This document shows positions 1 to 64,000 of a DNA stretch of 64,000 nucleotides, piece by piece. The translations under genes were made by a program, and so were the position numbers. The notes under the pieces are model-generated. The model was not told where the DNA came from. It was given only the letters and a program-made list of their open reading frames with translations, and did not search any database. Position 1 is the stretch's first letter. Each line of letters starts with the position of its first letter. The stretch spans positions 3,228 through 67,227 of the forward strand of contig CAYRZH010000004.1 of NCBI GenBank assembly GCA_964428845.1, read 5' to 3'. This DNA comes from an uncultured Candidatus Saccharibacteria bacterium. GTDB taxonomy: Bacteria > Patescibacteriota > Minisyncoccia > Phycocordibacterales > DATGWK01.

Positions 1-85
1 TGATTTTGACAGCATCTGCGATTATATCGATACCTCTTTTCAGAGACTTTCTTGCTTCTTCGTTAAATTTGATCTGTTTACTCAT
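1..85 (-). CDS. groEL: chaperonin GroEL, N-terminal fragment (gene continues beyond window start)
   Basis: Reverse complement of 1..85 translates [28 protein letters not shown], the canonical GroEL N-terminus. It lies immediately downstream of groES on the minus strand. Confidence 0.75.
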
Positions 86-114
86 AGGTTTTTTGGTTTT
101 TATTAAGTCGTATG

Positions 115-486
115 TTATTTCCTAATAACGGCCAAAATATTTTCTTCTTTTATAATATAAAGTTCGCTGTCTCCATTTTTTACTTCCTCAAAGCCATACT
201 TTGAAAAAATAATTCTATCTCCAACTTTTAGCTTGATAGGAACGCGCTTGCCGTCTTCGAAGCGACCTTCCCCAACTGCCATTACAATCCCTTGTTCAGA
301 CCGCTCTTTCTCTGCAGTATCCGGGATAATAATTCCAAAAGTGCTTTTTGCTTCCAATTCAGAAGCCATGATTGGCCTTACAAGAACCCTGTCGCCGAGT
401 GGCATGATTTTTGGTTCCGCGTGAGTCTCCGTCGTTTTGGTTTCTTTCTTGGTGACTTTTTTGGCTGATTTCTTGTGTTTTTTCAT
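115..486 (-). CDS. groES: co-chaperonin GroES (10 kDa); alternative start at 405 gives a canonical 96-aa GroES
   Basis: ORF contains [11 protein letters not shown]...[10 protein letters not shown], the GroES signature. The first ATG after the predicted promoter is at 486 and adds a Lys/Thr-rich 27-aa N-terminal extension. The ATG at 405 gives standard length. Confidence 0.8.
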
Positions 487-522
487 AGCGAAATTAAAAT
501 CTGACTTATAATAAGTGGACGT

Positions 523-552
523 AGTATAGGACCATTTTTCTCTTGATGTCAA
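523..552 (-). promoter_or_regulatory. sigma70-like promoter for groES-groEL (TTGACA-18-TATACT on minus strand)
   Basis: Minus strand reads TTGACAtcaagagaaaaatggtccTATACT about 35 nt upstream of the ATG at 486. No CIRCE consensus was found. Confidence 0.45.
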
Positions 553-576
553 CTCTTAGAGCAAGGCCTAGTGTTA

Positions 577-612
577 CAAAAAGAGCTGTCTATGTTTGTA
601 CATAAACAGCTC
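577..612 (-). terminator. rho-independent terminator of the DUF218 gene
   Basis: Near-perfect 13-bp inverted repeat gagctgtctatgt/acataaacagctc followed by a T-run on the minus strand, directly after the stop at 659. Confidence 0.6.
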
Positions 613-658
613 TCACCGTCCTTAAAATCTTTCTCGCATCTCGGGCTGATCCGGCTAC

Positions 659-1369
659 TCAAGTATGAAGAGGGTCCTTGAAACCTCGAAAGGGATTCGG
701 ATAAGCCGGTGAATGCCCAGCCCAAAGCTGTCCGGTTCCCAGAGTCTCTCCGACAAGAGTCGGTATCATTTCCGGCCTTCCATACAGATCCTTGAAGTAG
801 GCATTCCATCGAGGAGCATCCGCGTGTGCTAGAGCCCTTTCGACAGAAATAAACCTGGTGACATCCGGAGAAAGCGAGCGTGTGTATTCGTGGGTGAACC
901 CATCATGCCTCATCATGGCCGTTATTCTGCCAAAATGGATAAAGAGCGAAAGAACTGCGACATTTCTACCCCAACCGTAATCTCGCGCTATCGTGGCACA
1001 GAGAACTACTTGCTCTCTCGTATCAAACGCCACCGACTCTTCGATGATGACTCCCGAGGGCACCCCGAGTTCACGGAGTTCAGCCGCCATAACGCTTGAG
1101 ATTGGGGGGCCATGGCTAGCTCCACCTATGTTTGTCCGACCACCCGAAGGAACAAGAATCAACTTCGGATTGATCTGGTGAAGAACTGCGGCCGCCTGCA
1201 CCCTCTCATAACTCGGCATTGCGCCAGTTTTGTCTGTCTCTACCCCCCTAAGTGATCTCCAACCCAACCCTCCGAGATGACTCGGATCGCTTGCGGGTGT
1301 GATATCTCCGCCGAAGATGAAAACCGCCTTCAGACTCTTTACCACTTGTTCCAGCGCCTGATCTGGCAT
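659..1369 (-). CDS. DUF218 (YdcF/ElyC/SanA-like) domain protein
   Basis: 236-aa ORF with a DUF218-like layout. GGAGAGG RBS 6 nt before the ATG. GC content is higher than the flanking sequence. Confidence 0.55.
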   Translation of the reverse strand: MPDQALEQVVKSLKAVFIFGGDITPASDPSHLGGLGWRSLRGVETDKTGAMPSYERVQAAAVLHQINPKLILVPSGGRTNIGGASHGPPISSVMAAELRELGVPSGVIIEESVAFDTREQVVLCATIARDYGWGRNVAVLSLFIHFGRITAMMRHDGFTHEYTRSLSPDVTRFISVERALAHADAPRWNAYFKDLYGRPEMIPTLVGETLGTGQLWAGHSPAYPNPFRGFKDPLHT

Positions 1370-1484
1370 ACACCTCTCCTGTTGTATGTTGCGGGTTTGA
1401 ACAGCAAACCTCTAAAACTAACCATGACACAGATGAGTTTGGTTTGCAATAGATCATGTTGCACAATTAAAAAACGGTAGTATA

Positions 1485-1730
1485 ATGCTCGGAATGATGT
1501 CTTTTTTCGGTGGAGTCTTACCGTACATTCAGATTATTCTCTCGATTGTCCTCATAGGTGCCGTACTTCTTCAGAGATCAGAGTCTGGTCTCGGCAGTGG
1601 ATTCGGTGGGGATGGTTTTTCGTCTGGGCATCACGAACGCCGAGGTTTCGAAAAAACATTATTTTATTTAACAATTATTGTTGCTTGTCTGTTTGCCGTC
1701 TCCTCATTTATCACTCTCGTCGCACGATAA
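1485..1730 (+). CDS. secG: preprotein translocase subunit SecG
   Basis: 81 aa with two TM helices and the Gly-rich loop LLQRSESGLGSGFGGDGF typical of SecG. Confidence 0.75.
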   Translation: MLGMMSFFGGVLPYIQIILSIVLIGAVLLQRSESGLGSGFGGDGFSSGHHERRGFEKTLFYLTIIVACLFAVSSFITLVAR

Positions 1731-1794
1731 CTTAAAACAAAATTGGGCTTCACCCACTACTAATTGCTTAATTGCTTCCGCAGATAAATTTTAA

Positions 1795-3513
1795 ATGACA
1801 CTTAAAAATAATTGGCGTTATCCCATTCATGGTTTCGGAGAACGAGCTTACTCGGACTCATCGCAGACCGAGAGAATCCTCTTCTTTTTTATAGCGGGAG
1901 TCTGCCTTATAAGCGGCCTTCTTCTCCTTTGGAGACTCAATGATTCTTTTCTAATCGAGGTCCCAGAACGGGGAGGAACTATAAGCGAGGGTATTATCGG
2001 AATTCCGAGATTCATAAACCCGGCACTCGAAGCTTCAGACGCCGATAAAGACATGACGGCCCTAGTCTACGCCGGCCTCTTGCGCGCAACACCTGAAGGG
2101 GATTTGGTAGTAGACGCCGCAAAAGAATACTCGGTTTCTCCAGACGGCCGAACATATCACTTCGTCCTCAAAGACAACCTAGTTTTCCACGACGGCACCC
2201 CACTTACAGCCGACGACGTAGAATTCACTATCCAGAAAATCCAAGACCCAAGTATAAAAAGCCCAAAGCGTGGCACTTGGAATGATGTTGTAGTTGAGAA
2301 AATAAACTCCAAAGAAATTAAGTTTACTATAAGACAACCCTTCTCCCCCTTTATCTACAACACCACTGTGGGAATTTTGCCGAAACATATCTGGAAAGAA
2401 GTACCGACAGATGAATTTTCTTTTAGCCAATTCAACATAAACCCGGTTGGGAGCGGGCCCTATAAGATAAAAAATATCAAAAGAAATTCAATTGGACTTC
2501 CTATTTACCACCAACTTGTTTCTTTTGAAAATTACAGCCTCGGTGAACCTTTTGTAGATCGGTTTTTTGCAAACTTCTACCAAAACGAAAAGGAGCTTCT
2601 GGTTGGTTACAAACGAGGCGAGATAGACAGCCTCGGTGGAATTTCTCCCAAATACGCTCGTGATATAGAAAACAGTAGTAAGTTGGTTCTTTCTACGTTG
2701 CCACGAACTTTCGGTATCTTTTTCAACCAAAATCAGGCGGCAGTTTTTGTAAACAAAGAAGTAAGACAGGCTCTTGCTTTAGCTATAGAAAAGGACCTTA
2801 TCATAAATGAGGTGTTATATGGTTTTGGAAAGAAAATCGATGGACCTCTTTTGAGAGTTGCTGAATCAGATGAAAATGAAGCTACCACTACCCCCACCGA
2901 CAGAGCTATCGCTCTTCTCACCAAAAATGGCTGGTCTATAAACGAGAGCACTGGCGTGATGGAGAAGAAGAACAAAACTAGCACCACGATTCTTAAATTT
3001 TCCATAGAAACAAGTGATGCTCCGGAACTCAAACAAACCGCAGAAATAATAAAAGATTCTTGGAAAAAAATTGGGGCCGATGTTGACGTAAAAATATTTG
3101 AAATAAGCGATCTAAATCAAAACATCATTAGACCAAGAAAATATGATGCTTTGCTTTTCGGTGAGGTAATTGGGAGTGATAAAGATTTCTACCCTTTTTG
3201 GCACTCATCGCAAAGGATTGATCCAGGCCTAAACATTGCTCTCTACACAAATATTAAAACAGACAAGCTACTCGAAGAAATACGAGTTGCTCTCGACAAA
3301 AAAGTACGGGAAGAAAAACTCGACGAATTCGAAAAGATCGTCAAGGAAGATAGCCCCGTCGCTTTTATTTATGCTCCAGAATTTATTTATATAGTTCCGA
3401 AAACAGTCAAAAACGTGAGGCTGGGTGAAATTAGCAATTCTGGGGAAAGATTTTTGAATGTACACGAATGGTATATAGATACAAATAAAGTGTGGAAAAT
3501 ATTTACTCAATAA
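1795..3513 (+). CDS. ABC transporter substrate-binding protein, family 5 (peptide/nickel, OppA/DppA-like)
   Basis: 572 aa with an N-terminal TM/signal anchor and the SBP_bac_5 motif VFHDGTPLTADDVEFT. Confidence 0.8.
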   Translation: MTLKNNWRYPIHGFGERAYSDSSQTERILFFFIAGVCLISGLLLLWRLNDSFLIEVPERGGTISEGIIGIPRFINPALEASDADKDMTALVYAGLLRATPEGDLVVDAAKEYSVSPDGRTYHFVLKDNLVFHDGTPLTADDVEFTIQKIQDPSIKSPKRGTWNDVVVEKINSKEIKFTIRQPFSPFIYNTTVGILPKHIWKEVPTDEFSFSQFNINPVGSGPYKIKNIKRNSIGLPIYHQLVSFENYSLGEPFVDRFFANFYQNEKELLVGYKRGEIDSLGGISPKYARDIENSSKLVLSTLPRTFGIFFNQNQAAVFVNKEVRQALALAIEKDLIINEVLYGFGKKIDGPLLRVAESDENEATTTPTDRAIALLTKNGWSINESTGVMEKKNKTSTTILKFSIETSDAPELKQTAEIIKDSWKKIGADVDVKIFEISDLNQNIIRPRKYDALLFGEVIGSDKDFYPFWHSSQRIDPGLNIALYTNIKTDKLLEEIRVALDKKVREEKLDEFEKIVKEDSPVAFIYAPEFIYIVPKTVKNVRLGEISNSGERFLNVHEWYIDTNKVWKIFTQ

Positions 3514-3522
3514 AACAACAAA

Positions 3523-5373
3523 ATGGACCCAAAACAAACAATGGGAACTACCGAACCGACAATGCGCCCCATGAGGCGAGGTCGAATTTCTAATATGAGA
3601 CGCCCAATGCGACCAAGATTCAATAATAGAGGAGGACCTCCAGGTGGACGCAGAAGAGACGAGCCGCTTCAACGCAAGGAGGATTACAAAATTCCACCAC
3701 CCGGTGAAAACATAAGAATCATTCCTTTGGGAGGCGTGGAAGAAATCGGCAAAAACATGATGGTCATCGAATACAAAGATGACATTATAGTCGTCGATGC
3801 CGGTATAAAATTCACCGACGAAGAAACCCCGGGAATAGATTACATTCTTCCCAACACAAAATATCTTGAGGAGAACCGATCAAAGATCCGAGCTCTCGTC
3901 ATAACCCACGGTCATTTGGACCACATCGGCGGTATCCCCTATCTCATTGATCGACTCGGCAATCCGCCCATATACACTCGAGAATTCGGAGCTTTGCTTA
4001 TAAAAAAGCGCCAGGAGGAATTCCAACATTTGGCCCCCTTAAATATAAAAATCGTCGAGCAAAACGACGGAGCTCTTCCTATTACTAAAGATATAAAAAT
4101 ACGCTTCTTTGGTCTTACCCATTCTATTCCAGACTCAACTGGCGTGATCATCGAAACCCCTTTCGGCGACATCGTAAACACCGGTGACGTACGAGTAGAC
4201 AATGTAGACGGTGTTCCCACAGAAAAAGAGATCGAGCAATACAAGTTTTTCAAAGACAGAAATATTTTGCTACTTACTATGGATTCCACCGGTATCGAAA
4301 AACCCGGCTTCTCCCTTTCTGAAGAGACAGTTATAAATACTATAGACAAAATCGTCGGTGGAGTACCAGGAAGAATCCTTATTGCAACTTTTGCTTCCCA
4401 AGTAGAGCGCATCATTGAGTTTCTAAAGATGGCCAAAAAATATGGCAAAAAGGTTGTTGTCGAGGGCAGAAGCATGAAGACCAATGTTGAGATTATCAGA
4501 CATCTGGGACTTGTAGATGTTGAACATATCATTCCGATCGAAGAAATAGAGAGTTATCCTCCCCACAAAATCATGATTATAGCGACTGGCGCCCAGGGAG
4601 AAGAATTTGCTGCACTCATGAGAATGTCAAACAAGACCCACAAATATATAAGACTAAATAAAACAGACACAATCATTCTTTCGTCTTCGGTCATCCCAGG
4701 AAACGAAAAAGCCATCACCAAACTAAAAGATAATCTTTTCCGCCACGATGCCCACATCATCACCTATCTCGACTCTGATGTACACGCAAGCGGTCACGGG
4801 AAACGCGGTGAACTAGAATGGATCCACAGGCAGATCCCGTACAAGTTCTTTATGCCTGTTCATGGGCACCACTACATGCTTAAAATGCACGCCGAACTGG
4901 CTCTCAATCGAGGTGTTTCAAGCAACAACATTATTGTCCCAGACAACGGCAGTATCATAGAAATAAAAGATAAGGGACAAAAAATAGAGCTTTTGAAAGA
5001 AAAGGCACCTTCAGACGACATGATGGTTGAAGGATTTAACATCGGAGATATCCAGGAAGTAGTCATCCGCGACCGTAAGATGCTTGCCGAAGATGGAATG
5101 TTCGTAATTATCGCAAGCATCGATGCCAAAACTGGCAAACTAAGGAAATCCCCAGACATAATTTCTAGAGGATTTGTCTACTTGAGGGAATCACAAGACT
5201 TATTGCAACAAAGCCGAATTCTTATAAAAAAGACTATTGAAAATGCAACAATGGGTATGAACCCTATCAACTTCGAATACGTAAAATCAAACGTAACCGA
5301 TGCGGTCAGTCGCTTCTTGTTTCAGAAAACCGCCAAAAAACCGATTGTTATCCCAGTAGTGCTCGGAATGTAG
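3523..5373 (+). CDS. rnj: ribonuclease J (metallo-beta-lactamase/beta-CASP RNase) with an Arg/Pro-rich N-terminal extension
   Basis: HGHLDHIGG metal-binding motif and beta-CASP architecture over 616 aa. The N-terminal ~60 aa are RRxxRP low-complexity. Confidence 0.85.
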   Translation: MDPKQTMGTTEPTMRPMRRGRISNMRRPMRPRFNNRGGPPGGRRRDEPLQRKEDYKIPPPGENIRIIPLGGVEEIGKNMMVIEYKDDIIVVDAGIKFTDEETPGIDYILPNTKYLEENRSKIRALVITHGHLDHIGGIPYLIDRLGNPPIYTREFGALLIKKRQEEFQHLAPLNIKIVEQNDGALPITKDIKIRFFGLTHSIPDSTGVIIETPFGDIVNTGDVRVDNVDGVPTEKEIEQYKFFKDRNILLLTMDSTGIEKPGFSLSEETVINTIDKIVGGVPGRILIATFASQVERIIEFLKMAKKYGKKVVVEGRSMKTNVEIIRHLGLVDVEHIIPIEEIESYPPHKIMIIATGAQGEEFAALMRMSNKTHKYIRLNKTDTIILSSSVIPGNEKAITKLKDNLFRHDAHIITYLDSDVHASGHGKRGELEWIHRQIPYKFFMPVHGHHYMLKMHAELALNRGVSSNNIIVPDNGSIIEIKDKGQKIELLKEKAPSDDMMVEGFNIGDIQEVVIRDRKMLAEDGMFVIIASIDAKTGKLRKSPDIISRGFVYLRESQDLLQQSRILIKKTIENATMGMNPINFEYVKSNVTDAVSRFLFQKTAKKPIVIPVVLGM

Positions 5374-5536
5374 TTGATGTAGTCGGCGCCGCGGGAGAAA
5401 GCCGCGAGAAAAATTTACCAAAGAATGCGAGGTTCTCGCCAAAAGAAAAGCCCCACGCGCGGCAAGCGGCGGGGCCGGAGGTTTTTGAGGGGTCCTTTCC
5501 CTTTTTTCTGGCTCGCACTTTCTAGCTCGCCTCGTC

Positions 5537-6415
5537 CTAGATGCCCCAGATATCACCTGGGGGGACTTCGCTGTGGACTTCGCTTGTGATGGAGCGTTTC
5601 CTGTATACTCCGGGCTGGATAGTATCGTAGCGCCTCCAGAGAAAACTGACTTTGTCCACCCACACGACCTCCCAGATGATCTCCTGAAGTCCATCGGCCT
5701 CGATTACCAACTTGGAGCGAAACACGTAGCAGTCATGACCGCCCTCGATGGCGTCAGCTTCCTGTTCCCCGTTCGCGATCTTGTTTCTGAACGACCTGGC
5801 CTTGTCGAGGGGCTGACCCTCTTCGACACCAACCCAACTGTACTGATGTGAACCGATGAAGCACTCTTCTTCGAAATGGTTTTCCAGCGTATCGGTCCCA
5901 TGTGGGTAGTCGCTGTCAGATTGAGACAGTGGTCCGTCCCCCATTCTCTCGCTGATTATCCCATCCACGAGAGAGACAGCGAAGATGCGCTCCCCTCTCT
6001 TGAAGAGAATCGTCCTGAAAGCGTTCTTGGCCGACCTGAAATCGATAACGACTGGCTCTGTGCCACCCACAACTGGATAATCGCCATCCTCGGTCCGAAT
6101 CGACTCTACCTTGATCGTAGCCGTGAAATAGGGCGCGTTACGAAGAGTCTCCTCGGCACGCTGGGCGATCTCCTCCTTCGAGGGTCGCTCGGGCAACAAG
6201 GGCTGTTCGGGCACGATAGCTTCAGGACTGATAGCGACAGGGACATCGGTAGAAACAGTGAGTGTGGGCTGGGTCATTCCCTCGGTAGCACAGGCTGGCA
6301 AAAGCAGCATGAGCACCAGAGCCACCGAGGTTGAAAGAAGGCTGGCGAAGATTCTGCGAAAAAGATCAACACGACCTGCGTCGACTTCTGCCTGCGATTT
6401 CAACGTATGGGACAA
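5537..6415 (-). CDS. hypothetical lipoprotein (signal peptide with LPAC lipobox); GC-rich
   Basis: Strong AGGAGGTG RBS followed by a TTG start (revcomp of 6413-6415). Translation gives FRRIFASLLSTSVALVLMLLLPAC and then a secreted domain. The ORF-track ATG at 6532 has no RBS. Confidence 0.5.
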   Translation of the reverse strand: MSHTLKSQAEVDAGRVDLFRRIFASLLSTSVALVLMLLLPACATEGMTQPTLTVSTDVPVAISPEAIVPEQPLLPERPSKEEIAQRAEETLRNAPYFTATIKVESIRTEDGDYPVVGGTEPVVIDFRSAKNAFRTILFKRGERIFAVSLVDGIISERMGDGPLSQSDSDYPHGTDTLENHFEEECFIGSHQYSWVGVEEGQPLDKARSFRNKIANGEQEADAIEGGHDCYVFRSKLVIEADGLQEIIWEVVWVDKVSFLWRRYDTIQPGVYRKRSITSEVHSEVPPGDIWGI

Positions 6416-6662
6416 GGAGCACCTCCTGTGAATGGTTTTTGGTGGGATGAGCGAACTAGTGACAAAAAACTTTCCACCTTCAAAATATACTGATATTGGC
6501 TTCTTGTCAACTTCGCGCACGGGAATTTTCATTGCTTCAATTGCATTTCAAAGCGGAATTTTCACTACATATAAACGCAACAAAATACAAAGAAAAAGAC
6601 CCCTCGATAGCGAAGGGTCTGGAGGATCGAACTGAACTTGTCTTGTGACTACTTGCCCTCGG

Positions 6663-7349
6663 TCACCGGCGTAGCACGACAGCGGGATTGTTCCAAGTGT
6701 AGATGGGGTAGAAAGCCAGAATCTGGTGATCCCTCATGACCTGGACCGTGGCACGCCACTGGCAGTACGCCAGAACCGCACCCGGGTTCAAGGAGCAGCC
6801 GATACCAGGATCATCACACTCGGGGTTGGTACAAACCCGCCTGACAACAATCAGCGGATCCCCACCCCAGCACCGGCAGACAGCGACGGTAGTGCTGTCA
6901 CCACCACCGAGAGAGCCCAGGGTGATCCGGAGACCACCAAAGCCCTCGAGACCAGAGATCTGAATGACGATGTTCTGGTTGTCGTCGAGACCGAGGACGA
7001 GGTGGACAGCTCTGCCCGAACCGCCCGACACCAAACCGTCGATCGTGATGCTGTTGCTCGCGTAGGAGATTCCGGTTGTTGTGACGGGCAAGCCGTTCAC
7101 AAACACAATCGGGAAACGGTTCATCCAGAAGACGGCAACATGAGAACTGCTGCCGCTGACTGTGTCGAGGAGCTTCGCGCTGAAGATCTCCGGACCGAAG
7201 CTGTCGAGCACGGTGTAGACAGAGGATTGCGATTTCTCTGTGCTCGACGAATCATCCAGGGCTACAGCCCGAGGGGTCAACACGACGAGTGCGACCAGGG
7301 CAGTGGCCAGTAACACAAACAGCCTTCTCGTGCGAACGATGCCAACCAT
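6663..7349 (-). CDS. hypothetical secreted protein (signal peptide); GC-rich
   Basis: RBS aagggggcc then ATG giving MVGIVRTRRLFVLLATALVALVVLTPRAVA. The mature part is Gly/Ser/Thr-rich with no recognisable domain. Confidence 0.5.
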   Translation of the reverse strand: MVGIVRTRRLFVLLATALVALVVLTPRAVALDDSSSTEKSQSSVYTVLDSFGPEIFSAKLLDTVSGSSSHVAVFWMNRFPIVFVNGLPVTTTGISYASNSITIDGLVSGGSGRAVHLVLGLDDNQNIVIQISGLEGFGGLRITLGSLGGGDSTTVAVCRCWGGDPLIVVRRVCTNPECDDPGIGCSLNPGAVLAYCQWRATVQVMRDHQILAFYPIYTWNNPAVVLRR

Positions 7350-7493
7350 AGGGCCCCCTTTCTTTTTGGGCGGTGACAGGAAAGACAATGAACAAATCCT
7401 AGATTTAGAATATACCTAATATAACTATCCCGTCAAATACCTTCAGCACCACGGAAAATTAGATCAGAAATACTTGCTATAATAGACCGATAT

Positions 7494-8636
7494 ATGCTCC
7501 GAAATATTTACACCTCGACAGCAATTTTTGCCTTTCATTCATGCTTGATTCTCTACATTAACTCCTCGTTTTTGGGAAAATTTTTTGACAATGCAGCACT
7601 TGGAGTCATCTACATCGTCGGGGCAATTATAAATATTATACTTCTTGTCTCTCTACCGAGGATTATTGGAAATTTTGGGGTCCACAGGGTCCTTTTACTC
7701 TTTATTCTTCTCGAAGGCATAGCAACACTTGGCATGGTGTTCGCGAACTCCCCATTCTTTGCGGCCTCTTCGTTTACCCTGCATCAAGCAATGATAATCA
7801 TGATTCTTTTCTTGTTCGATGAATATCTAGAATATGCATCTAAGAAAGAAGGCTTTACGGGTAGAATTCGCTCGGCTTATCTCACAATATCGAGCACAGT
7901 TCTTGTGGTATCCCCCACCCTCGCTGGCGCAATCGCTGGCGGTCCGCATGGTTTCGATGCGGTATACATGCTGTCATCCTTCTTTCTCATACCGTTATTT
8001 TTCATAGTCTGGAGAAATCTTCGCTTTAAAGAAAGTAGCCAATCTTATGATGGCATAAGAAAAGCAATCGTTCATTGCCTCAAAGATAAAAATTCCCTCA
8101 CAATTGTTCTTTGTAGGTTTACACTAGAATCTTTTTACGCATGGATGGTCATCTATATGGCCATCTATCTCGTACAGACTGTCGGCTTCGAGTGGAAAGA
8201 GGTTGGTTCGATTTTTACCATCATGCTTTTGCCATTTGTACTTTTTGAAATACCTCTTGGAAATCTCTCAGACCGATCTTGGGGAGAAAAAGAGATTATT
8301 ATAATAGGTTTTTCGATAATAGCCCTTTCCACATTTTTTATCCCATTCATCGCTGGAGCAAGTTTTTTCCTATGGGCAAGCATACTTTTTCTAACACGAG
8401 TTGGGGCAAGCTTTGCAGAAATAGGTACGGAGAGTTTCTTTTTCAAACACGTAAAAGGGAAAGATGCTGGAATGATAAGCCTTTATCGGGCAACCAAACC
8501 TTTTTCATATATCGCTTCACCGGCGATCGCCACAATAACTTTTTCATTACTTTCTTATCAAAATTCCTTTTTTGTTCTTGCGGTATTTGCACTATGTGGA
8601 TCATTTGCCGCTCTAAAACTAAAAGATACGAGATAG
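7494..8636 (+). CDS. multi-pass membrane transporter, MFS-like
   Basis: 380 aa and ~10-12 hydrophobic segments. TTGCTATAAT promoter upstream. Confidence 0.5.
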   Translation: MLRNIYTSTAIFAFHSCLILYINSSFLGKFFDNAALGVIYIVGAIINIILLVSLPRIIGNFGVHRVLLLFILLEGIATLGMVFANSPFFAASSFTLHQAMIIMILFLFDEYLEYASKKEGFTGRIRSAYLTISSTVLVVSPTLAGAIAGGPHGFDAVYMLSSFFLIPLFFIVWRNLRFKESSQSYDGIRKAIVHCLKDKNSLTIVLCRFTLESFYAWMVIYMAIYLVQTVGFEWKEVGSIFTIMLLPFVLFEIPLGNLSDRSWGEKEIIIIGFSIIALSTFFIPFIAGASFFLWASILFLTRVGASFAEIGTESFFFKHVKGKDAGMISLYRATKPFSYIASPAIATITFSLLSYQNSFFVLAVFALCGSFAALKLKDTR

Positions 8637-8659
8637 CTACTACTTTCGGTTTTGTATGT

Positions 8660-8947
8660 GGATAACTTTATTGTGGTACCTGCATCTGGGTATAAACTTA
8701 AGAGCAGATCGAGGAGGTTGACTCACCTCCCACAGAAGTTCCTTCGCTTCGGGCGATGCACCTTCCCGGCTTCTCTCCTCTCTCCTCCGCGGGGCAGTGC
8801 CCAAAGGCAATGCCCCGTTTTGCTTGAAAGACTCGTCTCCCTCACCAACTGGCGCCCGTGCCGGCAACGTTATGGGCGCCATTGCCCTAGTGCACGTCTT
8901 CTTCTTTCTCCAGGACCCCCGCTGTGTAGGCGGGGGTCTTTTTTTCT
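8660..8947 (+). ncRNA. unassigned GC-rich structured RNA candidate ending in an intrinsic terminator
   Basis: ~285-nt GC-rich non-coding stretch in an AT-rich genome. Long-range complementarity (ggcaatgcc 8808.. pairs with cattgcc 8881..; ggcgcc...ggcgcc hairpin). Terminates with gacccccgc-tgtgtag-gcgggggtc plus T7 (8915-8947). No protein-like ORF. I could not match RNase P, tmRNA, SRP or 6S consensus by eye. Confidence 0.4.
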
Positions 8948-9712
8948 CTAGATTTTCAAAAGTTCTAGGCACAGAAAAAGTGGTAATTCTTTTCTCATTC
9001 TGTCTTCTTCTTTCTGCCTAGGACCGGGCTGGCTTTTCTTATGCGAAATCCATTCCTCAAGACGAGATACGACGAAGCCAGAGTTTCTAAAGATTTTAAA
9101 ATAAAACTGAAGTGGACGATGAAAAGATATCGTAAACTTCTCGGGGCCTTTTCTTCCTGGCGTCATATTTATTTCCTCCTTCAATTCTGACATGTAGGCA
9201 CTTATGTTTCTGTGCTGCTTGGTGCCCCCATCATCCCACCCCCAAGAAGAAGCTTTCGGAATACGAAAAGCGGGATGGTTCATGACTATCACTAGTTTCC
9301 CACCTGGTTTGAGTGCCTTGTTACAATTTTTGATGGTTGTCCTAACATCCTCTATATTTTGAACAGCCAGTACGATAACAGCTTTATCAAAATTCTCCAG
9401 AGACGATGGTAATTTTTCGACTCGAGAAACAATAAATTTAAGTCCTGGATTTGAACCATACCGTTTCTTTGCCGCACCGATAAGCTCTTCGGATACGTCC
9501 ACACCGACGACCTCTGCCCCGGCGTGAGTGAATTCGTCAGCAAAAAAACCATTGCCACAGGCGACATCAAGCACTTTGTCTCCCTTATTTATATCAAGTA
9601 CTCGTAGAAGATTTGGGAGAATAACCTGTCTTTGAAACGAGTCCTCATTGTGAGATAAGAGATCATCATACCAGGAAGACACCTCACCCCAAGATGTGTC
9701 ATTTTTACTCAT
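8948..9712 (-). CDS. class I SAM-dependent methyltransferase
   Basis: Motif I VLDVACGNGFF and a Rossmann-like layout over 254 aa. Confidence 0.75.
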   Translation of the reverse strand: MSKNDTSWGEVSSWYDDLLSHNEDSFQRQVILPNLLRVLDINKGDKVLDVACGNGFFADEFTHAGAEVVGVDVSEELIGAAKKRYGSNPGLKFIVSRVEKLPSSLENFDKAVIVLAVQNIEDVRTTIKNCNKALKPGGKLVIVMNHPAFRIPKASSWGWDDGGTKQHRNISAYMSELKEEINMTPGRKGPEKFTISFHRPLQFYFKIFRNSGFVVSRLEEWISHKKSQPGPRQKEEDRMRKELPLFLCLELLKI

Positions 9713-9875
9713 AAATTATTGTGGTATATCGAAATATAGCACCAAACCATAAAAATATGAATTATTAAGGATTTATCCCCACCATTTCCCCAACTACCAA
9801 TTTTGAAGGCGAAAAACAGAGCTTTAAAATTGTTGTCAGGTATTAACAACAAATTTAACTACCCTGTTTCCCCAC

Positions 9876-10550
9876 ATGAGAATACTAATAATTGATGACA
9901 ATAAAGATATTAGGGATTTGGTAAAAATTGGACTTGAGGCGGAATCTTTCGTGGTAGATACGTCCCCAGACGGCGAAAGGGGTTCCTACATCGCGAGGAC
10001 AAATGATTATGATTTAGTGATTTTAGACAACGTTATGCCCAAAAAGCATGGGTATGAGGTTTGCAGAGAAATAAGAGATGCAGGAAAGAAAATGCCGATT
10101 CTTATGCTGTCCGTCCAGAGTGAAGTAAGAGACAAGGTCAGTCTTCTTAAATATGGTGCTGATGACTACATGACTAAACCATTTTCTTTCGAGGAGTTGG
10201 TGGCTAGAGTGCGAGCACTTTTGCGCCGCCCAGAGGAAATGAAAGGAGAAATTTTATCTCTTGGAGAACTCAAGCTCAACTCTAGGACACAAGAAGTGCA
10301 AAATGGACATAAAAATATCTATCTTACCAAAAAGGAGTTTTCCCTATTAGAGTTTCTTCTTAGAAACAAAGAACAGGTTGTGTCTCGAGGCCTTATCATG
10401 GAACATGTTTGGGACCTGGACGCAGACCCGTTTTCAAACACAATTGAGACTCACATTTTTAACCTGCGCAAAAAAATCGAGAAATCTAAGAAAGAAAGGC
10501 TGATATGGAATGTGCCCGGTCGTGGATACAAACTCGCCCCGATAGCCTAA
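9876..10550 (+). CDS. OmpR-family two-component response regulator
   Basis: N-terminal REC domain (MRILIIDDN...D54 region) followed by a C-terminal winged-helix domain. Confidence 0.85.
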   Translation: MRILIIDDNKDIRDLVKIGLEAESFVVDTSPDGERGSYIARTNDYDLVILDNVMPKKHGYEVCREIRDAGKKMPILMLSVQSEVRDKVSLLKYGADDYMTKPFSFEELVARVRALLRRPEEMKGEILSLGELKLNSRTQEVQNGHKNIYLTKKEFSLLEFLLRNKEQVVSRGLIMEHVWDLDADPFSNTIETHIFNLRKKIEKSKKERLIWNVPGRGYKLAPIA

Positions 10551-10559
10551 AGAACAATT

Positions 10560-11309
10560 ATGAAACCAGGGAAAAGAAGTTTTGATGAAAATAAAATGTC
10601 AGAACTTTGCCGACTTGCCGAGATAGGCAAGCTTTCCGGTGGGTTCGTCCATGATCTAGCGAACCACGTCTCGGTAATGTCTTTATCAATGGGTTATTTT
10701 GAAGAGAACCTTAGACATGAGAGCGAGAGAATTCGCAGACACACAAAGGAATCCGCTCGAGCACGAAAAAGTATGCAATATTTTGCAGACTCGATAAAAA
10801 GACACATGCGAGGAAAAGATATTCGTTGCTATTTTTCTCCCCACAAAAAACTCAACGATCTGATATTTTTATTCAAGTACCGAGGTGAAAAAGTTGGCGT
10901 TTCTTTAAAAATTGAGGGAGACGAATCAGTAAAGGGAGTACGCTTGTATGGTAGTCGCATACGTTTCAATCAACTTTTTTCCAATCTGATATCAAATGCT
11001 ATTGATTCTTTTGAGGAAACGTCGAAAGAAGATAAGGTTGTAAAAATAACCATTGAAACAAAGAATAAAATGGTTTTTATTCGAGTCTCTGATAATGGTC
11101 GAGGAATGAATGAAGTAACCAAAAAGAAAATTTTCGAACCATTTTTCACAACAAAAAGCTTTGGTAAAGGAGTAGGGCTTGGTCTGTCGACAGCGAAAGA
11201 GATTGCGGAAAAAGATTTTGGTGGATCAATTTTTACAAGAAGCGAGGAAGAAAAAGGGTCAGTGTTTACTGTCTCTATCCCTTTGCCCAATATCGTGAGG
11301 ATAAGATAG
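10560..11309 (+). CDS. cytoplasmic sensor histidine kinase (HisKA + HATPase_c, no TM sensor)
   Basis: H-box HDLANH and G1/G2 boxes (DNGRGM, GKGVGLGL). 249 aa. Located 10 nt after the response regulator. Confidence 0.75.
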   Translation: MKPGKRSFDENKMSELCRLAEIGKLSGGFVHDLANHVSVMSLSMGYFEENLRHESERIRRHTKESARARKSMQYFADSIKRHMRGKDIRCYFSPHKKLNDLIFLFKYRGEKVGVSLKIEGDESVKGVRLYGSRIRFNQLFSNLISNAIDSFEETSKEDKVVKITIETKNKMVFIRVSDNGRGMNEVTKKKIFEPFFTTKSFGKGVGLGLSTAKEIAEKDFGGSIFTRSEEEKGSVFTVSIPLPNIVRIR

Positions 11310-11352
11310 CAAAACACATAAAAACTAAATTTAAAAAAACAAGACTTTTGCA

Positions 11353-11399
11353 TAAAAAAGCCGCGCGCAGCTGTGGAGGCAACCCAGGTCTGCGCGCGG
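11353..11399 (-). terminator. rho-independent terminator (minus strand) closing a small GC-rich transcript
   Basis: Perfect 11-bp stem gccgcgcgcag/ctgcgcgcggc followed by T6 on the minus strand. Confidence 0.7.
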
Positions 11400-11549
11400 C
11401 GGAGGAGAGTATGAAAGAACTTCGAGTCAGATGTGGGTTCCAAAGCGAGAGGGGCCCGCACAGGAGTTGATGCCGGCCGCCCCTGTGCGGGCCCCGAATC
11501 GACCGTGCGAGAAGCAGAGCCCCCACACGATCTCGGAGAGGAACCTCAA
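11400..11549 (-). ncRNA. unassigned small structured RNA candidate (~150 nt) between two tandem terminators
   Basis: GC-rich with a 14-bp perfect hairpin ggggcccgcacagg/cctgtgcgggcccc. Bracketed by the NUDIX terminator upstream and a second terminator downstream, both on the minus strand. No ORF. Confidence 0.35.
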
Positions 11550-11596
11550 GAAAAAAGGGTCGCGCGCGGAAGCTGTGAGGACAACTACGCGCGACC
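11550..11596 (-). terminator. rho-independent terminator of the NUDIX gene (minus strand)
   Basis: Stem gggtcgcgcg/cgcgcgaccc followed by TTTTTT on the minus strand, ~100 nt after the NUDIX stop. Confidence 0.65.
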
Positions 11597-11700
11597 CAGA
11601 GAGATCTGTATCACGAATCTATTACAAGGATAGACCGGCCGGGTATTAATTGTCAACAAAGTTATTCGACCGAGCAAATAAGGTGTTACCGATCTTAATA

Positions 11701-12156
11701 CTATGGCTTTTTATATATCTCCTTACTTAAGTAGCGCTCTATCACTTTTCTGCTCGGAGGGAAAAGTGGTTCTGGGAGAGAGTCTAGAGAAAACCATTTC
11801 CATTCGGTAATTTCGTCCGGCTCTTTCACCTCCGGTTCGCTAACTTTTTTCGTATAAAGTAAACCTACCGTGACGAAGTGTGCATCGGGAACTATATCAT
11901 TTGTGAGACTAACAAGAGTCAGATCCTTGGGGTCAATCCGTATTCCAGTTTCTTCGAAGAGTTCTCTGACTGCCCCGTCTTCGAAGCCCTCACCGAAGTC
12001 GAGCTTACCACCAGGCATAGTCCATGTCCCCTCTCCATGCATGGCGCTGTCGGCTTTTTCTGGATCTGGATGGCGTCGTCCGAGAAGAACATTATTATCG
12101 TTTAAGACCATCACTCCAAAACCAATTCCCATTTTTTTCGGCTTTTCCATACACAA
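11701..12156 (-). CDS. NUDIX hydrolase
   Basis: Nudix box GGKLDFGEGFEDGAVRELFEETGI. Confidence 0.85.
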   Translation of the reverse strand: MCMEKPKKMGIGFGVMVLNDNNVLLGRRHPDPEKADSAMHGEGTWTMPGGKLDFGEGFEDGAVRELFEETGIRIDPKDLTLVSLTNDIVPDAHFVTVGLLYTKKVSEPEVKEPDEITEWKWFSLDSLPEPLFPPSRKVIERYLSKEIYKKP

Positions 12157-12189
12157 AAGTATAACAGACCGGCAATCTCAATCCTTGTA

Positions 12190-12217
12190 AAAACAAAACC
12201 GCCCGGTGGCCGGGCGG
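12190..12217 (-). terminator. rho-independent terminator of the small basic protein gene
   Basis: Stem ccgcccgg/ccgggcgg followed by a T-run on the minus strand. Confidence 0.55.
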
Positions 12218-12257
12218 CTCGTAGTCTTGATCGTAGATATTTGAAGTTAGTAGAAGT

Positions 12258-12425
12258 CTAGTAGTACGAGTAGGTAGGCTTCCGGAGTACCACATCGGGC
12301 TCACCGCCCTTGCGGATCACTCTGTCCACCAGTCGGCGATTGAGTCGGCGACGCTGCAACTTGAGCGATTTGCGAAACCCTGGGCACCTTTCGTGCCGAT
12401 TGATCTTTACCCTCGACAAACCCAT
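12258..12425 (-). CDS. small highly basic protein (55 aa), possibly a ribosomal protein (weak bL28-like resemblance; unverified)
   Basis: AGGAG RBS 8 nt before the ATG. Translation MGLSRVKINRHERCPGFRKSLKLQRRRLNRRL... is strongly basic, and the gene has its own terminator. The longer ORF-track start at 12500 lacks an RBS. Confidence 0.4.
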   Translation of the reverse strand: MGLSRVKINRHERCPGFRKSLKLQRRRLNRRLVDRVIRKGGEPDVVLRKPTYSYY

Positions 12426-12511
12426 GGTTTTTCTCCTATGAGATTGGCTCTCAAATCGTACCTCGATCTGGGATAATAACATCCTTGAAAATAAAGTCAA
12501 GTGGTCCGATT

Positions 12512-13000
12512 TTATACAAATACTCTACCACCAATCCCCTGCTTCCATAAAATCTCCTCTATTTTTCTTTTCCCTTCAAAATCAAGATCGTGTTCGACTG
12601 GTACTTTCGATTTAGAATTGTTGCTGATTGTTTTCCCTTCACCGACATAAAAACCTACGTGCCTATGACCACTAGAATCCAGTGATTCTCCCCAAAGGAT
12701 CACACTGCCCACGACTGGTTTATCGATGACTACCCATCCAGACTCTTTCATATCTTTTAGAGTGCCGTTCACGGTGGCGTGTATGCCTTTTATATATCCA
12801 AACATATGAAGAACCGCCGAGACGAAAAACGCACATGATAGATTTCCGTCTTCTGTCGCATCTATTTTCTTTCCCTCGAGATCTATGAAGAGATTGCGAA
12901 ACATATTGGACCCAACACTGTTTTTTATAACAGAAATATATGTATCAAAAGGGAGAGGGTTGGGTTTGACTTTTGGTGTTGAAGGAAGTTTTTCGGTCAT
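12512..13000 (-). CDS. papain-fold (CHAP/NlpC-P60-like) putative cell-wall hydrolase
   Basis: Cys in CAFFVSAVL and downstream His in GHRHVGFYVG, with spacing typical of CHAP/NlpC-P60 amidases. Confidence 0.45.
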   Translation of the reverse strand: MTEKLPSTPKVKPNPLPFDTYISVIKNSVGSNMFRNLFIDLEGKKIDATEDGNLSCAFFVSAVLHMFGYIKGIHATVNGTLKDMKESGWVVIDKPVVGSVILWGESLDSSGHRHVGFYVGEGKTISNNSKSKVPVEHDLDFEGKRKIEEILWKQGIGGRVFV

Positions 13001-13017
13001 GAGGCTATTTTAACATG

Positions 13018-13440
13018 CAAGAAAAAAGAGGGTGGCCTGGTTACCACCCCCGATCAGTCGACTCGGGACAAATGCCCGTTCTTCTCGGACAGTCTACGTG
13101 CCCGTGGGCAACACCCACCCGTTGTTTTCACATGGAGCATTGGCAAATCGTAGAGTTTGCGAAACTCCATGGATGCTGGCATTCATGTTCCTGGGGGTAC
13201 AACGGCAATTCCGTTCCTGCAACTTAGGCCTACTGGTCTGGAGGCTGTCTGCAGGACATTTCCAAGAACACTCGTCCCCTTCCCCAGATTTCTATTGTTT
13301 AACCTGAAGAAATCCGTTGGGGATCATCCTATTGGGCATCCCAGGTTCGTCAGGTTCCCTTCTTCTTGCCCATGAGCACCTCCTTTCTGAGTTAATAATA
13401 GCATTGGTGAAATTTTGGGACAAAGAAAAAGAAGGCTTTT
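13018..13440 (-). ncRNA. unassigned GC-rich structured region (~420 nt) ending in an intrinsic terminator
   Basis: No ORF of 60 aa or more on the minus strand. Begins with AGGAGGTG followed by the tiny ORF MGKKKGT-stop. GC-rich with many local hairpins. Ends at gggtggcc-tggttacc-ggccaccc plus T6 (13021-13048 on minus). Confidence 0.35.
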
Positions 13441-13441
13441 C

Positions 13442-14104
13442 TTATTTATTAAACACCAACCACTCCCCTTCGCTGACAACCTCCACATTTCCATCCTGCA
13501 CCTTTAGCGCAGACCGGTCATCCAGAGCGTAGATGGGTTTATTGATTTCCTTCGCTACTTCTTCGATAAATTCTTTTCTAATGTTCGGAAAGTGGGGCGA
13601 ATTGAGATGGGGTCTCACATAAAAATCGACTAGGTCGAGAGCCTTCTCATCCGCGTAACCAAAAGTTTTTTCGTAATATAGCTTTTTATCTTTACTGCTC
13701 AGGGTGAGTGTTGGATTTGTAACGATACTTCCCGCGCTGATACCCGCATACACTCTTGTCTTCAAAAGCTCTCTCAGGATCTGCTCGAGGCCGGATTTTT
13801 TCAACCAATTCATTAAATGAAAAGTGCTTCCGCCGGAGAAAAATAGGACGTCAGATGCCTCTAGCCTCGGCCGCCAAACCTCCACCGGAAGTGCAGAAAT
13901 ATCTATAATATCAACCACTTTGCATTTCTGTTTTTTTATATTAGAGAGGTCATCAATAAACCAACTCTTGTCACCCTTACCAACATTCATCGCGGTTGGT
14001 ATAAAAGCAATCGTCGTTTCAGAAGCAGGCTTGCCGACCAGATCAAAAAGAGCTTTTGCAATCGACTGATTGGATAATCCATTTGATGTTAAGAGAAATT
14101 TCAT
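13442..14104 (-). CDS. peptidase S51 family (dipeptidase E/cyanophycinase-like)
   Basis: S51 fold pattern (FFSGGSTFHLMNW...GISAGS). I chose the start at MKFLLTS (14104) so the gene does not overlap the upstream ABC transporter stop at 14122. Confidence 0.6.
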   Translation of the reverse strand: MKFLLTSNGLSNQSIAKALFDLVGKPASETTIAFIPTAMNVGKGDKSWFIDDLSNIKKQKCKVVDIIDISALPVEVWRPRLEASDVLFFSGGSTFHLMNWLKKSGLEQILRELLKTRVYAGISAGSIVTNPTLTLSSKDKKLYYEKTFGYADEKALDLVDFYVRPHLNSPHFPNIRKEFIEEVAKEINKPIYALDDRSALKVQDGNVEVVSEGEWLVFNK

Positions 14105-14121
14105 GGGCTCATTATATAAAA

Positions 14122-15885
14122 TCACGACACAAAACCATTTTTCTGCTGATCCCACATTTTCTTGAATATTCCTGAAGAACTCTTGAGAAGTTCCTGTGGA
14201 TTTCCATTTTCCACCACAACCCCATTTTCTAAAACGACAATTCGATCCATTGCCTTAAGAGTGGAAAGGCGATGTGCGATAGCGATCACAGTACGACCGG
14301 CAAAAAGACTTGTCAGGGCTTCCTGTATGAAGTTTTCACTTTCAGTATCAAGGGAACTTGTAGCTTCGTCCAAAATCAAAATTGGGGCATTTTTAAGTAT
14401 GGCCCTGGCCAGAGCGATGCGTTGTCGCTGACCACCTGAGAGCTTTATTCCTCTTTCTCCCACCTTAGTATCATACCCTTGAGGAAGATCTTTTATAAAT
14501 TCGTGAGCATTGGATTTTTTACTAGCTTCCATAACCTGTTCATTCGTTGCATCAATTTTTGCGTATTTAATATTTTCAAAAAGACTGCGGTGAAAAAGTG
14601 AGGTGTCTTGGGGAACGTAGGATATTAACCCGTGAAAGACATTTAGATCAAAGTCTTGAATTGGAATACCCCCGATAGCAATACTTCCTGCGCTATAGGC
14701 ATGCTGCCTGAGCAATAATTTGACAAGGGTACTCTTCCCCACTCCAGAGGCACCGACAATTCCAACCCTCTCCCCATCTCTCACAGACAAAGAAAAATCT
14801 CTAAACACAGGGAGATGAGTTTTTGGATATTGGAAATTTACATTTTTAAATTCCACAGAATATTTTTGTTCTGGAATATCCGATACATTTCCACCAAGGA
14901 GATACTCCTGTCGTTCCCGTAAATGACCGATAGCATCAGATAGAGTACCGTATTGCCGAGAAGTTCCCATAACAATTTCGCCAAATGACCAGATAGTACC
15001 CACAAGAGATGGAATAACAGCAGAAACTAAGACAAAATCACCTACAGAAAATTTGCCTTCGACAAACAAAACAATACTTACAAAGACAAGAGAAGTTCCT
15101 AAGAGCACCAAACTTATACCGTTTTGAAACTTATCCAGAACAGAGACCCATCTCATCTTTCTTTCGGCCCTTACAACCTCTCCTGTTACCTCCTGGTTTC
15201 TGGACTCCTCATGAGAAATCCCCCCGAATGACTGGACTAACGAGATATTACTCAGAGTGTCAACAATATTCCCACTGAAATGTGCGTGAGTTGTCGCTAC
15301 TTTTTCAGAGGTTTTCCGGTGCCAGACCAATATGGGTACCGAGGACAAAATAAAAAAGGCCGACCACGCAAGAAAGGTTAAAAAAATATAACGGTGAGTA
15401 GAGCTCAGGACAATAGCAGCCATAATCAGTGACATAAAAACCCACCCGGCGCCCCAACAGGTTGACTCGATAAAATAGACAGCAGACGAACTTGCTTGTT
15501 CGATACGTCTCCCCAAATCACCCGAAAACTTATTCTCGAAGTAAGAGGTTGGTCTTTTGATCAAACCTTTATACAAAGATGTCGACAAATGTCTAAAAAC
15601 ATCTGGGACAAGATAGGTTTCGATGATATGACCGGTTCTAAAAAACAACTCTTGAAGTAAAAGTGCCAAAACGAGCAGGAGGAAAGGGCTGAATAGATCC
15701 GAAAAAGATACTAGTCCAGAATTTTCTACAACTTTATCGACTACAACCTTCAGAAAAAGAGGTAGAGAATATGCCATCACATTCCCCAAGATTATCAGGA
15801 CAAGCATTGCAAAAAACCTCTTTTTATACGGAGCTAGGGCAAAGACAAAAGTTTTTAAGGGAGACTCTAGGTAATTATTTTTCAT
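14122..15885 (-). CDS. ABC exporter, fused permease/ATPase (MsbA-like)
   Basis: Six-TM domain followed by Walker A GASGVGKST, signature LSGGQRQRIALARA and Walker B ILILDEATS. Confidence 0.85.
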   Translation of the reverse strand: MKNNYLESPLKTFVFALAPYKKRFFAMLVLIILGNVMAYSLPLFLKVVVDKVVENSGLVSFSDLFSPFLLLVLALLLQELFFRTGHIIETYLVPDVFRHLSTSLYKGLIKRPTSYFENKFSGDLGRRIEQASSSAVYFIESTCWGAGWVFMSLIMAAIVLSSTHRYIFLTFLAWSAFFILSSVPILVWHRKTSEKVATTHAHFSGNIVDTLSNISLVQSFGGISHEESRNQEVTGEVVRAERKMRWVSVLDKFQNGISLVLLGTSLVFVSIVLFVEGKFSVGDFVLVSAVIPSLVGTIWSFGEIVMGTSRQYGTLSDAIGHLRERQEYLLGGNVSDIPEQKYSVEFKNVNFQYPKTHLPVFRDFSLSVRDGERVGIVGASGVGKSTLVKLLLRQHAYSAGSIAIGGIPIQDFDLNVFHGLISYVPQDTSLFHRSLFENIKYAKIDATNEQVMEASKKSNAHEFIKDLPQGYDTKVGERGIKLSGGQRQRIALARAILKNAPILILDEATSSLDTESENFIQEALTSLFAGRTVIAIAHRLSTLKAMDRIVVLENGVVVENGNPQELLKSSSGIFKKMWDQQKNGFVS

Positions 15886-15963
15886 GACGTGATAGAAGGA
15901 TTATATCAAAGGATCCCCTCCATACCCATGAAAAAACGGGGTCAATTTTTTTACTTCACTTTA

Positions 15964-16389
15964 CTATCTTCCCTTCACCTCAAAGAAAAACAAATACTCC
16001 GCCGGCTCGATCTTCACACCAGCTCGCGTCGTTGGTTCAGTTGCAACCAGGGTTATCTGTTCCACTTCAGTGGTGATCGGCATACCAAGCTGAAATATTT
16101 GCTCCACTGGACCCGATCCGAGCCCACTTTCGAGCATCGCTCGCACTCGCACGGTGCCCGCCTGAATACAGAAAACATCTAACGGACAACGACTATCTTC
16201 AATGACCTCCTTAGGGGTTATTTTCACCCCAAGCGCGCGGCCAGTCTCGCCGAGATTGAGCTCGAGCAGGCCATTCTCGTTAAGTTGCGAGGGGATCGTG
16301 CCAGGACTCGGACCTAGACTCTGCACAACCACATAAAGGACCGCGACGATCAGAAAGATAACCAAAACAAGCCAAAATATTTTTTTCAT
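15964..16389 (-). CDS. hypothetical secreted/anchored protein
   Basis: 141 aa with an N-terminal TM/signal segment MKKIFWLVLVIFLIVAVLYVVV. Confidence 0.45.
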   Translation of the reverse strand: MKKIFWLVLVIFLIVAVLYVVVQSLGPSPGTIPSQLNENGLLELNLGETGRALGVKITPKEVIEDSRCPLDVFCIQAGTVRVRAMLESGLGSGPVEQIFQLGMPITTEVEQITLVATEPTTRAGVKIEPAEYLFFFEVKGR

Positions 16390-16495
16390 ATGGTTATGAT
16401 ATCAGTTAAATTGTTTGCCAAATACACTGATTTAGACACAAAAAAGGCGCTCGACTTGCGGGCGCCCAGGAGTTACGGGATATAAAGAAGATTTC

Positions 16496-16741
16496 CTAGT
16501 CGATCAATTCTGCCAGACGATCTTCGATCTCAATGCACCCGTAACCTACCGCCCAAAAAAATGCCGCAATCACAACCATAAGCAGTGAATGGGAGATTGG
16601 GGCGAGGCCGCCTACCCAGAGACGAAACCCGATAGACAGAGCCACACCAGCGCCCACGAATCCTCCGATCATTGCAATCACGACTATTACGTAAATGGCG
16701 CAGTCCGCAAGATCCTTAAACCAATCAAAAAGACAGGTCAT
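16496..16741 (-). CDS. small two-TM membrane protein
   Basis: 81 aa, two hydrophobic helices. Confidence 0.4.
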   Translation of the reverse strand: MTCLFDWFKDLADCAIYVIVVIAMIGGFVGAGVALSIGFRLWVGGLAPISHSLLMVVIAAFFWAVGYGCIEIEDRLAELID

Positions 16742-16912
16742 TTTATTATCCTTTCTCTGGGGGATTATACGGGCGGAGGGGAAAGAAGCAAATAGCCCCC
16801 AGACAAGCCTTTTTTGGCTCCCTTGACAACCTTATCCCAATATGCTACTCTTAAACGCGACGGCAGGCTCGTGGCTTGTCGTCATTTCAGTCTCAAATGA
16901 AAGGAAGAGTGC

Positions 16913-17584
16913 ATGAAGAGTCTCTGCCCCATCCTGGCTCTGGCCTGTCTTTCCACCCTGTCCGCGCTCCCCGCCCCGGCGAACGCCCAGTCAAACCAGT
17001 TCTCGACTTCCTCACAGTTCGCCGTCGACCCGAGCTTCAACTCGGGGATGGCGAGTGGTTCCGGCGGTGGCTCGAACGCCATCGTCATGAACCTCTCCTC
17101 GAACACCGATCTCTACATCGACCCGATCGCCGAGGAGGCCTACCTGAACGCCAGCGTGTACGTGAGCGGCGTCTGGGGCAACGTCTCGACGGTGAGCCCG
17201 TACTACAGCCACCTGGAGTACCCGGGGCTCACGACCTACAGCTCGCTCGCTCTGACGACTGTGAAGTGGAACGGCACCTTCTTCGAGTTCGATAACCCGG
17301 TGGAGCTGAACCTGAACGGGTTCGCCGGCTTGAGTCGCGATCCCGAACACACCTGGCTCTATGGGTATTCCTACGCGAATGCCTACGGTGAGGGTGCGAT
17401 CCCGATCGATTCGTCGAGCTGGTACCACATCTACGAGCCCGGGCACCCGAACTGGCTCCCGGACTGGGAAGTCACGTTCACCTCGCGGTGGCTCGTGACG
17501 GAGAGCTTCGGCCCGATTCCGACGCCCGGCTCGCTCTGCCTTCTGGGCCTCGGCGGTCTCGTGGCGCTGCGCCGGCGCCGCTGA
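16913..17584 (+). CDS. secreted protein with a C-terminal PEP-CTERM-like sorting tail; GC-rich, likely horizontally acquired
   Basis: Signal peptide MKSLCPILALACLSTLSALPAPANA. C-terminus PTPGSLCLLGLGGLVALRRRR (Pro-x-Pro, then a TM segment, then an Arg cluster). Own TTGACA promoter near 16823 and a GC-rich terminator near 17622-17660. GC is far above neighbouring genes. Confidence 0.6.
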   Translation: MKSLCPILALACLSTLSALPAPANAQSNQFSTSSQFAVDPSFNSGMASGSGGGSNAIVMNLSSNTDLYIDPIAEEAYLNASVYVSGVWGNVSTVSPYYSHLEYPGLTTYSSLALTTVKWNGTFFEFDNPVELNLNGFAGLSRDPEHTWLYGYSYANAYGEGAIPIDSSSWYHIYEPGHPNWLPDWEVTFTSRWLVTESFGPIPTPGSLCLLGLGGLVALRRRR

Positions 17585-17680
17585 CTCCAGCCAAGTTCTC
17601 ACAAGTTTCGAATACCTGATCTTTTCGAGGCCCTCCGCGCACAGCGTGGGGGGCTTTTTTCTTTTAAAATGTAGACTTCG

Positions 17681-18472
17681 TTACGATAACAATACTCCAC
17701 CGTCGACCACGATCTGCGAACCAGTCATATAGCTAGAAAGATCAGAGGCAAGGAATAGGGCTGCCCGACCGATATCATCCGATTCCCCCATGCGCTTCAT
17801 GGGGATTTTTTCCATAAATTTTTTCAAAATAGCTTCTATTTCGGGTGTTGCTGGTGCACCAGCTCCGGTACCAGGTGTACTGATTCCACCAGGAGCGATA
17901 GCATTCACTTGAATATGATGAGGAGCAAGCTCGAGAGCAGTATTTTTTGTAAACCCCCAGAGACCGTGTTTGGAAGCGTCGTACACGGCAAGGCCAACTG
18001 ATGAAGGATGAAGTGCGTCAATAGATGTAATATTGATGATTTTTCCGCCCCGATTCTGCTTTATCATCACCTCCCCTGCCGCCCTGGTGAACAAAAACAC
18101 ACTTTTCAAGTTGACCGCCAATACTTTCTCAAAATCAGCTGGGGTCATCTTCATGACGGGTACTATGGGATAAATACCAGCATTGTTGACGAGAATATCC
18201 AAGCCACCATACGTTTTCACCGCAAGACCAGTCGCCGCACTTACATCAGCCTCCTCCGCAACATTAGTTTTTATAAATGTAGCCTTATAACCACGGTCAT
18301 TTAGTTGGGCGGCAGCTTTATTGCCGACCTCTTCATTGATATCAGCAATAACAACATTGGCTCCCGCCTCGGCCAGACGATAAGCGATACCGAAGCCAAT
18401 GCCCATAGCGCCACCTGTGACGATCGCCGTTTTATTTTTGAGACTTATGAGCTGTGCGATTGGTGTTTCCAT
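17681..18472 (-). CDS. SDR-family NAD(P)-dependent oxidoreductase
   Basis: TGGAMGIG cofactor motif and YxxxK active site (YDASKHG). Confidence 0.85.
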   Translation of the reverse strand: METPIAQLISLKNKTAIVTGGAMGIGFGIAYRLAEAGANVVIADINEEVGNKAAAQLNDRGYKATFIKTNVAEEADVSAATGLAVKTYGGLDILVNNAGIYPIVPVMKMTPADFEKVLAVNLKSVFLFTRAAGEVMIKQNRGGKIINITSIDALHPSSVGLAVYDASKHGLWGFTKNTALELAPHHIQVNAIAPGGISTPGTGAGAPATPEIEAILKKFMEKIPMKRMGESDDIGRAALFLASDLSSYMTGSQIVVDGGVLLS

Positions 18473-18525
18473 TTTTATAATTATTTAACTATTAAATTAT
18501 CGGATTATTTTTAATCATTATTTAA

Positions 18526-18918
18526 TTATTCAGTGGTTTTGCCGTCGAAATGCTCTGTATCAGCCTCTGCGGCAGCCTTTGTCTTATGGATCACCCCGTC
18601 ATGGTGATGGGGTGGCATATAGAGAGTGTAAAGTTTCATGGGCGCTTCCCCGGTATTGATGATGTTGTGCTTCGTCCCCGCCGGCACCACAACAACGCTT
18701 CCATCTGTTATATCGTGGCTAACCCCACTCAAAATCGCTCTTCCCAACCCTCTCTCTACACGGAAAAACTGGTCCACATCATGCACCTCCTCACCGATCT
18801 CTTCATTGGGCAGGAGCGACATCAGGACAAGCTGGCTACTCTTGCTAGTGTATAAAACTCGCCGAAAATTATTGTTTTCAAGCGACATTTTTTCAATATT
18901 TGTCACATAACCTTTCAT
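18526..18918 (-). CDS. cupin domain protein
   Basis: Cupin motifs (G(X)5HXH-like HDGVIH and PAGTKHNIINTGEAP). Confidence 0.7.
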   Translation of the reverse strand: MKGYVTNIEKMSLENNNFRRVLYTSKSSQLVLMSLLPNEEIGEEVHDVDQFFRVERGLGRAILSGVSHDITDGSVVVVPAGTKHNIINTGEAPMKLYTLYMPPHHHDGVIHKTKAAAEADTEHFDGKTTE

Positions 18919-19018
18919 GGGTATATTCTAGCAAAAACAAATAAAAAAAGGGGTGTATGAGTGTTATTTATTTCACTTGTTCTGTCTGGCCTTCTTTAGT
19001 TTTCATAGATCAGAGCTT

Positions 19019-19192
19019 GTACTCCTTTATATACTTTTCGACTGCTTCAATATCAACTAGCTGATGGTCTCCGTCTAGCTCTTTTTTATATGCAACCAGA
19101 TCACGTGGATGCAGGAGCACGACGTCGATCCCCTCAACATCCATATGCACGGGCTCAAATTTACGGTAATGATCCTTTGGCATTAGCTATTC
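19019..19192 (-). CDS. 57-aa ORF directly downstream of the minimal nucleotidyltransferase gene (possible split or frameshifted C-terminal half)
   Basis: Translation MPKDHYRKFEPVHMDVEGIDVVLLHPRDLVAYKKELDGDHQLVDIEAVEKYIKEYKL. Overlaps the nucleotidyltransferase stop by 6 nt in another frame. Not in the ORF track because it is under 60 aa. Confidence 0.25.
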
Positions 19193-19507
19193 GGTTTCCT
19201 CTTTATTGCTCATGCGTAAAGTATCTACATCAGTGATGTCGAACTCCTGTCCTTCGTACTCGAGACTTAATATGTCGCAGTCCCATTTCCCATCCAAATA
19301 ATGCTGAGGGCCGAACGTAATATATTTTGAAATTTCTGGCAAGATTGCGGGTAAATATTTACCCGGCATGGAGATGTCGATATCGTTTAGGGGACGCGGC
19401 GAGCCGTATATTTTTGCAGCAAAACCACCTCCAATCCGATATGGGACTTTGTGCTTATCCAAAATTCCAACAATCCAGCGGAGGGCTTCTTTATGTTTAT
19501 TTTCCAT
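19187..19507 (-). CDS. minimal nucleotidyltransferase (MNT-like) domain protein
   Basis: GG...DIDI nucleotidyltransferase motif (RIGGGFAAKIYGSPRPLNDIDIS). Confidence 0.6.
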   Translation of the reverse strand: MENKHKEALRWIVGILDKHKVPYRIGGGFAAKIYGSPRPLNDIDISMPGKYLPAILPEISKYITFGPQHYLDGKWDCDILSLEYEGQEFDITDVDTLRMSNKEETE

Positions 19508-19691
19508 ATATTAATTATGTAGCAGAAGCACACTGCTGTATACCAACACTATTTGAGCGAGAGAACACATCACGAGTTGGCTGGGGTGCTTGGACCAAGT
19601 TAGAACTATTATTTTAGAGGGCAGAACGCATTTTGCTTACCGAAAAGATTTAGCTTTTATTTAATCCAACCCCTATTACAACTATATTTTC

Positions 19692-20336
19692 TCAAATTTT
19701 CTCCAGATAAGAAATGAGTACATCTATGCTCTCATGAAGCACCTTTACTAACATCCGAGCATTCAGAGACCTTATCTCTTTTTTCTTACCCCCATCCTCG
19801 ACCCAAGGCACATTTAATATGGTCATGTGATCTAAGTTTGATCCTCCACGCCGAACCATAGTCCATTCCGTATTGCTATCCTTTTCGTGTAGCACATTAT
19901 TCCTATACCTAAAGGCCTCATGCATATATATCACCTTTCCTCCACATGAAGCCCAAAACCTCTTAAAATCATCGGGCTGACTCTCCAGATTTTTTGACAC
20001 TGTTTCTACAAAAACACCTATCTTTGTCCAATTTATTTTAAGTGTTGAAGAAATAAATAGTGAAGCTATATACAAGAAAGATTCAGAAAACACTCTACCG
20101 AAGACATACATAGATTTTAGATCCAGACCTAGTTGAGTTATATCTTTATCTAGATCAGCTTTTTCAATCCTATTCCAAATTATTTCTAAATAATGCCAAT
20201 CCTTTAGAAGAACACTGAATTGCTTGTTAAATTTGTTTTCTTTATGGACTCTGTGGCTCTTATTGGAGTTGATTTGTGCTTCAAATCTTCTTATTCTTTC
20301 ATGCAAAGCCTTGATCTCATTCATATATTTTAACAA
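19692..20336 (-). CDS. hypothetical protein with an Rx4-6H (HEPN-like) motif; possible toxin partner of the MNT gene
   Basis: RYRNNVLHEKD fits the HEPN Rx4-6H motif. Same strand and upstream of the MNT gene, in an AT-rich patch next to tRNA-Gln. Confidence 0.35.
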   Translation of the reverse strand: MLKYMNEIKALHERIRRFEAQINSNKSHRVHKENKFNKQFSVLLKDWHYLEIIWNRIEKADLDKDITQLGLDLKSMYVFGRVFSESFLYIASLFISSTLKINWTKIGVFVETVSKNLESQPDDFKRFWASCGGKVIYMHEAFRYRNNVLHEKDSNTEWTMVRRGGSNLDHMTILNVPWVEDGGKKKEIRSLNARMLVKVLHESIDVLISYLEKI

Positions 20337-20352
20337 CCAAAATCCTAGAATG

Positions 20353-20423
20353 CTGCGGGACTTGGAATCGAACCAAAATTTTCGCTTTCAGAGAGCGACG
20401 TCCTACCTTTAGACGATCCCGCA
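20353..20423 (-). tRNA. tRNA-Gln (anticodon CUG)
   Basis: Manual fold: acceptor UGCGGGA/UCCCGCA, anticodon stem UCGCU/AGCGA with loop CUCUGAA, T-loop UUCGAUU. No encoded CCA. Confidence 0.75.
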
Positions 20424-20625
20424 ATGTTGTAGAGAGTACTTGAAAATGCCTGTTTTTTCAAGCGGAGTATGGGTTTTTCGTTGACTTCTAAGAGGGAGGA
20501 GTTTAAAATTAAACCGTTATCACCAGGAAAAAGCCCGCCTTGGAGTTCCGTCTCTAAGGAGAGCTTTTTCATTTATATTCGACCATTGTTCTTTTTTTGT
20601 CCGCGCGCCGAAATTTTACAAAATC

Positions 20626-22305
20626 TTACTTTCCTTTTTTATCTTTCATATTAACAGCGCCGGCCCCTGCTTTTCCCCTCACCATCGCCGCCTTCAAAAA
20701 TTCTGTGAAAAGTGGGTGGGGTGAAAGGGGTCGAGCGAGAAATTCTGGGTGGAACTGGGTGCCGAGAAAAAACGGGTGAACAGAGCGCGGTAGCTCCACG
20801 ATCTCCATGAGACGTCGATCTGGAGAAATGCCCGAAAATACTAGGCCAGCCGCTTCGAGATCCGCTATAAAATCCGGATTCACCTCATATCTGTGTCTGT
20901 GCCGCTCGGAAACTCTCCGCTGCCCATACGCCTTGCGCGCCACTGTCCCCTCCTTGAGAACAGCTTTGCAAGCACCAAGACGCATAGTGGCCCCGTACTT
21001 CCCCTCAGCCACCACCTCTTTCTGCTCCGGCATGATGTCTATCACCGGATGCTCGCTCTTCGGATCCACCTCTGTAGTATGTGCATCTTTCCACCCCAAA
21101 ACATTTCTCGCGTACTCGATCACCGCAAACTGCATACCGTAGCATAGACCAAAGTATGGGATTTTCTTTTCGCGTGCATATTGTATAGCCTTTATTTTCC
21201 CCAATACCCCACTCTCGCCGAAGCCGCCAGGGACCAGAACACCGTCATATTTATCTAGCTCACTAAGTCGTTTCTTCCCCTCTTCAAAATCCCTCGAAGA
21301 AAGATATGTGAGCTTTGGCCGTGCACCCAGGTGATACGCCGAGAACTTCAAAGCTTCTAGTATCGAAATATATACATCAGAGAGGACGAAGCTTCCAGAA
21401 TTAAAATATTTTCCAACAACAGCAATATTGACCCCCTTCCGCGCGTTTTTCGACTTGCGGACAAATGCTTTCCAGTCCTTGAGATTTGTCACTCGCTTCT
21501 TGTGATTGATATTTAGAGTCTTACAGAGAATCTCTCCTAGATGATCCTTTTCAAAATTTATCGGCACGTCATAAATACTCTCCACGTCCGGGGCAGAGAT
21601 GACCTTATCAGCACGAATATTACAAAATGTGGCAATCTTATCTTTGCGCTTCTGGTCAAGTGGTCTCTCGCTTCTAGCGATGATAACGTCTGCCTGCACA
21701 CCAACACTATTGAGATCACGAGCAGCTGTTTGAGTTGGCTTCGTCTTCATCTCCCCTATCTTTGAAGGTATAGGCAGATAGCTCACCATCACCACTCCCA
21801 CATCCTCTGGATATTTAGATTTCATCATACGAGCCGCCTCCACGAAGATAATATTTTGGTATTCGCCGATAGTGCCCCCGATCTCTATGATCGTCACGTC
21901 GGCCTTGGCCTTCTTGGCGGCGGTCTCAATGCGGCGAATGACCTCGAGGGGGATGTCAGGCACCACCTCCACGTTTTTGCCTTTGTACTCTAGATTGCGC
22001 TCTTTTCTGATGACTTCGAGATAGACGCGGCCAGTAGTCATGTAGTTGACCCGCGAGAGCGACTGGTCGAGGAAACGCTCGTAGTTGCCCATGTCCTGAT
22101 CTGTCTCGTCTCCATCATCAAGCACAAAAACCTCTCCATGCTCGGTCGGGTTCATCGTCCCGGCATCCACGTTTATATACGGGTCAATTTTTAGCGCGGT
22201 GACCCGTAGGCCCCGCGCTTTTAAAATGAGAGCGATCGAAGACGATGCTACCCCTTTTCCGACTCCCGACATTACTCCACCAGTCACGAATATGTATTTG
22301 CGCAT
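20626..22305 (-). CDS. pyrG: CTP synthase
   Basis: MRKYIFVTGGVMSGVGKG N-terminus and the GATase domain GLCYGMQ. Confidence 0.9.
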   Translation of the reverse strand: MRKYIFVTGGVMSGVGKGVASSSIALILKARGLRVTALKIDPYINVDAGTMNPTEHGEVFVLDDGDETDQDMGNYERFLDQSLSRVNYMTTGRVYLEVIRKERNLEYKGKNVEVVPDIPLEVIRRIETAAKKAKADVTIIEIGGTIGEYQNIIFVEAARMMKSKYPEDVGVVMVSYLPIPSKIGEMKTKPTQTAARDLNSVGVQADVIIARSERPLDQKRKDKIATFCNIRADKVISAPDVESIYDVPINFEKDHLGEILCKTLNINHKKRVTNLKDWKAFVRKSKNARKGVNIAVVGKYFNSGSFVLSDVYISILEALKFSAYHLGARPKLTYLSSRDFEEGKKRLSELDKYDGVLVPGGFGESGVLGKIKAIQYAREKKIPYFGLCYGMQFAVIEYARNVLGWKDAHTTEVDPKSEHPVIDIMPEQKEVVAEGKYGATMRLGACKAVLKEGTVARKAYGQRRVSERHRHRYEVNPDFIADLEAAGLVFSGISPDRRLMEIVELPRSVHPFFLGTQFHPEFLARPLSPHPLFTEFLKAAMVRGKAGAGAVNMKDKKGK

Positions 22306-22315
22306 CTTCTTCTAA

Positions 22316-23242
22316 TTAGGTTTTAAGGTATTTGCGTACGGCCAGATAGCTTGATATGGCACCGATTACTATCCCAGAACCCACGATCACCAAGAAAAGC
22401 TGGCCAAAGTTTGAAGTGTAGTATTCGAAAAGATTGATACCTATAAAAAAGTTGTCGCTATAGCGCCCGAGCCAGTAAATCAGAGGATAGAAAATGATAA
22501 GAGTGAGAATACCGGCGGCCGCCCCATAGAGAATTCCAGCGATCACAAATGGCCCCCTGACATAGATAGCGCTCGCCCCGACCAGACGCATGACCGAGAT
22601 CTCTTCGCGGGAGATATATATTACGAGGCGAATAGTATTGAAGGTAATGAGAATTGAAATAATTACAAAAATAATACTCGCGATGAAGCCGAGCCGCTCG
22701 GCCGAAGAGATAATTTTTGTGAGCTTATCGATCGCAACTTTGTTTTGGAAATAGTTGACTTTGTCTATAATCGGCGTTCCAGCACTTGAGAGAAAATTCT
22801 TGCTTTCAAGAAACTTAGCAATACCCTCATATTGCGATGGCTCCTTTGTCTTTACGTTAAGTGATGCTCCAAGCGGATTTTGATCAAGCTCGTCTAGAGC
22901 TTGAAGTGTAAACTGGTCATTTTCGTGTTTTTTCCTGAAATCAATTAGGGCTTGTTCTTGAGATGTGTAATTTACTTCCCTCACTTCGGGTAGCGACTCG
23001 AGAGCATTTTTCACCTCCATGATCTCCTGCTCTGGCACTTCTCCGACAAAATATACGTTCAAATCAACTTTGTTTTTGAGCTCGTTTAGAGTGGCGTTCA
23101 GTATGATGCTTCCGAAAATTACACTACCGATCACAGCCAGAGTAACAACCATGACAAAAACCGATGAAAGTGATACCGAACCATTCCTCACAAAACTGAA
23201 GAATCCAGCACGCATCACTCTTTTTAGATTTGTGGCAAGCAT
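22316..23242 (-). CDS. ftsX: cell division permease FtsX
   Basis: 308 aa with four TM segments and the FtsX architecture, immediately downstream of ftsE. Confidence 0.8.
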   Translation of the reverse strand: MLATNLKRVMRAGFFSFVRNGSVSLSSVFVMVVTLAVIGSVIFGSIILNATLNELKNKVDLNVYFVGEVPEQEIMEVKNALESLPEVREVNYTSQEQALIDFRKKHENDQFTLQALDELDQNPLGASLNVKTKEPSQYEGIAKFLESKNFLSSAGTPIIDKVNYFQNKVAIDKLTKIISSAERLGFIASIIFVIISILITFNTIRLVIYISREEISVMRLVGASAIYVRGPFVIAGILYGAAAGILTLIIFYPLIYWLGRYSDNFFIGINLFEYYTSNFGQLFLVIVGSGIVIGAISSYLAVRKYLKT

Positions 23243-23248
23243 ATTTAC

Positions 23249-23928
23249 TTAGAGTACGTAACGACCTTTCGGATCATCACGAATTATCTTACCATTTTCC
23301 ATGGTAATCACCCTCTTACCAAGCGAATCTATCACTCCTTTGTTGTGTGTTGCAAGAATAACGATAGTGCCAAGGTCATTTATTTTCTTAAGAATCTGAA
23401 CAATATCGTAGGTGTTCTGGGGGTCCAGATTCCCGGTCGGCTCATCGGCGACTATTATATCCGGCTGATTGACGATGGCTCGGGCTATAGCTACGCGCTG
23501 TTTTTCTCCACCAGAGAGTTCGTCTGGAAAGCTCCACACTTTTTTCTCGAGATCAACTAACCCCAAAACATGTGGAACGTCTGATTTTATCTCATCCTCG
23601 GAGCGACCGGCGACCTCCATAGCAAAAGAAATGTTCTCGTAGACAGTCTTTTTTGGTATTAGCCGAAAATCCTGGAAAACAACACCTATCTTCCTGCGGA
23701 AATTGTTCATTTCCTTGCGACTAAGAGTGTGGATATTTACAGAATTTAGGCAAACTTTTCCCTTCGTGGGCTTTTCTTCAGCAAGGAGCATTTTGATAAG
23801 CGTAGTCTTGCCAGCACCAGAGTGACCGACGACAGAAACAAACTCCTCTGGCTCTACGGAGAACGAGACGTTGCTTAGACCAATAGATTCATCAGGATAT
23901 ATTTTTGATACTTTGTCGTAGTGAATCA
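23249..23928 (-). CDS. ftsE: cell division ATPase FtsE
   Basis: Walker A GHSGAGKTT, signature LSGGEKQRVAIARA, Walker B IIVADEPTGNLD. Start taken at MIHYDKV (23928); the longer ORF-track N-terminus is non-homologous. Confidence 0.8.
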
Positions 23929-24005
23929 TAACAACTAAAAAGCAGCTACTTTTGAAATTAGTATAACACACGGAAGTACCCGCCAAAGCCTCAGCACGAT
24001 GGTTC

Positions 24006-24893
24006 CTAGAGTTTTTTCTCCGCCTCAATAAAAAGATCCAGATCCCCTTCCAATACATCATCAATTTTCGCTGTCTCTGCCTCCGTCCGATGGTCTTTTA
24101 CCATTTTATACGGATGCATCACATATGATCGGATCTGACTTCCCCATTCATTGCTAGTGGTTTTGCTGATATACATCCCCTTTTCCTTCGAGATTCGCTC
24201 ATCTTCAAGTGCACGGAAGATCTTACCGCGCAGTATTTGCAGAGCTTTTTCTTTATTTTGCGCCTGGGAGCGCTCGTTTTCAGAATGAGCGGCAAAATTG
24301 GTTGGAATATGGACCACACGGACCGCCGTCTCGCGTTTATTTACATTTTGCCCGCCAGGACCGCTCGAGCGCGAGAATTCGTAGCGAAGTTCGGTCTCGG
24401 GAATGTCAAGCTCGGTCACTTTTTCAAACTTCGGTATGACTTCAACCATCGAAAACGACGTATGGCGAAGTTTTTTGGCACTAAACGGCGACACCCGGAC
24501 CAGACGGTGGACACCAGACTCATTTTTTAAGGTTCCATAGACATTTTTCCCAGAAATTTCAATCGTGACGTTGCGGTAGCCGCCGTGATCATTTTCGTTT
24601 TTATGGATAACGCTCACCGACCAGCCCCTTTTGGAAATATATTTTAGATACATCGAGAGCAAAATATGCGAAAAATCCTCGGCATCATCGCCACCGGCAC
24701 CAGAAAAGATGGTCATAATGGCGTCATTTTTGTCGTATGGTCCGCCGCCATCCTTGCGTGTCCGCAACTCTTCGAGCTCTTTTATGACAGCTTGGGCACG
24801 GTTTTTGTCAGTCCAAAAGTCAACAGAGGTCATCTGTTGCTCGAGTTCCTGTATTTTTTGGCCTATTTCCTCGATACTTTCGCTTTTCATCAT
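24006..24893 (-). CDS. prfB: peptide chain release factor 2 (short N-terminus, no obvious +1 frameshift site)
   Basis: GGQ motif SGPGGQNVNK and RF2-specific SPF motif RVSPFSAKK. 295 aa, so about 65 aa shorter at the N-terminus than E. coli RF2. Confidence 0.75.
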   Translation of the reverse strand: MMKSESIEEIGQKIQELEQQMTSVDFWTDKNRAQAVIKELEELRTRKDGGGPYDKNDAIMTIFSGAGGDDAEDFSHILLSMYLKYISKRGWSVSVIHKNENDHGGYRNVTIEISGKNVYGTLKNESGVHRLVRVSPFSAKKLRHTSFSMVEVIPKFEKVTELDIPETELRYEFSRSSGPGGQNVNKRETAVRVVHIPTNFAAHSENERSQAQNKEKALQILRGKIFRALEDERISKEKGMYISKTTSNEWGSQIRSYVMHPYKMVKDHRTEAETAKIDDVLEGDLDLFIEAEKKL

Positions 24894-25002
24894 ACAAGTA
24901 TAGCAAAGTGTGCCGCCTTCTACTCAACAAAATCCTGACAAACACCACGAGAGAACTCTTGGAGGCCGCATAAGTGACTTCCGATTCTTGAGATGTCAGA
25001 TT

Positions 25003-25100
25003 CCCAATAATACCTCGATGAAGTCTTGCGAGCGCGACGGCGCGAGCACGAGGAATTTTTCAGCAGAAAAATATCCGTGCGAAGCGAGGTATTATTGGGG
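25003..25100 (-). repeat. copy 1 (E1) of a ~70-nt GC-rich element nested in a host hairpin, immediately 3' of tRNA-Thr
   Basis: Host inverted-repeat arms ccccaataatacctcg/cgaggtattattgggg enclose the core cttgcgagcgcgacggcgcgagcacgaggaattttt-cagcag-aaaaatatccgtgcg. The same core recurs at 57972-58078 and, inverted, at 31647-31756. Confidence 0.7.
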
Positions 25101-25112
25101 ACCTGACTTAAT

Positions 25113-25185
25113 TAGCCACCCCCGAGGATCGGACTCGGGACCCCCACTTTACGAAAGTGGTGCTCTACCAACTGAGCTAGGGTGG
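25113..25185 (-). tRNA. tRNA-Thr (anticodon CGU); noncanonical T-loop UCCGAUC
   Basis: Manual fold: acceptor GCCACCC/GGGUGGC, D-arm GCUC...GAGC, anticodon stem CCACU/AGUGG with loop UUCGUAA. T-stem CCGAG/CUCGG. Confidence 0.7.
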
Positions 25186-25349
25186 CGCAAGTTCAATTTA
25201 AACGATTTTAAGCCCTGTGACAATAAGACATGCGGGGAGCTCAACTATCCAAAACCTCACATAGCCTACTGTTAATAGGTTGCTATATCTTATTGTCGCA
25301 GCACTGCTACAATAAACCCATAGCAGATTAATGAAAAATTGCATAAGTC

Positions 25350-28300
25350 ATGAATGATAAATTTAAAAGTGGTTTAGTGCCACTGTTTCTCGTTACTTTG
25401 TTTCTTTTTGTGGCAGTGTTGGCCGGTTTTTCTGGCTTTTCACTGCCGTCCGGCGGACCGGACATCACCGGCCAGGTGATCACGTCACAGCAACCGGCAG
25501 CACCCACTATTCGTCCCGGCTCTGGGTGGTCTGGTCTGACTCCAACTCCCGCAGCCAGGGGCAATGGCCCAACCCCGATCGCGAGGTGGGATGTGGTCCC
25601 ATACCAAACTATCACGGGAAAATTTGGAATCGGAATCCCAGCCTTTCATATAAACGGCATTGAAAGAGTCGATTTTGCCGTCAATGGCGGCAATTGGGTA
25701 TCAGTAAATCAGATGACCAAAAACCCCTATTCTGGAGGGGTGGTTGAATATTGGGTTGAGATTGATGCAAATGACTTCCCTGTGGACGGTCCTGTAGAAA
25801 TACGTGCGACAGTCATCCCAAGCTCTGGCACTCCGATAGTCTTCCAAGGCAATGATCTTACCGAAGAGACAACCCATGGTGTACACTCAATGTTTATAAA
25901 CACCAACTCTCGTGGCACTCTCCCATCCCACACGAGATATGTCGACCCGGTCAGAGGTAATGACTCTACGGGCGACGGCACTGAAAACAACCCATTTAAG
26001 TCTATAGTCGCCGCTGCGGCTGATATAACGACTGACAGTGGTTCAAGCGACGGCGGTATTGTCTACTTGAAAGCCGGCGAATATTTCTGGGGAACAGAAG
26101 GAACTACCCCGAGAATTATTACCAACAACAGATGGCTCACGATCAAACCAGCTCCAGGACTCACAAAAAATCAGGTGAAAATAACTGATACCTCATCAGG
26201 AGGGCTCAAAACAAAATTCGTAAAGATCGAAGATGTCCACGTACACAACACTATTGTCGGGTCTGCTGGTGCAACAAACGTCTGGGCAGACAATGTTCTC
26301 TTCACCGGGAATGACTTGTCTAGTTTCGAGTTCCCTCTAAGAAATTCGGACTGGAATCTCATATACGGTACAAACAATAAATACTCGATGATGCGTCGCG
26401 CGATTGGAGGCTACACCCTCGGAAGAAATCTGACTGTAGACCACATCGGCGGCGATATGTTCAAAACCCCTTACGCGCTCATAAACGTAACTGGTTCAAA
26501 TCTTATTGATGCCAACCCAAACCTCGGAGCGGCAGAAGGAGACATTCATAGAGATGTCGTGCAGATACAGAGTCCACCAAAGAGATGGCTTATCTATGGA
26601 CTTACTGCTACAAAAAATATCTCTGGACAAGACTTCTTCGCAACCTGCGGAGCCGGAAGAGAGGGATGCAATTTCAAAGATGTTGCGTTTGTCAACTACA
26701 TGGTGAATTCAAAAAGTCTTGTTGCTGGTAAATGGAATATAGCTGGAGACCACCTACTCTTATGGAATATGTTTCATGGCTCTACACTATCCTTCCCTAG
26801 CCATGAGGAAGGCAGGCCAAAAATACTGACCAACCTAAGTATTAGAAATAGTGTGTTTGGGGCTTTGAGTGGGTTCAACCCAGTGTATTGGAATATAAAC
26901 AACGGTGGCAACTTTGCCATAGACAACCACTACATCAGCGGCCGAAATGTCTACGGTATCAACTACACGACCGGCGGATCGCTTGCTGAAATCTTTACCA
27001 AGTACACCACCTTCGATGCTCCAGATAACGACTTCCACCCTAAACCAGGCTCTGTTCTAGTGAACGCTAACCGCCCTCTAGCAGCTGCGCGGCAAGTTCT
27101 AGCTGACCGAGAGTGGACTCCTGTCCCTGCCGGTCCAACCATGGCCATTGGGCCGCTACAGGCACGTGGCACAGCTCCACTTCCAGAGCCAGAACCAAAC
27201 CCAATAACTGAACCAGACCCAACCGACCCAATCATTCCTGATCCGGGAGAAGAATACGACCCTGCCCCGCCGCCTGAAGTCATAGAGATTGGTTCTCAGG
27301 TAATAACCCAGGAGGGGATCCGAGTTAGAGCAGCTCCGTCCACAAACGCAACAATTGTAGGCAACCAAGGAAGAGCCTCTATCGGTATCGTGACCGATGG
27401 ACCAACTTCAGCCAATGGAGAGAGATGGTGGAAAGTTGATTTCCAAAACGAAATTGACGGATGGGGCCCCGAAACTTCTTTGGTTGTTTATGACCCACCA
27501 TCATCATCACAAGGACCTACATCTCCTGTCACTTCCCTACCAACCAATCTGCCATATATGGGAGGCGGACAACCTACCGGAAGGGTCTTCTATGTAGATC
27601 CTAGGACAGGATCGATGAATAACAACGGAAGCGAGGCTAGACCTTGGAGTACAATCCAAGAGGTTATTGCCGCTAAAAAAATTCAATCCAAAGACAAGAA
27701 CGGTGCAACGGTAAACCCTAACGGGCCAGTAAAATCTGGAGACACCATCTACCTTCGAAATGGCAACCATGGAGGCATAAGGCTAGGACGATATTTCAAC
27801 GACAACTACATCACTATCGCTGCCGAGCCAGGACATATTCCGGTCGTAGACTACATAAGCCTGACTGGCGGCAAAAATTGGGAATTCCGAGGCTTGAAGG
27901 TTTTGGGAAATCCTCGAAATCCTGCTCCAAAGAAACACCTGGTAACAGTCAGAGGATACACTTCAACCGGCCCGGCTTCAAATGTAAAAATTATTGGTAA
28001 TGATATTCGAAGTGTGGAGGATGCCTCTACCCTGACTCTGCAGGATTGGCTAAATAGGCCGGCAGGTATTCAAGTATGGAGATCACCTGGAATAGAAATT
28101 AGAAAAAATCTTATCGAAAGCATTGACGTCGGCATCGGCGGCATAAGCGATGGCGCTATCGTCTCTGAGAACTGGGTCAATGCCTTCGCCCACGATGGTT
28201 TGCGCGGTGGTGGCAGTAATATTCTCATAGAGAATAATCGAATCACAAACTCTATTAATAACGGAAATAGTTTCCATAGAGACCTGATTCAGTTCTTCGG

Positions 28301-30107
28301 CGTAGGTGGCGGCAGAGGCCCTGGATGTTTCTGCAACAACGTTATTTTCCGCAACAATTTCCTTGCCAATAACACCGGTCCATTCAACAGAGCCTTCCAG
28401 GGTCGCCTCCAGGGAGTTGGACTCTTCAACGGCCCATATGCCAACTGGACGATCGAGAATAACGTCATCTTGGGTGTTGGAAGTAACGGAATCAGTAGCG
28501 AGAGATCGAGTGGTTTTAAAGTAATCAACAATACGCTTATCGGCAGACAGTACGGTTCCTCCGTAATCGTTCCTGGTCAAATGAATAAAACCGGAATCCG
28601 TCTTGATAACAACAGTAGCAACATCGTCAGCAACAACATTGGTAGCATATCCCAGACTCTTGTAAACAAATATCCAGGGATGAAGAACATTTCGGTCTCC
28701 ACAGAAGCGGCGGCCGACAGATACTTCGCAAATTGGAGGGCTCAAGACCTCCGTCTAAAATCTGGCAGTCCTGCCATAAACGCTGGCCTTGCGACATATG
28801 CCCCTCCTCGTGACATTACTGGATCATCTCGAGACTCTCGCCCAGACGTTGGCGCCTATGAATATCCTGGGGGTGAAAACCTTCCCGTACCTACTGAACC
28901 GCCGCCTACCCAAGAGCCAACACCCCCAACAACTCCTAACCCAACAGTTCCACCAACCACCACAGTTCCTCCTACAGGCCAGATTTCTCTCGGATCGACA
29001 GTGGAGATAACAGAAAAGATTCGTGTGAGAGCCGAGCCTAATGGTGCAAGAATTGGTATTCAGAATAAGGGAGCTTTGGGTGTGATTGCTGAAGGACCGA
29101 AGACCGTAGGTGAATTCAACTGGTGGAGAGTTGACTACAAAGAGGGTGTAGATGGTTGGAGCGCGGACAAGTTCTTCATCCTAAAATCTTCACCATCAGG
29201 ACCTGGAACACCAACAACACCACCGACAACTCCTACGACCCCTCCTACTACAGGAGTTACTAACCCAACTCCTCCCGGAGGAACAGTCAGTACAGAGCCT
29301 GTCGGACCCGCTATACCTATCACCTCCCCTACTCTAGGCACTACACCTACAGTCACTGCACCTAGCGCCGGCCTCTCAATGCATTTCAAGTTTGATGGCA
29401 GTATAGCTGATTCTATAAAAGGGGTCTTGGGAATATCAGAAGGGGCACTTTCCTACACCGACGGTAAGATCGGCCAGGCAGTAATACTTAACGGTTCAAA
29501 CAATGCCATAACCCTAGGAAACAAAACTCTGAACGATTTGGGCATCGGGAACCAATTCACAATCTCTGCTTGGATTTTGTCGGATGACGCATCGAAGAAT
29601 CGAGCATCTGTGTTTACTAAAGGTGCCATCGGTGCAGGTGCAGACAATGCATCCATTGATCTTATAATAGCTTCAGGCGACGCAAGACTTCGAGTAAGCA
29701 ATGGCACAACTGTTGTTACCGCCCCTTCCAACTCTTCAAATAGGATAATCTCAAACACCTGGTATCTTGTTACCGGCACGTTCAATGGGAACACTGGAAC
29801 AGCTAAACTCTACCAAAACGGAGTAAAGATCAAGGAATCTACCGAAGCTTCAGTGGCTATGCCAAACGACTCAAGTTCGGTTCTGGCTACAGGTATAGGT
29901 GTTAGCGCCGGAAACGACAAGGCATACTTCAAGGGAAAGATCGATGATCTGCGCATCTACAATAGAGTTCTTTCTGATTCGGAAATAAAGGGTCTCTATG
30001 ATGGCAGTGTGCTTGGCGCCGAAGATCGCAGAGGTTCATACTTCGCAGCTGTAGCTAAGGGAATAAATAACTTCTTCGCTTGGTTTGTTGGTTTGTTTGA
30101 AAACTAA
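25350..30107 (+). CDS. giant surface protein: N-terminal anchor, parallel beta-helix (pectin-lyase-like) repeats, Pro/Thr linkers, two SH3-like repeats, C-terminal LamG/concanavalin-like domain
   Basis: 1585 aa. Beta-helix repeats such as NNRITNSINNGNSF. Two paralogous ~60-aa segments (IRVRAAPSTNATIVGNQGRASIGIV... and IRVRAEPNGARIGIQNKGALGVI...) each follow PTxP-rich linkers. The C-terminal LamG-like part is LRIYNRVLSDSEIKGLYDG. Confidence 0.75.
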   Translation: MNDKFKSGLVPLFLVTLFLFVAVLAGFSGFSLPSGGPDITGQVITSQQPAAPTIRPGSGWSGLTPTPAARGNGPTPIARWDVVPYQTITGKFGIGIPAFHINGIERVDFAVNGGNWVSVNQMTKNPYSGGVVEYWVEIDANDFPVDGPVEIRATVIPSSGTPIVFQGNDLTEETTHGVHSMFINTNSRGTLPSHTRYVDPVRGNDSTGDGTENNPFKSIVAAAADITTDSGSSDGGIVYLKAGEYFWGTEGTTPRIITNNRWLTIKPAPGLTKNQVKITDTSSGGLKTKFVKIEDVHVHNTIVGSAGATNVWADNVLFTGNDLSSFEFPLRNSDWNLIYGTNNKYSMMRRAIGGYTLGRNLTVDHIGGDMFKTPYALINVTGSNLIDANPNLGAAEGDIHRDVVQIQSPPKRWLIYGLTATKNISGQDFFATCGAGREGCNFKDVAFVNYMVNSKSLVAGKWNIAGDHLLLWNMFHGSTLSFPSHEEGRPKILTNLSIRNSVFGALSGFNPVYWNINNGGNFAIDNHYISGRNVYGINYTTGGSLAEIFTKYTTFDAPDNDFHPKPGSVLVNANRPLAAARQVLADREWTPVPAGPTMAIGPLQARGTAPLPEPEPNPITEPDPTDPIIPDPGEEYDPAPPPEVIEIGSQVITQEGIRVRAAPSTNATIVGNQGRASIGIVTDGPTSANGERWWKVDFQNEIDGWGPETSLVVYDPPSSSQGPTSPVTSLPTNLPYMGGGQPTGRVFYVDPRTGSMNNNGSEARPWSTIQEVIAAKKIQSKDKNGATVNPNGPVKSGDTIYLRNGNHGGIRLGRYFNDNYITIAAEPGHIPVVDYISLTGGKNWEFRGLKVLGNPRNPAPKKHLVTVRGYTSTGPASNVKIIGNDIRSVEDASTLTLQDWLNRPAGIQVWRSPGIEIRKNLIESIDVGIGGISDGAIVSENWVNAFAHDGLRGGGSNILIENNRITNSINNGNSFHRDLIQFFGVGGGRGPGCFCNNVIFRNNFLANNTGPFNRAFQGRLQGVGLFNGPYANWTIENNVILGVGSNGISSERSSGFKVINNTLIGRQYGSSVIVPGQMNKTGIRLDNNSSNIVSNNIGSISQTLVNKYPGMKNISVSTEAAADRYFANWRAQDLRLKSGSPAINAGLATYAPPRDITGSSRDSRPDVGAYEYPGGENLPVPTEPPPTQEPTPPTTPNPTVPPTTTVPPTGQISLGSTVEITEKIRVRAEPNGARIGIQNKGALGVIAEGPKTVGEFNWWRVDYKEGVDGWSADKFFILKSSPSGPGTPTTPPTTPTTPPTTGVTNPTPPGGTVSTEPVGPAIPITSPTLGTTPTVTAPSAGLSMHFKFDGSIADSIKGVLGISEGALSYTDGKIGQAVILNGSNNAITLGNKTLNDLGIGNQFTISAWILSDDASKNRASVFTKGAIGAGADNASIDLIIASGDARLRVSNGTTVVTAPSNSSNRIISNTWYLVTGTFNGNTGTAKLYQNGVKIKESTEASVAMPNDSSSVLATGIGVSAGNDKAYFKGKIDDLRIYNRVLSDSEIKGLYDGSVLGAEDRRGSYFAAVAKGINNFFAWFVGLFEN

Positions 30108-30134
30108 CCAAAAGATTGAGCTTGGGGAAATTAC

Positions 30135-30160
30135 AAAACAGCGCCTGCGGGCGCTGTTTT
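30135..30160. terminator. bidirectional rho-independent terminator
   Basis: aaaacagcgcc-tgc-gggcgctgtttt: a perfect palindrome flanked by A- and T-runs. It serves the giant + gene and the minus-strand tRNA. Confidence 0.75.
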
Positions 30161-30190
30161 GGTTTGCTAGAGAATTCCAACCTCCAAATG

Positions 30191-30263
30191 AGCCAATGAT
30201 CGGGATTGAACCGATGACCTCGCCCTTACCATGGGCGTGCTCTACCAACTGAGCTACATTGGC
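30191..30263 (-). tRNA. tRNA-Thr (anticodon GGU)
   Basis: Manual fold: acceptor GCCAAUG/CAUUGGC, anticodon stem CGCCC/GGGCG with loop AUGGUAA, T-loop UUCAAUC. Confidence 0.75.
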
Positions 30264-30330
30264 ACTTAAATACGCCCGATGGGCGCACAAACATAATATT
30301 TGATTTATACGAGTTTTGCAAAACGGTTTA

Positions 30331-31644
30331 TCACTTTGTCTTACCGAGAAATGGAATGTTGAGATGTTTTTTTGAATCGTTTCTGTTTTTGCCTTCTCTT
30401 TTATTCCTTTCCGACATTACTGGCAAACTTGATCCCATGAATACGGTATTCCGGCCAAACTCTTCTGTAAGCTCATCCACTACTTCGAAAACCCCGCTAA
30501 CGCTTTCTGGGGCATCGAATCCTCCAAAAAGATCCTTCGTGATTTCCTCGAGTGGAGTTAGGCCATAGATAGTAGCGCCCGTAGCTCTGTAAAAAACATT
30601 TTCTCTAAATAATTTATTAAATTCTCCACGGGCAGAGGAGATGAGAACAGATGGGATAGCAGTTTTCTTAAATAGAGCAACTTTCTTGTTCAAATATCTG
30701 AAGTCGGCTGTTTTTAGAAAAAAAGAAACACCAGAGGGTACCAAATCAAGACGGCGAGCTCGACCTGCCACGTTCTCTATGTGCCTTGAAAGTTCAGAAA
30801 ATATAAAAACTTTGCTTTGTGAGGTTGGATAAAACGTGCCCGTGCTGCTTAGAGATTTTGGAGTACGGCTTGAGTTCGAATTTACCTGATAAATCGACAC
30901 TCCCGTAAGCTCGAGCCATATTTCGTGATAAGGCCTGGAACAATTTTCCTTAACCCAGTCTTCACCCCTATCCAAAAAACCTTGAGCCGTTTTGATACCG
31001 CGGGCCAAGAGGTAGCTAGAGGTTTGGCCACCAATGCCCCAGATCTTGCCGACAGGAAGATCTTTGAGATACTTCCCTATTGAACCTTGTGGAATGATGG
31101 TGAGGCCTCGGGGTTTGCTCCATTTGGAGGCGACCTTGGCAAGAACCTTGGTGACAGAAAGGCCGAGCGAAAATGAGATACCGAGTTCCGTGAACAAAGT
31201 TGCCTGGATTTCGCTCAAAATATTTTCAAAACTTTGATCACGTTTCTGATCTAGCCCTGAAATATCGGCAAAACACTCATCTATACTGTACTCTTCGACA
31301 ATATCACTATAGCGGCGAACTATGCTGTACATTCGCCTGGCATAGATTTCATAGTCCCTGTAGTGAGACTGTAGCACTATCACCTGCGGATATTCCTTCC
31401 TTATCTGAAATATTGGCATAGCGCGGGTAATGCCCAAGGCCTTGGCTTCATAGCTCATGGCGGAGGCGATGCCTCGCTCGGCACCAGTGACCACCGGCTT
31501 GCCACGAAGGCTCGGGTCTCGCGCCACCTCACAAGCGACGAAGAAAGCATCGCCGTCGAGGTGAAGAATCGCCTTTGGGAAGTTTTCCATAAACATGTGA
31601 TTCTGCTCTGGATTTTGCCCCTCGAGAGCGGAAATTTGTCCCAA
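30331..31644 (-). CDS. dinB: DNA polymerase IV (Y-family, DinB)
   Basis: ILHLDGDAFFVACEV catalytic N-terminus and Y-family palm/fingers/little-finger layout. The true start may be MFMENFP (31596). Confidence 0.8.
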   Translation of the reverse strand: MGQISALEGQNPEQNHMFMENFPKAILHLDGDAFFVACEVARDPSLRGKPVVTGAERGIASAMSYEAKALGITRAMPIFQIRKEYPQVIVLQSHYRDYEIYARRMYSIVRRYSDIVEEYSIDECFADISGLDQKRDQSFENILSEIQATLFTELGISFSLGLSVTKVLAKVASKWSKPRGLTIIPQGSIGKYLKDLPVGKIWGIGGQTSSYLLARGIKTAQGFLDRGEDWVKENCSRPYHEIWLELTGVSIYQVNSNSSRTPKSLSSTGTFYPTSQSKVFIFSELSRHIENVAGRARRLDLVPSGVSFFLKTADFRYLNKKVALFKKTAIPSVLISSARGEFNKLFRENVFYRATGATIYGLTPLEEITKDLFGGFDAPESVSGVFEVVDELTEEFGRNTVFMGSSLPVMSERNKREGKNRNDSKKHLNIPFLGKTK

Positions 31645-31646
31645 AG

Positions 31647-31756
31647 GGGTCTTGAATAGGATACCTCGTCGAGCACGGATAAATTTTTGCTAAAATTTTC
31701 CTCGAGCTCGCGCCGTCGCGCTCGCTAGTCTCGCCTCGCCATCTATTCAAGACCCC
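31647..31756 (+). repeat. copy 3 (E3) of the hairpin-nested ~70-nt element, between lexA and dinB
   Basis: Host arms ggggtcttgaataggat/atctattcaagacccc (the lexA terminator hairpin) enclose cgagcacggataaatttttgctaaaattttcctcgagctcgcgccgtcgcgctcgc. This is the reverse-complement orientation relative to E1/E2. Confidence 0.65.
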
Positions 31757-31825
31757 GTGTGATACTGATATACAAACCTTCCTGCGGACTCTCTCGTAGC
31801 AACATCCAGACCAGAATCGAGCTTA

Positions 31826-32389
31826 TTAAAACTTCCTGATCACACCCTTCACTACGGCGGCGATGGTGAGGGAGTCGGTGGGGTGGATAGGCTTGTAAGC
31901 CTTGTTAGCAGGCTCGAGCCAGACTTTGCCCGCGCGCTCACGATAATACTTCATCGTCCACTCACCATCTACCTCGGCGATAACTATCTCACCGTCTTTT
32001 GCTTTATTGGTCCGCTCAGCTATTACCAGATCGCCGTCGGTGATGTGAGCTTCAATCATTGAATCACCATCTACTTCAAGAAGATAAGTCGCCTCCTTTT
32101 TTTCTACGAGAAAGTCGTCCAGGCTCATAGTGTCTAGGATCTGCTCTTCGGCGTTGGCCGGGAAACCAGCTTTGACCAAACCGAGTAATGGAACTTCACC
32201 AAAGATATTCTTGGGAATGAGCTTCCCGTATTTGTCCTTTTCCACGATCCCCTCCTCTACAAGCCTGGAGACGAGCTTGTAGACGGCATTCTTGGACTTA
32301 AAGCCAAGCAAAGACATGATCTCTCTGTAGACAGGCATGCGTTTGTGTTTCTTGTAAAAATCCAGAATTTTATTTTTATATGTTTCCAC
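31826..32389 (-). CDS. lexA: LexA repressor (S24 peptidase)
   Basis: N-terminal wHTH followed by a C-terminal S24 domain with GDSM and a Lys dyad (VDGDSMIEAHITDGDLV). Confidence 0.85.
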   Translation of the reverse strand: METYKNKILDFYKKHKRMPVYREIMSLLGFKSKNAVYKLVSRLVEEGIVEKDKYGKLIPKNIFGEVPLLGLVKAGFPANAEEQILDTMSLDDFLVEKKEATYLLEVDGDSMIEAHITDGDLVIAERTNKAKDGEIVIAEVDGEWTMKYYRERAGKVWLEPANKAYKPIHPTDSLTIAAVVKGVIRKF

Positions 32390-32441
32390 TTGGGGTTATA
32401 GAAAATTAGAGAAGAATAATAAAGATGTGTCGTGGAAATAG

Positions 32442-32660
32442 TTATAAAAAATGTAGAAAAGAAAGTGAGCGGGTAAAGATACTTCCACCCCTCAAACGCC
32501 GCATCTGGGATAGAAGTAGGCGATGCTCGAGCGCTTCGGCCGCGTATGACTTGCCTTGTAAAATTTTGCGGTCGATGGATCTATTGACGGTAGCAATCTT
32601 GCGCTCAAGCACAGATCGAAGTTGTTGTTTTGACATAGTGTTACAAAATAATTCGTACAT
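32442..32660 (-). CDS. small hypothetical protein upstream of lexA, preceded by a LexA box (candidate SOS gene)
   Basis: 72-aa ORF (alternative start MSKQQL at 32636). Cheo-type box GAACGTTCGTTC lies ~50 nt upstream of its start. Confidence 0.3.
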   Translation of the reverse strand: MYELFCNTMSKQQLRSVLERKIATVNRSIDRKILQGKSYAAEALEHRLLLSQMRRLRGGSIFTRSLSFLHFL

Positions 32661-32712
32661 ATTGCTAATTTTTACTTATAAATACCTGCTGATCTAGGTA
32701 AATGTAGTATAG

Positions 32713-32728
32713 GTGAACGTTCGTTCAC
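32713..32728. promoter_or_regulatory. candidate LexA (SOS) box, Gram-positive/Cheo type GAAC-N4-GTTC
   Basis: gtGAACgttcGTTCac is a perfect palindrome matching CGAACRNRYGTTCG, on the same strand and upstream of lexA. Confidence 0.5.
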
Positions 32729-32849
32729 CAGTCAATGTGGATAACCTAATGGAAAACAAATATTTGCACGAGACAAGGTAAAGGTAACTTAAAAATCTAG
32801 TTTCTATGCTAGCGGCGAAAAATTCTGTATGATGAAATACGGCTAGATT

Positions 32850-33608
32850 ATGCTCCAAATCCTCCTATATTCTCTCCTCGTAATGCTTGCCTCTCTCATT
32901 GGGGTTGTTTTTGTTTGGAGGTCTATGGGGCGGTTTATAGAAAAAAATTTGAGGTATCTGGTAAGCTTTTCGGCCGGAGTTTTTCTAGTAGTAAGCTTCG
33001 GACTGACGCGCGAGACAGCTGAACACGCTGGCTCGGTATGGACCGGAATACTATGGATAGCAGTAGGTATCGTGGGAATCTGGCTCATTTTTAAATTTTT
33101 TCCACTTTTTCACCATCATCATGACAAAAAAGAGGAGAATGAGCATCATCACTCTCGTCTGGATGCGCGGCGGATAATGTTTGGTGACGGTATTCACAAT
33201 ATCGGCGACGGTATTCTCCTTGCCGCAACCTTCTCTGTCAGCTCCGCACTCGGCACCATCACCGCGTTGAGTATTTTTATACACGAGATAGTTCAAGAGG
33301 TGTCGGAATTTTTTGTGTTGAGACAGGCGGGGTTCTCTATAAAAAAGGCTTTGATTTTAAATTTCTTGGTTTCCACAACAATCCTTGTCGGTTCGATCGG
33401 TGGATACTTTTTATTAGAAACATTCAAAACTTTTGAAGTAGTACTTCTTGGTATTTCGGCTGGATCATTTCTTGTTGTAGTGCTTCATGATCTTATCCCC
33501 CACTCGGTAAGGACTTCGCATACTAAGGCACACTATTTAAAGCATGTTATGTGGTTTGTAATCGGACTGGTGTTGATGTGGGGGCTAAGTAGTCTCACCA
33601 GTCACTGA
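32850..33608 (+). CDS. ZIP-family divalent metal transporter
   Basis: Eight TM segments, a His-rich loop HHHHDKKEENEHHHS, and the HExxE-like metal site HEIVQE. Confidence 0.75.
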   Translation: MLQILLYSLLVMLASLIGVVFVWRSMGRFIEKNLRYLVSFSAGVFLVVSFGLTRETAEHAGSVWTGILWIAVGIVGIWLIFKFFPLFHHHHDKKEENEHHHSRLDARRIMFGDGIHNIGDGILLAATFSVSSALGTITALSIFIHEIVQEVSEFFVLRQAGFSIKKALILNFLVSTTILVGSIGGYFLLETFKTFEVVLLGISAGSFLVVVLHDLIPHSVRTSHTKAHYLKHVMWFVIGLVLMWGLSSLTSH

Positions 33609-33748
33609 AGGTAATCTTCTCAAGGTTCAAAGGATTTTGGTGTTGATAAATAGGCATGTTCTTGCATAAAGCAATGTTTCAGATAAGCTAGGGGGCAGTG
33701 TTCATTGACAGGACCAAAACAACAAAGATTTAGAGAAGGAGGTGTACC

Positions 33749-36777
<3,029 letters not shown>

Positions 36778-36891
36778 AAAAGGCGGTCACGTACCGCCAA
36801 ATTACGAGCCACCGCAACCGCGGTGCTCTTTTTTTTATATCTTCACAGCTATTTTTAGAAGTATCTTTGCGCGGCCTAGTGAATGAAGTTG

Positions 36892-36975
36892 GAACTGCGA
36901 TACGAGAACATGATGGATATATTTATATCCCTGTGCTGAAGTGATTTACCCCACCACACTTATCACTATATTTTA
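36892..36975 (+). repeat. R1: copy 1 of a ~90-nt paralogous promoter/leader repeat (ggaactgcgatacg ... tttaccccacc-N9-cactatatt)
   Basis: ~75% identical to 38088-38181. Contains a -35/-10-like TTTACC-N16-TATATT. Downstream ~250 nt are weakly similar to the sequence downstream of R2. Confidence 0.55.
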
Positions 36976-37291
36976 CAAAATTTACAGTTCAACTTTGAAT
37001 TTAAACAAAAGAAAAGCGACACCCTAGAGTGCCGCCAAATTTCCTTTGTTAACTTTTACGTCCACACCTCACTGTTGAGGTAGTTAACTAGCTTTACGCG
37101 CTAAACCAATTTGGAAATATCCATATGTCCCCACATGGAACTGGTTCAGTTGCAAGGTTTGGTCATTGAGGAGCTACCCTCAGGACATCCCCTAGCAAGA
37201 TACTGCTCTGGGTATAGGCTAGCATAAGCTATTATTTTTGTCAAGTGTTCGTAATAATGGGAGTATACTAACTTGATCTTCATCATTGAAT

Positions 37292-37378
37292 GTGTATAAT
37301 CTAGGGGTCTTTTGGTTCAGCCATGAACTGAAAGGGTATCACATCCAAGAACTGCCCTCCTCGCGGAGGGCAGTTTCT
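37292..37378 (+). ncRNA. candidate small RNA (~70 nt): promoter TTGATC-N16-TATAAT followed by a terminator hairpin
   Basis: tgtgTATAAT at 37291-37300. Hairpin ctgccctcc-tcgc-ggagggcag followed by TTTCTATTT at 37351-37380. The hairpin also serves as the terminator for the minus-strand NYN gene. Confidence 0.25.
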
Positions 37379-37380
37379 AT

Positions 37381-37956
37381 TTACCCATTTTTACCTTTTT
37401 CTTGTCTGTGTTTAAGATCTCTTCCCCAAATATCTTCTTGAATCATTAAAACATCAGTATACCCATCAGAACCAGTGCGAAGTTCTTCCGAAATATTATT
37501 TTTAGATGAAAATACAAAAACTTTTTTACCACCCTTTTTTAAATGAGTTAACAGTGCCAAAAAATCAGAGTCGCCAGTGAAAAATATTGCTGTATCATAT
37601 TTTTTAAAATGATACATAGCATCTATTGTTATTTCGACGTCCATATTCCCCTTCTCTTGAATAGCTTCGCCATCCTTAGTTAAAATACTTATCCTTTTTA
37701 ATTCTTTTTTACGCACGACAAAGGACAAACCCTTCTTTAAGTAGGTAAAAAATTTATGTTTCCCATCCAGAGTATAGTCTCGAGTACCCTCAGCAGGATA
37801 TGCTGTGTAATAAAAGACTTCAATATTAGGTGCGTTAAATTTTGTTTTGAGAAAATTTCTGAGTTTTTCAAAATCAAAAAACCTTCCCTTCACCTTCTGG
37901 GCTTCCCAAAGATTTGATGCGTCAATAAATATGTATGCTGTATTTTTCTTTTCCAC
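37381..37956 (-). CDS. NYN (LabA-like, PIN-fold) domain protein, predicted RNase
   Basis: IFIDASNLW and GDSDF motifs typical of NYN/LabA nucleases. 191 aa. Confidence 0.65.
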   Translation of the reverse strand: MEKKNTAYIFIDASNLWEAQKVKGRFFDFEKLRNFLKTKFNAPNIEVFYYTAYPAEGTRDYTLDGKHKFFTYLKKGLSFVVRKKELKRISILTKDGEAIQEKGNMDVEITIDAMYHFKKYDTAIFFTGDSDFLALLTHLKKGGKKVFVFSSKNNISEELRTGSDGYTDVLMIQEDIWGRDLKHRQEKGKNG

Positions 37957-38087
37957 GGCGAAAGTATACCAGTACTAAGGATTAAATTCACTTCCATTTT
38001 AAAGGTATTCGGGTTGGAACCAAAAAATCCTTATGGTTAAAGGATTTAGTGGTTAAAAAACTGTTGGCGCGGACTGGTGGACAACGT

Positions 38088-38181
38088 GGGAACTGCGATA
38101 CGCAACCATAATGGTCATATTTACATTCCTGTCCTCCAATCTACATCGTAATTATACCCCACACCTCTCGTCACTATTTAT
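38088..38181 (+). repeat. R2: copy 2 of the paralogous promoter/leader repeat, upstream of the second NYN gene
   Basis: Aligns with R1 (ggaactgcgatacg..atatttacattcctgt..ataccccacacc..tcactattta). Followed by a ~100-nt leader ending in the hairpin ccccagc..gctgggg plus TTTT (38253-38285), about 30 nt before the NYN start. Confidence 0.55.
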
Positions 38182-38313
38182 GTGGGACCAGAACATGTCC
38201 CCCACCACCATTTGACCAATTCGGTCCTATGGGTATAGTTAGTGCATACACGCCCCAGCTAGCCGCAAGGTCCGCTGGGGTTTTGTGTTATTTATTGATA
38301 ATATACGTTTTAA

Positions 38314-38910
38314 ATGAACACTATCTTGGTCATAGACGGAGAGAATTTTAAAGGCAAAGTCAAAGCCGTTTTTAAGGATGAGGGCAAGGAAAAACCTGTT
38401 TGGAACGAATATGATTTCAAAGGACTTTTCGATAAAGTTCTATCAGGAATCAAGATAACTAGAATGGTTTTTTATTTCGCTCGTATCAAAGAGCACGAAA
38501 ACAGTAAAGAGAAATCTCAACAACTTATTGAGGAACAACGGCTTCTCAAGACACATCTAGAGACACAGGGGTTTGAAGTTATTTTGAGCGGTCGAGTACG
38601 TGGACAGATGGAGACAGGTAGAGACGGCAAACAAGTTCTAATCTTCAAGGAAAAAGGTGTCGATGTAAAAATCGCAGTTGATATGGTTAGTCTTTCGTGC
38701 GACAAGAAAGTGAAGGAAATAATACTCGCCAGTTCTGACTCTGACCTACAACCAGCAATTAAAGAGGTGCGTGATAGAAAAGTACAGTGTATATATCTTG
38801 GTTTTGAGACACAACCAAACAAAGGAATGACATTTACAACAAACAGAACAATTTTAATAAGAAACTCTGAAATCTTAGAATTTGAAAAAGCTCAACAAAA
38901 GCTCATTTAG
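38314..38910 (+). CDS. NYN (LabA-like, PIN-fold) domain protein, paralogue
   Basis: LVIDGENF and SSDSDL motifs. 198 aa. Divergent from the first NYN gene. Confidence 0.65.
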   Translation: MNTILVIDGENFKGKVKAVFKDEGKEKPVWNEYDFKGLFDKVLSGIKITRMVFYFARIKEHENSKEKSQQLIEEQRLLKTHLETQGFEVILSGRVRGQMETGRDGKQVLIFKEKGVDVKIAVDMVSLSCDKKVKEIILASSDSDLQPAIKEVRDRKVQCIYLGFETQPNKGMTFTTNRTILIRNSEILEFEKAQQKLI

Positions 38911-39937
38911 TAATTATCCCAGTGCCATCCAGTGTTTCCAAAAGAAACTTAACCTCCTCTTGTAACTTTTTGGCATTTCCGTGTTTTAAAAGCCCCAAAT
39001 AAGATTGGACCGTTTCATGATTGCCATTCTTTACCTTAATACCACGGAACATTCTTTTTTTTGTTGTAGTGCGTATAACCCTATGGTCTGTAAAGTGGAC
39101 CCAACCTAAAAAATCAACCCCCGAAGCAACAGTGTTTATAGATATTTTATTCGGGTGAAGTTCCAAGTGTAATTTGGACCAAAGAAAATCGCTTATGTTT
39201 GGCACAATACTTTCAAGCCACTTTTTATCCTTTGAAAAAATCACGAAATCGTCGGCATAACGAATATAATGTTTCGCCTTAATTTTATGCTTCACAAACT
39301 GGTCAAATCTATTCATATAGATATTCACAAAAAGTTGAGATGTTAAATTACCCAAAGGAAGGCCAACTCCTTCTGCTGTTGAATGAAAACTGCCGACAAC
39401 TTCTGATATAAGCCATTGAATATCAATATCTAATATGTGATTTTTAATGATTTCGATAAGTACAGAGTGGTCAATGCTCGCAAAGAACTTTCGTATATCA
39501 CATTTTAAAACCCACACAGTCTTAATGTGATTTTCTGATACTTCATATGAAAAATCACGGAATGCATTGAGTGCTTTGTGCATACCCTTACCTAGCCTGC
39601 ATGAATAGGAATGTGCAGTAAAAGTTTTATCGAAAAATGGGTAGAGTATCCGATATATAGCGTGATGAAGTAGTCTGTCTCTTACTTTTGCTTTATGTAT
39701 ATTTCTTGGCTTTGGGTCAGATATATTAAACGCTTGATATGGAGAATGTTTATATCCTTTGCTTGCAAGGTCTTTGTGGAGTGTGATGATATTTTGCATT
39801 AGATTTCGCTCAAACTCTTGCACGTCTTTTCTATACCGTTTTCCGCAAACAAATTCACCCCACGCCTCGAGTAGATTTTCGATGGATATTATATTGCTGT
39901 ATTGGTGAGTTAGTGTTATCTTCTTCATGCAATGCAA
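38903..39937 (-). CDS. diversity-generating retroelement (DGR) reverse transcriptase
   Basis: RT motifs including YADDFVIFS. From memory of DGR RT sequences, GLPLGNLTSQLFVNIYMNRFD matches the [IVL]GxxxSQ variant of motif 4 that replaces QGxxSP in this clade. SYSCRLGKGMHKA lies N-terminal to it. 344 aa. Confidence 0.85.
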   Translation of the reverse strand: MHCMKKITLTHQYSNIISIENLLEAWGEFVCGKRYRKDVQEFERNLMQNIITLHKDLASKGYKHSPYQAFNISDPKPRNIHKAKVRDRLLHHAIYRILYPFFDKTFTAHSYSCRLGKGMHKALNAFRDFSYEVSENHIKTVWVLKCDIRKFFASIDHSVLIEIIKNHILDIDIQWLISEVVGSFHSTAEGVGLPLGNLTSQLFVNIYMNRFDQFVKHKIKAKHYIRYADDFVIFSKDKKWLESIVPNISDFLWSKLHLELHPNKISINTVASGVDFLGWVHFTDHRVIRTTTKKRMFRGIKVKNGNHETVQSYLGLLKHGNAKKLQEEVKFLLETLDGTGIITK

Positions 39938-39995
39938 ACTATGAAGACCCCCCCAACGGGTTTTACCGCTTTTACAGAGGTTAAAAGAGGTCTAC

Positions 39996-40325
39996 TTGTT
40001 GTGGTATGGATATTACCAAACATTACCGAAGCTACACAGACACTCACTTGGTTATAGAATTGACACTCTTTTCGTTGAAAATATAGAAGCAATATCAATT
40101 GCGAGTTTTTTGTCGAAAGAAGAAAAACATCCGTGGGTTCGACTGGCTATAAGAAAAGTAGACACTCTGAAAATACTTCTAATGGTCTTGTGGGAAACTA
40201 AATCAATAGATAACAAAAAGTATATAGCATTGTCGGTAAAAATAGACGAGATAGGAAAAATGCTTGGCGGTTGGAATGGTCAACTCTCTAAACAAAACTC
40301 TCCCATAAAAGTGGGAGAGAAATGA
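39996..40325 (+). CDS. avd: DGR accessory variability determinant (Avd, four-helix-bundle family); encoded on the strand opposite to the RT, TR and target
   Basis: 109-aa basic protein whose pattern ...LGYRIDTLFVENIEAISIA...IDEIGKMLGGW matches the Avd/four-helix-bundle family. Sits between the RT and the TR. Confidence 0.7.
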   Translation: MLWYGYYQTLPKLHRHSLGYRIDTLFVENIEAISIASFLSKEEKHPWVRLAIRKVDTLKILLMVLWETKSIDNKKYIALSVKIDEIGKMLGGWNGQLSKQNSPIKVGEK

Positions 40326-40331
40326 AGTGAT

Positions 40332-40461
40332 TTGCGACGAACGAAAACGAAGCGGTTGTTGCCATTCCAGAAGTTGTCAGGGTTGCCGTTGTTGCCATTG
40401 AGCCAACGCTCATCGTTGTCGTGTTCGACATTGAACACGTTGAGGTTGCCGTTCGAGTCAG
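40332..40461 (-). repeat. DGR template repeat (TR), ~130 nt
   Basis: Aligns base-for-base with the 3' end of the target gene. Minus-strand sense is AAC/AAT-rich (NGNLNVFNVEHDNDERWLNGNNGNPDNFWNGNNRFVFVRRK in the VR frame). Confidence 0.9.
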
Positions 40462-40820
40462 TTTTTGTACAGGGTGTCATCCATGTCACCACCCTTTGAA
40501 TACTCTCGGGGTTGTATCGTATTCGGCATCGTAATGCCCTAACACCCTATACCAAGTATCTTCATTTTTTTGAAGTGTCTACATACACCACTCTATCCAA
40601 AACCATGGTCGTGGATATTCTCGGTGTATGGATACTGGATTCGGTAGCAAGAAACCTTAATCTCTTGCATATTCACCTACTACCGTCCAGTATTGTATCA
40701 AAATATATAAAAAGAAGCCCCACACATTGCTGTGCAGGGCTGGAGTTGTACGCGTATCTCCAAAGCGTGAAGGACCAAGTTCCAAGGGTCCAAAAGACCC
40801 GAGGTCCAGAGGTCCAAGTG

Positions 40821-41444
40821 CTACTTGCGACGAACGAAAACGAAGCGGCCGAAGCCATCCCAGAAGTCGCCAGGGTCGCCGTCGTCGCCATCGAGCCAAC
40901 GCCCAACGTCGTCGCGTCCGACAACGAACACGCTGAGGCTGCCGTCCGAGCCAGCGATGGGCTTCATAGCAACGATGAGCCACTCACCCTTCGGCTGGTC
41001 CGCATACTGCAAACGCAGTTGGGGACCGACTTCTGCAGGACAAGGGTCAAGACCGAGTTTGTCGGCCTTGGCTTGAATGTCCAAGAGAGTTGCTCCGTCC
41101 TCGAAGCCGAGTTCAGCAACAGAAACGTTCACGAGCTCCACGTCCATCGCGGTCTCGCTCGCCGTGAAGGCGGGCTTGCCGAGGATGTCGTTGCCCCAGT
41201 CGCCGATTTTCATTCCCGCCGCCTTGATGGCTTTGCGGAAGTCGTCGGCGGTCTTGAGCCCTGTGCCGAGCTTCAAGGTCTTCCAGACCTTCAAATCGGT
41301 CGTGGCTGACGCAGGCGGACAGAGATTGCTGAGGAACTTCTTGAGGCCCCTCGGGTTATCAATCCATCCCTGCATCACGTTCCCATCCATGTCGGGCAGG
41401 TTTTCCGAGATGCGAGCGATGAGTTTTGCTGTCTGCTTATCCAT
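40821..41444 (-). CDS. DGR variable target protein (207 aa) with C-terminal VR; likely C-type-lectin/FGE-like fold
   Basis: The C-terminal 43 aa are encoded by the VR (..SDGSLSVFVVGRDDVGRWLDGDDGDPGDFWDGFGRFVFVRRK), with a GFGRFV ending resembling a CLec-type VR. Gene GC is elevated. Confidence 0.8.
   Translation of the reverse strand: MDKQTAKLIARISENLPDMDGNVMQGWIDNPRGLKKFLSNLCPPASATTDLKVWKTLKLGTGLKTADDFRKAIKAAGMKIGDWGNDILGKPAFTASETAMDVELVNVSVAELGFEDGATLLDIQAKADKLGLDPCPAEVGPQLRLQYADQPKGEWLIVAMKPIAGSDGSLSVFVVGRDDVGRWLDGDDGDPGDFWDGFGRFVFVRRK
40825..40954 (-). repeat. DGR variable repeat (VR)
   Basis: ~130 nt aligned to the TR. I counted ~24 mismatches by eye, and every one is at a TR adenine on the minus strand; no other position differs. 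The 3' ~25 nt (cgcttcgttttcgttcgtcgcaa) are identical, IMH-like. Hairpin gggtc-tttt-gaccc lies ~25 nt downstream. Confidence 0.9.
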
Positions 41445-41505
41445 GGCGGTTTTTCCTTTCTAAGGTTTTCGCCAGTTTTCGTTTTGCCAGAGGACTCACC
41501 ACATT

Positions 41506-41559
41506 GGTAGTCATAGCCAGAAAACCTCATGTTTTTAAGGGCTTTTGGCTATGACTACC
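41506..41559. promoter_or_regulatory. 13-bp perfect inverted repeat with a 28-nt spacer, upstream of the DGR target gene
   Basis: ggtagtcatagcc ... ggctatgactacc, ~60 nt upstream of the target start on the minus strand. Confidence 0.3.
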
Positions 41560-41599
41560 TTGCAAGTAACACTATCAAAGAACTGGGCTTAGTATACAC

Positions 41600-41791
41600 T
41601 TAAAATATACTTCTGTCAATATCAACAAATAGCGCTACTTTTCTCGGTGTTTTTTTTCGTTTATTATCTTCAAAATAAAAGTCTAGAATGAGTTCGGCCA
41701 TGCCATATAGGGATTCTCTGATTTTTAGCACTTCCTCATCGGTTAGAGTTTCGTCATTCAACAATTCCCTGCATTTTTCTACTGAAAGCAT
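41600..41791 (-). CDS. hypothetical small protein
   Basis: 63-aa ORF, acidic/helical. No homology recognised. Confidence 0.3.
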   Translation of the reverse strand: MLSVEKCRELLNDETLTDEEVLKIRESLYGMAELILDFYFEDNKRKKTPRKVALFVDIDRSIF

Positions 41792-41823
41792 AGTAATTTT
41801 GATTTACCCCACCCTGCTCACCA

Positions 41824-42315
41824 CTATTGTTTCAAAATGGTATTTATCTTTTCCAAAAGCTCGCTTGTGCTGAATCGTCCATGATTTTCTAATCTCAATA
41901 ACGGTAACCCCGCATTTTTAAGCACTCGTTCGACCTCACCATCTCGGTCTTTGCGGTCTTGTCTCTCGTGCGTTCGGTCATCAAGTTCTATTGCAAGCTT
42001 TGGTGAGATATATGCTTTATCACACAAAACAAAATCTACTGATTTTTGGCTTATATGTCGAAATGCTCCCTTCCAGTTTTGACCAACTACTTTGTTGTCT
42101 ATAATTGAAGGAAGGTGAACCTGTGGAAAAACGTGATATTTTTCTCCCACAGCGACAACCAGAGCGTTATAGCATTCATGTTCTGCCCGAGACATAAAAA
42201 AGTTCTTTTGTTTGTACTGATATTTTTTTGGCTCATCTCTTCCACCACGAAAAATCCCAAGAATAATAATCGCTACTACCATGACCACGACAATTATAAT
42301 GATTGGACCTAACAT
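41824..42315 (-). CDS. membrane-anchored DUF2726-like (restriction-endonuclease-fold) protein
   Basis: N-terminal TM segment followed by a ~130-aa domain resembling DUF2726/NERD-type nuclease-fold proteins (VDFVL...ELDDRTHER). Confidence 0.4.
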   Translation of the reverse strand: MLGPIIIIVVVMVVAIIILGIFRGGRDEPKKYQYKQKNFFMSRAEHECYNALVVAVGEKYHVFPQVHLPSIIDNKVVGQNWKGAFRHISQKSVDFVLCDKAYISPKLAIELDDRTHERQDRKDRDGEVERVLKNAGLPLLRLENHGRFSTSELLEKINTILKQ

Positions 42316-42324
42316 GAAGACATT

Positions 42325-42855
42325 CTAGCTTATTTTACTATTTACTATTCCAAGCTCAACAAATCGCTTTTTCATAAAGGCATCTCGCTCTTTGTTTATT
42401 TCGTCATTATTTTTACCAGAAAACTTCATTTTCCCAGCTTCCATGTATACGGGGTAACGTTTTATATAACCTTTTGGATTATTCAGATAACCTATATAGC
42501 ATTCGAGTAGTTCATCGAAAACAACGTAGGCAGTAACAATGAAATCCACCGCCCCTAAAGCAAGTCCTTTCTTCATTTCTTCCTCCTGACTAAAATTACT
42601 CAAAAATATTACTGGTATATCTCTAGTTCTCGAGTCAGCTTTGAGCATTGTGATGGCCTCATACCCAGTAATTTTTGGCATTAGAATATCTAAAGAAATT
42701 AAGTCTGGTTTTATCTTTACAACTTGATTAACGAAATCTGGGTCTGGAATGTTAATTACCTCTGCATCCATTCCAGCATTTCTAAAACTTTTTAAGAACA
42801 AATCGGTTAAGAATTTATCGTCATCTACAATAAGAATTTTATATTTTTTGTTCAT
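42325..42855 (-). CDS. stand-alone receiver (REC) domain protein with a short C-terminal extension
   Basis: ILIVDDD...phospho-acceptor Asp (ISLDILMP)...conserved Lys. No DNA-binding output domain. Confidence 0.65.
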   Translation of the reverse strand: MNKKYKILIVDDDKFLTDLFLKSFRNAGMDAEVINIPDPDFVNQVVKIKPDLISLDILMPKITGYEAITMLKADSRTRDIPVIFLSNFSQEEEMKKGLALGAVDFIVTAYVVFDELLECYIGYLNNPKGYIKRYPVYMEAGKMKFSGKNNDEINKERDAFMKKRFVELGIVNSKIS

Positions 42856-42862
42856 AGTAATT

Positions 42863-43354
42863 TTAATTATTATTTATCTCTGCATTAAAATGCTTATCTG
42901 GGTGTTTTGCAAGCATCTCTTTGAGTTTATTGAAATTAGCATATTCATCTAAATTAAGGGGTGGCATCATAGGGCACCGATGATTTTTATCCCCTTCACA
43001 AGGATTGATTACAGCGTCTTTTGCCACACCATCAACAATTACGGTCTTACGCACAAAATCCCATGTCGCTTGGTCTAAAATCTCCATAATAAAAAATGGT
43101 CCCTCTGCTGGAAAATCGCTTCTGTTATCCTTCTTTAATTCTCCTTCAAGATTTACGAGATACCAATTCGCAAACAGGACTTCGTTGAAGATGGCCAAAT
43201 GGAAATCTCCTATAAGCATCTGTGCCGTCTTGGTTCTATATTTGAAAGTAATGTAGCTATCTTCCCCAGATGGAAACTTTCTCACTAAAACAAAAACACC
43301 ACGTTTGTATCCTGTAACGGTCGTATCGGTTGTTTTTTGGTTCTTTATTTCCAT
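42863..43354 (-). CDS. hypothetical protein
   Basis: 163-aa ORF. No recognisable motif. Confidence 0.35.
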   Translation of the reverse strand: MEIKNQKTTDTTVTGYKRGVFVLVRKFPSGEDSYITFKYRTKTAQMLIGDFHLAIFNEVLFANWYLVNLEGELKKDNRSDFPAEGPFFIMEILDQATWDFVRKTVIVDGVAKDAVINPCEGDKNHRCPMMPPLNLDEYANFNKLKEMLAKHPDKHFNAEINNN

Positions 43355-46038
43355 TATTTTTTGTATAGTCTCACAACTTCACCAAAGTTCTTTGCTTTAT
43401 TATCATTCCACTCTTCCTGTCTTATATATAAAGCTTTATAGGTCATCCTGCTCTGCCGATTATTTACATCCTCACACCACAGGACCAATCTTTCAAACTT
43501 AAGTTTGTCATCTTCTCCTTCTCTCCCCTTGGTCTCAATAATAAATACATTTTTATCGTCTTGCTTTACGAAAAAATCAGGGTAATAAGTGGCTATAAAA
43601 CCTTCTTCGTTTTTATATTCTATTCGGAGAGCATTTGCTTCTTTGTTTTTGAAATTCTTAGCAAACGAAACAATATCATCACACTTCTCAAGAAAATCCG
43701 AAAAGGTGAGCTCAAAATCACTATCACCGACAATCTTATTGAATACTGACTTCTTAGGTATTAGGTATGACTTATCATTCACTACGAACGGTCTGGCATC
43801 GCTAATCTTTATATAATTCCTTATTTCGGCATCACCTTTATCTTCGACCGTAAGCTCGTTGATACCTTTCTTAAATACATCCTTTATCAGCTTTATATAC
43901 TCAACTTCGGAGAGGTTCCTTAGAATGTTGAGGTCTGAAAGATTTATAGGGTCGTCAAACATATACTCCTCAACGAAGTCTTTGACCTTCCCGAACAAAA
44001 TGTCGTAGCAACCGAACAATCTCAATTCTCTCATTATGGCTTGAGCAAAGAATCCAACAACACTCTGATAATTGGGCTCAATGTCTCCAGACAAGATGGT
44101 TGTATGGTGCACTTTCTCATCTACAACATCTTTGAAAACTATTTCTCTTTTTTCCTGTTCAGTGAAAGTCTTAATTTTAACTTTCTTATTTCCAAACCTA
44201 GAAACATCCAATTCAGCTAAATTCTTATACTCTCTTTGTATCCTTGGAGACAACACAGGAATTTCAATATCAAGTTTTTCTATGTCTTTTTTAGGATTTT
44301 CTTTATCAACTTCTACGACCATTGGAGTAATCGGCTTAGTTCCTCTACCCATCAACCGCTTCTCAAGCAATACACCTTCACCCCTAATAGACTCAACAAA
44401 GTCCATAAATGCTGGCGTTCCGATAACACTCACATATTCTTCAACATCCTCTCTTCCAAAGAACATTCTTCTCAAGCCTCGGCCAAGTGTCTGTTCTGGC
44501 AATATTTTAGAGTCTGCGGCATAGGGGCGTAGTCCCACAATTGTAGTAACATTTTTCACATCCCAGCCTTCCTTGAGCATCATCACTGAAACGATGACCT
44601 TGAATGGGCTCTCCCAGCTATCTATGTTGTTGGCTTGTTTTCTTAACACCTCCAGTTCTTCCTTGTTTCTTCCAGAAACATTTTCTGAAATTTCACCGCT
44701 TTTGTTTGTGTGTATGGTCAGGACCGCACCTTTTAGGTCTGCGAAACTCGTCTGAATATACTCAGCCACTTCATCACAATTCTGCGTATCATCAGTCATT
44801 ATGAAAAGGATTGATTTCTTGCCAGCAGGTTCAAGTTCTTTGTATGTTTTTCTCCACTCTTCAATACCAAGATTTATATAGTCTCTATACTTTTCACTAA
44901 ACAAGGTACTCTGATTTGGTTTCAATTTCCCTCGGCTCGCCTCATCAGGAACAACAGGTGTTTTAACTATTCTCTGATGAATTGCCTCCACTAGAGGATA
45001 GTCAGAAATTGTCTGCACAAATATGGACCCATCATTTTTCTTAGGAGTAGCTGTAACATCAAGTTGCAACGATAATTTTGTACCCTTTTGCTTCAGTTTA
45101 TTATCTATATCTCTTATAGATTTTAACCAAGCATTTTCTTCGTGAATATGGTGAGCCTCATCATTTATAACAACCAATTCATCAATATCTCTTACTATCA
45201 TTCCCAAATCAACTGTTGAGTCGCTAGTTTTTGTTACTGGTTTGTCACCCAAGAAATAGTCCGAGGCATCAGAGTCGTCGGCACTTGCCTCTCTAACATC
45301 ACTTTCAAAAACTCTATGAATGTTGGTTAGAAAAATATTGCCCGTGTCAGAAATTCCCCTTAGGTCGTCTTGGAGGTGTAAGGTTATTTGAAAATCATCT
45401 TTCCAATTCTGTCCTTGGTAACCGTTGTCTGGTAATACTGGGTCTGTAAAAAATATCTTCAATCCTTCAAAGTCATTTCTAATCCTTTCAAAAACAATAA
45501 CATTGGGTGTTATAAGAAGAAAATTTTTTGCCAAGCTTGAATTTGGTTCATACAATTTATGAAAATACGCCCAAGCGACAAGTAAACTCATTATTTTGGT
45601 CTTACCTGCACCAGTAGCCATTTTGATAACAAACCGAAGCCAGTCTTCTGTGAACATTCCAGCACTCAATACACCTGTAGAGTTATATCTAATTAAGTCG
45701 TGTTTATCTTTGACTTTAGCAACCTCATAGAGCCATATAACGGTCTCTATGGCTTCTCTTTGAGCAAAGTAGTAACGAAATGTATAAGTGGACCCATCCT
45801 TGTCATAGAGAATATGCTCGTCCTTAAACCACCAATTCAGAAGAGTCTTTGAGGTATCGCTTGCTCCTTCATAATTTTTATCTCGCCAACCTTGGACCTT
45901 TTTTCTTAAGTCTGCAACTAGAGGTGGCAGAAGTTTGTCGTAACCCTTCTCTCTCAAGTCCTCGTCAGCAGGGAACCATCTGATAGCTGGGTCCAGAATT
46001 GCATATGGGTCACGTGGAAAATTTTTATGCAGTGCCAT
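43354..46038 (-). CDS. res: type III restriction enzyme Res subunit (SF2 helicase + endonuclease)
   Basis: Helicase motif I ATGAGKT, motif II DEAHH and further SF2 motifs. 894 aa. Immediately downstream of the mod gene. Confidence 0.8.
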   Translation of the reverse strand: MALHKNFPRDPYAILDPAIRWFPADEDLREKGYDKLLPPLVADLRKKVQGWRDKNYEGASDTSKTLLNWWFKDEHILYDKDGSTYTFRYYFAQREAIETVIWLYEVAKVKDKHDLIRYNSTGVLSAGMFTEDWLRFVIKMATGAGKTKIMSLLVAWAYFHKLYEPNSSLAKNFLLITPNVIVFERIRNDFEGLKIFFTDPVLPDNGYQGQNWKDDFQITLHLQDDLRGISDTGNIFLTNIHRVFESDVREASADDSDASDYFLGDKPVTKTSDSTVDLGMIVRDIDELVVINDEAHHIHEENAWLKSIRDIDNKLKQKGTKLSLQLDVTATPKKNDGSIFVQTISDYPLVEAIHQRIVKTPVVPDEASRGKLKPNQSTLFSEKYRDYINLGIEEWRKTYKELEPAGKKSILFIMTDDTQNCDEVAEYIQTSFADLKGAVLTIHTNKSGEISENVSGRNKEELEVLRKQANNIDSWESPFKVIVSVMMLKEGWDVKNVTTIVGLRPYAADSKILPEQTLGRGLRRMFFGREDVEEYVSVIGTPAFMDFVESIRGEGVLLEKRLMGRGTKPITPMVVEVDKENPKKDIEKLDIEIPVLSPRIQREYKNLAELDVSRFGNKKVKIKTFTEQEKREIVFKDVVDEKVHHTTILSGDIEPNYQSVVGFFAQAIMRELRLFGCYDILFGKVKDFVEEYMFDDPINLSDLNILRNLSEVEYIKLIKDVFKKGINELTVEDKGDAEIRNYIKISDARPFVVNDKSYLIPKKSVFNKIVGDSDFELTFSDFLEKCDDIVSFAKNFKNKEANALRIEYKNEEGFIATYYPDFFVKQDDKNVFIIETKGREGEDDKLKFERLVLWCEDVNNRQSRMTYKALYIRQEEWNDNKAKNFGEVVRLYKK

Positions 46039-46039
46039 A

Positions 46040-48217
46040 TTAAATTTTGACTTCTATTACTCTGGTAGTGTCATTGCCAAAAATATCCACAACTTTCACT
46101 GCTACTTTATATGTCCCCTTCGGCATTTCCCTTGAACCAGAAACCAGCTCAAGGTTCCTGTTCTTTTTTGTTCTAAAACTTTGCCATTCATTATCAAAGA
46201 TATAGTCTCCAGTCCAAATCTCTTTTTCCTTGCCATCCTTGACTACTCTTACAATTTCCTTGCGGTCCGCAAAGTTAAAATCCACAGCCCAATAATCAAC
46301 CCAGTCACTCCATTTTTTAGTCAAAATTTCCCTTGAAACAAGTTCTGTTTTCTTGTCTTTACTTATTTTGATTACCTGACCATTTTCAATAACAATCTTA
46401 GAGCCCCCAGCCCGTAAATCTTCCTCAATTTCACCCGTATTGTCTTGGTTGTAAAAAACTGAAAAATCAGACAGTTCGATAGAAAGTTCTTTATTATTTC
46501 CTTTGCCTTTTACTATTGGTTTAACTTCAATATATGCAACATCATAAAATTTCACTTGGCCCTTTTCTACTGCTCTCTTATCAAATACTTCCCTCGGAAT
46601 TATCTTAAAAACAATGTCCAGCCCATCATCTTTGTATTCTTGAAAATCAAGACCCATCTCATAATCAAATCCGAGCACATCAATCTTCGTAATACCCTTC
46701 GTCTTACATTCTTTAGCAATACTTTTTATAAGTTGGTGGGATACAGGTAGATTTACAGGACCAACCGCTACTAACCTATCCCTCTTCTTTCCTGTGATAG
46801 TAGTAAATGATTCAATGGGTTCAGCTTTATATGCAGAAAGAATTAAGCTAATAAATTCCTTCTCTTTCCTCTCTGCTTGCTTTGCTTTCTGTTCAGCACG
46901 AAGGTCAGTGTTTATTGAGAGGAAATTTTCCCGTTCATATCTACCTACGTTCAAAATCTCAAACGCCCTAAAGTTCTTTTTTTCTTTCTTAAGTTGTCTC
47001 TGAACATCTATCAACCTCTTTCTTGATGTGTGTATCCCAAACTTTCCAAGGTCGGTCCCTATCCATTTTCTACCAAGTTTTTCGGCAACAGCTAGGGTGG
47101 TCCCCGAACCACAGAAGAAATCAGCCACCAAATCTCCTTCTTTTGAAGATGCTTCCACAATTCTTCTTAGTAATGCTTCTGATTTTTGTGTCGGGTAATC
47201 AATGTTTTCTGGTGATTTTGGGTCTACTTTTTTTATATACCAACTTGAACCAACAACAGCTCCTTTTACATCAAAAATAACGTCATCGTCTCTCGGCTCT
47301 CTTTTATTGTCTTTAATAAACCTATCTAAGTAAGTAGTAAATCTAATATCATCTTTTGGATAGTATTTACCGTATATTTTATTTTCAACAAGATATTTTC
47401 CCCACCTCTTAAAATTAACCTGTTCTTCCGAATTATCCTCGTGTTGCCGATTAAAAAAATCGTTATTACTTTTTTTATAAAAGAGAATTAAATTATGCCG
47501 CCTTGGAAAATATGTTTTTGGTTCAACCCACGAACCCTGATAAGACCAAACGATTTCATTACGATAAGAATCTTTACCAAAAATCTCGTCCATAATCAAT
47601 CGCATATAGCTATTAACTCTGTGGTCACAATGCACATAAATACTTCCGTCTTCTGCAAGCAAATCGTGCATCAATTTCAATCGCTCATAAATCATCGCTA
47701 TAAAACTATCTGCACCTTTGCCCCAAGTGTCACGATAAGCAATTTCTTCTATAACGGATGGCTTTTTAGTGAAATTTTCTTCGTCATCACCCTCACCAAT
47801 CTTAATATCCATAGAAAAATCGGCTCCAACGTCAAAAGGTGGGTCAATGTAAATCAATTTTAAACCTCCTTGTGCATCTATTTCTTTTCTAAGAGGACCG
47901 TTCTTAAGCGAGGAGAGAATGAGCTTGTTATCTCCCCAAATAAGTTTGTTGGTCCAGCCAGTGATTTGTCTTCCCTCAGTATCAAAAAGTGAATCCTGCA
48001 ATCCAATCTTTCCTTCGCTTCTGGGTTCATCTATCTGTTCTATTGTTTGAAATGGCAAGACGACATTCGTAACTTCATTTGTTTTTCCATTCCATAAAAG
48101 CTCTACATCTCTGTCATCTTTGAATAGTAAAAAGCGATACTTATCTGGCAGTGGTTTCCCAGCCTCCAAGTATTTCATCACGTCTCGTTTTTCATTGTCG
48201 GATAGGTGTAGAGGCAT
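46040..48217 (-). CDS. mod: type III R-M Mod DNA methyltransferase (N6-adenine/N4-cytosine, beta class)
   Basis: DPPF catalytic motif ([10 protein letters not shown]) precedes the AdoMet motif FFCGSGTT (permuted order). 725 aa. Confidence 0.8.
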
Positions 48218-48312
48218 GGATGACTATAAGTATCCTCAAAATAAATATATCACTTTGAGGGTGATACTGATAGTCCGTCGCCTTATAGGCATCATAGCTC
48301 TAGGCTTAAGGT

Positions 48313-48534
48313 GTGAAAAAACGAAGTGAAAATCTAAATAAGCTAGGGAAAAGAATTATTGAGTTACGTCATCATAAGGGCTTCTCCTCTCAAATTGCTT
48401 TAGCTAATAAGGCAGGGATGGACCGTACCTATATCGGTGGTATTGAACGTGGAGAAAGAAACCCGACTTTTGAAGTGCTTGAAAAGTTAGCGAGGGCAAT
48501 CGGGGTCAGCATGGAAGAACTATTTAGGTTCTAA
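48313..48534 (+). CDS. XRE-family helix-turn-helix regulator
   Basis: 73 aa. LGKRIIELRHHKGFSSQIALANKAGMDRTYIGGIERGERNPTFEVLEKLARAIGVSMEEL matches the Cro/C1-type HTH. Confidence 0.8.
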   Translation: MKKRSENLNKLGKRIIELRHHKGFSSQIALANKAGMDRTYIGGIERGERNPTFEVLEKLARAIGVSMEELFRF

Positions 48535-48610
48535 CTACAATATAGATTTGCGGACATGAGGTTGAAAAAACTCCAAAATAGGAGTAGATTTGGCGTAAAT
48601 TACAATTACA

Positions 48611-50875
48611 ATGAGCCAATTATTTGAACGTTTTTCATCAAAAGAAAACCTTAAGAAAGCTTTTTTATACCTTAGAGACGAGGCTAATGAGAGCTCGTTG
48701 CCCCTAGACCCAATTTGGAGACCCACTATAAGTGCTGTGGCGAATCTTGGTGATAAATTTTTTGAATCGCTACAAAATTACTTGCGGAATGAAAAATATA
48801 ATCCCGACAAAGCTAGCTATATCTATGCCGACAAAGATAATATGGGAGTGCGACCTGTTTGCGTATTTTCGGTAATAGACAGAATTATTTTCCAAGCATT
48901 ACTTAATCCGTGGGTTTTGGGGGATATTATTGATAAGAAGTTATGCAATGCCTGCTTTGGTAATCGTATTGCAGGAAATGAACTCTTTCTAAAAATATAC
49001 AAAAATCAATGGGCAGAATTTTGTGACAAACAAGTAGAGGCTTACAAAAAAGGATTGGTGTGGAGAGTGGAATTTGATATACAAACTTTTTATGAAAATA
49101 TACACATAGAAACTCTTTTAGAAACTATCAGAGAGGAGTTCGGGGTCAATGATTCTAATATTCTTGGGATTCTTGAACATCAATTAAGAACTTGGTCTGA
49201 AACTAGAACCATGTGCGGTATCCCCCAAGGACCCAGAGCCTCTCATATTTTAGCGAATGCATATCTATTTCCCCTAGATACTCTGATTGATAATCAAAAA
49301 GGAGATGGTGGGTTTGAATTTTTCCGTTATGCGGACGATATAGTAATAATGGCTAAGGATTCAGATAAAATTAATCGTATTGTTTCTGAAATTCAATTAT
49401 TTGTGAGGAAATTTAATTTGAAACTAAACGATAAAACAAGACTAGAGAAACTTAGGGATACCAAAAAGATAGAGGAGCTGAAATTCTATAATCCATACGG
49501 AGAAATCAATGAGACATCTAAACAAAAGGTTGAAAAAATAGGTAAAAAATTACCTAGCATATTTCGTAAGCTCAAAAGAGGAGAGGACTTGTTGAAAACT
49601 GAATTGAGCGGACTAAGATATTTTCTGAAAGCCAAGGGGGGCATTGAAAACTCAAAACTTCTTGATGAACTAATTTACCTAATACCCCGCAAACCATCTT
49701 TAGTAAATTTGATTTGCCAATATATAGGCTATTACTTCTCGGGTCAAAATGAAATCGAGGAAGGAGAGATTTCTTATGAGAAACCAACTAAGGAGCTCAA
49801 AGAAAAGTACGGAAAGGTGTGGAATATCTATGTTAATAATTCTCTTTCTGAGTGGGCCAAATTTTCCCTTTTGAAAGTCTTATCCGCCCCTTTGTTTGCA
49901 ATCTCACACAAGGGCTTTAGAAATGAAATCGATAAGATTGTTATTAGCCCCAAAACAAAATTCTTGAGACCGATAGCATTTTTTTACAAAGGGTATGTCA
50001 GAGATTTTTCTCTGGCCGAAGAAGCAAAAAAAGGTCATTCTTTGGATAAAATAGAATTAGGATTTAGTTTGGATGATATTAAAAGGCAGATAAGAAATTC
50101 TGAAACTGAATCCGAAAAAGCAACCTATTATTATTTTTCAGTTTACCTAAAAGGATACGAAGACAAAGACGTAATTAAGAATTTAGTGTATGAAGCTCTT
50201 ACTTCAGAATCCCTAGAGATACAAACGATTGGCATCTTTCTTGTGGAAAAACTCTACCGAGTTCCAGTTCCAGTATTGGTAAAAAGACACCCCCATACCC
50301 TAGAAGGAAAAAATCTGAAAATAAATATGAAGCATACCGATGCTTGGGATATTGATTTATCAGAAAAGAATATAGCAAGTCTAGTTAGGTTATATTTCAA
50401 GCTTTCACCACCAACCAAGCCATCTTCAAAAATTAAAGATGACTTTCTTACATCTGAAGGAAAAATTGCTCCAAACAAACTTAATCAATCATTCGGTATT
50501 CCTATTCCATTACCAGTTAGAATCGTGAAATCTACCAGCGAAAAAAAGAAAACAAAATCTTCTACAAAACTTTTTCTAAATCAAACTGGAGATTTATGGA
50601 GAGACCCTAAAGAAAAATACTGTTATGGAATGGGAGAAAAAAGTGATAGACATAAAACTGTCCGTTACCTTTTTCAGAATAAGGGCTACTCTGACACATC
50701 AGTAATTTCGTCCCAATTTGAAAGTAAGAGCAAAAAATCAATACGAACAGAAATAGGTAAGTTAAATAAAAAAATTACAGGTTCATTAAAACTGAAATCA
50801 AAAGTAATTCAAGGTAGAAAAGAGAGTGGATACAGAATCAATCCTGTATACTCAATTTCTATAAAAAAAGAGTGA
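48611..50875 (+). CDS. reverse transcriptase with a ~450-aa C-terminal extension (defence-associated RT of unassigned group; Abi/DRT/UG-like)
   Basis: RT motifs: VRPVCVFSVIDRIIFQALL (motifs 1/2), EFDIQTFYENI (A), IPQGPRASHILANAYLFPLD (B'), FFRYADDIVIM (C), FNLKLNDKTRL (D/E). No msr/msd-like inverted repeats upstream. The C-terminal half has no recognisable domain. Confidence 0.75.
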   Translation: MSQLFERFSSKENLKKAFLYLRDEANESSLPLDPIWRPTISAVANLGDKFFESLQNYLRNEKYNPDKASYIYADKDNMGVRPVCVFSVIDRIIFQALLNPWVLGDIIDKKLCNACFGNRIAGNELFLKIYKNQWAEFCDKQVEAYKKGLVWRVEFDIQTFYENIHIETLLETIREEFGVNDSNILGILEHQLRTWSETRTMCGIPQGPRASHILANAYLFPLDTLIDNQKGDGGFEFFRYADDIVIMAKDSDKINRIVSEIQLFVRKFNLKLNDKTRLEKLRDTKKIEELKFYNPYGEINETSKQKVEKIGKKLPSIFRKLKRGEDLLKTELSGLRYFLKAKGGIENSKLLDELIYLIPRKPSLVNLICQYIGYYFSGQNEIEEGEISYEKPTKELKEKYGKVWNIYVNNSLSEWAKFSLLKVLSAPLFAISHKGFRNEIDKIVISPKTKFLRPIAFFYKGYVRDFSLAEEAKKGHSLDKIELGFSLDDIKRQIRNSETESEKATYYYFSVYLKGYEDKDVIKNLVYEALTSESLEIQTIGIFLVEKLYRVPVPVLVKRHPHTLEGKNLKINMKHTDAWDIDLSEKNIASLVRLYFKLSPPTKPSSKIKDDFLTSEGKIAPNKLNQSFGIPIPLPVRIVKSTSEKKKTKSSTKLFLNQTGDLWRDPKEKYCYGMGEKSDRHKTVRYLFQNKGYSDTSVISSQFESKSKKSIRTEIGKLNKKITGSLKLKSKVIQGRKESGYRINPVYSISIKKE

Positions 50876-51027
50876 TACTCCACTGATAATGTTCATAAGT
50901 TATAAGAGAAACGGCTAACTTTAGCTGTTTTTTATTTTTTTAATTGTAGCAAGGACGTATGTAAAGCGTACCGCCTTATTTTCTATTCTTAACACAGGTC
51001 AACAATTATTAATCGACCAAAATTACA

Positions 51028-51327
51028 ATGACAAACAAAAAAACAAACGGGCCAACAGCATCAGAGGAATACGAAATTATACCCCTTGATGATAGTTCCA
51101 ACTTTTTTTATTCGTTTGATTTGGGACTTGCAACTGCACTGATAACAGTGGGGTTTTCGCTTGTCTCACTAGACCGCCAAAATTTACGCAAAGTTCAATT
51201 TGTCTTCCGCCGTGGAGACGGAATGGACGAGGTTGTTGATGCGTACTGGGCCGATAGTCTTGAGGTAAAGGCTAGAAAATACTTTGATGCCCTCAAGATG
51301 TTAAAAAACCGCTTATATAGCGAATAA
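51028..51327 (+). CDS. hypothetical protein
   Basis: 99-aa ORF in the mobile-element cargo region. Confidence 0.35.
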   Translation: MTNKKTNGPTASEEYEIIPLDDSSNFFYSFDLGLATALITVGFSLVSLDRQNLRKVQFVFRRGDGMDEVVDAYWADSLEVKARKYFDALKMLKNRLYSE

Positions 51328-51330
51328 TTT

Positions 51331-51528
51331 ATGGTTTTGTCGGACCAAGACATTCTAAAGTTCCAAGCTCTCTATAAAAGCGAGTTCGGAATGGAAATCA
51401 ACAAAGAAGATGCCTATGAGAAAGGCATCAAACTCTTGCGACTGATGTCAATTGTCTGCAAACCAATAGCACAGAAGGAGTTTGACCATACCCAGATACG
51501 TGAACAGGAAATAAAACCATTACCATAA
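51331..51528 (+). CDS. hypothetical small protein
   Basis: 65-aa ORF, 3 nt after the previous gene. Confidence 0.3.
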   Translation: MVLSDQDILKFQALYKSEFGMEINKEDAYEKGIKLLRLMSIVCKPIAQKEFDHTQIREQEIKPLP

Positions 51529-51538
51529 AAATAAAAAT

Positions 51539-53737
51539 ATGAATTTATCAAACATTACGATTAGAGAATACTTAACCGAGAAAGGTATACCTTTCCGTGA
51601 GAGCGGCAGAGAAATTATTACCAAGTGCCTTTTTAACGATTGCGACAGAGACAGCAAAGGCGATGAAGCTCACCTTTATTTCAGTACAGAGACAGGACAA
51701 TATGACTGTAAGAAGTGTGGCGAGAAAGGCAACCTTTTCACACTTGCAAAACATCTTGGCGATACTGGTCCGAAGGCACGCAAAGCAAATGCTTTTAATG
51801 CCGAGCTCGTGGAGAAATGTCACCTTGCCCTGCCATCTTATATCCGAGAGTACCTGCACAAACGAGGACTTACAGATGCCGTTATAGACCAATGCAAGCT
51901 TGGCTATGGGCAGTTCTACCGCAAGCCGTGGATTACTATCCCTATCAAGGACATATACGGCAACTATTCATTTTTCAAATTGAGACAGGACCCTGCGTTT
52001 GGTAATGATAAAATCACATACCCGAAAGGAGCCGAGGCCCAGCTCTACGACTGGGATGCCTTGAAAAGCCCTGATAGCAGGCTTATCGTTTGCGAGGGCG
52101 AGCTGGACCGATTACTTCTCCTCTCAAAAGGCGTGCCAGCGATAACATCTACACACGGAGCGATGACATTCAAGGATGAGTGGGTAGAAAAGGTAGGAAA
52201 AGGTAGGAAAATCTATATCTGTTATGACAACGATGACACTGGTAAAAAGGGGTCTGAAAGAGTAGCAAAAATGGTGGAAAAAGGTGGGTGTGAGACATAT
52301 ATCATTACCCTTCCAATAGAGGTTGGTGAAGCGGGCGACATCACAGATTATTTTGTAAAACTGGGAGGGTCCGTAGATGATTTGTTTGCCAGATATGCAA
52401 AGCCCTATCCCGAGCGAATTGATACCACCCAATTTTCTCAAATGATTTCGGCACAACTCCTAGATACGCTTGGGCTTACCATCAAATATGATGCCGAAAA
52501 CAAGTTGGCAACATTCCTATGCGAACTCTCCGCCTATACTGAAAGCTCACAATTCAATATCAGTTATAATGCACCTTCTTCAACTGGGAAAAGTTATATT
52601 CCTACCGAAATTGCTCGACTGTTTCCACAAGACGATGTTATGGAGATTGCCTATTGTTCACCCACGGCTTTTTTCCACGATGTTGGGCAGTATGATAAAG
52701 AAAAAAATCAACAACTTGTAGACCTCTCACACAAGATACTCATTTTCTTGGACCAACCACACACCGAGCTCCTTACCCGTCTCCGACCACTTCTTTCCCA
52801 CGACAAAAAGGAAATTGCCATAAAAATTACAGATAAAACCCAGAAGAATGGAACCAAGACAAAGAACATACTACTCCGTGGCTATCCGTCAGTCATTTTC
52901 TGCACGGCAGGTCTTCGCATTGATGAGCAAGAAGCAACACGGTTTTTACTCCTTTCGCCCGAGGTGAATCAGGAAAAAATACAGCAAGGTATCAGTGCTA
53001 CCATACGCAAGGAAGCAGATAGTGAGAATTTTGTGAGTTGGCTTGAAGAAAATCCAAACCGAATACTCCTCAAAGAACGTATCCGTGCCATCAAGTTAGA
53101 GAATATAAAGGAGATAAATATCGCATCGCCAGAAAAAATTGAGGAGAGATTTTTGGAGAAAAATAAGACACTTAAGCCACGACACCAGCGAGACATCAAA
53201 CGCCTTCTGTCGCTCATCAAATCCCTTGCCCTGCTCAATGTTTGGTGGCGAGATAGGAGCGGATCTACCATTACCGCAAACGAGGACGATGTCAACGAGG
53301 CGTTTAAGCTCTGGGATAAGATTTCTGTCAGCCAAGAGCTGAACCTGCCACCTTATATCTACAATCTTTATAAAGAGGTCATTTTGCCAGCGTGGGAAAT
53401 GAAAAACGACAGTTCTGGAAAACTTGAAAAAGAATACTTCGGCAAGCTCGGTCTTTCCCGACAAGAAGTTCTTGAGAAACACTTTGCAGTCTATGGCAGG
53501 ATGCTCGACACTCACCAGCTTCGCCAACAAATACTCCCAATGCTTGAAACAGCAGGGCTTATTGTGCAGGAGCAGGACCCAAGCGACAAACGCAAAATGA
53601 TGATTTTCCCTTCCTCCCTTTATCAACTCTCTGAAGTGAAGAGAAATAGTGAAACGGGCGGTGGGGTAAAAAACACAGAGCAAGAAAACAATAGTGAGAT
53701 GAGTGAGGGGAAAATTCCAGATTTAGGAGTTTCCTGA
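51539..53737 (+). CDS. phage/plasmid-type DNA primase (CHC2 zinc finger + TOPRIM) with a large C-terminal domain
   Basis: CHC2 zinc ribbon (CLFNDCDRD...CKKCGEKG), TOPRIM EGELD...DNDDTGKKG, and a ~400-aa C-terminal helical region. Confidence 0.75.
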   Translation: MNLSNITIREYLTEKGIPFRESGREIITKCLFNDCDRDSKGDEAHLYFSTETGQYDCKKCGEKGNLFTLAKHLGDTGPKARKANAFNAELVEKCHLALPSYIREYLHKRGLTDAVIDQCKLGYGQFYRKPWITIPIKDIYGNYSFFKLRQDPAFGNDKITYPKGAEAQLYDWDALKSPDSRLIVCEGELDRLLLLSKGVPAITSTHGAMTFKDEWVEKVGKGRKIYICYDNDDTGKKGSERVAKMVEKGGCETYIITLPIEVGEAGDITDYFVKLGGSVDDLFARYAKPYPERIDTTQFSQMISAQLLDTLGLTIKYDAENKLATFLCELSAYTESSQFNISYNAPSSTGKSYIPTEIARLFPQDDVMEIAYCSPTAFFHDVGQYDKEKNQQLVDLSHKILIFLDQPHTELLTRLRPLLSHDKKEIAIKITDKTQKNGTKTKNILLRGYPSVIFCTAGLRIDEQEATRFLLLSPEVNQEKIQQGISATIRKEADSENFVSWLEENPNRILLKERIRAIKLENIKEINIASPEKIEERFLEKNKTLKPRHQRDIKRLLSLIKSLALLNVWWRDRSGSTITANEDDVNEAFKLWDKISVSQELNLPPYIYNLYKEVILPAWEMKNDSSGKLEKEYFGKLGLSRQEVLEKHFAVYGRMLDTHQLRQQILPMLETAGLIVQEQDPSDKRKMMIFPSSLYQLSEVKRNSETGGGVKNTEQENNSEMSEGKIPDLGVS

Positions 53738-53793
53738 CACCATAAAAGGGTTGCTACATAACTGCTTATCAGTTAAATAACAGTATAAAAATT

Positions 53794-54372
53794 ATGAGCG
53801 AAACATCACAAAAACAAATTAAAGCTAATCAAGAAAATGGCAAGAAGGGCGGTGTGAAAACCGAGGAAGGCAAGGCTGTCAGCAAATACAACGCCATCAA
53901 ACACGGCATCTTGAAACAGGTTGTATCGGATTATGAGAAAGATTTTTACGATGGCATTGTTGAGCAACTTGAAGACCAGTTCCACCCAGTAGGTGTGTTT
54001 GAAGAAATACTCGTGGACCGCATTGGGATTTACTACCTCAAACTATATAGGGTTGGCAAAGCTGAAAACGAGTATATGCGAGCAATCTTAAACCCAAGAG
54101 TTACAAAGGTTGAGGACGAGATGGAGATGTATCTTTCAACCTCAAAAGTGGTGGTTGTGAATGAAGGGTACGTTCCCAAAATAGACAGTGACGATGTGGA
54201 GAAATTATCTGATGTTTATGCAAGATACGAAACCGCCATTGAGAACCGACTATACAAGGCACTGCATGAACTTCAGCGATTACAAGCATCAAGAAATGGT
54301 GAGAACGTCCCACCCCCGATTGCGTTAGATGTGAATGTGTCAGGAGAAAAAGAAAATGGGTTCGTTTCGTAA
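53794..54372 (+). CDS. hypothetical protein
   Basis: 192-aa ORF with compact spacing in the element. Confidence 0.35.
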   Translation: MSETSQKQIKANQENGKKGGVKTEEGKAVSKYNAIKHGILKQVVSDYEKDFYDGIVEQLEDQFHPVGVFEEILVDRIGIYYLKLYRVGKAENEYMRAILNPRVTKVEDEMEMYLSTSKVVVVNEGYVPKIDSDDVEKLSDVYARYETAIENRLYKALHELQRLQASRNGENVPPPIALDVNVSGEKENGFVS

Positions 54373-54499
54373 ATAACAGATACAAATACGGTGTATCGGT
54401 CTAATCCAGAAAAACATTAAAGTAAGCCATGGAAGTATATTTTTTAGAGTAAAATAAGGTAACAATCTCTAATGATTTCGGCGGATTTTAAATAAAATT

Positions 54500-55117
54500 A
54501 TGTCCAAAGCCATAGCAGAACAATCTAATTCCTTGAGTATCTTCTGGCTGAAGAAGCATGGTTATTTGCACAAAGATTATAGTTCTCGGTCTGGCGGTAT
54601 TACGTGGACCTATGGCTATAGTGAAAATAAAAGTAGCATAAATTTTACTGTTGGCAGGGATAACTGGGGCACTGTTGAAGAAAGAACGTACGTGAACCTA
54701 AAATATACACATACAAATCATTGGACAGAGGAGAAAAGTGAAATGAATTACAAAATTCCGCTTACCACCACTCCCTGCAGATATGGTGGTGTACGCTACT
54801 GGTTTATATGTCCCCTATTCAAAAATGGAAAATATTGTGGACGACGAGTGGGGGTTGTCTACAGTATTGGCAAGTGGTTCGGTTGTCGACATTGTGGAGA
54901 AATTGCATACGCCAAACAAATGGAGGGTGGGAAGTTCAGATGGAATGGAGTATCAATTCCAGACATAGAAAAGGCAGAAAAAGAGGTTAAGAGACTTTAC
55001 TACAACGGTAAACCTACCAGAAAATATAGGCGAGTGTTGAGACTAAACCAGAGGTTCGAAGATAGTTTTATTGGAATGATGGTGAAGTTAAATAGGCTTC
55101 ATGGTGCTAAAAAATAA
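54500..55117 (+). CDS. hypothetical Cys-rich (zinc-ribbon) protein
   Basis: CRYGG...CP...CGRR...CRHCGE spacing suggests a zinc ribbon. 205 aa. Confidence 0.35.
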   Translation: MSKAIAEQSNSLSIFWLKKHGYLHKDYSSRSGGITWTYGYSENKSSINFTVGRDNWGTVEERTYVNLKYTHTNHWTEEKSEMNYKIPLTTTPCRYGGVRYWFICPLFKNGKYCGRRVGVVYSIGKWFGCRHCGEIAYAKQMEGGKFRWNGVSIPDIEKAEKEVKRLYYNGKPTRKYRRVLRLNQRFEDSFIGMMVKLNRLHGAKK

Positions 55118-55281
55118 TGCTATAATGACCACGTTGACCCAGTTTAAGCAAGATAGTGTGCCAAAGGTTTTTTTATTGCAAAATGGAACCCGAGAGGGGC
55201 GTTCTGCCAGCCATTCTGCAATCCTTTGGATTACATTATCAAGCTGGGTCAACCAGAGCGTCCCTTTCGGGTTTTTATATG

Positions 55282-56928
55282 AATGACGATTACTCAAAAA
55301 TTAAATACTTCATTTACGCCAGAAAGTCTCAAGAAGGCGAAGAAAGGCAGGTTCAATCTATACCTGACCAACTAAGAGAAAATGAAGCTGTGGCAAAACG
55401 CTATAATATAAAGATAGTAGAAGCACTAACTGAAGAAGGCACAGCAAAGGAGCCGAACGTACGTCCTATCTTTGATAGTATGCTTGAGCGTATTAAAAAA
55501 GGTGAAGCAAATGGAATTATCTGTTGGAACCTTAATCGCCTCTCTAGAAACCCAGTAGATAGTGGAAAACTCCAGTGGATGCTTCAGCAAGGTTTGATTC
55601 AATCAATCTTAACGCCTTCAAGAGAATACAAACCAAATGATAATGCAATTATTTTTAGTGTAGAAAGCGGAGGTGCAAATCAATTTATTTTGGACCTAAA
55701 AGTGGGAGTGCGTCGTGGACTGAATAGTAAAGTTGCGAAAGGACAAGCCCCTATTCTTGCACCACTCGGATATTTAAACACTAAACACGAAGCTCGCGGT
55801 GAAAACTACATAATAAAAGACCCAGAGCGTTATGAGCTGGTCAAAAAAGCCTGGGACTTAATGCTTACAGGCGATTACTCTATACCTAAACTTTTGAAAA
55901 TAGTGAATGACGATTGGGGGTTGAGAACACGCAAAGGAAAACATCGCGGTGGAGGACCAGTTAATAAAAGCACTATGTATGGAATTTTTACGAATATATT
56001 CTATACAGGACTTTATCTATATAAAGGCCAAACAGAAAATGGAAAACACGACCCGATGATAACGGTTGATGAGTTTGATAGGATGCAATCAATACTTGGG
56101 AAATACGGTAGACCAAGAGCCAAAAGCCATATTTTTACTTACACTGGCGCAATGCTTTGTGGAGAATGTAGCAGTGCAATTACCGCTTGCACAAAAACTA
56201 AGTTAGTAAAAAATACAAACGAGCTGAAAGATTACACATTCTACTACTGCTCACATCGCAAGAAAGGAACTGAAAACTGTAGCCAAAGGTCATACATACC
56301 CCTGAAAGACATCGAAGATATGATAAAAGAAGAATTGGCAAAATATACTATTTCTGAAAAGTTCCGAGATTGGGCTTTGAAAATTTTAGAGGAAGAACAC
56401 GCCGAAGAAGCAAAGGAACGTGAAGCTATTTATAAATCGCAATTAAGCTCTCTTGAGGTTTTGCAAAGAGAACTTGATAGTCTAATAACAATGCGAATGC
56501 GTGAACTTATTGATGACGACCAATACACTTCAAGAAAAAAAGAGTTGACCGAGAAAATTGCTGTGATGAAACAAAAAACTTCTGAAACACAAAACAGAGC
56601 TCAAAAGTGGCTACAATACACTGAACAAACATTTAATTTTGCACATATGGCGAAAGCTAAGTTTGAGGACCCAGAAACTACCGTGGAAGACAAGAAGGGC
56701 ATCTTCACGGCACTTGGTTGGAACTACATCATAAAAGACAAGAAACTCTTTATTTCTCCGTGTGAATGGCTAGAACCAATAGCAAAAAAGAAAAATGCCA
56801 TTGAAAGTGAGATAAGTCGGTGTGAACTGGAAAATAACGAGGACCCACAAAGACAAAAGGAGGCTTTCGCCTCCCTTCGTCCAATCTTGCGCGGTCGACG
56901 GGACTTGAACCCGCAACCTCTCACGTGA
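55282..56928 (+). CDS. large serine recombinase (integrase) whose 3' end overlaps tRNA-Asp
   Basis: Resolvase catalytic domain IYARKSQEGEERQ.SIPDQ, then a recombinase domain, zinc ribbon (CGECSSAITAC...YYCSHRKKGTENC) and coiled coil. The last ~13 codons are encoded by the complement of the tRNA-Asp 3' half. The ORF-track start at 55156 lacks homology; MNDDYSK at 55282 is preferred. Confidence 0.75.
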   Translation, partial: NDDYSKIKYFIYARKSQEGEERQVQSIPDQLRENEAVAKRYNIKIVEALTEEGTAKEPNVRPIFDSMLERIKKGEANGIICWNLNRLSRNPVDSGKLQWMLQQGLIQSILTPSREYKPNDNAIIFSVESGGANQFILDLKVGVRRGLNSKVAKGQAPILAPLGYLNTKHEARGENYIIKDPERYELVKKAWDLMLTGDYSIPKLLKIVNDDWGLRTRKGKHRGGGPVNKSTMYGIFTNIFYTGLYLYKGQTENGKHDPMITVDEFDRMQSILGKYGRPRAKSHIFTYTGAMLCGECSSAITACTKTKLVKNTNELKDYTFYYCSHRKKGTENCSQRSYIPLKDIEDMIKEELAKYTISEKFRDWALKILEEEHAEEAKEREAIYKSQLSSLEVLQRELDSLITMRMRELIDDDQYTSRKKELTEKIAVMKQKTSETQNRAQKWLQYTEQTFNFAHMAKAKFEDPETTVEDKKGIFTALGWNYIIKDKKLFISPCEWLEPIAKKKNAIESEISRCELENNEDPQRQKEAFASLRPILRGRRDLNPQPLT

Positions 56929-56963
56929 CAGGCGAGTGCTCTAACCAGTTGAGCTACGACCGC
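56890..56963 (-). tRNA. tRNA-Asp (anticodon GUC)
   Basis: Manual fold: acceptor GCGGUCG/CGACCGC, anticodon loop CUGUCAC, T-loop UUCAAGU. Confidence 0.8.
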
Positions 56964-57026
56964 AATCGATACAATGTATCAAATTTTTCCTCCCCTATCA
57001 ATTTAGATTTGGTTTGCCGATTTTTT

Positions 57027-57047
57027 GTGTCGGGGGTGGGAATTGGC
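57027..57047. repeat. partial duplicate of the tRNA-Met 3' end (att-scar-like), with a second inverted fragment at ~57100-57125
   Basis: tgtcgggggtgggaattgg matches the tRNA-Met 3' end tgtcgggggtggggattga ~130 bp upstream. gtggggattgaaagg occurs in inverted orientation at 57100-57125. Confidence 0.4.
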
Positions 57048-57164
57048 GATTACATCGCCAGGCGCTTTTCGATCTCGCTCTCTACACTTCGCTCGATAAC
57101 GAAAAGCCTTTCAATCCCCACACGCGCGCAACTCAAGTTGCGCTCACCCCTCCATATTTCATAT

Positions 57165-57236
57165 GTCGGGGGTGGGGATTGAACCCACGACCCCGGGCTT
57201 ATGAGTCCCGTGCTCTACCAACTGAGCTACCCCGAC
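57165..57236 (-). tRNA. tRNA-Met or tRNA-Ile2 (anticodon CAU), elongator type (G1:C72 paired)
   Basis: Manual fold: acceptor GUCGGGG/CCCCGAC, anticodon loop CUCAUAA, T-loop UUCAAUC. Confidence 0.75.
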
Positions 57237-57389
57237 AATTTTTCAAATGCTACTTCCCAAAGGCTCTGGCGCCAAGCGCCAATTTCTAAATTATCCATAA
57301 AAATCGGCGAGGCGCAAACAAACACCACTTGCGCCCAAACAAAAAGCCCGGCGTTCTTAACGCGCGAGCCAGAAGTATCTCTACAAGTG

Positions 57390-57878
57390 TCAGGCTGCTA
57401 TGGGGGTCTTAGGTATCCCTCCCCCCATTGCGGCAAGGGCATCAGTAATTCGGTGTTCAGCCCAGACTTTCGTCATAAATGCCCGGACCTCATCCACAGG
57501 AACACCACCAACATCGACAATACAAGTAATCCGATTCTCACAGGGACCACCCATGAATTCAATCCGACCCTGATCGCCCTCTCCCCTCACTACAAAACCA
57601 ACAGGGACCCTCTTGAATTCAGCCGCAAGTTGGGCAAGGTTGAGCAACCCCTGTGGCACAAGGACTTTGTATATCCCATGGATAACTAGGCTGTAGAAAA
57701 GCCCTTTGTCGTAATCAAAAAGCGCCATCAAAACCCGCATAAAACTACGACTATCGGGAAGAGAGGGGAACACTTTCCCGAACTGCCTCAAGCGATCCTC
57801 GATTTCCACCTGGTCACTAATTATCTTCACAATCTCCATCCTGTCCTCCTTCACGTGAAAGGGGTGAACTATCCTCAC
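57390..57878 (-). CDS. hypothetical protein
   Basis: 162-aa ORF. No family recognised by eye. Confidence 0.4.
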   Translation of the reverse strand: MRIVHPFHVKEDRMEIVKIISDQVEIEDRLRQFGKVFPSLPDSRSFMRVLMALFDYDKGLFYSLVIHGIYKVLVPQGLLNLAQLAAEFKRVPVGFVVRGEGDQGRIEFMGGPCENRITCIVDVGGVPVDEVRAFMTKVWAEHRITDALAAMGGGIPKTPIAA

Positions 57879-57971
57879 ACCACCCTACCACTACCCCCCT
57901 AGCCTGTAAACCACAGCATCCACAAAAATTCGCCGGTTCAAATCCGGTTATTACACCCCCCAACCCCCAGG

Positions 57972-58078
57972 AGATCTTAATAAGTGCCCCGGCGAAGCCT
58001 TGCGAGCGCGACGGCGCGAGCACGAGGAATTTTTTAGCAAAAAAATATCCGTGCGAGACGGGGCACTTATTAAGATCT
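57972..58078 (-). repeat. copy 2 (E2) of the hairpin-nested ~70-nt element, immediately 3' of tRNA-fMet
   Basis: Host arms agatcttaataagtgccccg/cggggcacttattaagatct enclose cttgcgagcgcgacggcgcgagcacgaggaattttttagcaaaaaaatatccgtgcgag. This is ~95% identical to the E1 core, while the arms are unrelated to the E1 arms. Confidence 0.7.
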
Positions 58079-58093
58079 CTAGAACAATTCTTG

Positions 58094-58165
58094 TTGCGGA
58101 GGCTGGATTCGAACCAGCAATCTCAAGGTTATGAGCCTTGCGAGCTACCGTTGCTCTACCCCGCG
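58094..58165 (-). tRNA. initiator tRNA-fMet (anticodon CAU; C1:A72 mismatch)
   Basis: Manual fold: 5' CGCGGGG and 3' CUCCGCA, giving an unpaired C1:A72 that is diagnostic of bacterial initiator tRNA. Anticodon loop CUCAUAA, T-loop UUCGAAU. Confidence 0.75.
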
Positions 58166-58353
58166 ATTTGTCACCATCCTACCACAAAGTTTAGTCGGTT
58201 AAAAGAGGTGTTCGGTAGCGTCTGCCACAGAGTATCGCTCGAGGATTAGGAAAATCTCCCGCTGGGGAGATTTTCCGCTCTCCGAGAGCGATACTCTGTG
58301 GCAGACGAGTTTATCCGTGCGAGGCAAGACGTGCTACTCAAAACCCTCTCGAA

Positions 58354-59088
58354 TTAAATAAACTTAAACTCCTTAAAGACTTCCTCAAAGAGCCTGATCA
58401 CCCTATCGGCCTCCCTTTTATTGATAAGGAAATCCGAGCCTTCGTGGGCGATGGCATTTCTGACTTTGTGCGCTTCCCAGGCGCTATTTAGGGTAGTGAA
58501 ATCACTAGGCTCTACCATCTTTAGTTTCTCGCCGATAGTTTCGCCATGGTACCCCATCTTGTCGAGCATTTCATCGAGAATAATGTCCGCCTCCAAAATT
58601 GCAAGTTTCCAGTCGCTCGGGTTGCTCGAGTTGATATGTTCAATAACTTTTTGCCATTTAGGATTTACAAATTCTTCTGGAGCCCCAGCATCCCTAATAG
58701 CCTTTTCCACATCCGTCGGTGGGGTAAGATCTTTCCTATACTCGGCATCTACCCTCCTCAACTTGCGCAGATTCGAGAAGATTAGCCAGATCATGGTAAT
58801 AGAAAAAACAATCGAAAGTATTTTCAAAACAAACAAAAGAGAAACAAAGAAAGAACCTCCAGCAGAACCAAAAGCATCCGAAAGAGATGTCTGTCCGTTC
58901 AAGAAAGCCCAAAATTGCTCTAGAAAGATAGCGAGAGATCCTCTGGTCTCGAAGAATCTCTCAACCCTAATTGCAATAGCTCCCAGAAGAACAGCTAGGA
59001 CAAAAAGAATAATAATTGGCATCGCTGGATGAGTTTTGCTTCCCCCACCAGACCCAGGCTTGCCTTTAAATTTCTCTTTATCAGCCAT
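58354..59088 (-). CDS. membrane protein with a C-terminal HEPN-like (Rx4H) region
   Basis: N-terminal Gly-rich segment and three TM helices. C-terminal soluble domain contains AHKVRNAIAHEG (R-x4-H). Confidence 0.4.
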   Translation of the reverse strand: MADKEKFKGKPGSGGGSKTHPAMPIIILFVLAVLLGAIAIRVERFFETRGSLAIFLEQFWAFLNGQTSLSDAFGSAGGSFFVSLLFVLKILSIVFSITMIWLIFSNLRKLRRVDAEYRKDLTPPTDVEKAIRDAGAPEEFVNPKWQKVIEHINSSNPSDWKLAILEADIILDEMLDKMGYHGETIGEKLKMVEPSDFTTLNSAWEAHKVRNAIAHEGSDFLINKREADRVIRLFEEVFKEFKFI

Positions 59089-59111
59089 TTTATTAATTAT
59101 TTTTTATTACT

Positions 59112-60560
59112 TTATTTTTCTCCGAGAAAATCTTTACCGATTTTAAAAAGTAGGTCTTCGCGGCAATGAGGTGAAAGAATCTGTAGTCCGAGTGGCAATT
59201 TCTTACCCTCCCTCTCTACAGTACCAGATGGAATGGAAATCGTCGGGATGTTTACAATATTTGACGGAACAGTAAAGACATCTGCCAAATACATCTCGAG
59301 TGGGCTTTGTGATTTTTCACCGATTTTAAAAGCTGGTGTCGGAGCTGTGGGTAAAAGAATAGAACCGACTCTAGAAAAAGCTCTTCTAAAATCTTCGCCA
59401 ATCACTCTCCGCACCGCCTGCGCTTTATTATAATATGCATCATAATATCCTGCCGAAAGCACATAGGTGCCAATGAGTATTCTACGACGTGGTTCAGGGC
59501 CGAAACCTTCTCCTCGCGTCTTCAGATAATCTCCAATGAGCTTTTCCCCTTCCTTATAAAGACCGTACTTTACACCATCAAACCGTGCCAGATTGGAAGA
59601 AGCTTCGCCTGGGAGGATTATGTAATACGCCGGGAGGGAGTATTTGGCGTTTGGAAGTTCTATTTCATCAATCTTGTAGCCGATACCCTTCAATCTTTCC
59701 ACCGAATCATTGAAGTTTGAAAGAACTTCAGGATCAATGCCTTCGACTTCCACAAGGGAGCGTGGAACACCGATAACCATATCTCTAGATTTTTCTGTCC
59801 CCGCCTTTCGCAGTTCATCATATTTTCTGTCTGGAATAGACGTACTATCTTTTGCATCATAGCCGCGTATATGCTCGAAAACTATTTCCGCATCTTCGAC
59901 AGTCTTTGTGATAGGCCCAATCTGGTCCAAAGAAGACCCAAGAGCGATGAGTCCGTGACGCGAGACACTTCCATATGTAGTCTTTAACCCAACACAGCCA
60001 CAAAAGCTCGCTGGCTGTCGTACCGACCCGGCAGTGTCCGACCCAAGCGCCGCAAGAGCTCCTCCCATAGCTACAGCCGCCGCAGAACCACCGGAAGAGC
60101 CACCAGCCACCCTGGTTCTGTCATGAGGGTTCTTGGTCACACCAAAAGCAGAGTTTTCTGTAGAGCTTCCCATGGCAAACTCGTCCATGTTGGCTCTTCC
60201 AAGAAAAATTGCACCGGAGTCTTTGAGTTTTTCCGAAACCGTAGAGCTATAAGAGGCCTTGTACCCGGTGAGAATTTTCGAAGCGGCACTCACCCGCCGA
60301 CCCTCGACCAGGATGTTGTCCTTTACCGCAAATGGAATACCGGTAAGCGGCCCGGCTTTTTTCTCATTTATCATTTTTTGAGCATTCACAGCCTGCTCTC
60401 TTACATCATCAAAAATCTCAAGATACGCGTTTACATCTGGATTTTCTTTTTCTATAACTCGCAGATACGCGTCACAAAGCTCCGGAACACTCAAACTACC
60501 TTCTGCCAAAAGTTTGCTCGCGCTTTTTATTGTGAGTTTGGATGTATCCGCTTTACTCAT
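59112..60560 (-). CDS. gatA: Glu-tRNA(Gln)/Asp-tRNA(Asn) amidotransferase subunit A
   Basis: Amidase signature GGSSGGSAAAVA with the Ser-cisSer-Lys triad context. 482 aa. Overlaps gatC by 4 nt. Confidence 0.9.
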   Translation of the reverse strand: MSKADTSKLTIKSASKLLAEGSLSVPELCDAYLRVIEKENPDVNAYLEIFDDVREQAVNAQKMINEKKAGPLTGIPFAVKDNILVEGRRVSAASKILTGYKASYSSTVSEKLKDSGAIFLGRANMDEFAMGSSTENSAFGVTKNPHDRTRVAGGSSGGSAAAVAMGGALAALGSDTAGSVRQPASFCGCVGLKTTYGSVSRHGLIALGSSLDQIGPITKTVEDAEIVFEHIRGYDAKDSTSIPDRKYDELRKAGTEKSRDMVIGVPRSLVEVEGIDPEVLSNFNDSVERLKGIGYKIDEIELPNAKYSLPAYYIILPGEASSNLARFDGVKYGLYKEGEKLIGDYLKTRGEGFGPEPRRRILIGTYVLSAGYYDAYYNKAQAVRRVIGEDFRRAFSRVGSILLPTAPTPAFKIGEKSQSPLEMYLADVFTVPSNIVNIPTISIPSGTVEREGKKLPLGLQILSPHCREDLLFKIGKDFLGEK

Positions 60561-60868
60561 AGAATTTTCTTTACTTTTATATACCCGCCTCCGCTCTTCG
60601 GCGACGCACCTAGAAGTTTTTCGCTGTAGATTCCAGACTCGTGTGGCTCCATGTCTTCTCGCATAACATTTCGAACTATGTTTGAATGGTCACTTAGATC
60701 TGTCGAGTGAGATATTTCTTCTCTCTGCGCAGAGAGATTTACCTCTTTTATCTGTCCAACATACTCAAGGATTGTGTTGATTTGTGAAGTTATCGTCTCC
60801 TTCTCCTGTGAGGAAATCTCTAGACGCGCAAGGGTAGCGAGTTTGTCTATTTCTTTTGGGTCTATCAT
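60557..60868 (-). CDS. gatC: Glu-tRNA(Gln)/Asp-tRNA(Asn) amidotransferase subunit C
   Basis: 103 aa. IDKLATLARLEISSQEKE..I..ILEYV matches the GatC pattern. Translationally coupled to gatA. Confidence 0.8.
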   Translation of the reverse strand: MIDPKEIDKLATLARLEISSQEKETITSQINTILEYVGQIKEVNLSAQREEISHSTDLSDHSNIVRNVMREDMEPHESGIYSEKLLGASPKSGGGYIKVKKIL

Positions 60869-60889
60869 TTTAGTTCCGAGATAATATCA

Positions 60890-63570
<2,681 letters not shown>

Positions 63571-63580
63571 TTGGAATATT

Positions 63581-63982
63581 TTAGAACCAGTTCAAAAGAT
63601 TGTTCGAAACCTCGAGCGTTTTGGAGGGGCCTGCTCCCCATGTCACTCTCACAGTAACTCTGGCTTCGACGTTACCAGGAAGCTCTTCGATAATAATTTT
63701 TCTAGAAAATCTGCTCAAAGGACTTCCCCCTCCACCTCCATAGCCGTAAAATTTGATCGAATTTCTGCCACTTCCCCCAAAAGTACGATGCTTCAAAGTA
63801 CAATTGTTCATCCCATTGTCAGAACACCTTCGGAGCAAGTTCGCACTATTGGTAAGCAGATGATTGAGATCGTAGTCACAGGCCGTGGCAAAGGTAGTAC
63901 CGCAAGGCCGTCCAGTCTCTATGCCAACCCTAGTAAGATTCTCGAGCCAGTGTGTGGGTGTACCAGCGTTATTTAGAAGCAA
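63581..63982 (-). CDS. hypothetical protein (may be truncated by window end)
   Basis: 133-aa ORF ending with a Gly-rich segment. The start at 63982 lies 18 nt from the window edge. Confidence 0.3.
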   Translation of the reverse strand: MLLNNAGTPTHWLENLTRVGIETGRPCGTTFATACDYDLNHLLTNSANLLRRCSDNGMNNCTLKHRTFGGSGRNSIKFYGYGGGGGSPLSRFSRKIIIEELPGNVEARVTVRVTWGAGPSKTLEVSNNLLNWF

Positions 63983-64000
63983 ATTGTGATCACGAACATT

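What the first reader, a model, noticed from the sequence alone, without database searches (positions are those of the whole stretch)
25003..25100. A ~70-nt GC-rich element recurs three times, each nested in the loop of a different host terminator hairpin
A core near-identical in E1 and E2 and visibly more divergent in E3 (cttgcgagcgcgacggcgcgagcacgagg-aattttt(c/t)agca(g/a)aaaaat-atccgtgcg...) occurs at 25022-25093, 57998-58068 and, inverted, at 31663-31735. Each copy is flanked by a different perfect inverted repeat that looks like the native rho-independent terminator of the upstream gene (tRNA-Thr, tRNA-fMet, lexA). The outer arms are AT-rich like the host and unrelated to each other; the core is GC-rich. 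The tRNA-Thr(GGU) terminator at 30135-30160 shows the uninterrupted state. This pattern points to a tiny non-autonomous element or structured RNA module that inserts into hairpin loops. That target preference is unusual, since IS200/IS605 elements and class C group II introns insert beside rather than inside hairpins. The core itself can fold: stems gcacg/cgtgc with an AT-rich upper stem aattttt/aaaaat.
Basis: seen in the sequence. Interest (0 to 1): 0.7.

Follow-up and report, generated by a model that had tools for sequence, protein, structure and literature searches.

The report
Capped long-hairpin repeats with rRNA-like tip
The three repeats are real and belong to an apparently undescribed family, found across the tiny-celled Patescibacteria, of self-contained long hairpins whose conserved tip copies a helix of 23S ribosomal RNA; the hairpin arms belong to the element and are not host terminators it jumped into.

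Summary
There are three copies of a ~60-nt GC-rich core at 25022-25084(+), 57996-58058(+) and 31670-31732(-). Each sits on a different long inverted repeat, and none is expected by chance.

The interpretation, a core that inserts into loops of native terminators, is not supported:
- The arms have no U-tract, and genuine terminators exist separately.
- Arms carry family-specific tandem G·A loops.
- Paralogues in one genome share homologous arms with compensatory changes.
- At orthologous sites in relatives the whole hairpin is present, absent or flipped. An empty hairpin was never seen.

The core is a three-way-junction cap. One hairpin is identical over 20 nt to helix 86 of bacterial 23S rRNA. 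The other is an AU-rich hairpin with an AGCA loop. Covariation is strong. Arm mismatches are almost all G·U or G·A on one strand (24 vs 4; 24 vs 1), so one strand's fold is selected whatever the flanking genes' direction.

The family occurs in Saccharibacteria, Paceibacterota, Nomura-, Taylor-, Adlerbacteria and Minisyncoccia, several copies per genome, and matches no Rfam family.

Best reading: a dispersed, probably mobile, structured RNA or ssDNA element whose unit is the entire capped hairpin. Its function is unknown.

The parts
24995..25107 (+). E1, whole capped hairpin. P1 arms are 24995-25017 / 25085-25107. The tandem G·A junction loop is 25018-25026 / 25080-25084.
   Evidence: (81.6 bits)
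25027..25048 (+). E1 hairpin A (helix-86-like): U-GC-[GA]-GCG-(CGACGG)-CGC-[GA]-GC-A.
25049..25079 (+). E1 hairpin B: CGAGGA, an AU-rich stem, an AGCA loop, then UAUCCGUG. It has a conserved G·U, an A·G and a bulged A.
57971..58079 (+). E2, whole capped hairpin. P1 arms are 57971-57991 / 58059-58079 (21 bp perfect). Hairpin A is 58001-58022 and hairpin B is 58023-58053.
   Evidence: 81.9 bits
31646..31756 (-). E3, whole capped hairpin of the 'cta/tcgagg' subtype. Outer arms are 31743-31756 / 31646-31659. An internal C-GA-G/C-GA-G loop and an inner 4-bp stem follow. Hairpin A is 31705-31726 and hairpin B is 31674-31704.
   Evidence: 84.1 bits; 100% identical over 62 nt to L066
58219..58325 (+). 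Degenerate or variant family member. It is a 27-bp-arm hairpin (58219-58245 / 58281-58307) with a tandem G·A and a hairpin-B-like cap but no hairpin A. An orphan 3' core piece ATCCGTGCGAG follows at 58313-58323. It sits upstream of tRNA-Met, where relatives L123 and L126 carry full elements.

Best explanation
Each copy is one self-contained 'capped hairpin' of about 110-170 nt. It belongs to a dispersed repeat family found across Patescibacteria (CPR).

Anatomy: a long, copy-specific helix (P1, 14-30 bp, often with a tandem G·A internal loop) carries a conserved three-way-junction cap of about 60 nt. The cap has two hairpins:
- Hairpin A matches helix 86 of bacterial 23S rRNA exactly over 20 nt: tandem sheared G·A, a GCG/CGC stem and a CGACGG loop.
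- Hairpin B is AU-rich, with an AGCA loop, a conserved G·U and a bulged A.

Shown here:
- The fold is conserved by covariation and is specific to one strand.
- The unit that is gained, lost, duplicated and inverted in evolution is the whole hairpin, arms included.
- Orientation relative to neighbouring genes is arbitrary.

Inferred:
- The element spreads as a whole hairpin through a single-stranded intermediate of the 'sense' strand (RNA or ssDNA). That intermediate must fold, and its cap is recognised by a conserved cellular factor, plausibly one that normally binds helix 86 of the 23S rRNA.
- After insertion the arms drift under a pairing constraint, so old copies such as E1-E3 no longer share arms.
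- Recombination between the two arms can flip the cap.
- Any benefit to the host, such as an RNA processing or stability site, is unproven.
For: Structure:
- Over 31 copies, 93% of cells pair and 20 of 28 pairs change on both sides. None of 500 shuffles reached this, and slid controls gave 36-61%.
- The closing pair of hairpin A is A-U 15, U-A 14, C-G 1.
- The hairpin B stem is fully replaced in L072.

Strand specificity:
- P1 mismatches are G·U-type 24 against A·C-type 4, and G·A 24 against C·U 1.
- A G·U is conserved in 24 of 30 copies.
- By my own tally from the and listings, the bias also holds in copies antisense to their flanking genes.

Distribution:
- The same core occurs in Saccharibacteria, Paceibacterota, Nomura-, Taylor-, Adlerbacteria and Minisyncoccia MAGs.
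- There are at least 5 copies in MAG ELA554.
- The core is the only element DNA shared with those loci, at 84-100% identity; the only other matches are two tRNA hits and one unrelated weak hit (35649-35735 to L102).

Whole hairpin as the unit:
- Arms of paralogues are homologous and covary.
- Presence or absence varies at 5 syntenic sites among the window, L123, L126 and L130.
- The hairpin is inserted between genes that overlap or abut in other relatives.

Inversion: in L123 against L130 (adjacent polymerase 81% identical) the flanks are collinear. The internal 83 nt match at 58/83 only after reverse-complementing, against 45/83 directly.

Orientation relative to co-directional neighbours is about 7 sense to 11 antisense.

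rRNA likeness: the 20-mer lies inside the LSU rRNA of L007 and L055 and matches E. coli 23S at about positions 2348-2369.

No Rfam family matches.
Against: - No transposase, integrase or reverse transcriptase was found. No recurrent neighbouring protein family appears next to copies. Only fragments of genomes were available.
- No target-site duplication or recent insertion with a matching donor copy was seen.
- Expression is untested, and no sigma-70-like promoter precedes the sense strand of E1-E3.
- RNA and ssDNA cannot be told apart from sequence.
- Near-100% core identity across CPR classes would fit a host-essential RNA as well as horizontal spread.
- The genome scan required the exact 20-mer, so the invariance of hairpin A is partly ascertainment. 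Relatives L123, L126 and L130 have divergent hairpin A versions.
- The window's own 23S rRNA could not be examined.
Confidence: 0.45

Rival explanations
1. It is a family of host-beneficial small structured RNAs, either independently transcribed genes or cis-acting RNA modules. The helix-86-like cap binds a ribosomal protein or ribosome-assembly or processing factor. The long P1 duplex serves as a stability or RNase III-type processing element.
For: - The cap is conserved across the phylum, covariation is strong, and wobble and G·A pairs are confined to the sense strand.
- The 20-mer is exactly identical to 23S helix 86.
- Copies sit in short intergenic spacers and beside tRNA genes.
- A few copies have a -10-like hexamer about 15 nt upstream of the hairpin base: 4 of 30 on the sense side against 0 on the antisense side.
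Against: - Presence, subtype and orientation differ at orthologous sites between relatives, and the element is absent in several.
- No genomic context or promoter is conserved.
- Several copies lie directly behind a terminator on their sense strand, leaving no room for a promoter.
- Tens of copies per roughly 1-Mb genome would be unusual for a housekeeping RNA. That copy number is extrapolated from 3 per 64 kb.
Confidence: 0.3
2. A core of about 60-70 nt is the mobile unit, and it inserts into the loops of pre-existing host hairpins such as terminators.
For: - The arms of E1-E3 are unrelated to each other and AT-rich.
- Long uncapped hairpins do exist in these genomes, for example window 41506-41559. 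In L112 a plain 15-bp hairpin sits directly 3' of a tRNA, where L042 has capped ones.
- Different cap subtypes occupy the same site upstream of tRNA-Met in L123 and L126.
Against: - The arms lack U-tracts.
- The arms contain the family's tandem G·A motifs and semi-conserved inner sequence.
- Paralogues share homologous, covarying arms.
- Empty orthologous sites have no hairpin at all.
- In L123 the insertion equals the whole hairpin.
Confidence: 0.1
3. The copies are pseudogene fragments of the 23S rRNA gene (the helix 86-87 region) scattered by recombination or intron homing.
For: - The 20-mer equals helix 86.
- The flanking GACU and AUCCG-UG resemble the rRNA context.
- CPR 23S genes are rich in mobile insertions (PMC11270868).
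Against: - Only about 30 nt resemble rRNA, and hairpin B and P1 do not.
- The copies covary as an independent fold.
- The variants in L123, L126 and L130 keep the fold but not the rRNA sequence.
- Copies occur many times per genome and always on a long helix.
Confidence: 0.03
4. The copies are chance similarity or recent segmental duplications within this genome.
For: None beyond the similarity itself.
Against: - No match occurred in any of 100 shuffles.
- The flanks are entirely different.
- The same core is found in dozens of other CPR genomes.
Confidence: 0.01

Closest known systems
REP/BIME elements of proteobacteria (mobilised by RAYT transposases)
   Same: Short, non-coding hairpin-forming repeats. 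They are dispersed in intergenic spacers and 3' UTRs, occur in either orientation, and have many copies per genome.
   Different: In REPs the palindromic stem, with its GTAG end, is the conserved part and the loop is trivial. Here the tip is conserved and the stem is copy-specific. REP sequences are species-specific, whereas this cap is conserved across a phylum. No RAYT gene was seen.
MITE-like bacterial repeats (Correia/NEMIS, RUP, ERIC, Rickettsia palindromic elements)
   Same: Small, non-autonomous, structured elements that are gained and lost at orthologous sites and may be co-transcribed.
   Different: MITEs have conserved terminal inverted repeats and target-site duplications. Neither was found here. 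The arms differ between old copies and evolve by compensatory change.
Ribosomal-RNA mimics in r-protein operon leaders (for example the L1, L10, S8 and L20 binding sites)
   Same: A short RNA hairpin reproduces a piece of rRNA structure and sequence outside the rRNA gene.
   Different: Known mimics are single-copy 5' leaders of the operon they regulate. These elements are multi-copy, have no fixed gene association, occur in either orientation, and copy helix 86. To my knowledge no autoregulatory partner is known for that helix.
Intervening sequences (IVS) in 23S rRNA helices 25 and 45
   Same: Extended stem-loops of about 100-150 nt that replace a hairpin tip. They are patchily distributed, are thought to spread horizontally, and have long stems cut by RNase III. 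Short IVS-like insertions are reported in CPR rRNA genes (PMC11270868).
   Different: IVSs sit inside rRNA genes at fixed helices. These elements are intergenic and have a conserved cap.
Integron attC sites
   Same: Strand-specific folded hairpins in which structure, rather than stem sequence, is conserved.
   Different: attC sites conserve the base of the stem (the R/L boxes) and extrahelical bases, and their centre is variable. They lie at cassette boundaries next to an integrase. None of this applies here.
Invertible DNA segments bounded by inverted repeats
   Same: The segment between the two arms is found in opposite orientations at orthologous loci (L123 against L130).
   Different: No invertase is associated, the segment is only about 80 nt, and no promoter is evident inside it.

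Membership tests
Rho-independent terminator (as the identity of the flanking arms) | A short loop (3-8 nt) and a run of U directly after the 3' arm | tested here: not met
   The loops are 67-83 nt. The tails are atctcaag, ctgggggt and tttgggac. The terminator scan does not flag them.
Rho-independent terminator (as the identity of the flanking arms) | The hairpin pre-exists at orthologous sites that lack the core | tested here: not met
   Sites without the element have no hairpin: L118, L119, L126, L129, L131.
MITE / non-autonomous IS derivative | Terminal inverted repeats conserved between copies | tested here: not met
   The arms of E1-E3 and of most copies are unrelated. Only recent paralogues share arms.
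MITE / non-autonomous IS derivative | A target-site duplication flanking the element | tested here: inconclusive
   No direct repeat flanks E1-E3 or the L123 insertion. The 'AAG' repeat is part of a G·A loop. No recent insertion with a known empty site in a close strain was available.
MITE / non-autonomous IS derivative | A related autonomous element encoding a transposase in the same genomes | not tested
   Only 8-21 kb fragments were held. No protein family recurs next to copies.
REP/RAYT system | A conserved palindrome with a GTAG-type 5' end, and a RAYT gene flanked by REPs | tested here: not met
   The stems are not conserved and no GTAG end is present. The RAYT gene was not searched genome-wide.
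Any Rfam 15 RNA family | A covariance-model match | tested here: not met
   Only tRNAs were found at gathering score in the window and in 12 CPR loci. Nothing was found at E<=10 around E1.
Conserved structured RNA (generic criteria) | Compensatory base changes supporting each helix | tested here: met
Conserved structured RNA (generic criteria) | Transcription of the modelled strand | not testable with these tools
   No expression data were available. Strand-specific G·U and G·A bias supports folding of that strand but cannot separate RNA from ssDNA.
23S rRNA helix 86 | Sequence and fold of E. coli about 2347-2370 (CUGC-GA-GCG-UGACGG-CGC-GA-GCAG) | tested here: met
   The match is 20/20 to Gemmatimonadales and Craurococcus 23S inside Rfam LSU hits, with one mismatch to E. 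coli. The helix number is assigned from memory of the standard 23S map.
23S rRNA helix 86 | Location inside an rRNA gene | tested here: not met
   The window has no rRNA. The copies are intergenic.
TIGR arrays (TIGR-Tas) | Tandem arrays next to a Nop-domain Tas gene, with variable spacers in loops between box C/D motifs | tested here: not met
   The copies are solitary and dispersed, the variable part is the stem, and the loop is conserved (PMC12045711).
Integron attC | Conserved R''/L''-L'/R' boxes at the stem base, a variable centre, and an adjacent cassette array or IntI | tested here: not met
   The pattern of conservation is the opposite.

The most novel reading that the evidence does not exclude
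These are a previously undescribed, phylum-wide class of element in CPR bacteria. The mobile and heritable unit is a complete long hairpin. Its conserved tip mimics helix 86 of 23S rRNA in order to engage a conserved ribosomal or ribosome-assembly protein. It spreads through a folded single-stranded intermediate and can be flipped by recombination between its own arms. On this reading it is an rRNA-mimicking genomic parasite or regulator, present in tens of copies in genomes of only about 1 Mb.
Probability: 0.3. Interest if true: 0.8.

Novelty: new variant of a known kind. Interest (0 to 1): 0.62.

Why it matters
- CPR/Patescibacteria have minimal genomes and unusual ribosomes, and almost nothing is known about their non-coding RNA or repeat biology.
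- This is a structured element conserved at up to 100% identity between Saccharibacteria and Parcubacteria-type lineages. It occurs several times per genome and copies a universally conserved rRNA helix.
- If it acts as an RNA, it points to a protein-RNA interaction specific to this phylum, and helix 86 is a concrete bait for finding the partner.
- If it is a mobile element, it reverses the usual design: the loop is conserved and the stem is free. It needs a new propagation mechanism.
- In practice the covariance model can mark these sites in CPR assemblies. The long perfect palindromes are likely to disturb assembly and gene calling. The presence, absence and inversion states are usable strain markers.

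Tried and rejected
- Rfam, at gathering and permissive thresholds: only tRNAs.
- Self-cleaving ribozyme, riboswitch (mini-ykkC-like ACGG loop), group II domain V, T-box and tmRNA readings. I considered these from the sequence. None is supported by Rfam or ARAGORN.
- Arms as phage-derived 'spacers'. Two arms and a degenerate core pattern gave no hit in IMG/VR, and the exact 20-mer gave only a chance hit in a GC-rich contig.
- Arms derived from nearby sequence. No other match was found in the window or loci.
- A conserved neighbouring gene. None was found.
- A sense-strand promoter. There is no positional signal beyond 4 of 30 copies, and none in the window copies.
- A fixed terminator-then-element arrangement. 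The enrichment on the 5' side is weak, 5-7 of 30, and I did not pursue it.
- Exact-protein look-ups for the window's own genes failed.
- The metagenome scan with the polymerase gave only distant relatives. Closer ones came from the protein database.
- I could not obtain a CPR 23S rRNA to test whether hairpin B and the junction also copy the organism's own rRNA.
- Literature searches found no description of this element.

Full report
**1. Observation**

The 20-mer GCGAGCGCGACGGCGCGAGC occurs three times in the window, at 25028-25047(+), 58002-58021(+) and 31706-31725(-). No match appeared in 100 dinucleotide-preserving shuffles, even with three mismatches allowed.

Reading the three places shows a shared core of about 60 nt. 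E1 and E2 are almost identical. E3 is a second subtype.

Each core sits between a different inverted repeat:
- E1: 15 bp perfect, 23 bp at 91%.
- E2: 21 bp perfect.
- E3: 14 bp perfect.

The arms match nothing else in the window or in any locus fetched.

E1 and E2 lie just 3' of tRNA-Thr(CGU) and tRNA-Met, both on the minus strand. E3 lies between an S24-peptidase gene and a Y-family (IMS) polymerase gene on the minus strand.

A covariance model scanned over the window with filters off finds exactly these three copies, at 82-84 bits. The next hit scores 16 bits.

**2. Anatomy**

The core is the cap of a three-way junction.

Hairpin A reads N-GC-[GA]-GCG-(CGACGG)-CGC-[GA]-GC-N'. It has a tandem G·A, and its closing pair switches between U-A, A-U and C-G (14, 15 and 1 copies).

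Hairpin B reads CGAGGA, then an AU-rich stem, an AGCA loop, and UAUCCGUG. It has a conserved G·U, an A·G and a bulged A. In L072 its stem is wholly replaced by a GC-rich one.

Over 31 copies, 93% of cells pair and 20 of 28 pairs change on both sides. None of 500 shuffles reached this, and structures slid by 1-3 columns pair at only 36-61%.

The 'AAG' at both E1 junctions belongs to a tandem G·A internal loop in P1 (E1: U-A, G·A, A·G). E2 has the same loop with a C-G pair in place of U-A. E3 has C-GA-G/C-GA-G. Such Y-GA-R/Y-GA-R loops recur in P1 of many copies, at variable distance from the cap.

**3. One strand is the folded strand**

In the P1 arms of 30 copies, mismatches read on the cap's sense strand are:
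- G·U-type 24 against A·C-type 4.
- G·A 24 against C·U 1.

By my own tally from the and listings, the bias also holds in copies oriented against their neighbouring genes. Orientation relative to co-directional neighbours is about 7 sense to 11 antisense.

So selection acts on the fold of one strand, whatever the direction of host transcription. Sequence alone cannot say whether that strand acts as RNA or as single-stranded DNA.

**4. Distribution**

It found the 20-mer in many Patescibacteria MAGs: Saccharibacteria, Paceibacterota, Nomura-, Taylor-, Adlerbacteria and Minisyncoccia. There it always caps a long variable helix.

- MAG ELA554 alone contributes five copies.
- Apart from two tRNA matches and one weak unrelated match, the core is the only DNA the window shares with these loci, at 84-100% identity.
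- E2 is 100% identical over 55-56 nt to copies in a Nomurabacteria MAG and a Saccharibacteria MAG. E3 is 100% identical over 62 nt to a Paceibacterota copy.
- No protein family recurs next to the copies.
- No Rfam family matches.
- IMG/VR lacks the element.
- Looser relatives exist with the same two modules in other arrangements.

Because I searched with the exact 20-mer, the apparent invariance of hairpin A is partly ascertainment.

**5. Likeness to rRNA**

The other hits of the scan were 23S rRNA genes and chance matches in GC-rich genomes.

In L007 and L055 the 20-mer lies inside full-length Rfam LSU rRNA matches. E. coli 23S differs by one base. Counting back from the peptidyl-transferase GAUAACAGG places the match at about positions 2348-2369. 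That is helix 86 on the standard map, which I assign from memory.

The flanks are also reminiscent of the rRNA: GACU before the helix, then a following hairpin, then AUCCG(G)UG.

Close relatives of the window genome carry versions such as CUGC-GCA-(GGCAC GAAG GUGCC)-GA-GCAG. These keep the CUGC/GCAG base of helix 86 and the G·A element, but have a covarying upper stem.

**6. Are the arms host terminators?**

The evidence says they are not.
- They lack U-tracts.
- Genuine terminators are separate, at window 30134-30161 and just 5' of the element in several other genomes.
- Two copies in one Saccharibacteria genome (L018, L071) and their orthologues (L013, L099), together with L109, have homologous arms extending about 45 nt on each side. 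In that alignment 96.6% of cells pair, 12 pairs change on both sides, and none of 500 shuffles reached this.

The arms are therefore inherited with the cap and evolve by compensatory change.

**7. Orthologous sites**

Homologues of the polymerase led to syntenic contigs. The shared gene order is S24, IMS, tRNA-Thr(GGU), tRNA-Thr(CGU), release factor, FtsE, FtsX.

By polymerase identity, L123 and L130 are closest (81%), L126 is next (73%), and the window is the outgroup (about 63%).

S24-IMS spacer:
- The genes overlap or abut in L118, L119, L129 and L131.
- They are 15 nt apart in L126. None of these sites has a hairpin.
- The window (E3), L123 and L130 carry a capped hairpin there. In L123 it accounts for the whole spacer apart from 8 and 11 nt.

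Other sites:
- L123 has a copy between IMS and tRNA-Thr(GGU), where the window and L126 have none.
- The window has E1 after tRNA-Thr(CGU), where L123 and L126 have none.
- Upstream of tRNA-Met, L123 and L126 carry different subtypes with unrelated arms. The window has a degenerate member there, at 58219-58325.
- No uncapped hairpin with matching arms was seen anywhere.

**8. Inversion**

L123 and L130 have collinear flanks and homologous outer arms (AGCAGA.../...TCTGCT). The internal 83 nt agree at 58/83 only after reverse-complementing, against 45/83 directly. The covariance model hits opposite strands in the two loci.

The cap and inner arms were therefore flipped between the arms. This can explain the arbitrary orientation of copies.

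**9. Interpretation**

The best-supported reading is a dispersed family of capped hairpins in which the entire hairpin is the unit of duplication, gain, loss and inversion.

Sense-only wobble and G·A pairs, a cap conserved across the phylum, and identity with helix 86 all suggest a folded single-stranded form that a conserved cellular factor recognises.

I favour a probably mobile, non-autonomous element at about 0.45, over a host small-RNA family at about 0.3. My reasons are the turnover at orthologous sites, the lack of any conserved context or promoter, and the copy number. The two readings are not exclusive. Loop insertion into host terminators is left at about 0.1.

**10. Limits**

- There are no expression data and no complete CPR genome.
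- No CPR 23S rRNA was available for comparison.
- No mobilising enzyme was identified, and no recent insertion with a donor copy was seen.
- The copy number per genome is extrapolated from fragments.

Noticed in passing
window 57020-57237 (minus strand): tRNA-Met (57163-57237) is followed by an insert of about 115-120 nt and then a 16/17-nt duplicate of the tRNA's own 3' end (AATTCCCACCCCCGACA, about 57029-57045). The insert holds a piece complementary to the tRNA's T-arm and acceptor 3' end (57110-57126) and GA-rich hairpins. L042 (twice) and L112 show the same layout, with the helix-86-like and AU-hairpin modules in permuted order.
   Followed up: partly
window 57925-57965 (+): An orphan T-arm-like fragment (GCCGGTTCAAATCCGGT plus a C-rich tail) abuts E2 on the side away from tRNA-Met. 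ARAGORN does not call it a tRNA. It may be a relic of an integration event.
   Followed up: no
window 25114-30263: The two tRNA-Thr genes are 92 nt apart in relative L123. In the window they are separated by about 5 kb that carries a 1585-aa LamG/sialidase-like ORF on the opposite strand (25350-30107). In L126 four other genes lie between them. The inter-tRNA gap is a variable insertion hot spot.
   Followed up: partly
window 25215-25301: A 17-bp inverted repeat (88% complementary) with a 53-nt loop lies just upstream of tRNA-Thr(CGU). It overlaps a promoter-like site (TTGTCA-17-TAAATT, 25223-25195, minus strand). It is not a recognisable family member.
   Followed up: no
window 41506-41559: A 22-bp (86%) hairpin with a 10-nt loop, no cap and no T-run. 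It shows that long uncapped hairpins also exist in this genome.
   Followed up: no
L042 5598-5710 and 7560-7672: A second cap type sits on perfect arms of 23-26 bp that start at the very 3' end of tRNA-Leu genes. Its conserved cap reads GGGACG.GUC.CG.CCUGCUGG...CUCCGAGA. L112 has a plain 15-bp hairpin at the equivalent place.
   Followed up: no
L018 1400-1700, L071 3990-4200, L013 1480-1600: Saccharibacteria loci contain tandem runs of looser relatives. Each unit is a variable hairpin, a GGAG...GAG tandem-GA hairpin, GGGGUC, an AU hairpin with an AGCA loop, and GUGACC. They may form a larger structured RNA.
   Followed up: no
window 24006-24893 (-): The release-factor gene downstream of E1 is short at 295 aa, and its PCRF domain match starts at profile position 95 of 194. 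Relatives have the same 294-aa form, so the short form is shared with the syntenic relatives L123 and L126.
   Followed up: no

Follow-up and report, generated by a model that had tools for sequence, protein, structure and literature searches.

The window analysed here, a 64-kb stretch of DNA (64,000 nucleotides) from an uncultured Candidatus Saccharibacteria bacterium, contains a locus in which a small target gene ending in a variable repeat (VR), a spacer, a template repeat (TR), an inverted avd gene and a reverse transcriptase (RT) gene follow one another, with target, TR and RT on the minus strand and avd on the plus strand (Table 1). The sequence supports the presence of all the defining parts of a diversity-generating retroelement (DGR), and these fit one another: an RT and an Avd, a TR/VR pair whose VR forms the 3' end of an ORF, and a hairpin that follows this repeat. 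The locus is almost certainly a DGR of a Patescibacteria-specific clade. A first-pass annotation had described a complete DGR and a good candidate for ongoing hypervariation; the parts list is indeed full, but avd is inverted and, as assembled, has its start codon and its body in different frames, so that ongoing hypervariation is doubtful for the sequenced genotype.

Table 1. Features of the DGR locus, listed in the minus-strand direction from the target promoter-like site to the RT gene; positions are those of the window.
Feature	Position	Strand	Remarks
Promoter-like site upstream of target	41591..41619	-	TTGACA-17-TATACT, 11/12 consensus matches; putative function
DGR target gene	40821..41444	-	207 aa; GC 0.59, GC3 0.74
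VR (variable repeat)	40825..40954	-	last 43 codons of target; ungapped 130-nt match to TR
Three-tier imperfect GC hairpin, post-VR	40772..40815	-	core GGGTC-TTTTG-GACCC
Intrinsic-terminator-like hairpin and T-run	40706..40741	-	terminator scan; would end target transcript
Extended -10-like element TGATACAAT	40692..40700	-	conserved block, 5' edge of alignment A3
Predicted DGR RNA, ~395 nt	40290..40686	-	covariation; TR lies inside
P1 hairpin of DGR RNA	40684-40637	-	
P2 stem of DGR RNA	40628-40584	-	
P3 closing helix of DGR RNA	5' arm 40567-40553, 3' arm 40334-40320	-	
P4-P6 core of DGR RNA	40552-40467	-	
TR (template repeat)	40332..40461	-	36 A; 13 Asn codons in VR frame
Terminal stem-loop CTCTCCCAC-TTTT-ATGGGAGAG	40298..40319	-	immediately 3' of TR; terminator scan
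U-run stretch TTTTGTTT	40297-40290	-	directly after terminal stem-loop
avd	39941..40325	+	ATG 39941, C7 tract, body 39954-40325 in another frame
Poly-C tract (C7)	39948..39954	+	in 5' coding part of avd; candidate slipped-strand switch
DGR RT	38903..39928	-	341 aa from ATG 39928; 344 aa from TTG 39937

The RT, whose start was placed according to the N-termini of its relatives, contains an RVT_1 domain (2e-25) with a YADD catalytic motif. Its best solved relative was the Bordetella-phage DGR RT (8ub7, E 2e-44), whereas group II intron, retron and DRT RTs gave values of 3e-23 or weaker. The DGR-type motif 4 previously recognised was confirmed by the alignment of LGNLTSQLFVNIY with IGSLTSQLFANVY of 8ub7; the RT shares with bRT an I/LGxLTSQLFxNxY motif, the DGR variant of motif 4 being [IL]GxxxSQ, and by these sequence comparisons it is of the Bordetella-phage bRT type.

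TR and VR were compared in an exact, ungapped alignment of 130 nt at an offset of 493. All the differences fell on adenines of the minus-sense TR, as had been claimed, although their number was 22 instead of the approximately 24 counted by eye; none of the non-A positions differed. On the minus (coding) strand the TR-to-VR spectrum comprised 18 A>G, 4 A>T and no A>C, and 14 of the 36 TR adenines were unchanged. The Asn richness attributed to the TR in the VR frame was borne out (13 of 42 codons; 10 AAC and 3 AAT), with 35 of the 36 adenines placed at codon positions 1-2 and spread over 22 codons; the 22 differences were likewise confined to codon positions 1-2, and none of the 19 changed codons was synonymous. 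The homology stops abruptly at both ends, diverging from the next base onwards (G-TAG-CACTTGG for the VR vs A-TCA-CTTCATT for the TR). The 3' end of about 25 nt formerly regarded as IMH-like is in fact identical over its last 24 nt, but it does not define an IMH: this stretch has no adenines save the final AA and is therefore uninformative in that respect, and no IMH/IMH* difference could be defined inside the repeat from the TR/VR alignment. Family-wide, 91% of the TR/VR mismatches were located at adenines. Two related loci with 95.8% identity (L022 and L128) showed 23 differences in the last 135 nt, 19 of them at TR-A sites, vs 25 differences across the other 396 nt.

In the target protein, an N-terminal three-helix segment is joined by a linker to a domain remotely resembling C-type lectins; the VR forms the end of this domain, with the terminal pattern ..FW.G..RFVFVRRK. 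The small size and lack of a signal peptide noted earlier hold, since neither a hydrophobic N-terminal segment nor a TM segment was evident, and judging from its sequence the protein appears to be non-membrane-bound. The C-type-lectin fold is weakly suggested, as a remote likeness of the predicted model, with which Foldseek returned no significant match. The target had no Pfam match, Pfam FGE-sulfatase and DUF1566 were absent in 120 members of its family, and it showed no sequence-family match to FGE-sulfatase or to the CLec DGR variable proteins Mtd, TvpA (2y3c) and the C-terminal domain of Lcl (8q4e). The family includes at least 1,375 proteins devoid of Pfam domains, nearly all from Patescibacteria; the GC3 of the target gene is anomalously high.

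Downstream of the VR, the previously reported GC hairpin was recovered as part of a three-tier stem, its GGGTC/GACCC core lying 26 nt past the stop codon and its surroundings containing repeated CTTGG-like motifs. Taken alone, the hairpin of the window is a weak one, with a DNA fold energy of -8.1 kcal/mol and a z of -1.65; its three-tier architecture is, however, found again in 28 related loci, where the median z was -2.4, with z < -2 in 18 of them. By analogy, it may correspond to the inverted repeat of the Bordetella phage DGR, which is needed for efficient homing (PMC5758913). A GC stem with a T-run is conserved at the target-end position in the spacer alignment of relatives, and the extended -10-like element, whose family consensus is TGnTAnAAT, is on sequence grounds a putative promoter of the TR RNA.

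The alignment of 28 loci analysed with RNAalifold yielded a DGR RNA structure of 73 pairs, 52 of which had compensatory changes. Paired cells amounted to 95.8% vs 82.4% in shuffles (0/500 reached 95.8%), and to 39-52% when the partners were slid. The core model, R1, matched 76 of 80 independent loci, in every case on the strand antisense to avd, and found a single match in the window (40462-40570, 122 bits), while the RNA had no match in Rfam. Both elements of a DGR-type structured RNA around the TR, the 3' stem-loop and the flank-flank duplex, are present according to covariation and independent search, and there is very little doubt that the ~395-nt scaffold is real. The stem-loop 3' of the TR, which differs from the post-VR three-tier hairpin, is antisense to the last avd codons, is conserved with covariation, and is a candidate Avd-binding element and/or terminator of the TR RNA; no conserved structure was found beyond it. 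It agrees with a class of stem-loops that have been predicted just downstream of the TR in 207 of 278 DGRs; for DGR RNAs, those of CPR included, both an Avd-binding stem-loop 3' of the TR and pairing between upstream and downstream sequences have been described (bioRxiv 10.1101/2023.10.23.563531).

The target homologues came almost exclusively from Patescibacteria MAGs, in line with the CPR-like genome proposed earlier, and the best named matches of the IMP dehydrogenase of the window were Patescibacteria lineages. An RT and/or avd was detected nearby in 36 of 79 genome loci with target homologues. The arrangement target - TR - inverted avd - RT recurs in ~35 related genome loci, where avd, wherever found, is opposite to target and RT and follows a spacer of ~350-410 nt. 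This layout probably represents both the CPR architecture B3 of Wu et al. 2018 and DGR clade 2. [quoted passage not shown] 2021, PMC8144416). The locus resembles the Patescibacteria/CPR DGRs, among them the UVR classes of Wu et al. 2018, in the host phylum, in an avd/TR arrangement unlike that of the Bordetella prototype, and in a small target with a C-terminal VR and no TM or recognisable domain; nothing in it contradicts membership. The element is cellular, not viral, and only two relatives were found in 2.9 M viral contigs.

Compared with the BPP-1 DGR (mtd-avd-TR-brt; 8ub7-series structures), the locus shares a homologous RT with the LTSQLF motif, a four-helix-bundle Avd homologue, adenine-specific TR-to-VR transfer, a hairpin after the VR, a stem-loop directly 3' of the TR, and a duplex formed by the sequences on either side of the TR. 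In contrast to BPP-1, avd is here inverted and convergent with the TR, and consequently the stretch of RNA preceding the TR is non-coding, whereas in BPP-1 it belongs to the 3' part of avd; a long Sp-like spacer is also lacking, given that conserved structure ends with the stem-loop 3' of the TR. The two systems also differ in that the present repeat contains no IMH/IMH* mismatch, its spectrum is A>G-biased, and its target is a cellular protein of 207 aa and not a phage tail fibre.

The Avd-like gene of the first-pass annotation is real (Pfam bAvd 41.7 bits), with the qualification that it lies on the plus strand, opposite to RT, TR and target. Scores against bAvd ranged from 41.7 to 43.9 bits (cut-off 40); with one C removed, avd matched positions 4-104 of this profile and positions 1-102 of 104 of NCBIfam NF033474 (DivGenRetAVD), the latter at 57.9 bits, short of the profile's cut-off of 80. 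In the assembled sequence, the ATG frame encodes a 38-aa peptide. The avd body is an uninterrupted frame of 123 codons, 57-82% identical to its relatives, and the longest intact ORF begins at TTG 39996, the first in-frame start after the tract, and lacks most of helix 1. The C7 tract is the longest G/C homopolymer in the window and on the minus strand reads as a poly-G located 19 nt upstream of the RT ATG; this C7 allele corresponds to the OFF frame, whereas C6 or C9 would be ON.

A survey of 102 related loci (606 kb) detected C5-C13 tracts at the same avd codons in 83 loci, and tetra- or dinucleotide repeats at that site in nine others, namely (CAAT)n, (CAAC)n, (GCCA)n, (GTCA)n, (CA)n and (CT)n. 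Runs of C or G of at least 7 nt were concentrated there, with 75 of the 80 sitting at the avd site. By consensus frame, 48 loci were OFF and 35 were ON. Discrete length alleles were found on otherwise matching sequences: L103 (C10) and L140 (C11) are identical over 800 nt but for one C of the tract, as are L080 (C9, ON) and L092 (C10, OFF) over 659 nt; L024 has C13 vs C11 in L121 and L122, and pairs of tract alleles otherwise show 0-2 differences in 660-800 nt. Translations placed (GCCA)9 in the ON and (GCCA)11 in the OFF frame. Some relatives have two ATGs in two frames, and some have an in-frame TTG just past the tract that could start translation whatever the tract length. The VRs of near-identical contig pairs differing in tract length were identical, in a small sample where most were OFF.

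Tetranucleotide repeats of Haemophilus influenzae and poly-G/C tracts of Neisseria and Campylobacter are SSR contingency loci. The avd repeat resembles them in its homopolymeric or tetranucleotide make-up, in its position directly behind the start codon, in having in-frame and out-of-frame alleles that differ in tract length on otherwise identical sequence, and in the dual start codons in different frames at some loci. It differs in that contingency loci switch surface structures or restriction-modification genes, whereas avd, the putatively switched gene, encodes a cofactor of a mutagenic RT, so that the switch would act on a diversity generator. On this evidence the avd repeat would probably act as a functional on/off or dosage switch, and the tract being 19 nt from the RT start, the switched gene could be the RT and not avd. 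We lean slightly towards a broader reading, in which the avd repeat makes mutagenesis as such phase-variable in this DGR lineage of Patescibacteria by stochastically turning the RT cofactor ON and OFF, the repeat being poly-C in most lineages and, in others, a tetra- or dinucleotide repeat that evolved independently. If true, 'diversifying' cells would coexist within a population with cells whose VR is 'frozen', and a contingency locus governing a diversity generator would be a built-in answer to the question of how such hosts retain a useful variant.

The explanation as a whole, a DGR with a ~395-nt RNA scaffold and a repeat-gated avd, is in our judgement highly probable. Following the established BPP-1 scheme (Handa et al. 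2018 and 2024), the ~395-nt RNA would be transcribed on the minus strand from its own extended -10 promoter just past the target terminator. In its fold a long-range helix would join AAAUGAAGA..UUG, on the upstream side of the TR, to a strand made up of the final 3 nt of the TR and the adjoining UCACUUCAUUU, and the terminal stem-loop and U-run would come after the TR. The RT-Avd complex would bind this RNA and copy the TR into cDNA, misincorporating opposite adenines, and the cDNA would replace the VR, the recipient being marked by the three-tier hairpin. Up to 36 adenine-templated positions could thereby be varied in the face with which a small lectin-like protein binds its ligand. The production of Avd, hence mutagenesis, would be gated by the hypermutable simple repeat near the 5' end of the avd coding sequence, where slipped-strand length changes would shift the avd body into or out of the start-codon frame.

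The poly-C tract might alternatively not be a DNA switch at all, but a proline-rich linker of misassembled length, a site of transcriptional or ribosomal slippage giving constant low Avd at any DNA length, or a poly-G in the RT 5' leader that acts on RT expression. Such readings would accommodate that it encodes PPP(P) when in frame and lies so close to the RT ATG; sequencing errors and RNA-polymerase slippage readily occur in long homopolymers, short-read homopolymer lengths can be off by one, and an OFF consensus in 58% of the loci would be tolerable if slippage restored the frame. They seem unlikely, however, as neither a need for proline nor a G-rich leader explains the tetra- and dinucleotide repeats at the same site, which are moreover immune to homopolymer miscalls; outside the tract, CCC makes up only 19-38% of the Pro codons of these genes, and independent assemblies show discrete alleles with otherwise identical flanks.

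A frameshift is equally expected of a decaying element, and the locus could be a non-functional DGR in which avd suffered ordinary inactivation and the VR differences record past activity. The ATG out of frame with the avd body, its frame stopping after 38 codons, and the near-identical contigs elsewhere with identical VRs fit this view, which we consider quite improbable: the RT ORF is intact with its YADD, the avd body is uninterrupted, and the TR, VR, hairpins and RNA scaffold are all intact (R1 122 bits). Random decay, in addition, does not yield a frameshift that falls exactly in a repeat kept as such in ~90% of relatives and out of frame in more than half of them. That the TR is a degenerate duplicated fragment of the target 3' end, with ordinary divergence and an unrelated retroelement RT as neighbour, would agree with a direct duplication 493 nt away and an ORF-like frame through the TR, but is ruled out by the adenine-only pattern (22/22 differences on the adenines of one copy, p ~9e-16, hypergeometric), by the bRT-like RT and the presence of Avd, and by the same TR/VR/avd/RT arrangement with adenine bias in ~30 loci.

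This kind of DGR is already catalogued in Patescibacteria; the inverted avd with its repeat, the RNA scaffold and the target GC3 excess go beyond the first-pass annotation. The literature searched contained no description of a simple repeat in avd, of a ~395-nt covarying scaffold lying mostly 5' of the TR, or of the GC3 excess; Paul et al. 2017 in Nat Microbiol, the main paper on CPR DGRs, was outside that search.

As regards the genomic surroundings, the proximity to NYN RNase genes had been put forward as part of a meaningful combination, but these genes are not kept beside related cassettes, so no functional NYN-DGR link is indicated and the NYN neighbours are incidental. The earlier designation of the region as a defence island is reasonable, the cassette being located within an AT-rich block of ~20 kb in which a Type III restriction-modification pair and a Toprim protein are found together with another RT, of UG19-like type, and in which a large serine recombinase adjoins tRNA-Asp.

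The template and variable repeats (TR and VR) of the diversity-generating retroelement (DGR) formed the longest direct repeat detected in the region by a repeat finder, an ungapped match of 130 nt with 83% identity that stopped sharply at either end. An exact tally over the 130 nt gave 22 differences, instead of the approximately 24 counted by eye in the first-pass annotation, whose claim that only adenines differ was borne out: read in the sense of the target gene (minus strand), every one was a TR adenine substituted in the VR (18 A>G and 4 A>T), and none fell on a TR C, G or T position. Fourteen of the 36 TR adenines were kept in the VR, and the probability that 22 random differences all fall on adenines is about 9e-16. 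Translated in the VR frame the TR reads DSNGNLNVFNVEHDNDERWLNGNNGNPDNFWNGNNRFVFVRR, rich in Asn codons (n = 13) as had been noted; 35 of the 36 TR adenines occupied codon positions 1 and 2, and every altered VR codon (19/19) resulted in an amino-acid change. The last 24 nt of both repeats were identical, close to the ~25 nt described as IMH-like, but this identity is uninformative about an IMH, since the only adenines in the stretch are its final two bases. Across the family, 91% of the TR/VR mismatches were at adenines (A>G 61%, A>T 23%, A>C 16%); a strong A>G bias was observed both in the window and family-wide. No second TR or second target was found within the 64-kb window. VR differences among near-identical contigs were discarded as a direct proof of activity, since the VRs were identical in the few pairs at hand.

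The closest solved relative of the DGR reverse transcriptase (RT) was the Bordetella-phage DGR RT 8ub7 (E = 2e-44), whereas group II intron, retron and DRT enzymes matched at 3e-23 or weaker. The RT segment LGNLTSQLFVNIY, singled out beforehand as a DGR-type motif, aligned to IGSLTSQLFANVY of bRT, and the suspected avd (accessory variability determinant) gene was recovered by its profile, diverging from the RT start and converging on the TR. Among the related genome and metagenome loci (L001-L159), 79 genome loci held a target homologue, and the 36 of these with an RT and/or avd within 6 kb had an invariant order: target, a spacer of ~350-410 nt, TR, avd on the opposite strand, and RT. [quoted passage not shown] Wu et al. 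2018 (PMC5758913) attribute 90% of CPR DGRs to the B3 architecture, one of the subtypes with a different order and orientation of avd and TR, and Roux et al. 2021 (PMC8144416) describe a DGR clade 2 confined to Patescibacteria, with targets devoid of TM or other domains. The proposed CPR-like genome was also upheld, the best named matches of the window IMP dehydrogenase being Patescibacteria lineages (55-60% identity), as were nearly all the genomes with target homologues. The TR/VR pattern, the bRT-like RT, the Avd homologue, the recurrent architecture and the agreement with the literature establish that the locus is, as first annotated, a real DGR, and one of a known Patescibacteria lineage; as a DGR instance it is therefore ordinary and of little added value; catalogues of CPR DGRs whose targets are small and lack domains go back to 2017. 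A phage association was ruled against by the presence of only two relatives in a viral collection of 2.9 million contigs.

About half of the target homologues (L003, L004, L006, L009, L012-L016 and others among the genome loci) lacked an RT, avd and TR in the surrounding 6 kb. The ends equivalent to the VR showed only 66-81% identity with the TR of the DGR in the same MAG and many non-A mismatches, which gives no support to trans-targeting by that DGR; with so poor a match, these genes resemble paralogues that are not, or no longer, diversified.

Features of the DGR cassette and the surrounding AT-rich block
Feature	Position	Strand	Remarks
RT	38903-39928/39937	minus	RVT_1 match
avd	ATG 39941; body 39954-40325	plus	Pfam bAvd
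Poly-C tract, C7	39948-39954	plus	First codons of avd
Stem-loop CUCUCCCAC-UUUU-AUGGGAGAG plus UUUUGUUU	40319-40290	minus	Directly after long-range helix
Long-range helix, AAAUGAAGA..UUG with last three TR bases and flank UCACUUCAUUU	40567-40553 with 40334-40320	minus
Predicted RNA scaffold, ~395 nt	40290-40686	minus	Embeds TR; own extended -10; covariation
TR	40332-40461
Extended -10, TGnTAnAAT	40700-40692	minus	Conserved in relatives
Intrinsic terminator	40741-40706	minus	3' of three-tier hairpin
Three-tier stem	40772-40815
Target	40821-41444	minus	ORF without family match
VR	40825-40954
Two NYN genes, DUF2726 protein, response regulator			AT-rich block; near cassette
Type III restriction-modification pair	43354-48217		AT-rich block
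Second RT, 754 aa, unrelated	48611-50875	plus	PADLOC best match RT_UG19, 3.5e-55; adjoins Type III pair
Toprim protein	51539-53737		AT-rich block
Large serine recombinase	55156-56928		Abuts tRNA-Asp (56889-56963); block ends here

As assembled, the frame opened by the avd ATG runs through the C7 tract, the longest G/C homopolymer of the window, and stops after 38 codons, the avd body being in another frame (OFF, as opposed to ON when the body is in frame with the upstream start codon). The first in-frame start of the body is TTG 39996, with the loss of most of helix 1. Deleting one C in silico gave MKTPQRVLPLLQRLKEVYLLWYG...; the Pfam bAvd match then began at profile position 4 rather than 15, and the match to NCBIfam DivGenRetAVD covered positions 1-102 of its 104. 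The comparison was extended to 102 loci (33 genome and 80 metagenome loci, minus the truncated ones). A C5-C13 tract was present at exactly this site in 83 of them, with a mode of 9-10, and nine further loci carried (CAAT)7, (CAAC)11, (GCCA)9-11, (GTCA)13, (TCAG)5, (CA)16 or (CT)6 instead. Of the 80 G/C runs of at least 7 nt found in 606 kb of related loci, 75 were at the avd site, and CCC was a minority among the proline codons elsewhere in the related genes. Relative to the conserved upstream start, 48 loci had an OFF consensus frame and 35 an ON frame. Independent assemblies differed in the tract and hardly elsewhere: L103 (C10) and L140 (C11) had no other mismatch in 800 nt, L080 (C9, ON) and L092 (C10, OFF) none in 659 nt, and L024 (C13) and L121-L122 (C11) were near-identical outside the tract. 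Likewise, (GCCA)9 was in frame and (GCCA)11 out of frame. In some loci a second ATG opens another frame, which makes two of the three tract lengths ON. The closest relative of the window at the tract, L111, was ON (MKLPPPQRLLPLLQ...).

Taken from sequence comparison, this pattern has the hallmarks of a simple-sequence contingency locus, and we lean slightly towards reading the avd repeat as a phase-variation switch of DGR mutagenesis across the lineage, in which the window would be OFF on account of its repeat length. In the Bordetella system, according to PMC6182149, Avd is needed together with the RT for cDNA synthesis, and hence turning avd on or off would do the same for mutagenesis. The tract may act on the RT instead, or as well, since on the other strand it is a poly-G lying 19 nt ahead of the RT ATG. 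The pattern across the 102 loci speaks against an assembly error as the source of the C7 frame break. No report linking DGRs with phase variation, simple repeats, homopolymers or frameshifts was found in the literature searched, Paul et al. 2017 not being covered. With ON and OFF alleles and a repeat in about 90 of the 102 relatives, the phase-variation reading offers a concrete hypothesis for DGR regulation in cells, one that existing metagenomic reads could address through the relation between tract length and VR heterogeneity.

The GC hairpin reported after the VR proved to be the core of an imperfect three-tier stem; it was weak when taken alone (z = -1.65), and the three-tier architecture was found again in relatives. 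At 40765-40820 (minus strand), and at the same place in relatives, four to six CTTGG/CTTAG/CTTTG-like pentamers spaced ~8-10 nt apart make up the internal loops and stems of this hairpin, the pattern being conserved and the sequence not. On the 3' side of the extended -10, a non-coding stretch of the VR-TR spacer was strongly conserved. For the predicted scaffold, RNAalifold (28 loci) gave 73 pairs, 52 of them with compensatory double changes; 95.8% of the cells were paired, versus 82.4% in column shuffles (0/500 reached 95.8%), and pairing fell to 39-52% when the partners were slid by 1-3 columns. The long-range helix closes over the P4-P6 core and the TR, and the terminal stem-loop runs antisense to the final codons and stop region of avd; no Sp-like conserved pairing of the TR 3' end with the 200 nt downstream was found past this stem-loop. 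When the genome loci were used to build a covariance model of the core, it had hits in 76 of the 80 independent metagenome loci, in each case antisense to avd, and a single hit in the window. Rfam searches (E<=1 for the region, gathering score for the whole window) returned only tRNAs and no family for the TR-flanking RNA. Handa et al. (bioRxiv 2023.10.23.563531) predicted, for 207 of 278 DGRs with CPR ones among them, a stem-loop bound by Avd immediately downstream of the TR and a duplex between upstream and downstream sequence; the stem-loop and long-range helix of the window fit these classes of elements. In contrast to those elements, the window scaffold is mostly 5' of the TR and non-coding, the latter because avd is inverted, and this covarying RNA lends itself to comparison with the Bordetella RNP model.

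The 207-aa target had no family assignment in Pfam, NCBIfam, PADLOC or PDB sequence searches. At least 1,375 homologues of ~200 aa were found, nearly all in Patescibacteria MAGs and none with a Pfam domain; their alignment revealed a conserved core (residues ~50-165) and a hypervariable C-terminus of ~43 residues. The family gave a confident model without signal or TM segment, and the window gene has a strong putative promoter. In its leader, downstream of this promoter-like site and ahead of the start codon, is a 22-bp inverted repeat (41506-41559, 86% complementary); a long hairpin as a conserved leader element was discarded, a comparable one occurring in only 2 of 32 loci. GC3 was 0.73-0.74 for the window target against 0.33 for RT and avd, and over 48 loci 0.67 against 0.40, with the target higher in 47 (Wilcoxon, p = 1.7e-9); RT GC3 followed host GC (r = 0.83), and target GC3 was largely independent of it (r = 0.40). 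The excess is not simply adenine avoidance, since A and T were both depleted. The fold of CPR VR classes is not known according to Wu et al. 2018, and for Roux et al. 2021 whether CPR targets are genuinely non-membrane 'remains to be established'; family size, model, absence of signal and TM segments, promoter and odd GC3 recommend this target for studies of structure and binding.

Around the cassette is an AT-rich block (~37-57 kb) with a GC content of ~0.35, versus 0.45-0.53 in the flanking housekeeping genes (guaB, purA). The defence-island setting initially proposed is reasonable, with the Type III pair, the UG19-like RT, the Toprim protein and the serine recombinase all inside the block, which is likely a mobile or defence island that became integrated, with the DGR as part of it; no att repeat flanking it was identified. 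The NYN genes are indeed adjacent, but the significance attached to their proximity did not stand: no immediate neighbours were kept beside related cassettes, so that the adjacency is incidental, and the NYN, DUF2726 and response-regulator genes were rejected as functional partners on the same grounds. A repeat of ~125 nt occurs twice (36855-36979 and 38053-38178, 73-76% identity), and its last 38 nt (GATTTACCCCACC..CACTAT) a third time (41800-41837); the copies bracket NYN1 and the block formed by NYN2 and the DGR, and could represent the edge of a cassette or have a regulatory role. The host lineage is usually described as poor in nucleotide biosynthesis; guaB, encoding the IMP dehydrogenase, and purA, which at 505 aa is unusually long, adjoin the island at 33749-36777 on the plus strand.

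Follow-up and report, generated by a model that had tools for sequence, protein, structure and literature searches.

The closest described systems are the DGRs of CPR and DPANN genomes with architecture B3 (Wu et al. 2018, PMC5758913; dataset of Paul et al. 2017). [quoted passage not shown] The DGR of Bordetella phage BPP-1 (mtd-avd-TR-brt; Handa et al. 2018, preprint 10.1101/2023.10.23.563531) has every part on one strand, unlike the locus described here, and its essential RNA consists of 20 nt of avd, the template repeat (TR) and the 140-nt Sp between TR and brt. Structured RNAs beside bacterial reverse transcriptase (RT) genes, at least one of them in a DGR, are represented in Rfam by RT-1 to RT-19, including RT-10 in the TR-brt spacer of BPP-1 (Weinberg et al. 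2017, PMC5737381).

We analysed a 64-kb stretch of DNA, called the window below, which carries a DGR with the features listed in Table 1. The first-pass annotation had described its avd gene as inverted, and the window coordinates bear this out: avd is on the plus strand between TR and RT, while RT, the TR sense strand, the variable repeat (VR) and the target gene are on the minus strand. The window contains no second, co-oriented avd, and no further avd, RT or VR was found across its whole length. The suggestions that this layout is unusual and might reflect a rearranged cassette did not hold. For CPR, a core of TR-(avd)-RT in which avd is reversed has been published as architecture B3 (Wu et al. 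2018, PMC5758913). The window and the B3 DGRs have target-VR, TR, inverted avd and RT in identical order and orientation, with no layout difference between them. The host group is also shared, judged by the named RT homologues (Patescibacteria/Paceibacterota), as are the single adjacent target and the adenine-specific TR/VR differences. Moreover, a synteny comparison with 136 fetched related loci, whose RTs are 60-77% identical, found avd divergent from and directly upstream of RT in 75/75 loci of a first set and in 134/136 of the larger set. In about 58 relatives the TR shares the strand of the RT and directly adjoins the 3' end of avd, with the VR ~450-500 nt upstream of the TR. The inverted avd is, by this comparison of sequences, the conserved state of a Patescibacteria/CPR DGR clade and not a rearrangement. 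The finding as originally stated is already known, and the inverted avd by itself changes nothing, as it rediscovers the standard CPR DGR layout.

Table 1. Features of the DGR locus and their positions in the window.
Feature	Position	Strand	Basis or remark
DGR reverse transcriptase, 341 aa	38903..39928	-	Pfam RVT_1, E 2.1e-25; LGNLTSQ and YADD in the translation
Upstream ATGs 39932 and 39941, +2 frame	39932..39943	+	With C6 or C9 would read MQTMKTPQRVLPLL... in the avd frame
Candidate RT -10 hexamer TAGTTT	39936..39941	-	Read from sequence; exactly 7 nt before the RT ATG
avd	39945..40325	+	Open and Avd-homologous from 39945; first in-frame canonical start TTG 39996; stop TGA 40323-40325
C7 run in the avd 5' coding region (G7 when read on the RT strand); distance to the RT ATG 19 nt	39948..39954	+	Candidate slipped-strand switch
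TR-RNA 3' stem-loop (40319..40298) and U-tract (40297..40288)	40288..40319	-	RNAalifold, conservation
Template repeat TR, 130 nt, 36 sense-strand adenines	40332..40461	-	Direct repeat with VR
Structured 5' domain of TR-RNA, ~220 nt, 10 helices	40462..40686	-	RNAalifold covariation
Candidate TR-RNA extended -10 promoter TGATACAAT	40692..40700	-	Alignment of relatives; predicted transcription start ~40684-40686
Terminator-like hairpin and T-run, putative end of the target transcript	40706..40741	-	11-bp stem, then TCTTTTTATA
Nested inverted repeat GGACC..GGGTC TTTT GACCC..GGTCC, 6 nt after the target stop	40772..40815	-	Folding seen in the window and most relatives
DGR target gene, 207 aa, VR at 3' end, stop TAG 40823..40821	40821..41444	-	ORF
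Variable repeat VR, 130 nt, 83% identical to TR	40825..40954	-	Direct repeat with TR

An RT of the DGR type is defined by an RVT_1 domain, a motif 4 of the form [I/L/V]GxxxSQ and a YxDD catalytic box. The RT of the window has all of these, next to an avd neighbour that is found in 134 of the 136 fetched relatives as well. Its reading frame is open over 38903-39937 with a likely ATG at 39928. The identical 341-aa protein (P0001) was found together with thousands of homologues, which belong to Patescibacteria where they are named, and the same holds for the closest among 8000 RT homologues. A scan of viral contigs returned one RT at 37% identity, without a similar avd.

TR and VR differ by 22 mismatches, and 22/22 lie at adenines of the TR on the minus strand (plus-strand T). 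The sense strand of the TR and the target gene are thus on the strand of the RT; such adenine-specific differences are those of a DGR repeat pair. The VR ends 1 nt before the target stop codon, and the 3'-most 22 nt of TR and VR are identical, with divergent sequence beyond. The locus therefore has the VR at the 3' end of the target, the shared 3' block (IMH/IMH*) and the downstream inverted repeat of a DGR. This inverted repeat is kept at the same position in most relatives with differing sequences and is a candidate equivalent of the inverted repeat after the IMH in the Bordetella DGR; inverted repeats after the VR are described for other DGRs too (accessible text of Wu et al. 2018, PMC5758913). 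The target protein has no match to a Pfam or NCBIfam family. It has 1375 homologues, of which the few named ones are from Patescibacteria, and the top 16 Foldseek PDB matches of its AF2 model (pLDDT 90) are all C-type lectin domains, though the matches are weak (E 0.1-1.4); in DGR targets the variable residues are displayed on a C-type lectin or Ig fold. The GC content of the target is 0.57-0.59, compared with 0.36 for the RT. Near-identical relatives differ in their VRs almost exclusively at TR-A positions (22/23 between loci L019 and L020, 19/19 between L017 and L018), and this restriction to adenines is an indirect pointer to active elements.

That avd was flipped by a local inversion in a DGR that is rearranged or decaying, and so inactive or impaired, would fit an assembled full-length avd without an in-frame canonical start and a deposited Avd protein that is a truncated 108-aa call, but this is effectively refuted by the synteny, with the same orientation and spacing kept among relatives at 60-77% RT identity, and it is further opposed by the published B3 layout, by the purely adenine-specific VR differences, which would fit an active element, and by near-identical relatives, including lineages with an out-of-frame consensus avd, that differ in the VR at A positions only. 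We instead consider, with a probability of roughly 0.8, that the element is a complete and ordinary member of a very large Patescibacteria/CPR DGR clade, run as separate transcription units.

The avd ORF encodes a genuine Avd, in agreement with the first-pass annotation, namely a small basic four-helix-bundle protein homologous to Bordetella Avd and located beside a DGR RT. Its AF2 model consists of four helices (pLDDT 87.8), and the best PDB match found with Foldseek is Bordetella Avd (PDB: 4DWL; TM 0.79/0.89, rmsd 1.5 Å); by sequence alone no PDB match was obtained. The Pfam family bAvd (Pfam: PF22296) matches the ORF 39996-40325 with an E-value of 1.8e-10 and 41.7 bits against a cut-off of 40. 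Extending avd upstream of TTG 39996 widens the Pfam coverage from profile positions 15-104 to 4-104, and the NCBIfam model DivGenRetAVD covers positions 1-102 of 104 of the extended avd (E 1e-15) with 57.9 bits, which is below its 80-bit cut-off. The 58-bp intergenic region given earlier for the avd-RT junction is wrong, as the figure came from a truncated ORF call: both the Avd homology and the open frame reach 39945, and the gap to the RT ATG is only ~19 nt, followed by the C7 run.

It is very improbable that avd truly starts at TTG 39996 (or 39999) behind 58 bp of non-coding DNA, with a merely fortuitous similarity upstream. TTG 39996 is the first canonical in-frame start, and the deposited 108-aa annotation P0121 uses it. 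However, the codons upstream match the Avd profiles as described above. In a confident model helix 1 has 17 residues (8-24), of which these codons encode the first 10, and TTG 39996 corresponds to residue 18. Across 98 relatives these codons show a codon-like substitution pattern, with H3 of 1.5-1.7 against H2 of 0.6-0.95 in the 15 codons upstream of the TTG, and many homologues are translated through them. Full-length Avd homologues begin alike, for example with MKSTPPPRILPLL and MLPPPRILPLL, and in full-length Avds from the database the tract is translated as part of M..PPP..R(I/L)LPLLQK. With the C7 of the window, no upstream start codon, the two upstream ATGs included, is in frame with avd, and an in-frame TGA is found at 39942-39944. 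UGA recoding, with this TGA as a sense codon, was considered as a rescue of avd and rejected, as avd ends at a TGA itself and would then run into the TR. A conserved start after the tract was rejected too: no start codon downstream of the tract is conserved in 90 loci, with a canonical start present in 40/90, which in the listed examples is nearly always a TTG at Leu positions encoded by TTA, CTA or CTG elsewhere.

The first-pass annotation had concluded that the TR-RNA must either have its own promoter or come from a rearranged cassette. The second option falls with the layout shared by 134 of the 136 loci, and the first is favoured, as the TR-RNA appears to have its own promoter, a conserved extended -10 at 40692-40700 and outside the 40462-40560 region that had been proposed for the search. 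Lacking a -35, it escaped a generic -35/-10 scan, which gave no promoter for the TR; the candidate emerged only from the alignment of relatives, where TGNTANNNT lies upstream of the conserved AGTAGGTGAATA motif in 39/48 relatives, with a spacing of 9-10 nt in most. This suggests that the TR-RNA is a unit of its own, for which a transcript joining TR, antisense avd and RT is not required. The target gene transcript would end at its own hairpin terminator, and relatives have a hairpin and T-run at the same site after the target, with varying stem sequences. The TR-RNA would then be a free-standing non-coding RNA of ~400 nt that follows the extended -10 and comprises the ~220-nt folded 5' domain, the 130-nt TR and the 3' stem-loop with U-tract; both its start and its termination are predicted positions. 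Its 3' end would overlap the stop codon of the convergent avd, and avd and RT would start head to head, with less than 20 nt and the homopolymer tract between them.

The 5' domain of this RNA has strong covariation support. Of the 57 pairs that RNAalifold predicts from 38 loci, 47 show compensatory changes, and 97.1% of the cells are paired compared with 36-50% in slid controls. Furthermore, there are 410 double-change cells against 48-87 in the controls, and 0/500 shuffles reach the observed value. A 5' sequence motif (up to 2 mismatches) is present in 62/100 unique relatives and is followed in order by a second conserved motif in 61. As with the Rfam families RT-1 to RT-19, this is a structured RNA beside a bacterial RT gene, here in a DGR, but it matches none of them and lies upstream of the TR, not between TR and RT. 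A known RT-associated RNA motif was thus rejected: a search of 39700-40900 with the Rfam 15 models gave no match, and at a permissive E<=10 only chance-level hits, and at gathering thresholds the whole window gives 6 tRNAs only.

The resemblance to the BPP-1 DGR comprises the RT, a four-helix Avd of the pentamer type (the model matches 4DWL and 8UB7), adenine mutagenesis between TR and VR, a stem-loop just downstream of the TR and an inverted repeat after the VR. The interval that holds Sp in BPP-1 is different: in the window it is occupied by avd on the other strand, ~45 nt follow the TR before the U-tract, and the large structured RNA is 5' of the TR. In our reading the 5' domain would stand in for the Sp RNA of the Bordetella phage, whose place is between TR and brt.

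The 3' stem-loop overlaps the last codons and the stop codon of avd on the opposite strand. RNAalifold finds 7 pairs, 6 with compensatory changes, and GTTTTGTTTT after the stem-loop is nearly invariant. At the level of sequence, a GC-rich stem-loop followed by a U-tract on the transcribed strand is that of a rho-independent terminator. The combination was found in 55/60 loci and in 15/600 control windows, and in 0/60 on the avd strand. In the alignment of relatives, a codon-position pattern is no longer seen over the last ~12 codons of avd. The element is terminator-like and probably also corresponds to the 'Avd-binding stem-loop' of Handa et al. Pairing of the U-tract with an A-rich stretch upstream of the TR (a 'cPRT stop duplex') was considered and rejected, as the upstream stretch is unconserved, the U-tract is near-invariant and there is no covariation. 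The earlier concern that any transcript from TR to RT would carry antisense avd is largely removed by this conserved structure directly after the TR.

The stem-loop and U-tract could instead be only an Avd-binding or priming element, with read-through into antisense avd and RT. The functional DGR RNA would in that case be one long transcript, TR to antisense avd to RT, with antisense avd as an Sp-like spacer. The geometry permits this; in the Bordetella phage 140 nt downstream of the TR are needed and the priming adenosine is in Sp; stem-loops just downstream of the TR, those of CPR DGRs included, are read as Avd-binding in the accessible part of the preprint of Handa et al. (10.1101/2023.10.23.563531). 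In addition, the search for an independent RT promoter gave no strong candidate in most loci. We nevertheless consider the long transcript improbable. A stem-loop followed by GTTTTGTTTT is terminator-like in 55 of the 60 loci against 2.5% of control windows, and the conserved structured RNA lies 5' of the TR instead. Beyond the stem-loop, avd shows protein-level conservation only, and no Sp-like structure is conserved: third codon positions across the avd body vary freely (entropy 1.5-1.9 bits), and there is thus no sign of a conserved antisense RNA there.

The RT promoter itself is weakly defined. Only 31/110 relatives have a TANNNT at a distance of exactly 7 nt from the RT ATG, against a background of ~2-4 per offset, and a TANNNT abuts the G-run on the RT strand in 37/97 loci. 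With a -10 at TAGTTT, the RT mRNA would have no leader or almost none.

The avd-RT junction has a further conserved property. The C7 at 39948-39954 is the only C7/G7 run in the 64-kb window, and poly-C (6-14, mode 10) or (CA)8-13 occupies the same site in 103/109 distinct related junctions, (CA)n in 4 of them. The tract is 8-13 nt from the conserved 'LP' codons of Avd even where the RT is 124-256 nt away, and the codons after it are under protein-level selection. Its length differs by 1-2 nt between loci with 98-100% identical 160-nt flanks in 5 lineages, although assembly error is possible, as metagenome assemblies from short reads or nanopore data can misstate homopolymer lengths and the raw data behind some pairs may be the same. 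Relative to avd the tract is in phase in 40 and out of phase in 63 of the 103 junctions, and all tract-less junctions (6/6) keep an intact in-frame avd ORF, by a crude ON/OFF call that accepts any ATG, GTG or TTG as start.

These features resemble the simple-sequence contingency loci of Neisseria, Haemophilus, Campylobacter and Bordetella fim, with tracts in the 5' coding part or the promoter spacer. Like those, the avd tract, 7-14 C or (CA)n, is situated close to the 5' end of an ORF, in this case within the reading frame between the upstream ATGs and Avd helix 1. It also parallels them in length polymorphism between close relatives with otherwise conserved flanks, subject to possible assembly error, in the occurrence of all three frames, and in 'locked' in-frame alleles with an interrupted tract. 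In contrast, contingency loci control surface antigens or restriction systems and avd encodes an accessory factor of a hypermutation machine; the hosts of the avd tract are uncultured CPR bacteria, and its length variation is known from comparison between genomes. The run at the avd-RT junction looks hypermutable, and we see even odds that it acts as a slipped-strand (contingency) switch by which Avd, and with it mutagenic retrohoming, is turned on and off. The poly-C or CA tract would slip in length and Avd would toggle between in-frame and out-of-frame, so that only a subpopulation would diversify the target at any time. The C7 of the window would be an OFF state.

An alternative is that the tract is not a switch by DNA length, which we regard as rather unlikely. 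It would either be decoded at any genomic length through RNA polymerase stuttering or +1/-1 ribosomal slippage on CCC codons, or be a promoter-spacer or transcription-start element of RT, avd or both, and the frame scatter could in part be due to assembly error. The in-phase fraction is not above that of the other two frames (40/103 = 39% vs 101/206 = 49%), and a near-random fraction is also expected from transcriptional or ribosomal slippage or from an undecoded tract. Lineages with an out-of-frame consensus avd still show recent VR diversification. Moreover, the positions of TANNNT relative to the G-run and the RT ATG would place the run in a promoter spacer, and in a manual tally of the 28 loci (26 independent) that have an ATG no more than 20 nt from the run, about half need a +1 shift. 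On the other hand, (CA)8-13 replaces poly-C in 4 junction classes, which argues for hypermutability itself and not for a poly-C/G signal or CCC slippage. The tract follows the avd N-terminus rather than the RT start where the two are far apart, tract-less junctions are always in frame, and the same tract length recurs in up to 7 assemblies of some lineages, which speaks against random error.

Joining a slipping avd tract to the RNA domain gives a tentative picture to which we assign somewhat less than even odds, namely a hypermutation machine gated by a hypermutable avd tract, in which the TR-RNA 5' domain replaces the TR-RT spacer displaced by the inverted avd. The RNA elements for assembly of the RT-Avd-RNA particle would then sit in the uncatalogued ~220-nt domain 5' of the TR. 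A search of the literature for DGRs with homopolymers, phase variation or frameshifts gave nothing on avd tracts in the searchable part, and the accessible text of Wu et al. (PMC5758913) does not mention an own TR-RNA promoter, a structured 5' domain, a terminator over the avd stop or a C/CA tract. The covariation-supported RNA domain and the avd tract are apparently unreported leads.

The candidate promoter, the ~400-nt TR-RNA with its covariation-supported fold and the stem-loop/terminator form a parts list for in vitro reconstitution of a DGR from an uncultivated lineage, and would allow testing whether the cis-priming model from Bordetella transfers to CPR DGRs. If the switch is real, DGR activity in CPR would be stochastically gated. 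The conserved slippery tract would also explain why avd is frequently mis-annotated as a short ORF, or why such loci might be dropped as defective, and DGR surveys that filter on an intact avd would undercount or misjudge CPR loci.

The window holds a complete DGR, whose parts are listed in the table below. All 22 mismatches between the two repeat copies lie at a T on the plus strand of the 40332-40461 copy (18 T>C and 4 T>A), so they are A-to-N changes on the minus strand and this copy is the TR. The ORFs, the TR/VR repeat and their strands confirm the claim of the first-pass annotation that avd is inverted relative to RT, TR and target. The avd-like ORF is a genuine Avd, as besides its Pfam match its AlphaFold model (40 homologues) is a confident four-helix bundle with a pLDDT of 87.8. 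Of the solved structures, Bordetella phage Avd matches it best (4DWL, TM 0.79/0.89, rmsd 1.5 Å), followed by the Avd chains in bRT-Avd-RNA cryo-EM structures. Searches with tblastn and blastn found no second avd, co-oriented or otherwise, and no second RT or TR copy in the whole 64-kb window.

Features of the DGR locus and its junctions, in window positions
Feature	Position	Strand	Description
RT	38903-39928	-	341 aa; Pfam RVT_1, E 2.1e-25; LGNLTSQ and YADD motifs
C7 run	39948-39954	+	seven C's between nearby ATGs and conserved avd sequence
avd	between TR and RT	+	Pfam bAvd, E 1.8e-10, narrowly over the cut-off
U-tract	40297..40288	-	nearly invariant GTTTTGTTTT, right after the stem-loop
3' stem-loop	40319..40298	-	directly downstream of TR; stem of 8-11 bp
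TR	40332-40461	-	one copy of a 130-nt direct repeat
Extended -10 element	40700..40692	-	TGNTANNNT (window form TGATACAAT); conserved in the VR-TR spacer alignment
Hairpin and T-run	40741..40706	-	upstream of TR
Nested inverted repeat	40815..40772	-	immediately after the target stop codon
VR	40825-40954	-	second copy of the 130-nt direct repeat; 3' end of the target ORF
Target gene	40821-41444	-	207-aa ORF

DGR cassettes were classified by Wu et al. 2018 (PMC5758913), according to whom components on different strands need at least two transcription units and co-transcription of TR and RT is not required. The window RT is a member of their CPR group, and its closest homologues, where named, mostly belong to the Patescibacteria, the Paceibacterota or other CPR lineages. 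At the sequence level this locus tested positive as a DGR and for their architecture B3, TR-(avd)-RT with avd on the reverse strand, on all counts but the target fold, for which the best structural matches, all of them C-type lectin domains, are statistically weak. The comparison covered 160 related loci, 80 each from species-representative genomes and metagenomes, with RT identities of 60-77%. Upstream DNA was sufficient in 136 of them, and in 134 of these avd immediately precedes RT in the opposite orientation. A TR/VR pair was identifiable in about 58 loci; in these, TR shares the strand of RT and adjoins the 3' end of avd, with VR ~450-500 nt further upstream. This synteny indicates that the orientation, order and even the spacing of the cassette are clade-wide. 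The inverted avd is thus a layout already known for the CPR lineage (Wu et al. 2018) and not a rearrangement, and the window locus is one more member.

The target gene is far richer in GC than the remaining cassette, also outside VR: its GC content is 0.57 against 0.36 for RT, the family medians are 0.54 against 0.39, and the difference exceeds 0.08 in 44 of 58 loci (target ORFs in the related loci L002-L079). A 265-aa plus-strand ORF (40512-41309) lies antisense to both the target gene and the 5' domain of the TR-RNA; it most likely arose as a side effect of the high GC content of the target. Two NYN-domain proteins adjoin the DGR, at 37381-37956 (minus strand) and 38314-38910 (plus strand), the latter convergent with RT and overlapping its 3' end by its last 8 nt (38903-38910). 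Upstream of the target, on the same strand, 41824-46038 holds four ORFs (DUF2726/DUF559-like, response-regulator receiver, an unassigned 163-aa ORF and an 894-aa ORF), and the window has six tRNA genes. The tRNA genes fit a chromosomal rather than a phage context.

Downstream of TR, six of the seven consensus pairs of the 3' stem-loop show compensatory changes. By one uniform criterion a hairpin followed by a T-tract is present in 55 of 60 distinct loci; control windows taken from the RT gene have one in 15 of 600 cases, and the avd strand of the same region in 0 of 60. This element extends over the stop codon of avd and the codons just before it, and the codon-position pattern of avd is lost exactly at the overlap, while third positions vary freely in the rest of the gene, which argues that no antisense RNA like the Sp of Bordetella phage BPP-1, a spacer RNA between TR and brt, is conserved there. 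Putative Avd-binding stem-loops just downstream of TR were described in 207 of 278 Avd-type DGRs, CPR included (Handa et al., 10.1101/2023.10.23.563531, section 10). The stem-loop in the window is probably this element, with a terminator-like U-tract added.

Aligning the VR-TR spacer across relatives showed a fixed series of elements upstream of TR. The nested inverted repeat, which has three tiers and starts 6 nt past the target stop codon, keeps its position among relatives while its sequence varies; it probably corresponds to the inverted repeat after the IMH in the Bordetella and Legionella DGRs. In 39 of 48 relatives the extended -10 element stands upstream of a conserved AGTAGGTGAATA motif, at a spacing of 9-10 nt in most. 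Of the two earlier proposals, a TR promoter of its own is supported; a rearranged cassette, or an unusual layout, is not. The ~220 nt between the extended -10 region and TR are also conserved. Run on 38 loci, RNAalifold predicted 10 helices with 57 base pairs in total, of which 47 show compensatory double changes. Counted explicitly, 97.1% of the sequence-by-pair cells are paired, against 36-50% with the partners slid by 1-3 columns; compensatory cells number 410 against 48-87 in the controls, and 0 of 500 shuffles reach the observed value. The covariation, slid-control and shuffle results strongly support a folded minus-strand RNA whose 3' side carries TR. The region of this domain matches no Rfam 15 family even at E<=10; the RT-1 to RT-19 motifs (Weinberg et al. 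2017) are part of that release.

The TR-RNA would then be a free-standing RNA of ~400 nt, with inferred ends at roughly 40686 and 40288 on the minus strand, convergent with avd, and would not have to be linked to the RT message. The Bordetella prototype differs in its avd orientation and lacks the large structured RNA 5' of TR; only ~45 nt separate TR from the U-tract in the window, whereas the phage has the 140-nt Sp. The 5' domain may take over the RNP-assembly functions that Sp provides in the phage. On avd's own strand, a terminator-like signal was found in 0 of 60 relatives within ~145 nt, and in the window none occurs before 41433. Transcription of avd could thus continue antisense across TR and the 5' domain of the TR-RNA, which would give scope for sense/antisense interplay.

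The 58-bp intergenic region reported earlier between RT and avd is an artefact of calling avd at TTG 39996, as the frame stays open back to 39945. With the added residues, the first 10 of the 17 in predicted helix 1, the Pfam match covers profile positions 4-104 instead of 15-104, and the NCBIfam DivGenRetAVD match extends over 1-102 of 104. Across 98 relatives these codons show a coding pattern, the entropy being 1.5-1.7 bits at third positions and 0.6-0.95 at second ones. Followed upstream from TTG 39996, the frame reaches a TGA at 39942-39944 without passing any ATG, GTG or TTG, and the ATGs at 39932 and 39941 are in a different frame. Apart from this C7 run, the 64-kb window has no C7 or G7; with six C's avd would read MKTPQRVLPLLQRLKEVY..., much like the full-length homologues MKSTPPPRILPLL and MLPPPRILPLL, among others. 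Many relatives have avd and RT overlapping head to head, with the start codon of avd 23-35 nt within the RT coding sequence of the opposite strand; such in-frame Avd N-termini (e.g. homologues P0193, P0142 and P0148) read M-x-x-L-N-F-H, the antisense reading of the conserved N-terminus of RT.

The run is not confined to this assembly. Of the 109 distinct junctions compared, 99 carry 6-14 C's in a row (mode 10), four carry (CA)8-13 at the same position and six have no tract. The tract lies 8-13 nt from the conserved Avd 'LP' codons, even where RT sits 124 or 256 nt off. Of the junctions with a tract, 40 have the Avd frame in phase with an upstream start and 63 have it out of phase, an in-phase share no better than that of the other two frames (101/206). 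All six tract-less junctions are in frame, and several resemble interrupted tracts (CCCCACC, CCTCC). There is no conserved start codon downstream of the tract. Five lineages with 160-nt flanks 98-100% identical differ solely in tract length (C11/C10, C11/C9, C11/C10, C8/C9 and C11/C10). From these sequence comparisons, the simplest reading is a slipped-strand contingency tract gating Avd, in which the window would be OFF. Between near-identical strains, VR differences fall almost wholly at TR-A positions, also in lineages whose consensus avd is out of frame (related loci L019/L020 22 of 23, L146/L147 4 of 4, L032/L116 3 of 3), which indicates that out-of-frame loci are not dead; transcriptional or ribosomal slippage at the tract is a rival reading under which its genomic length would be irrelevant. 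Alternatively, the tract may be a promoter-spacer element: on the RT strand, 37 of 97 loci have a TANNNT hexamer directly next to the G-run, and in 31 of 110 such a hexamer stands exactly 7 nt before the RT ATG; the window has TAGTTT (39941..39936). Assembly error could also produce length variation; other lineages have the same tract length in up to seven assemblies. The searchable DGR literature, which does not include the main CPR DGR paper, holds nothing on a tract in avd.

The value of following up this locus lies in two family-wide leads, a putative TR-RNA unit with a structured 5' domain and a candidate hypermutable tract in avd, both with good comparative support.
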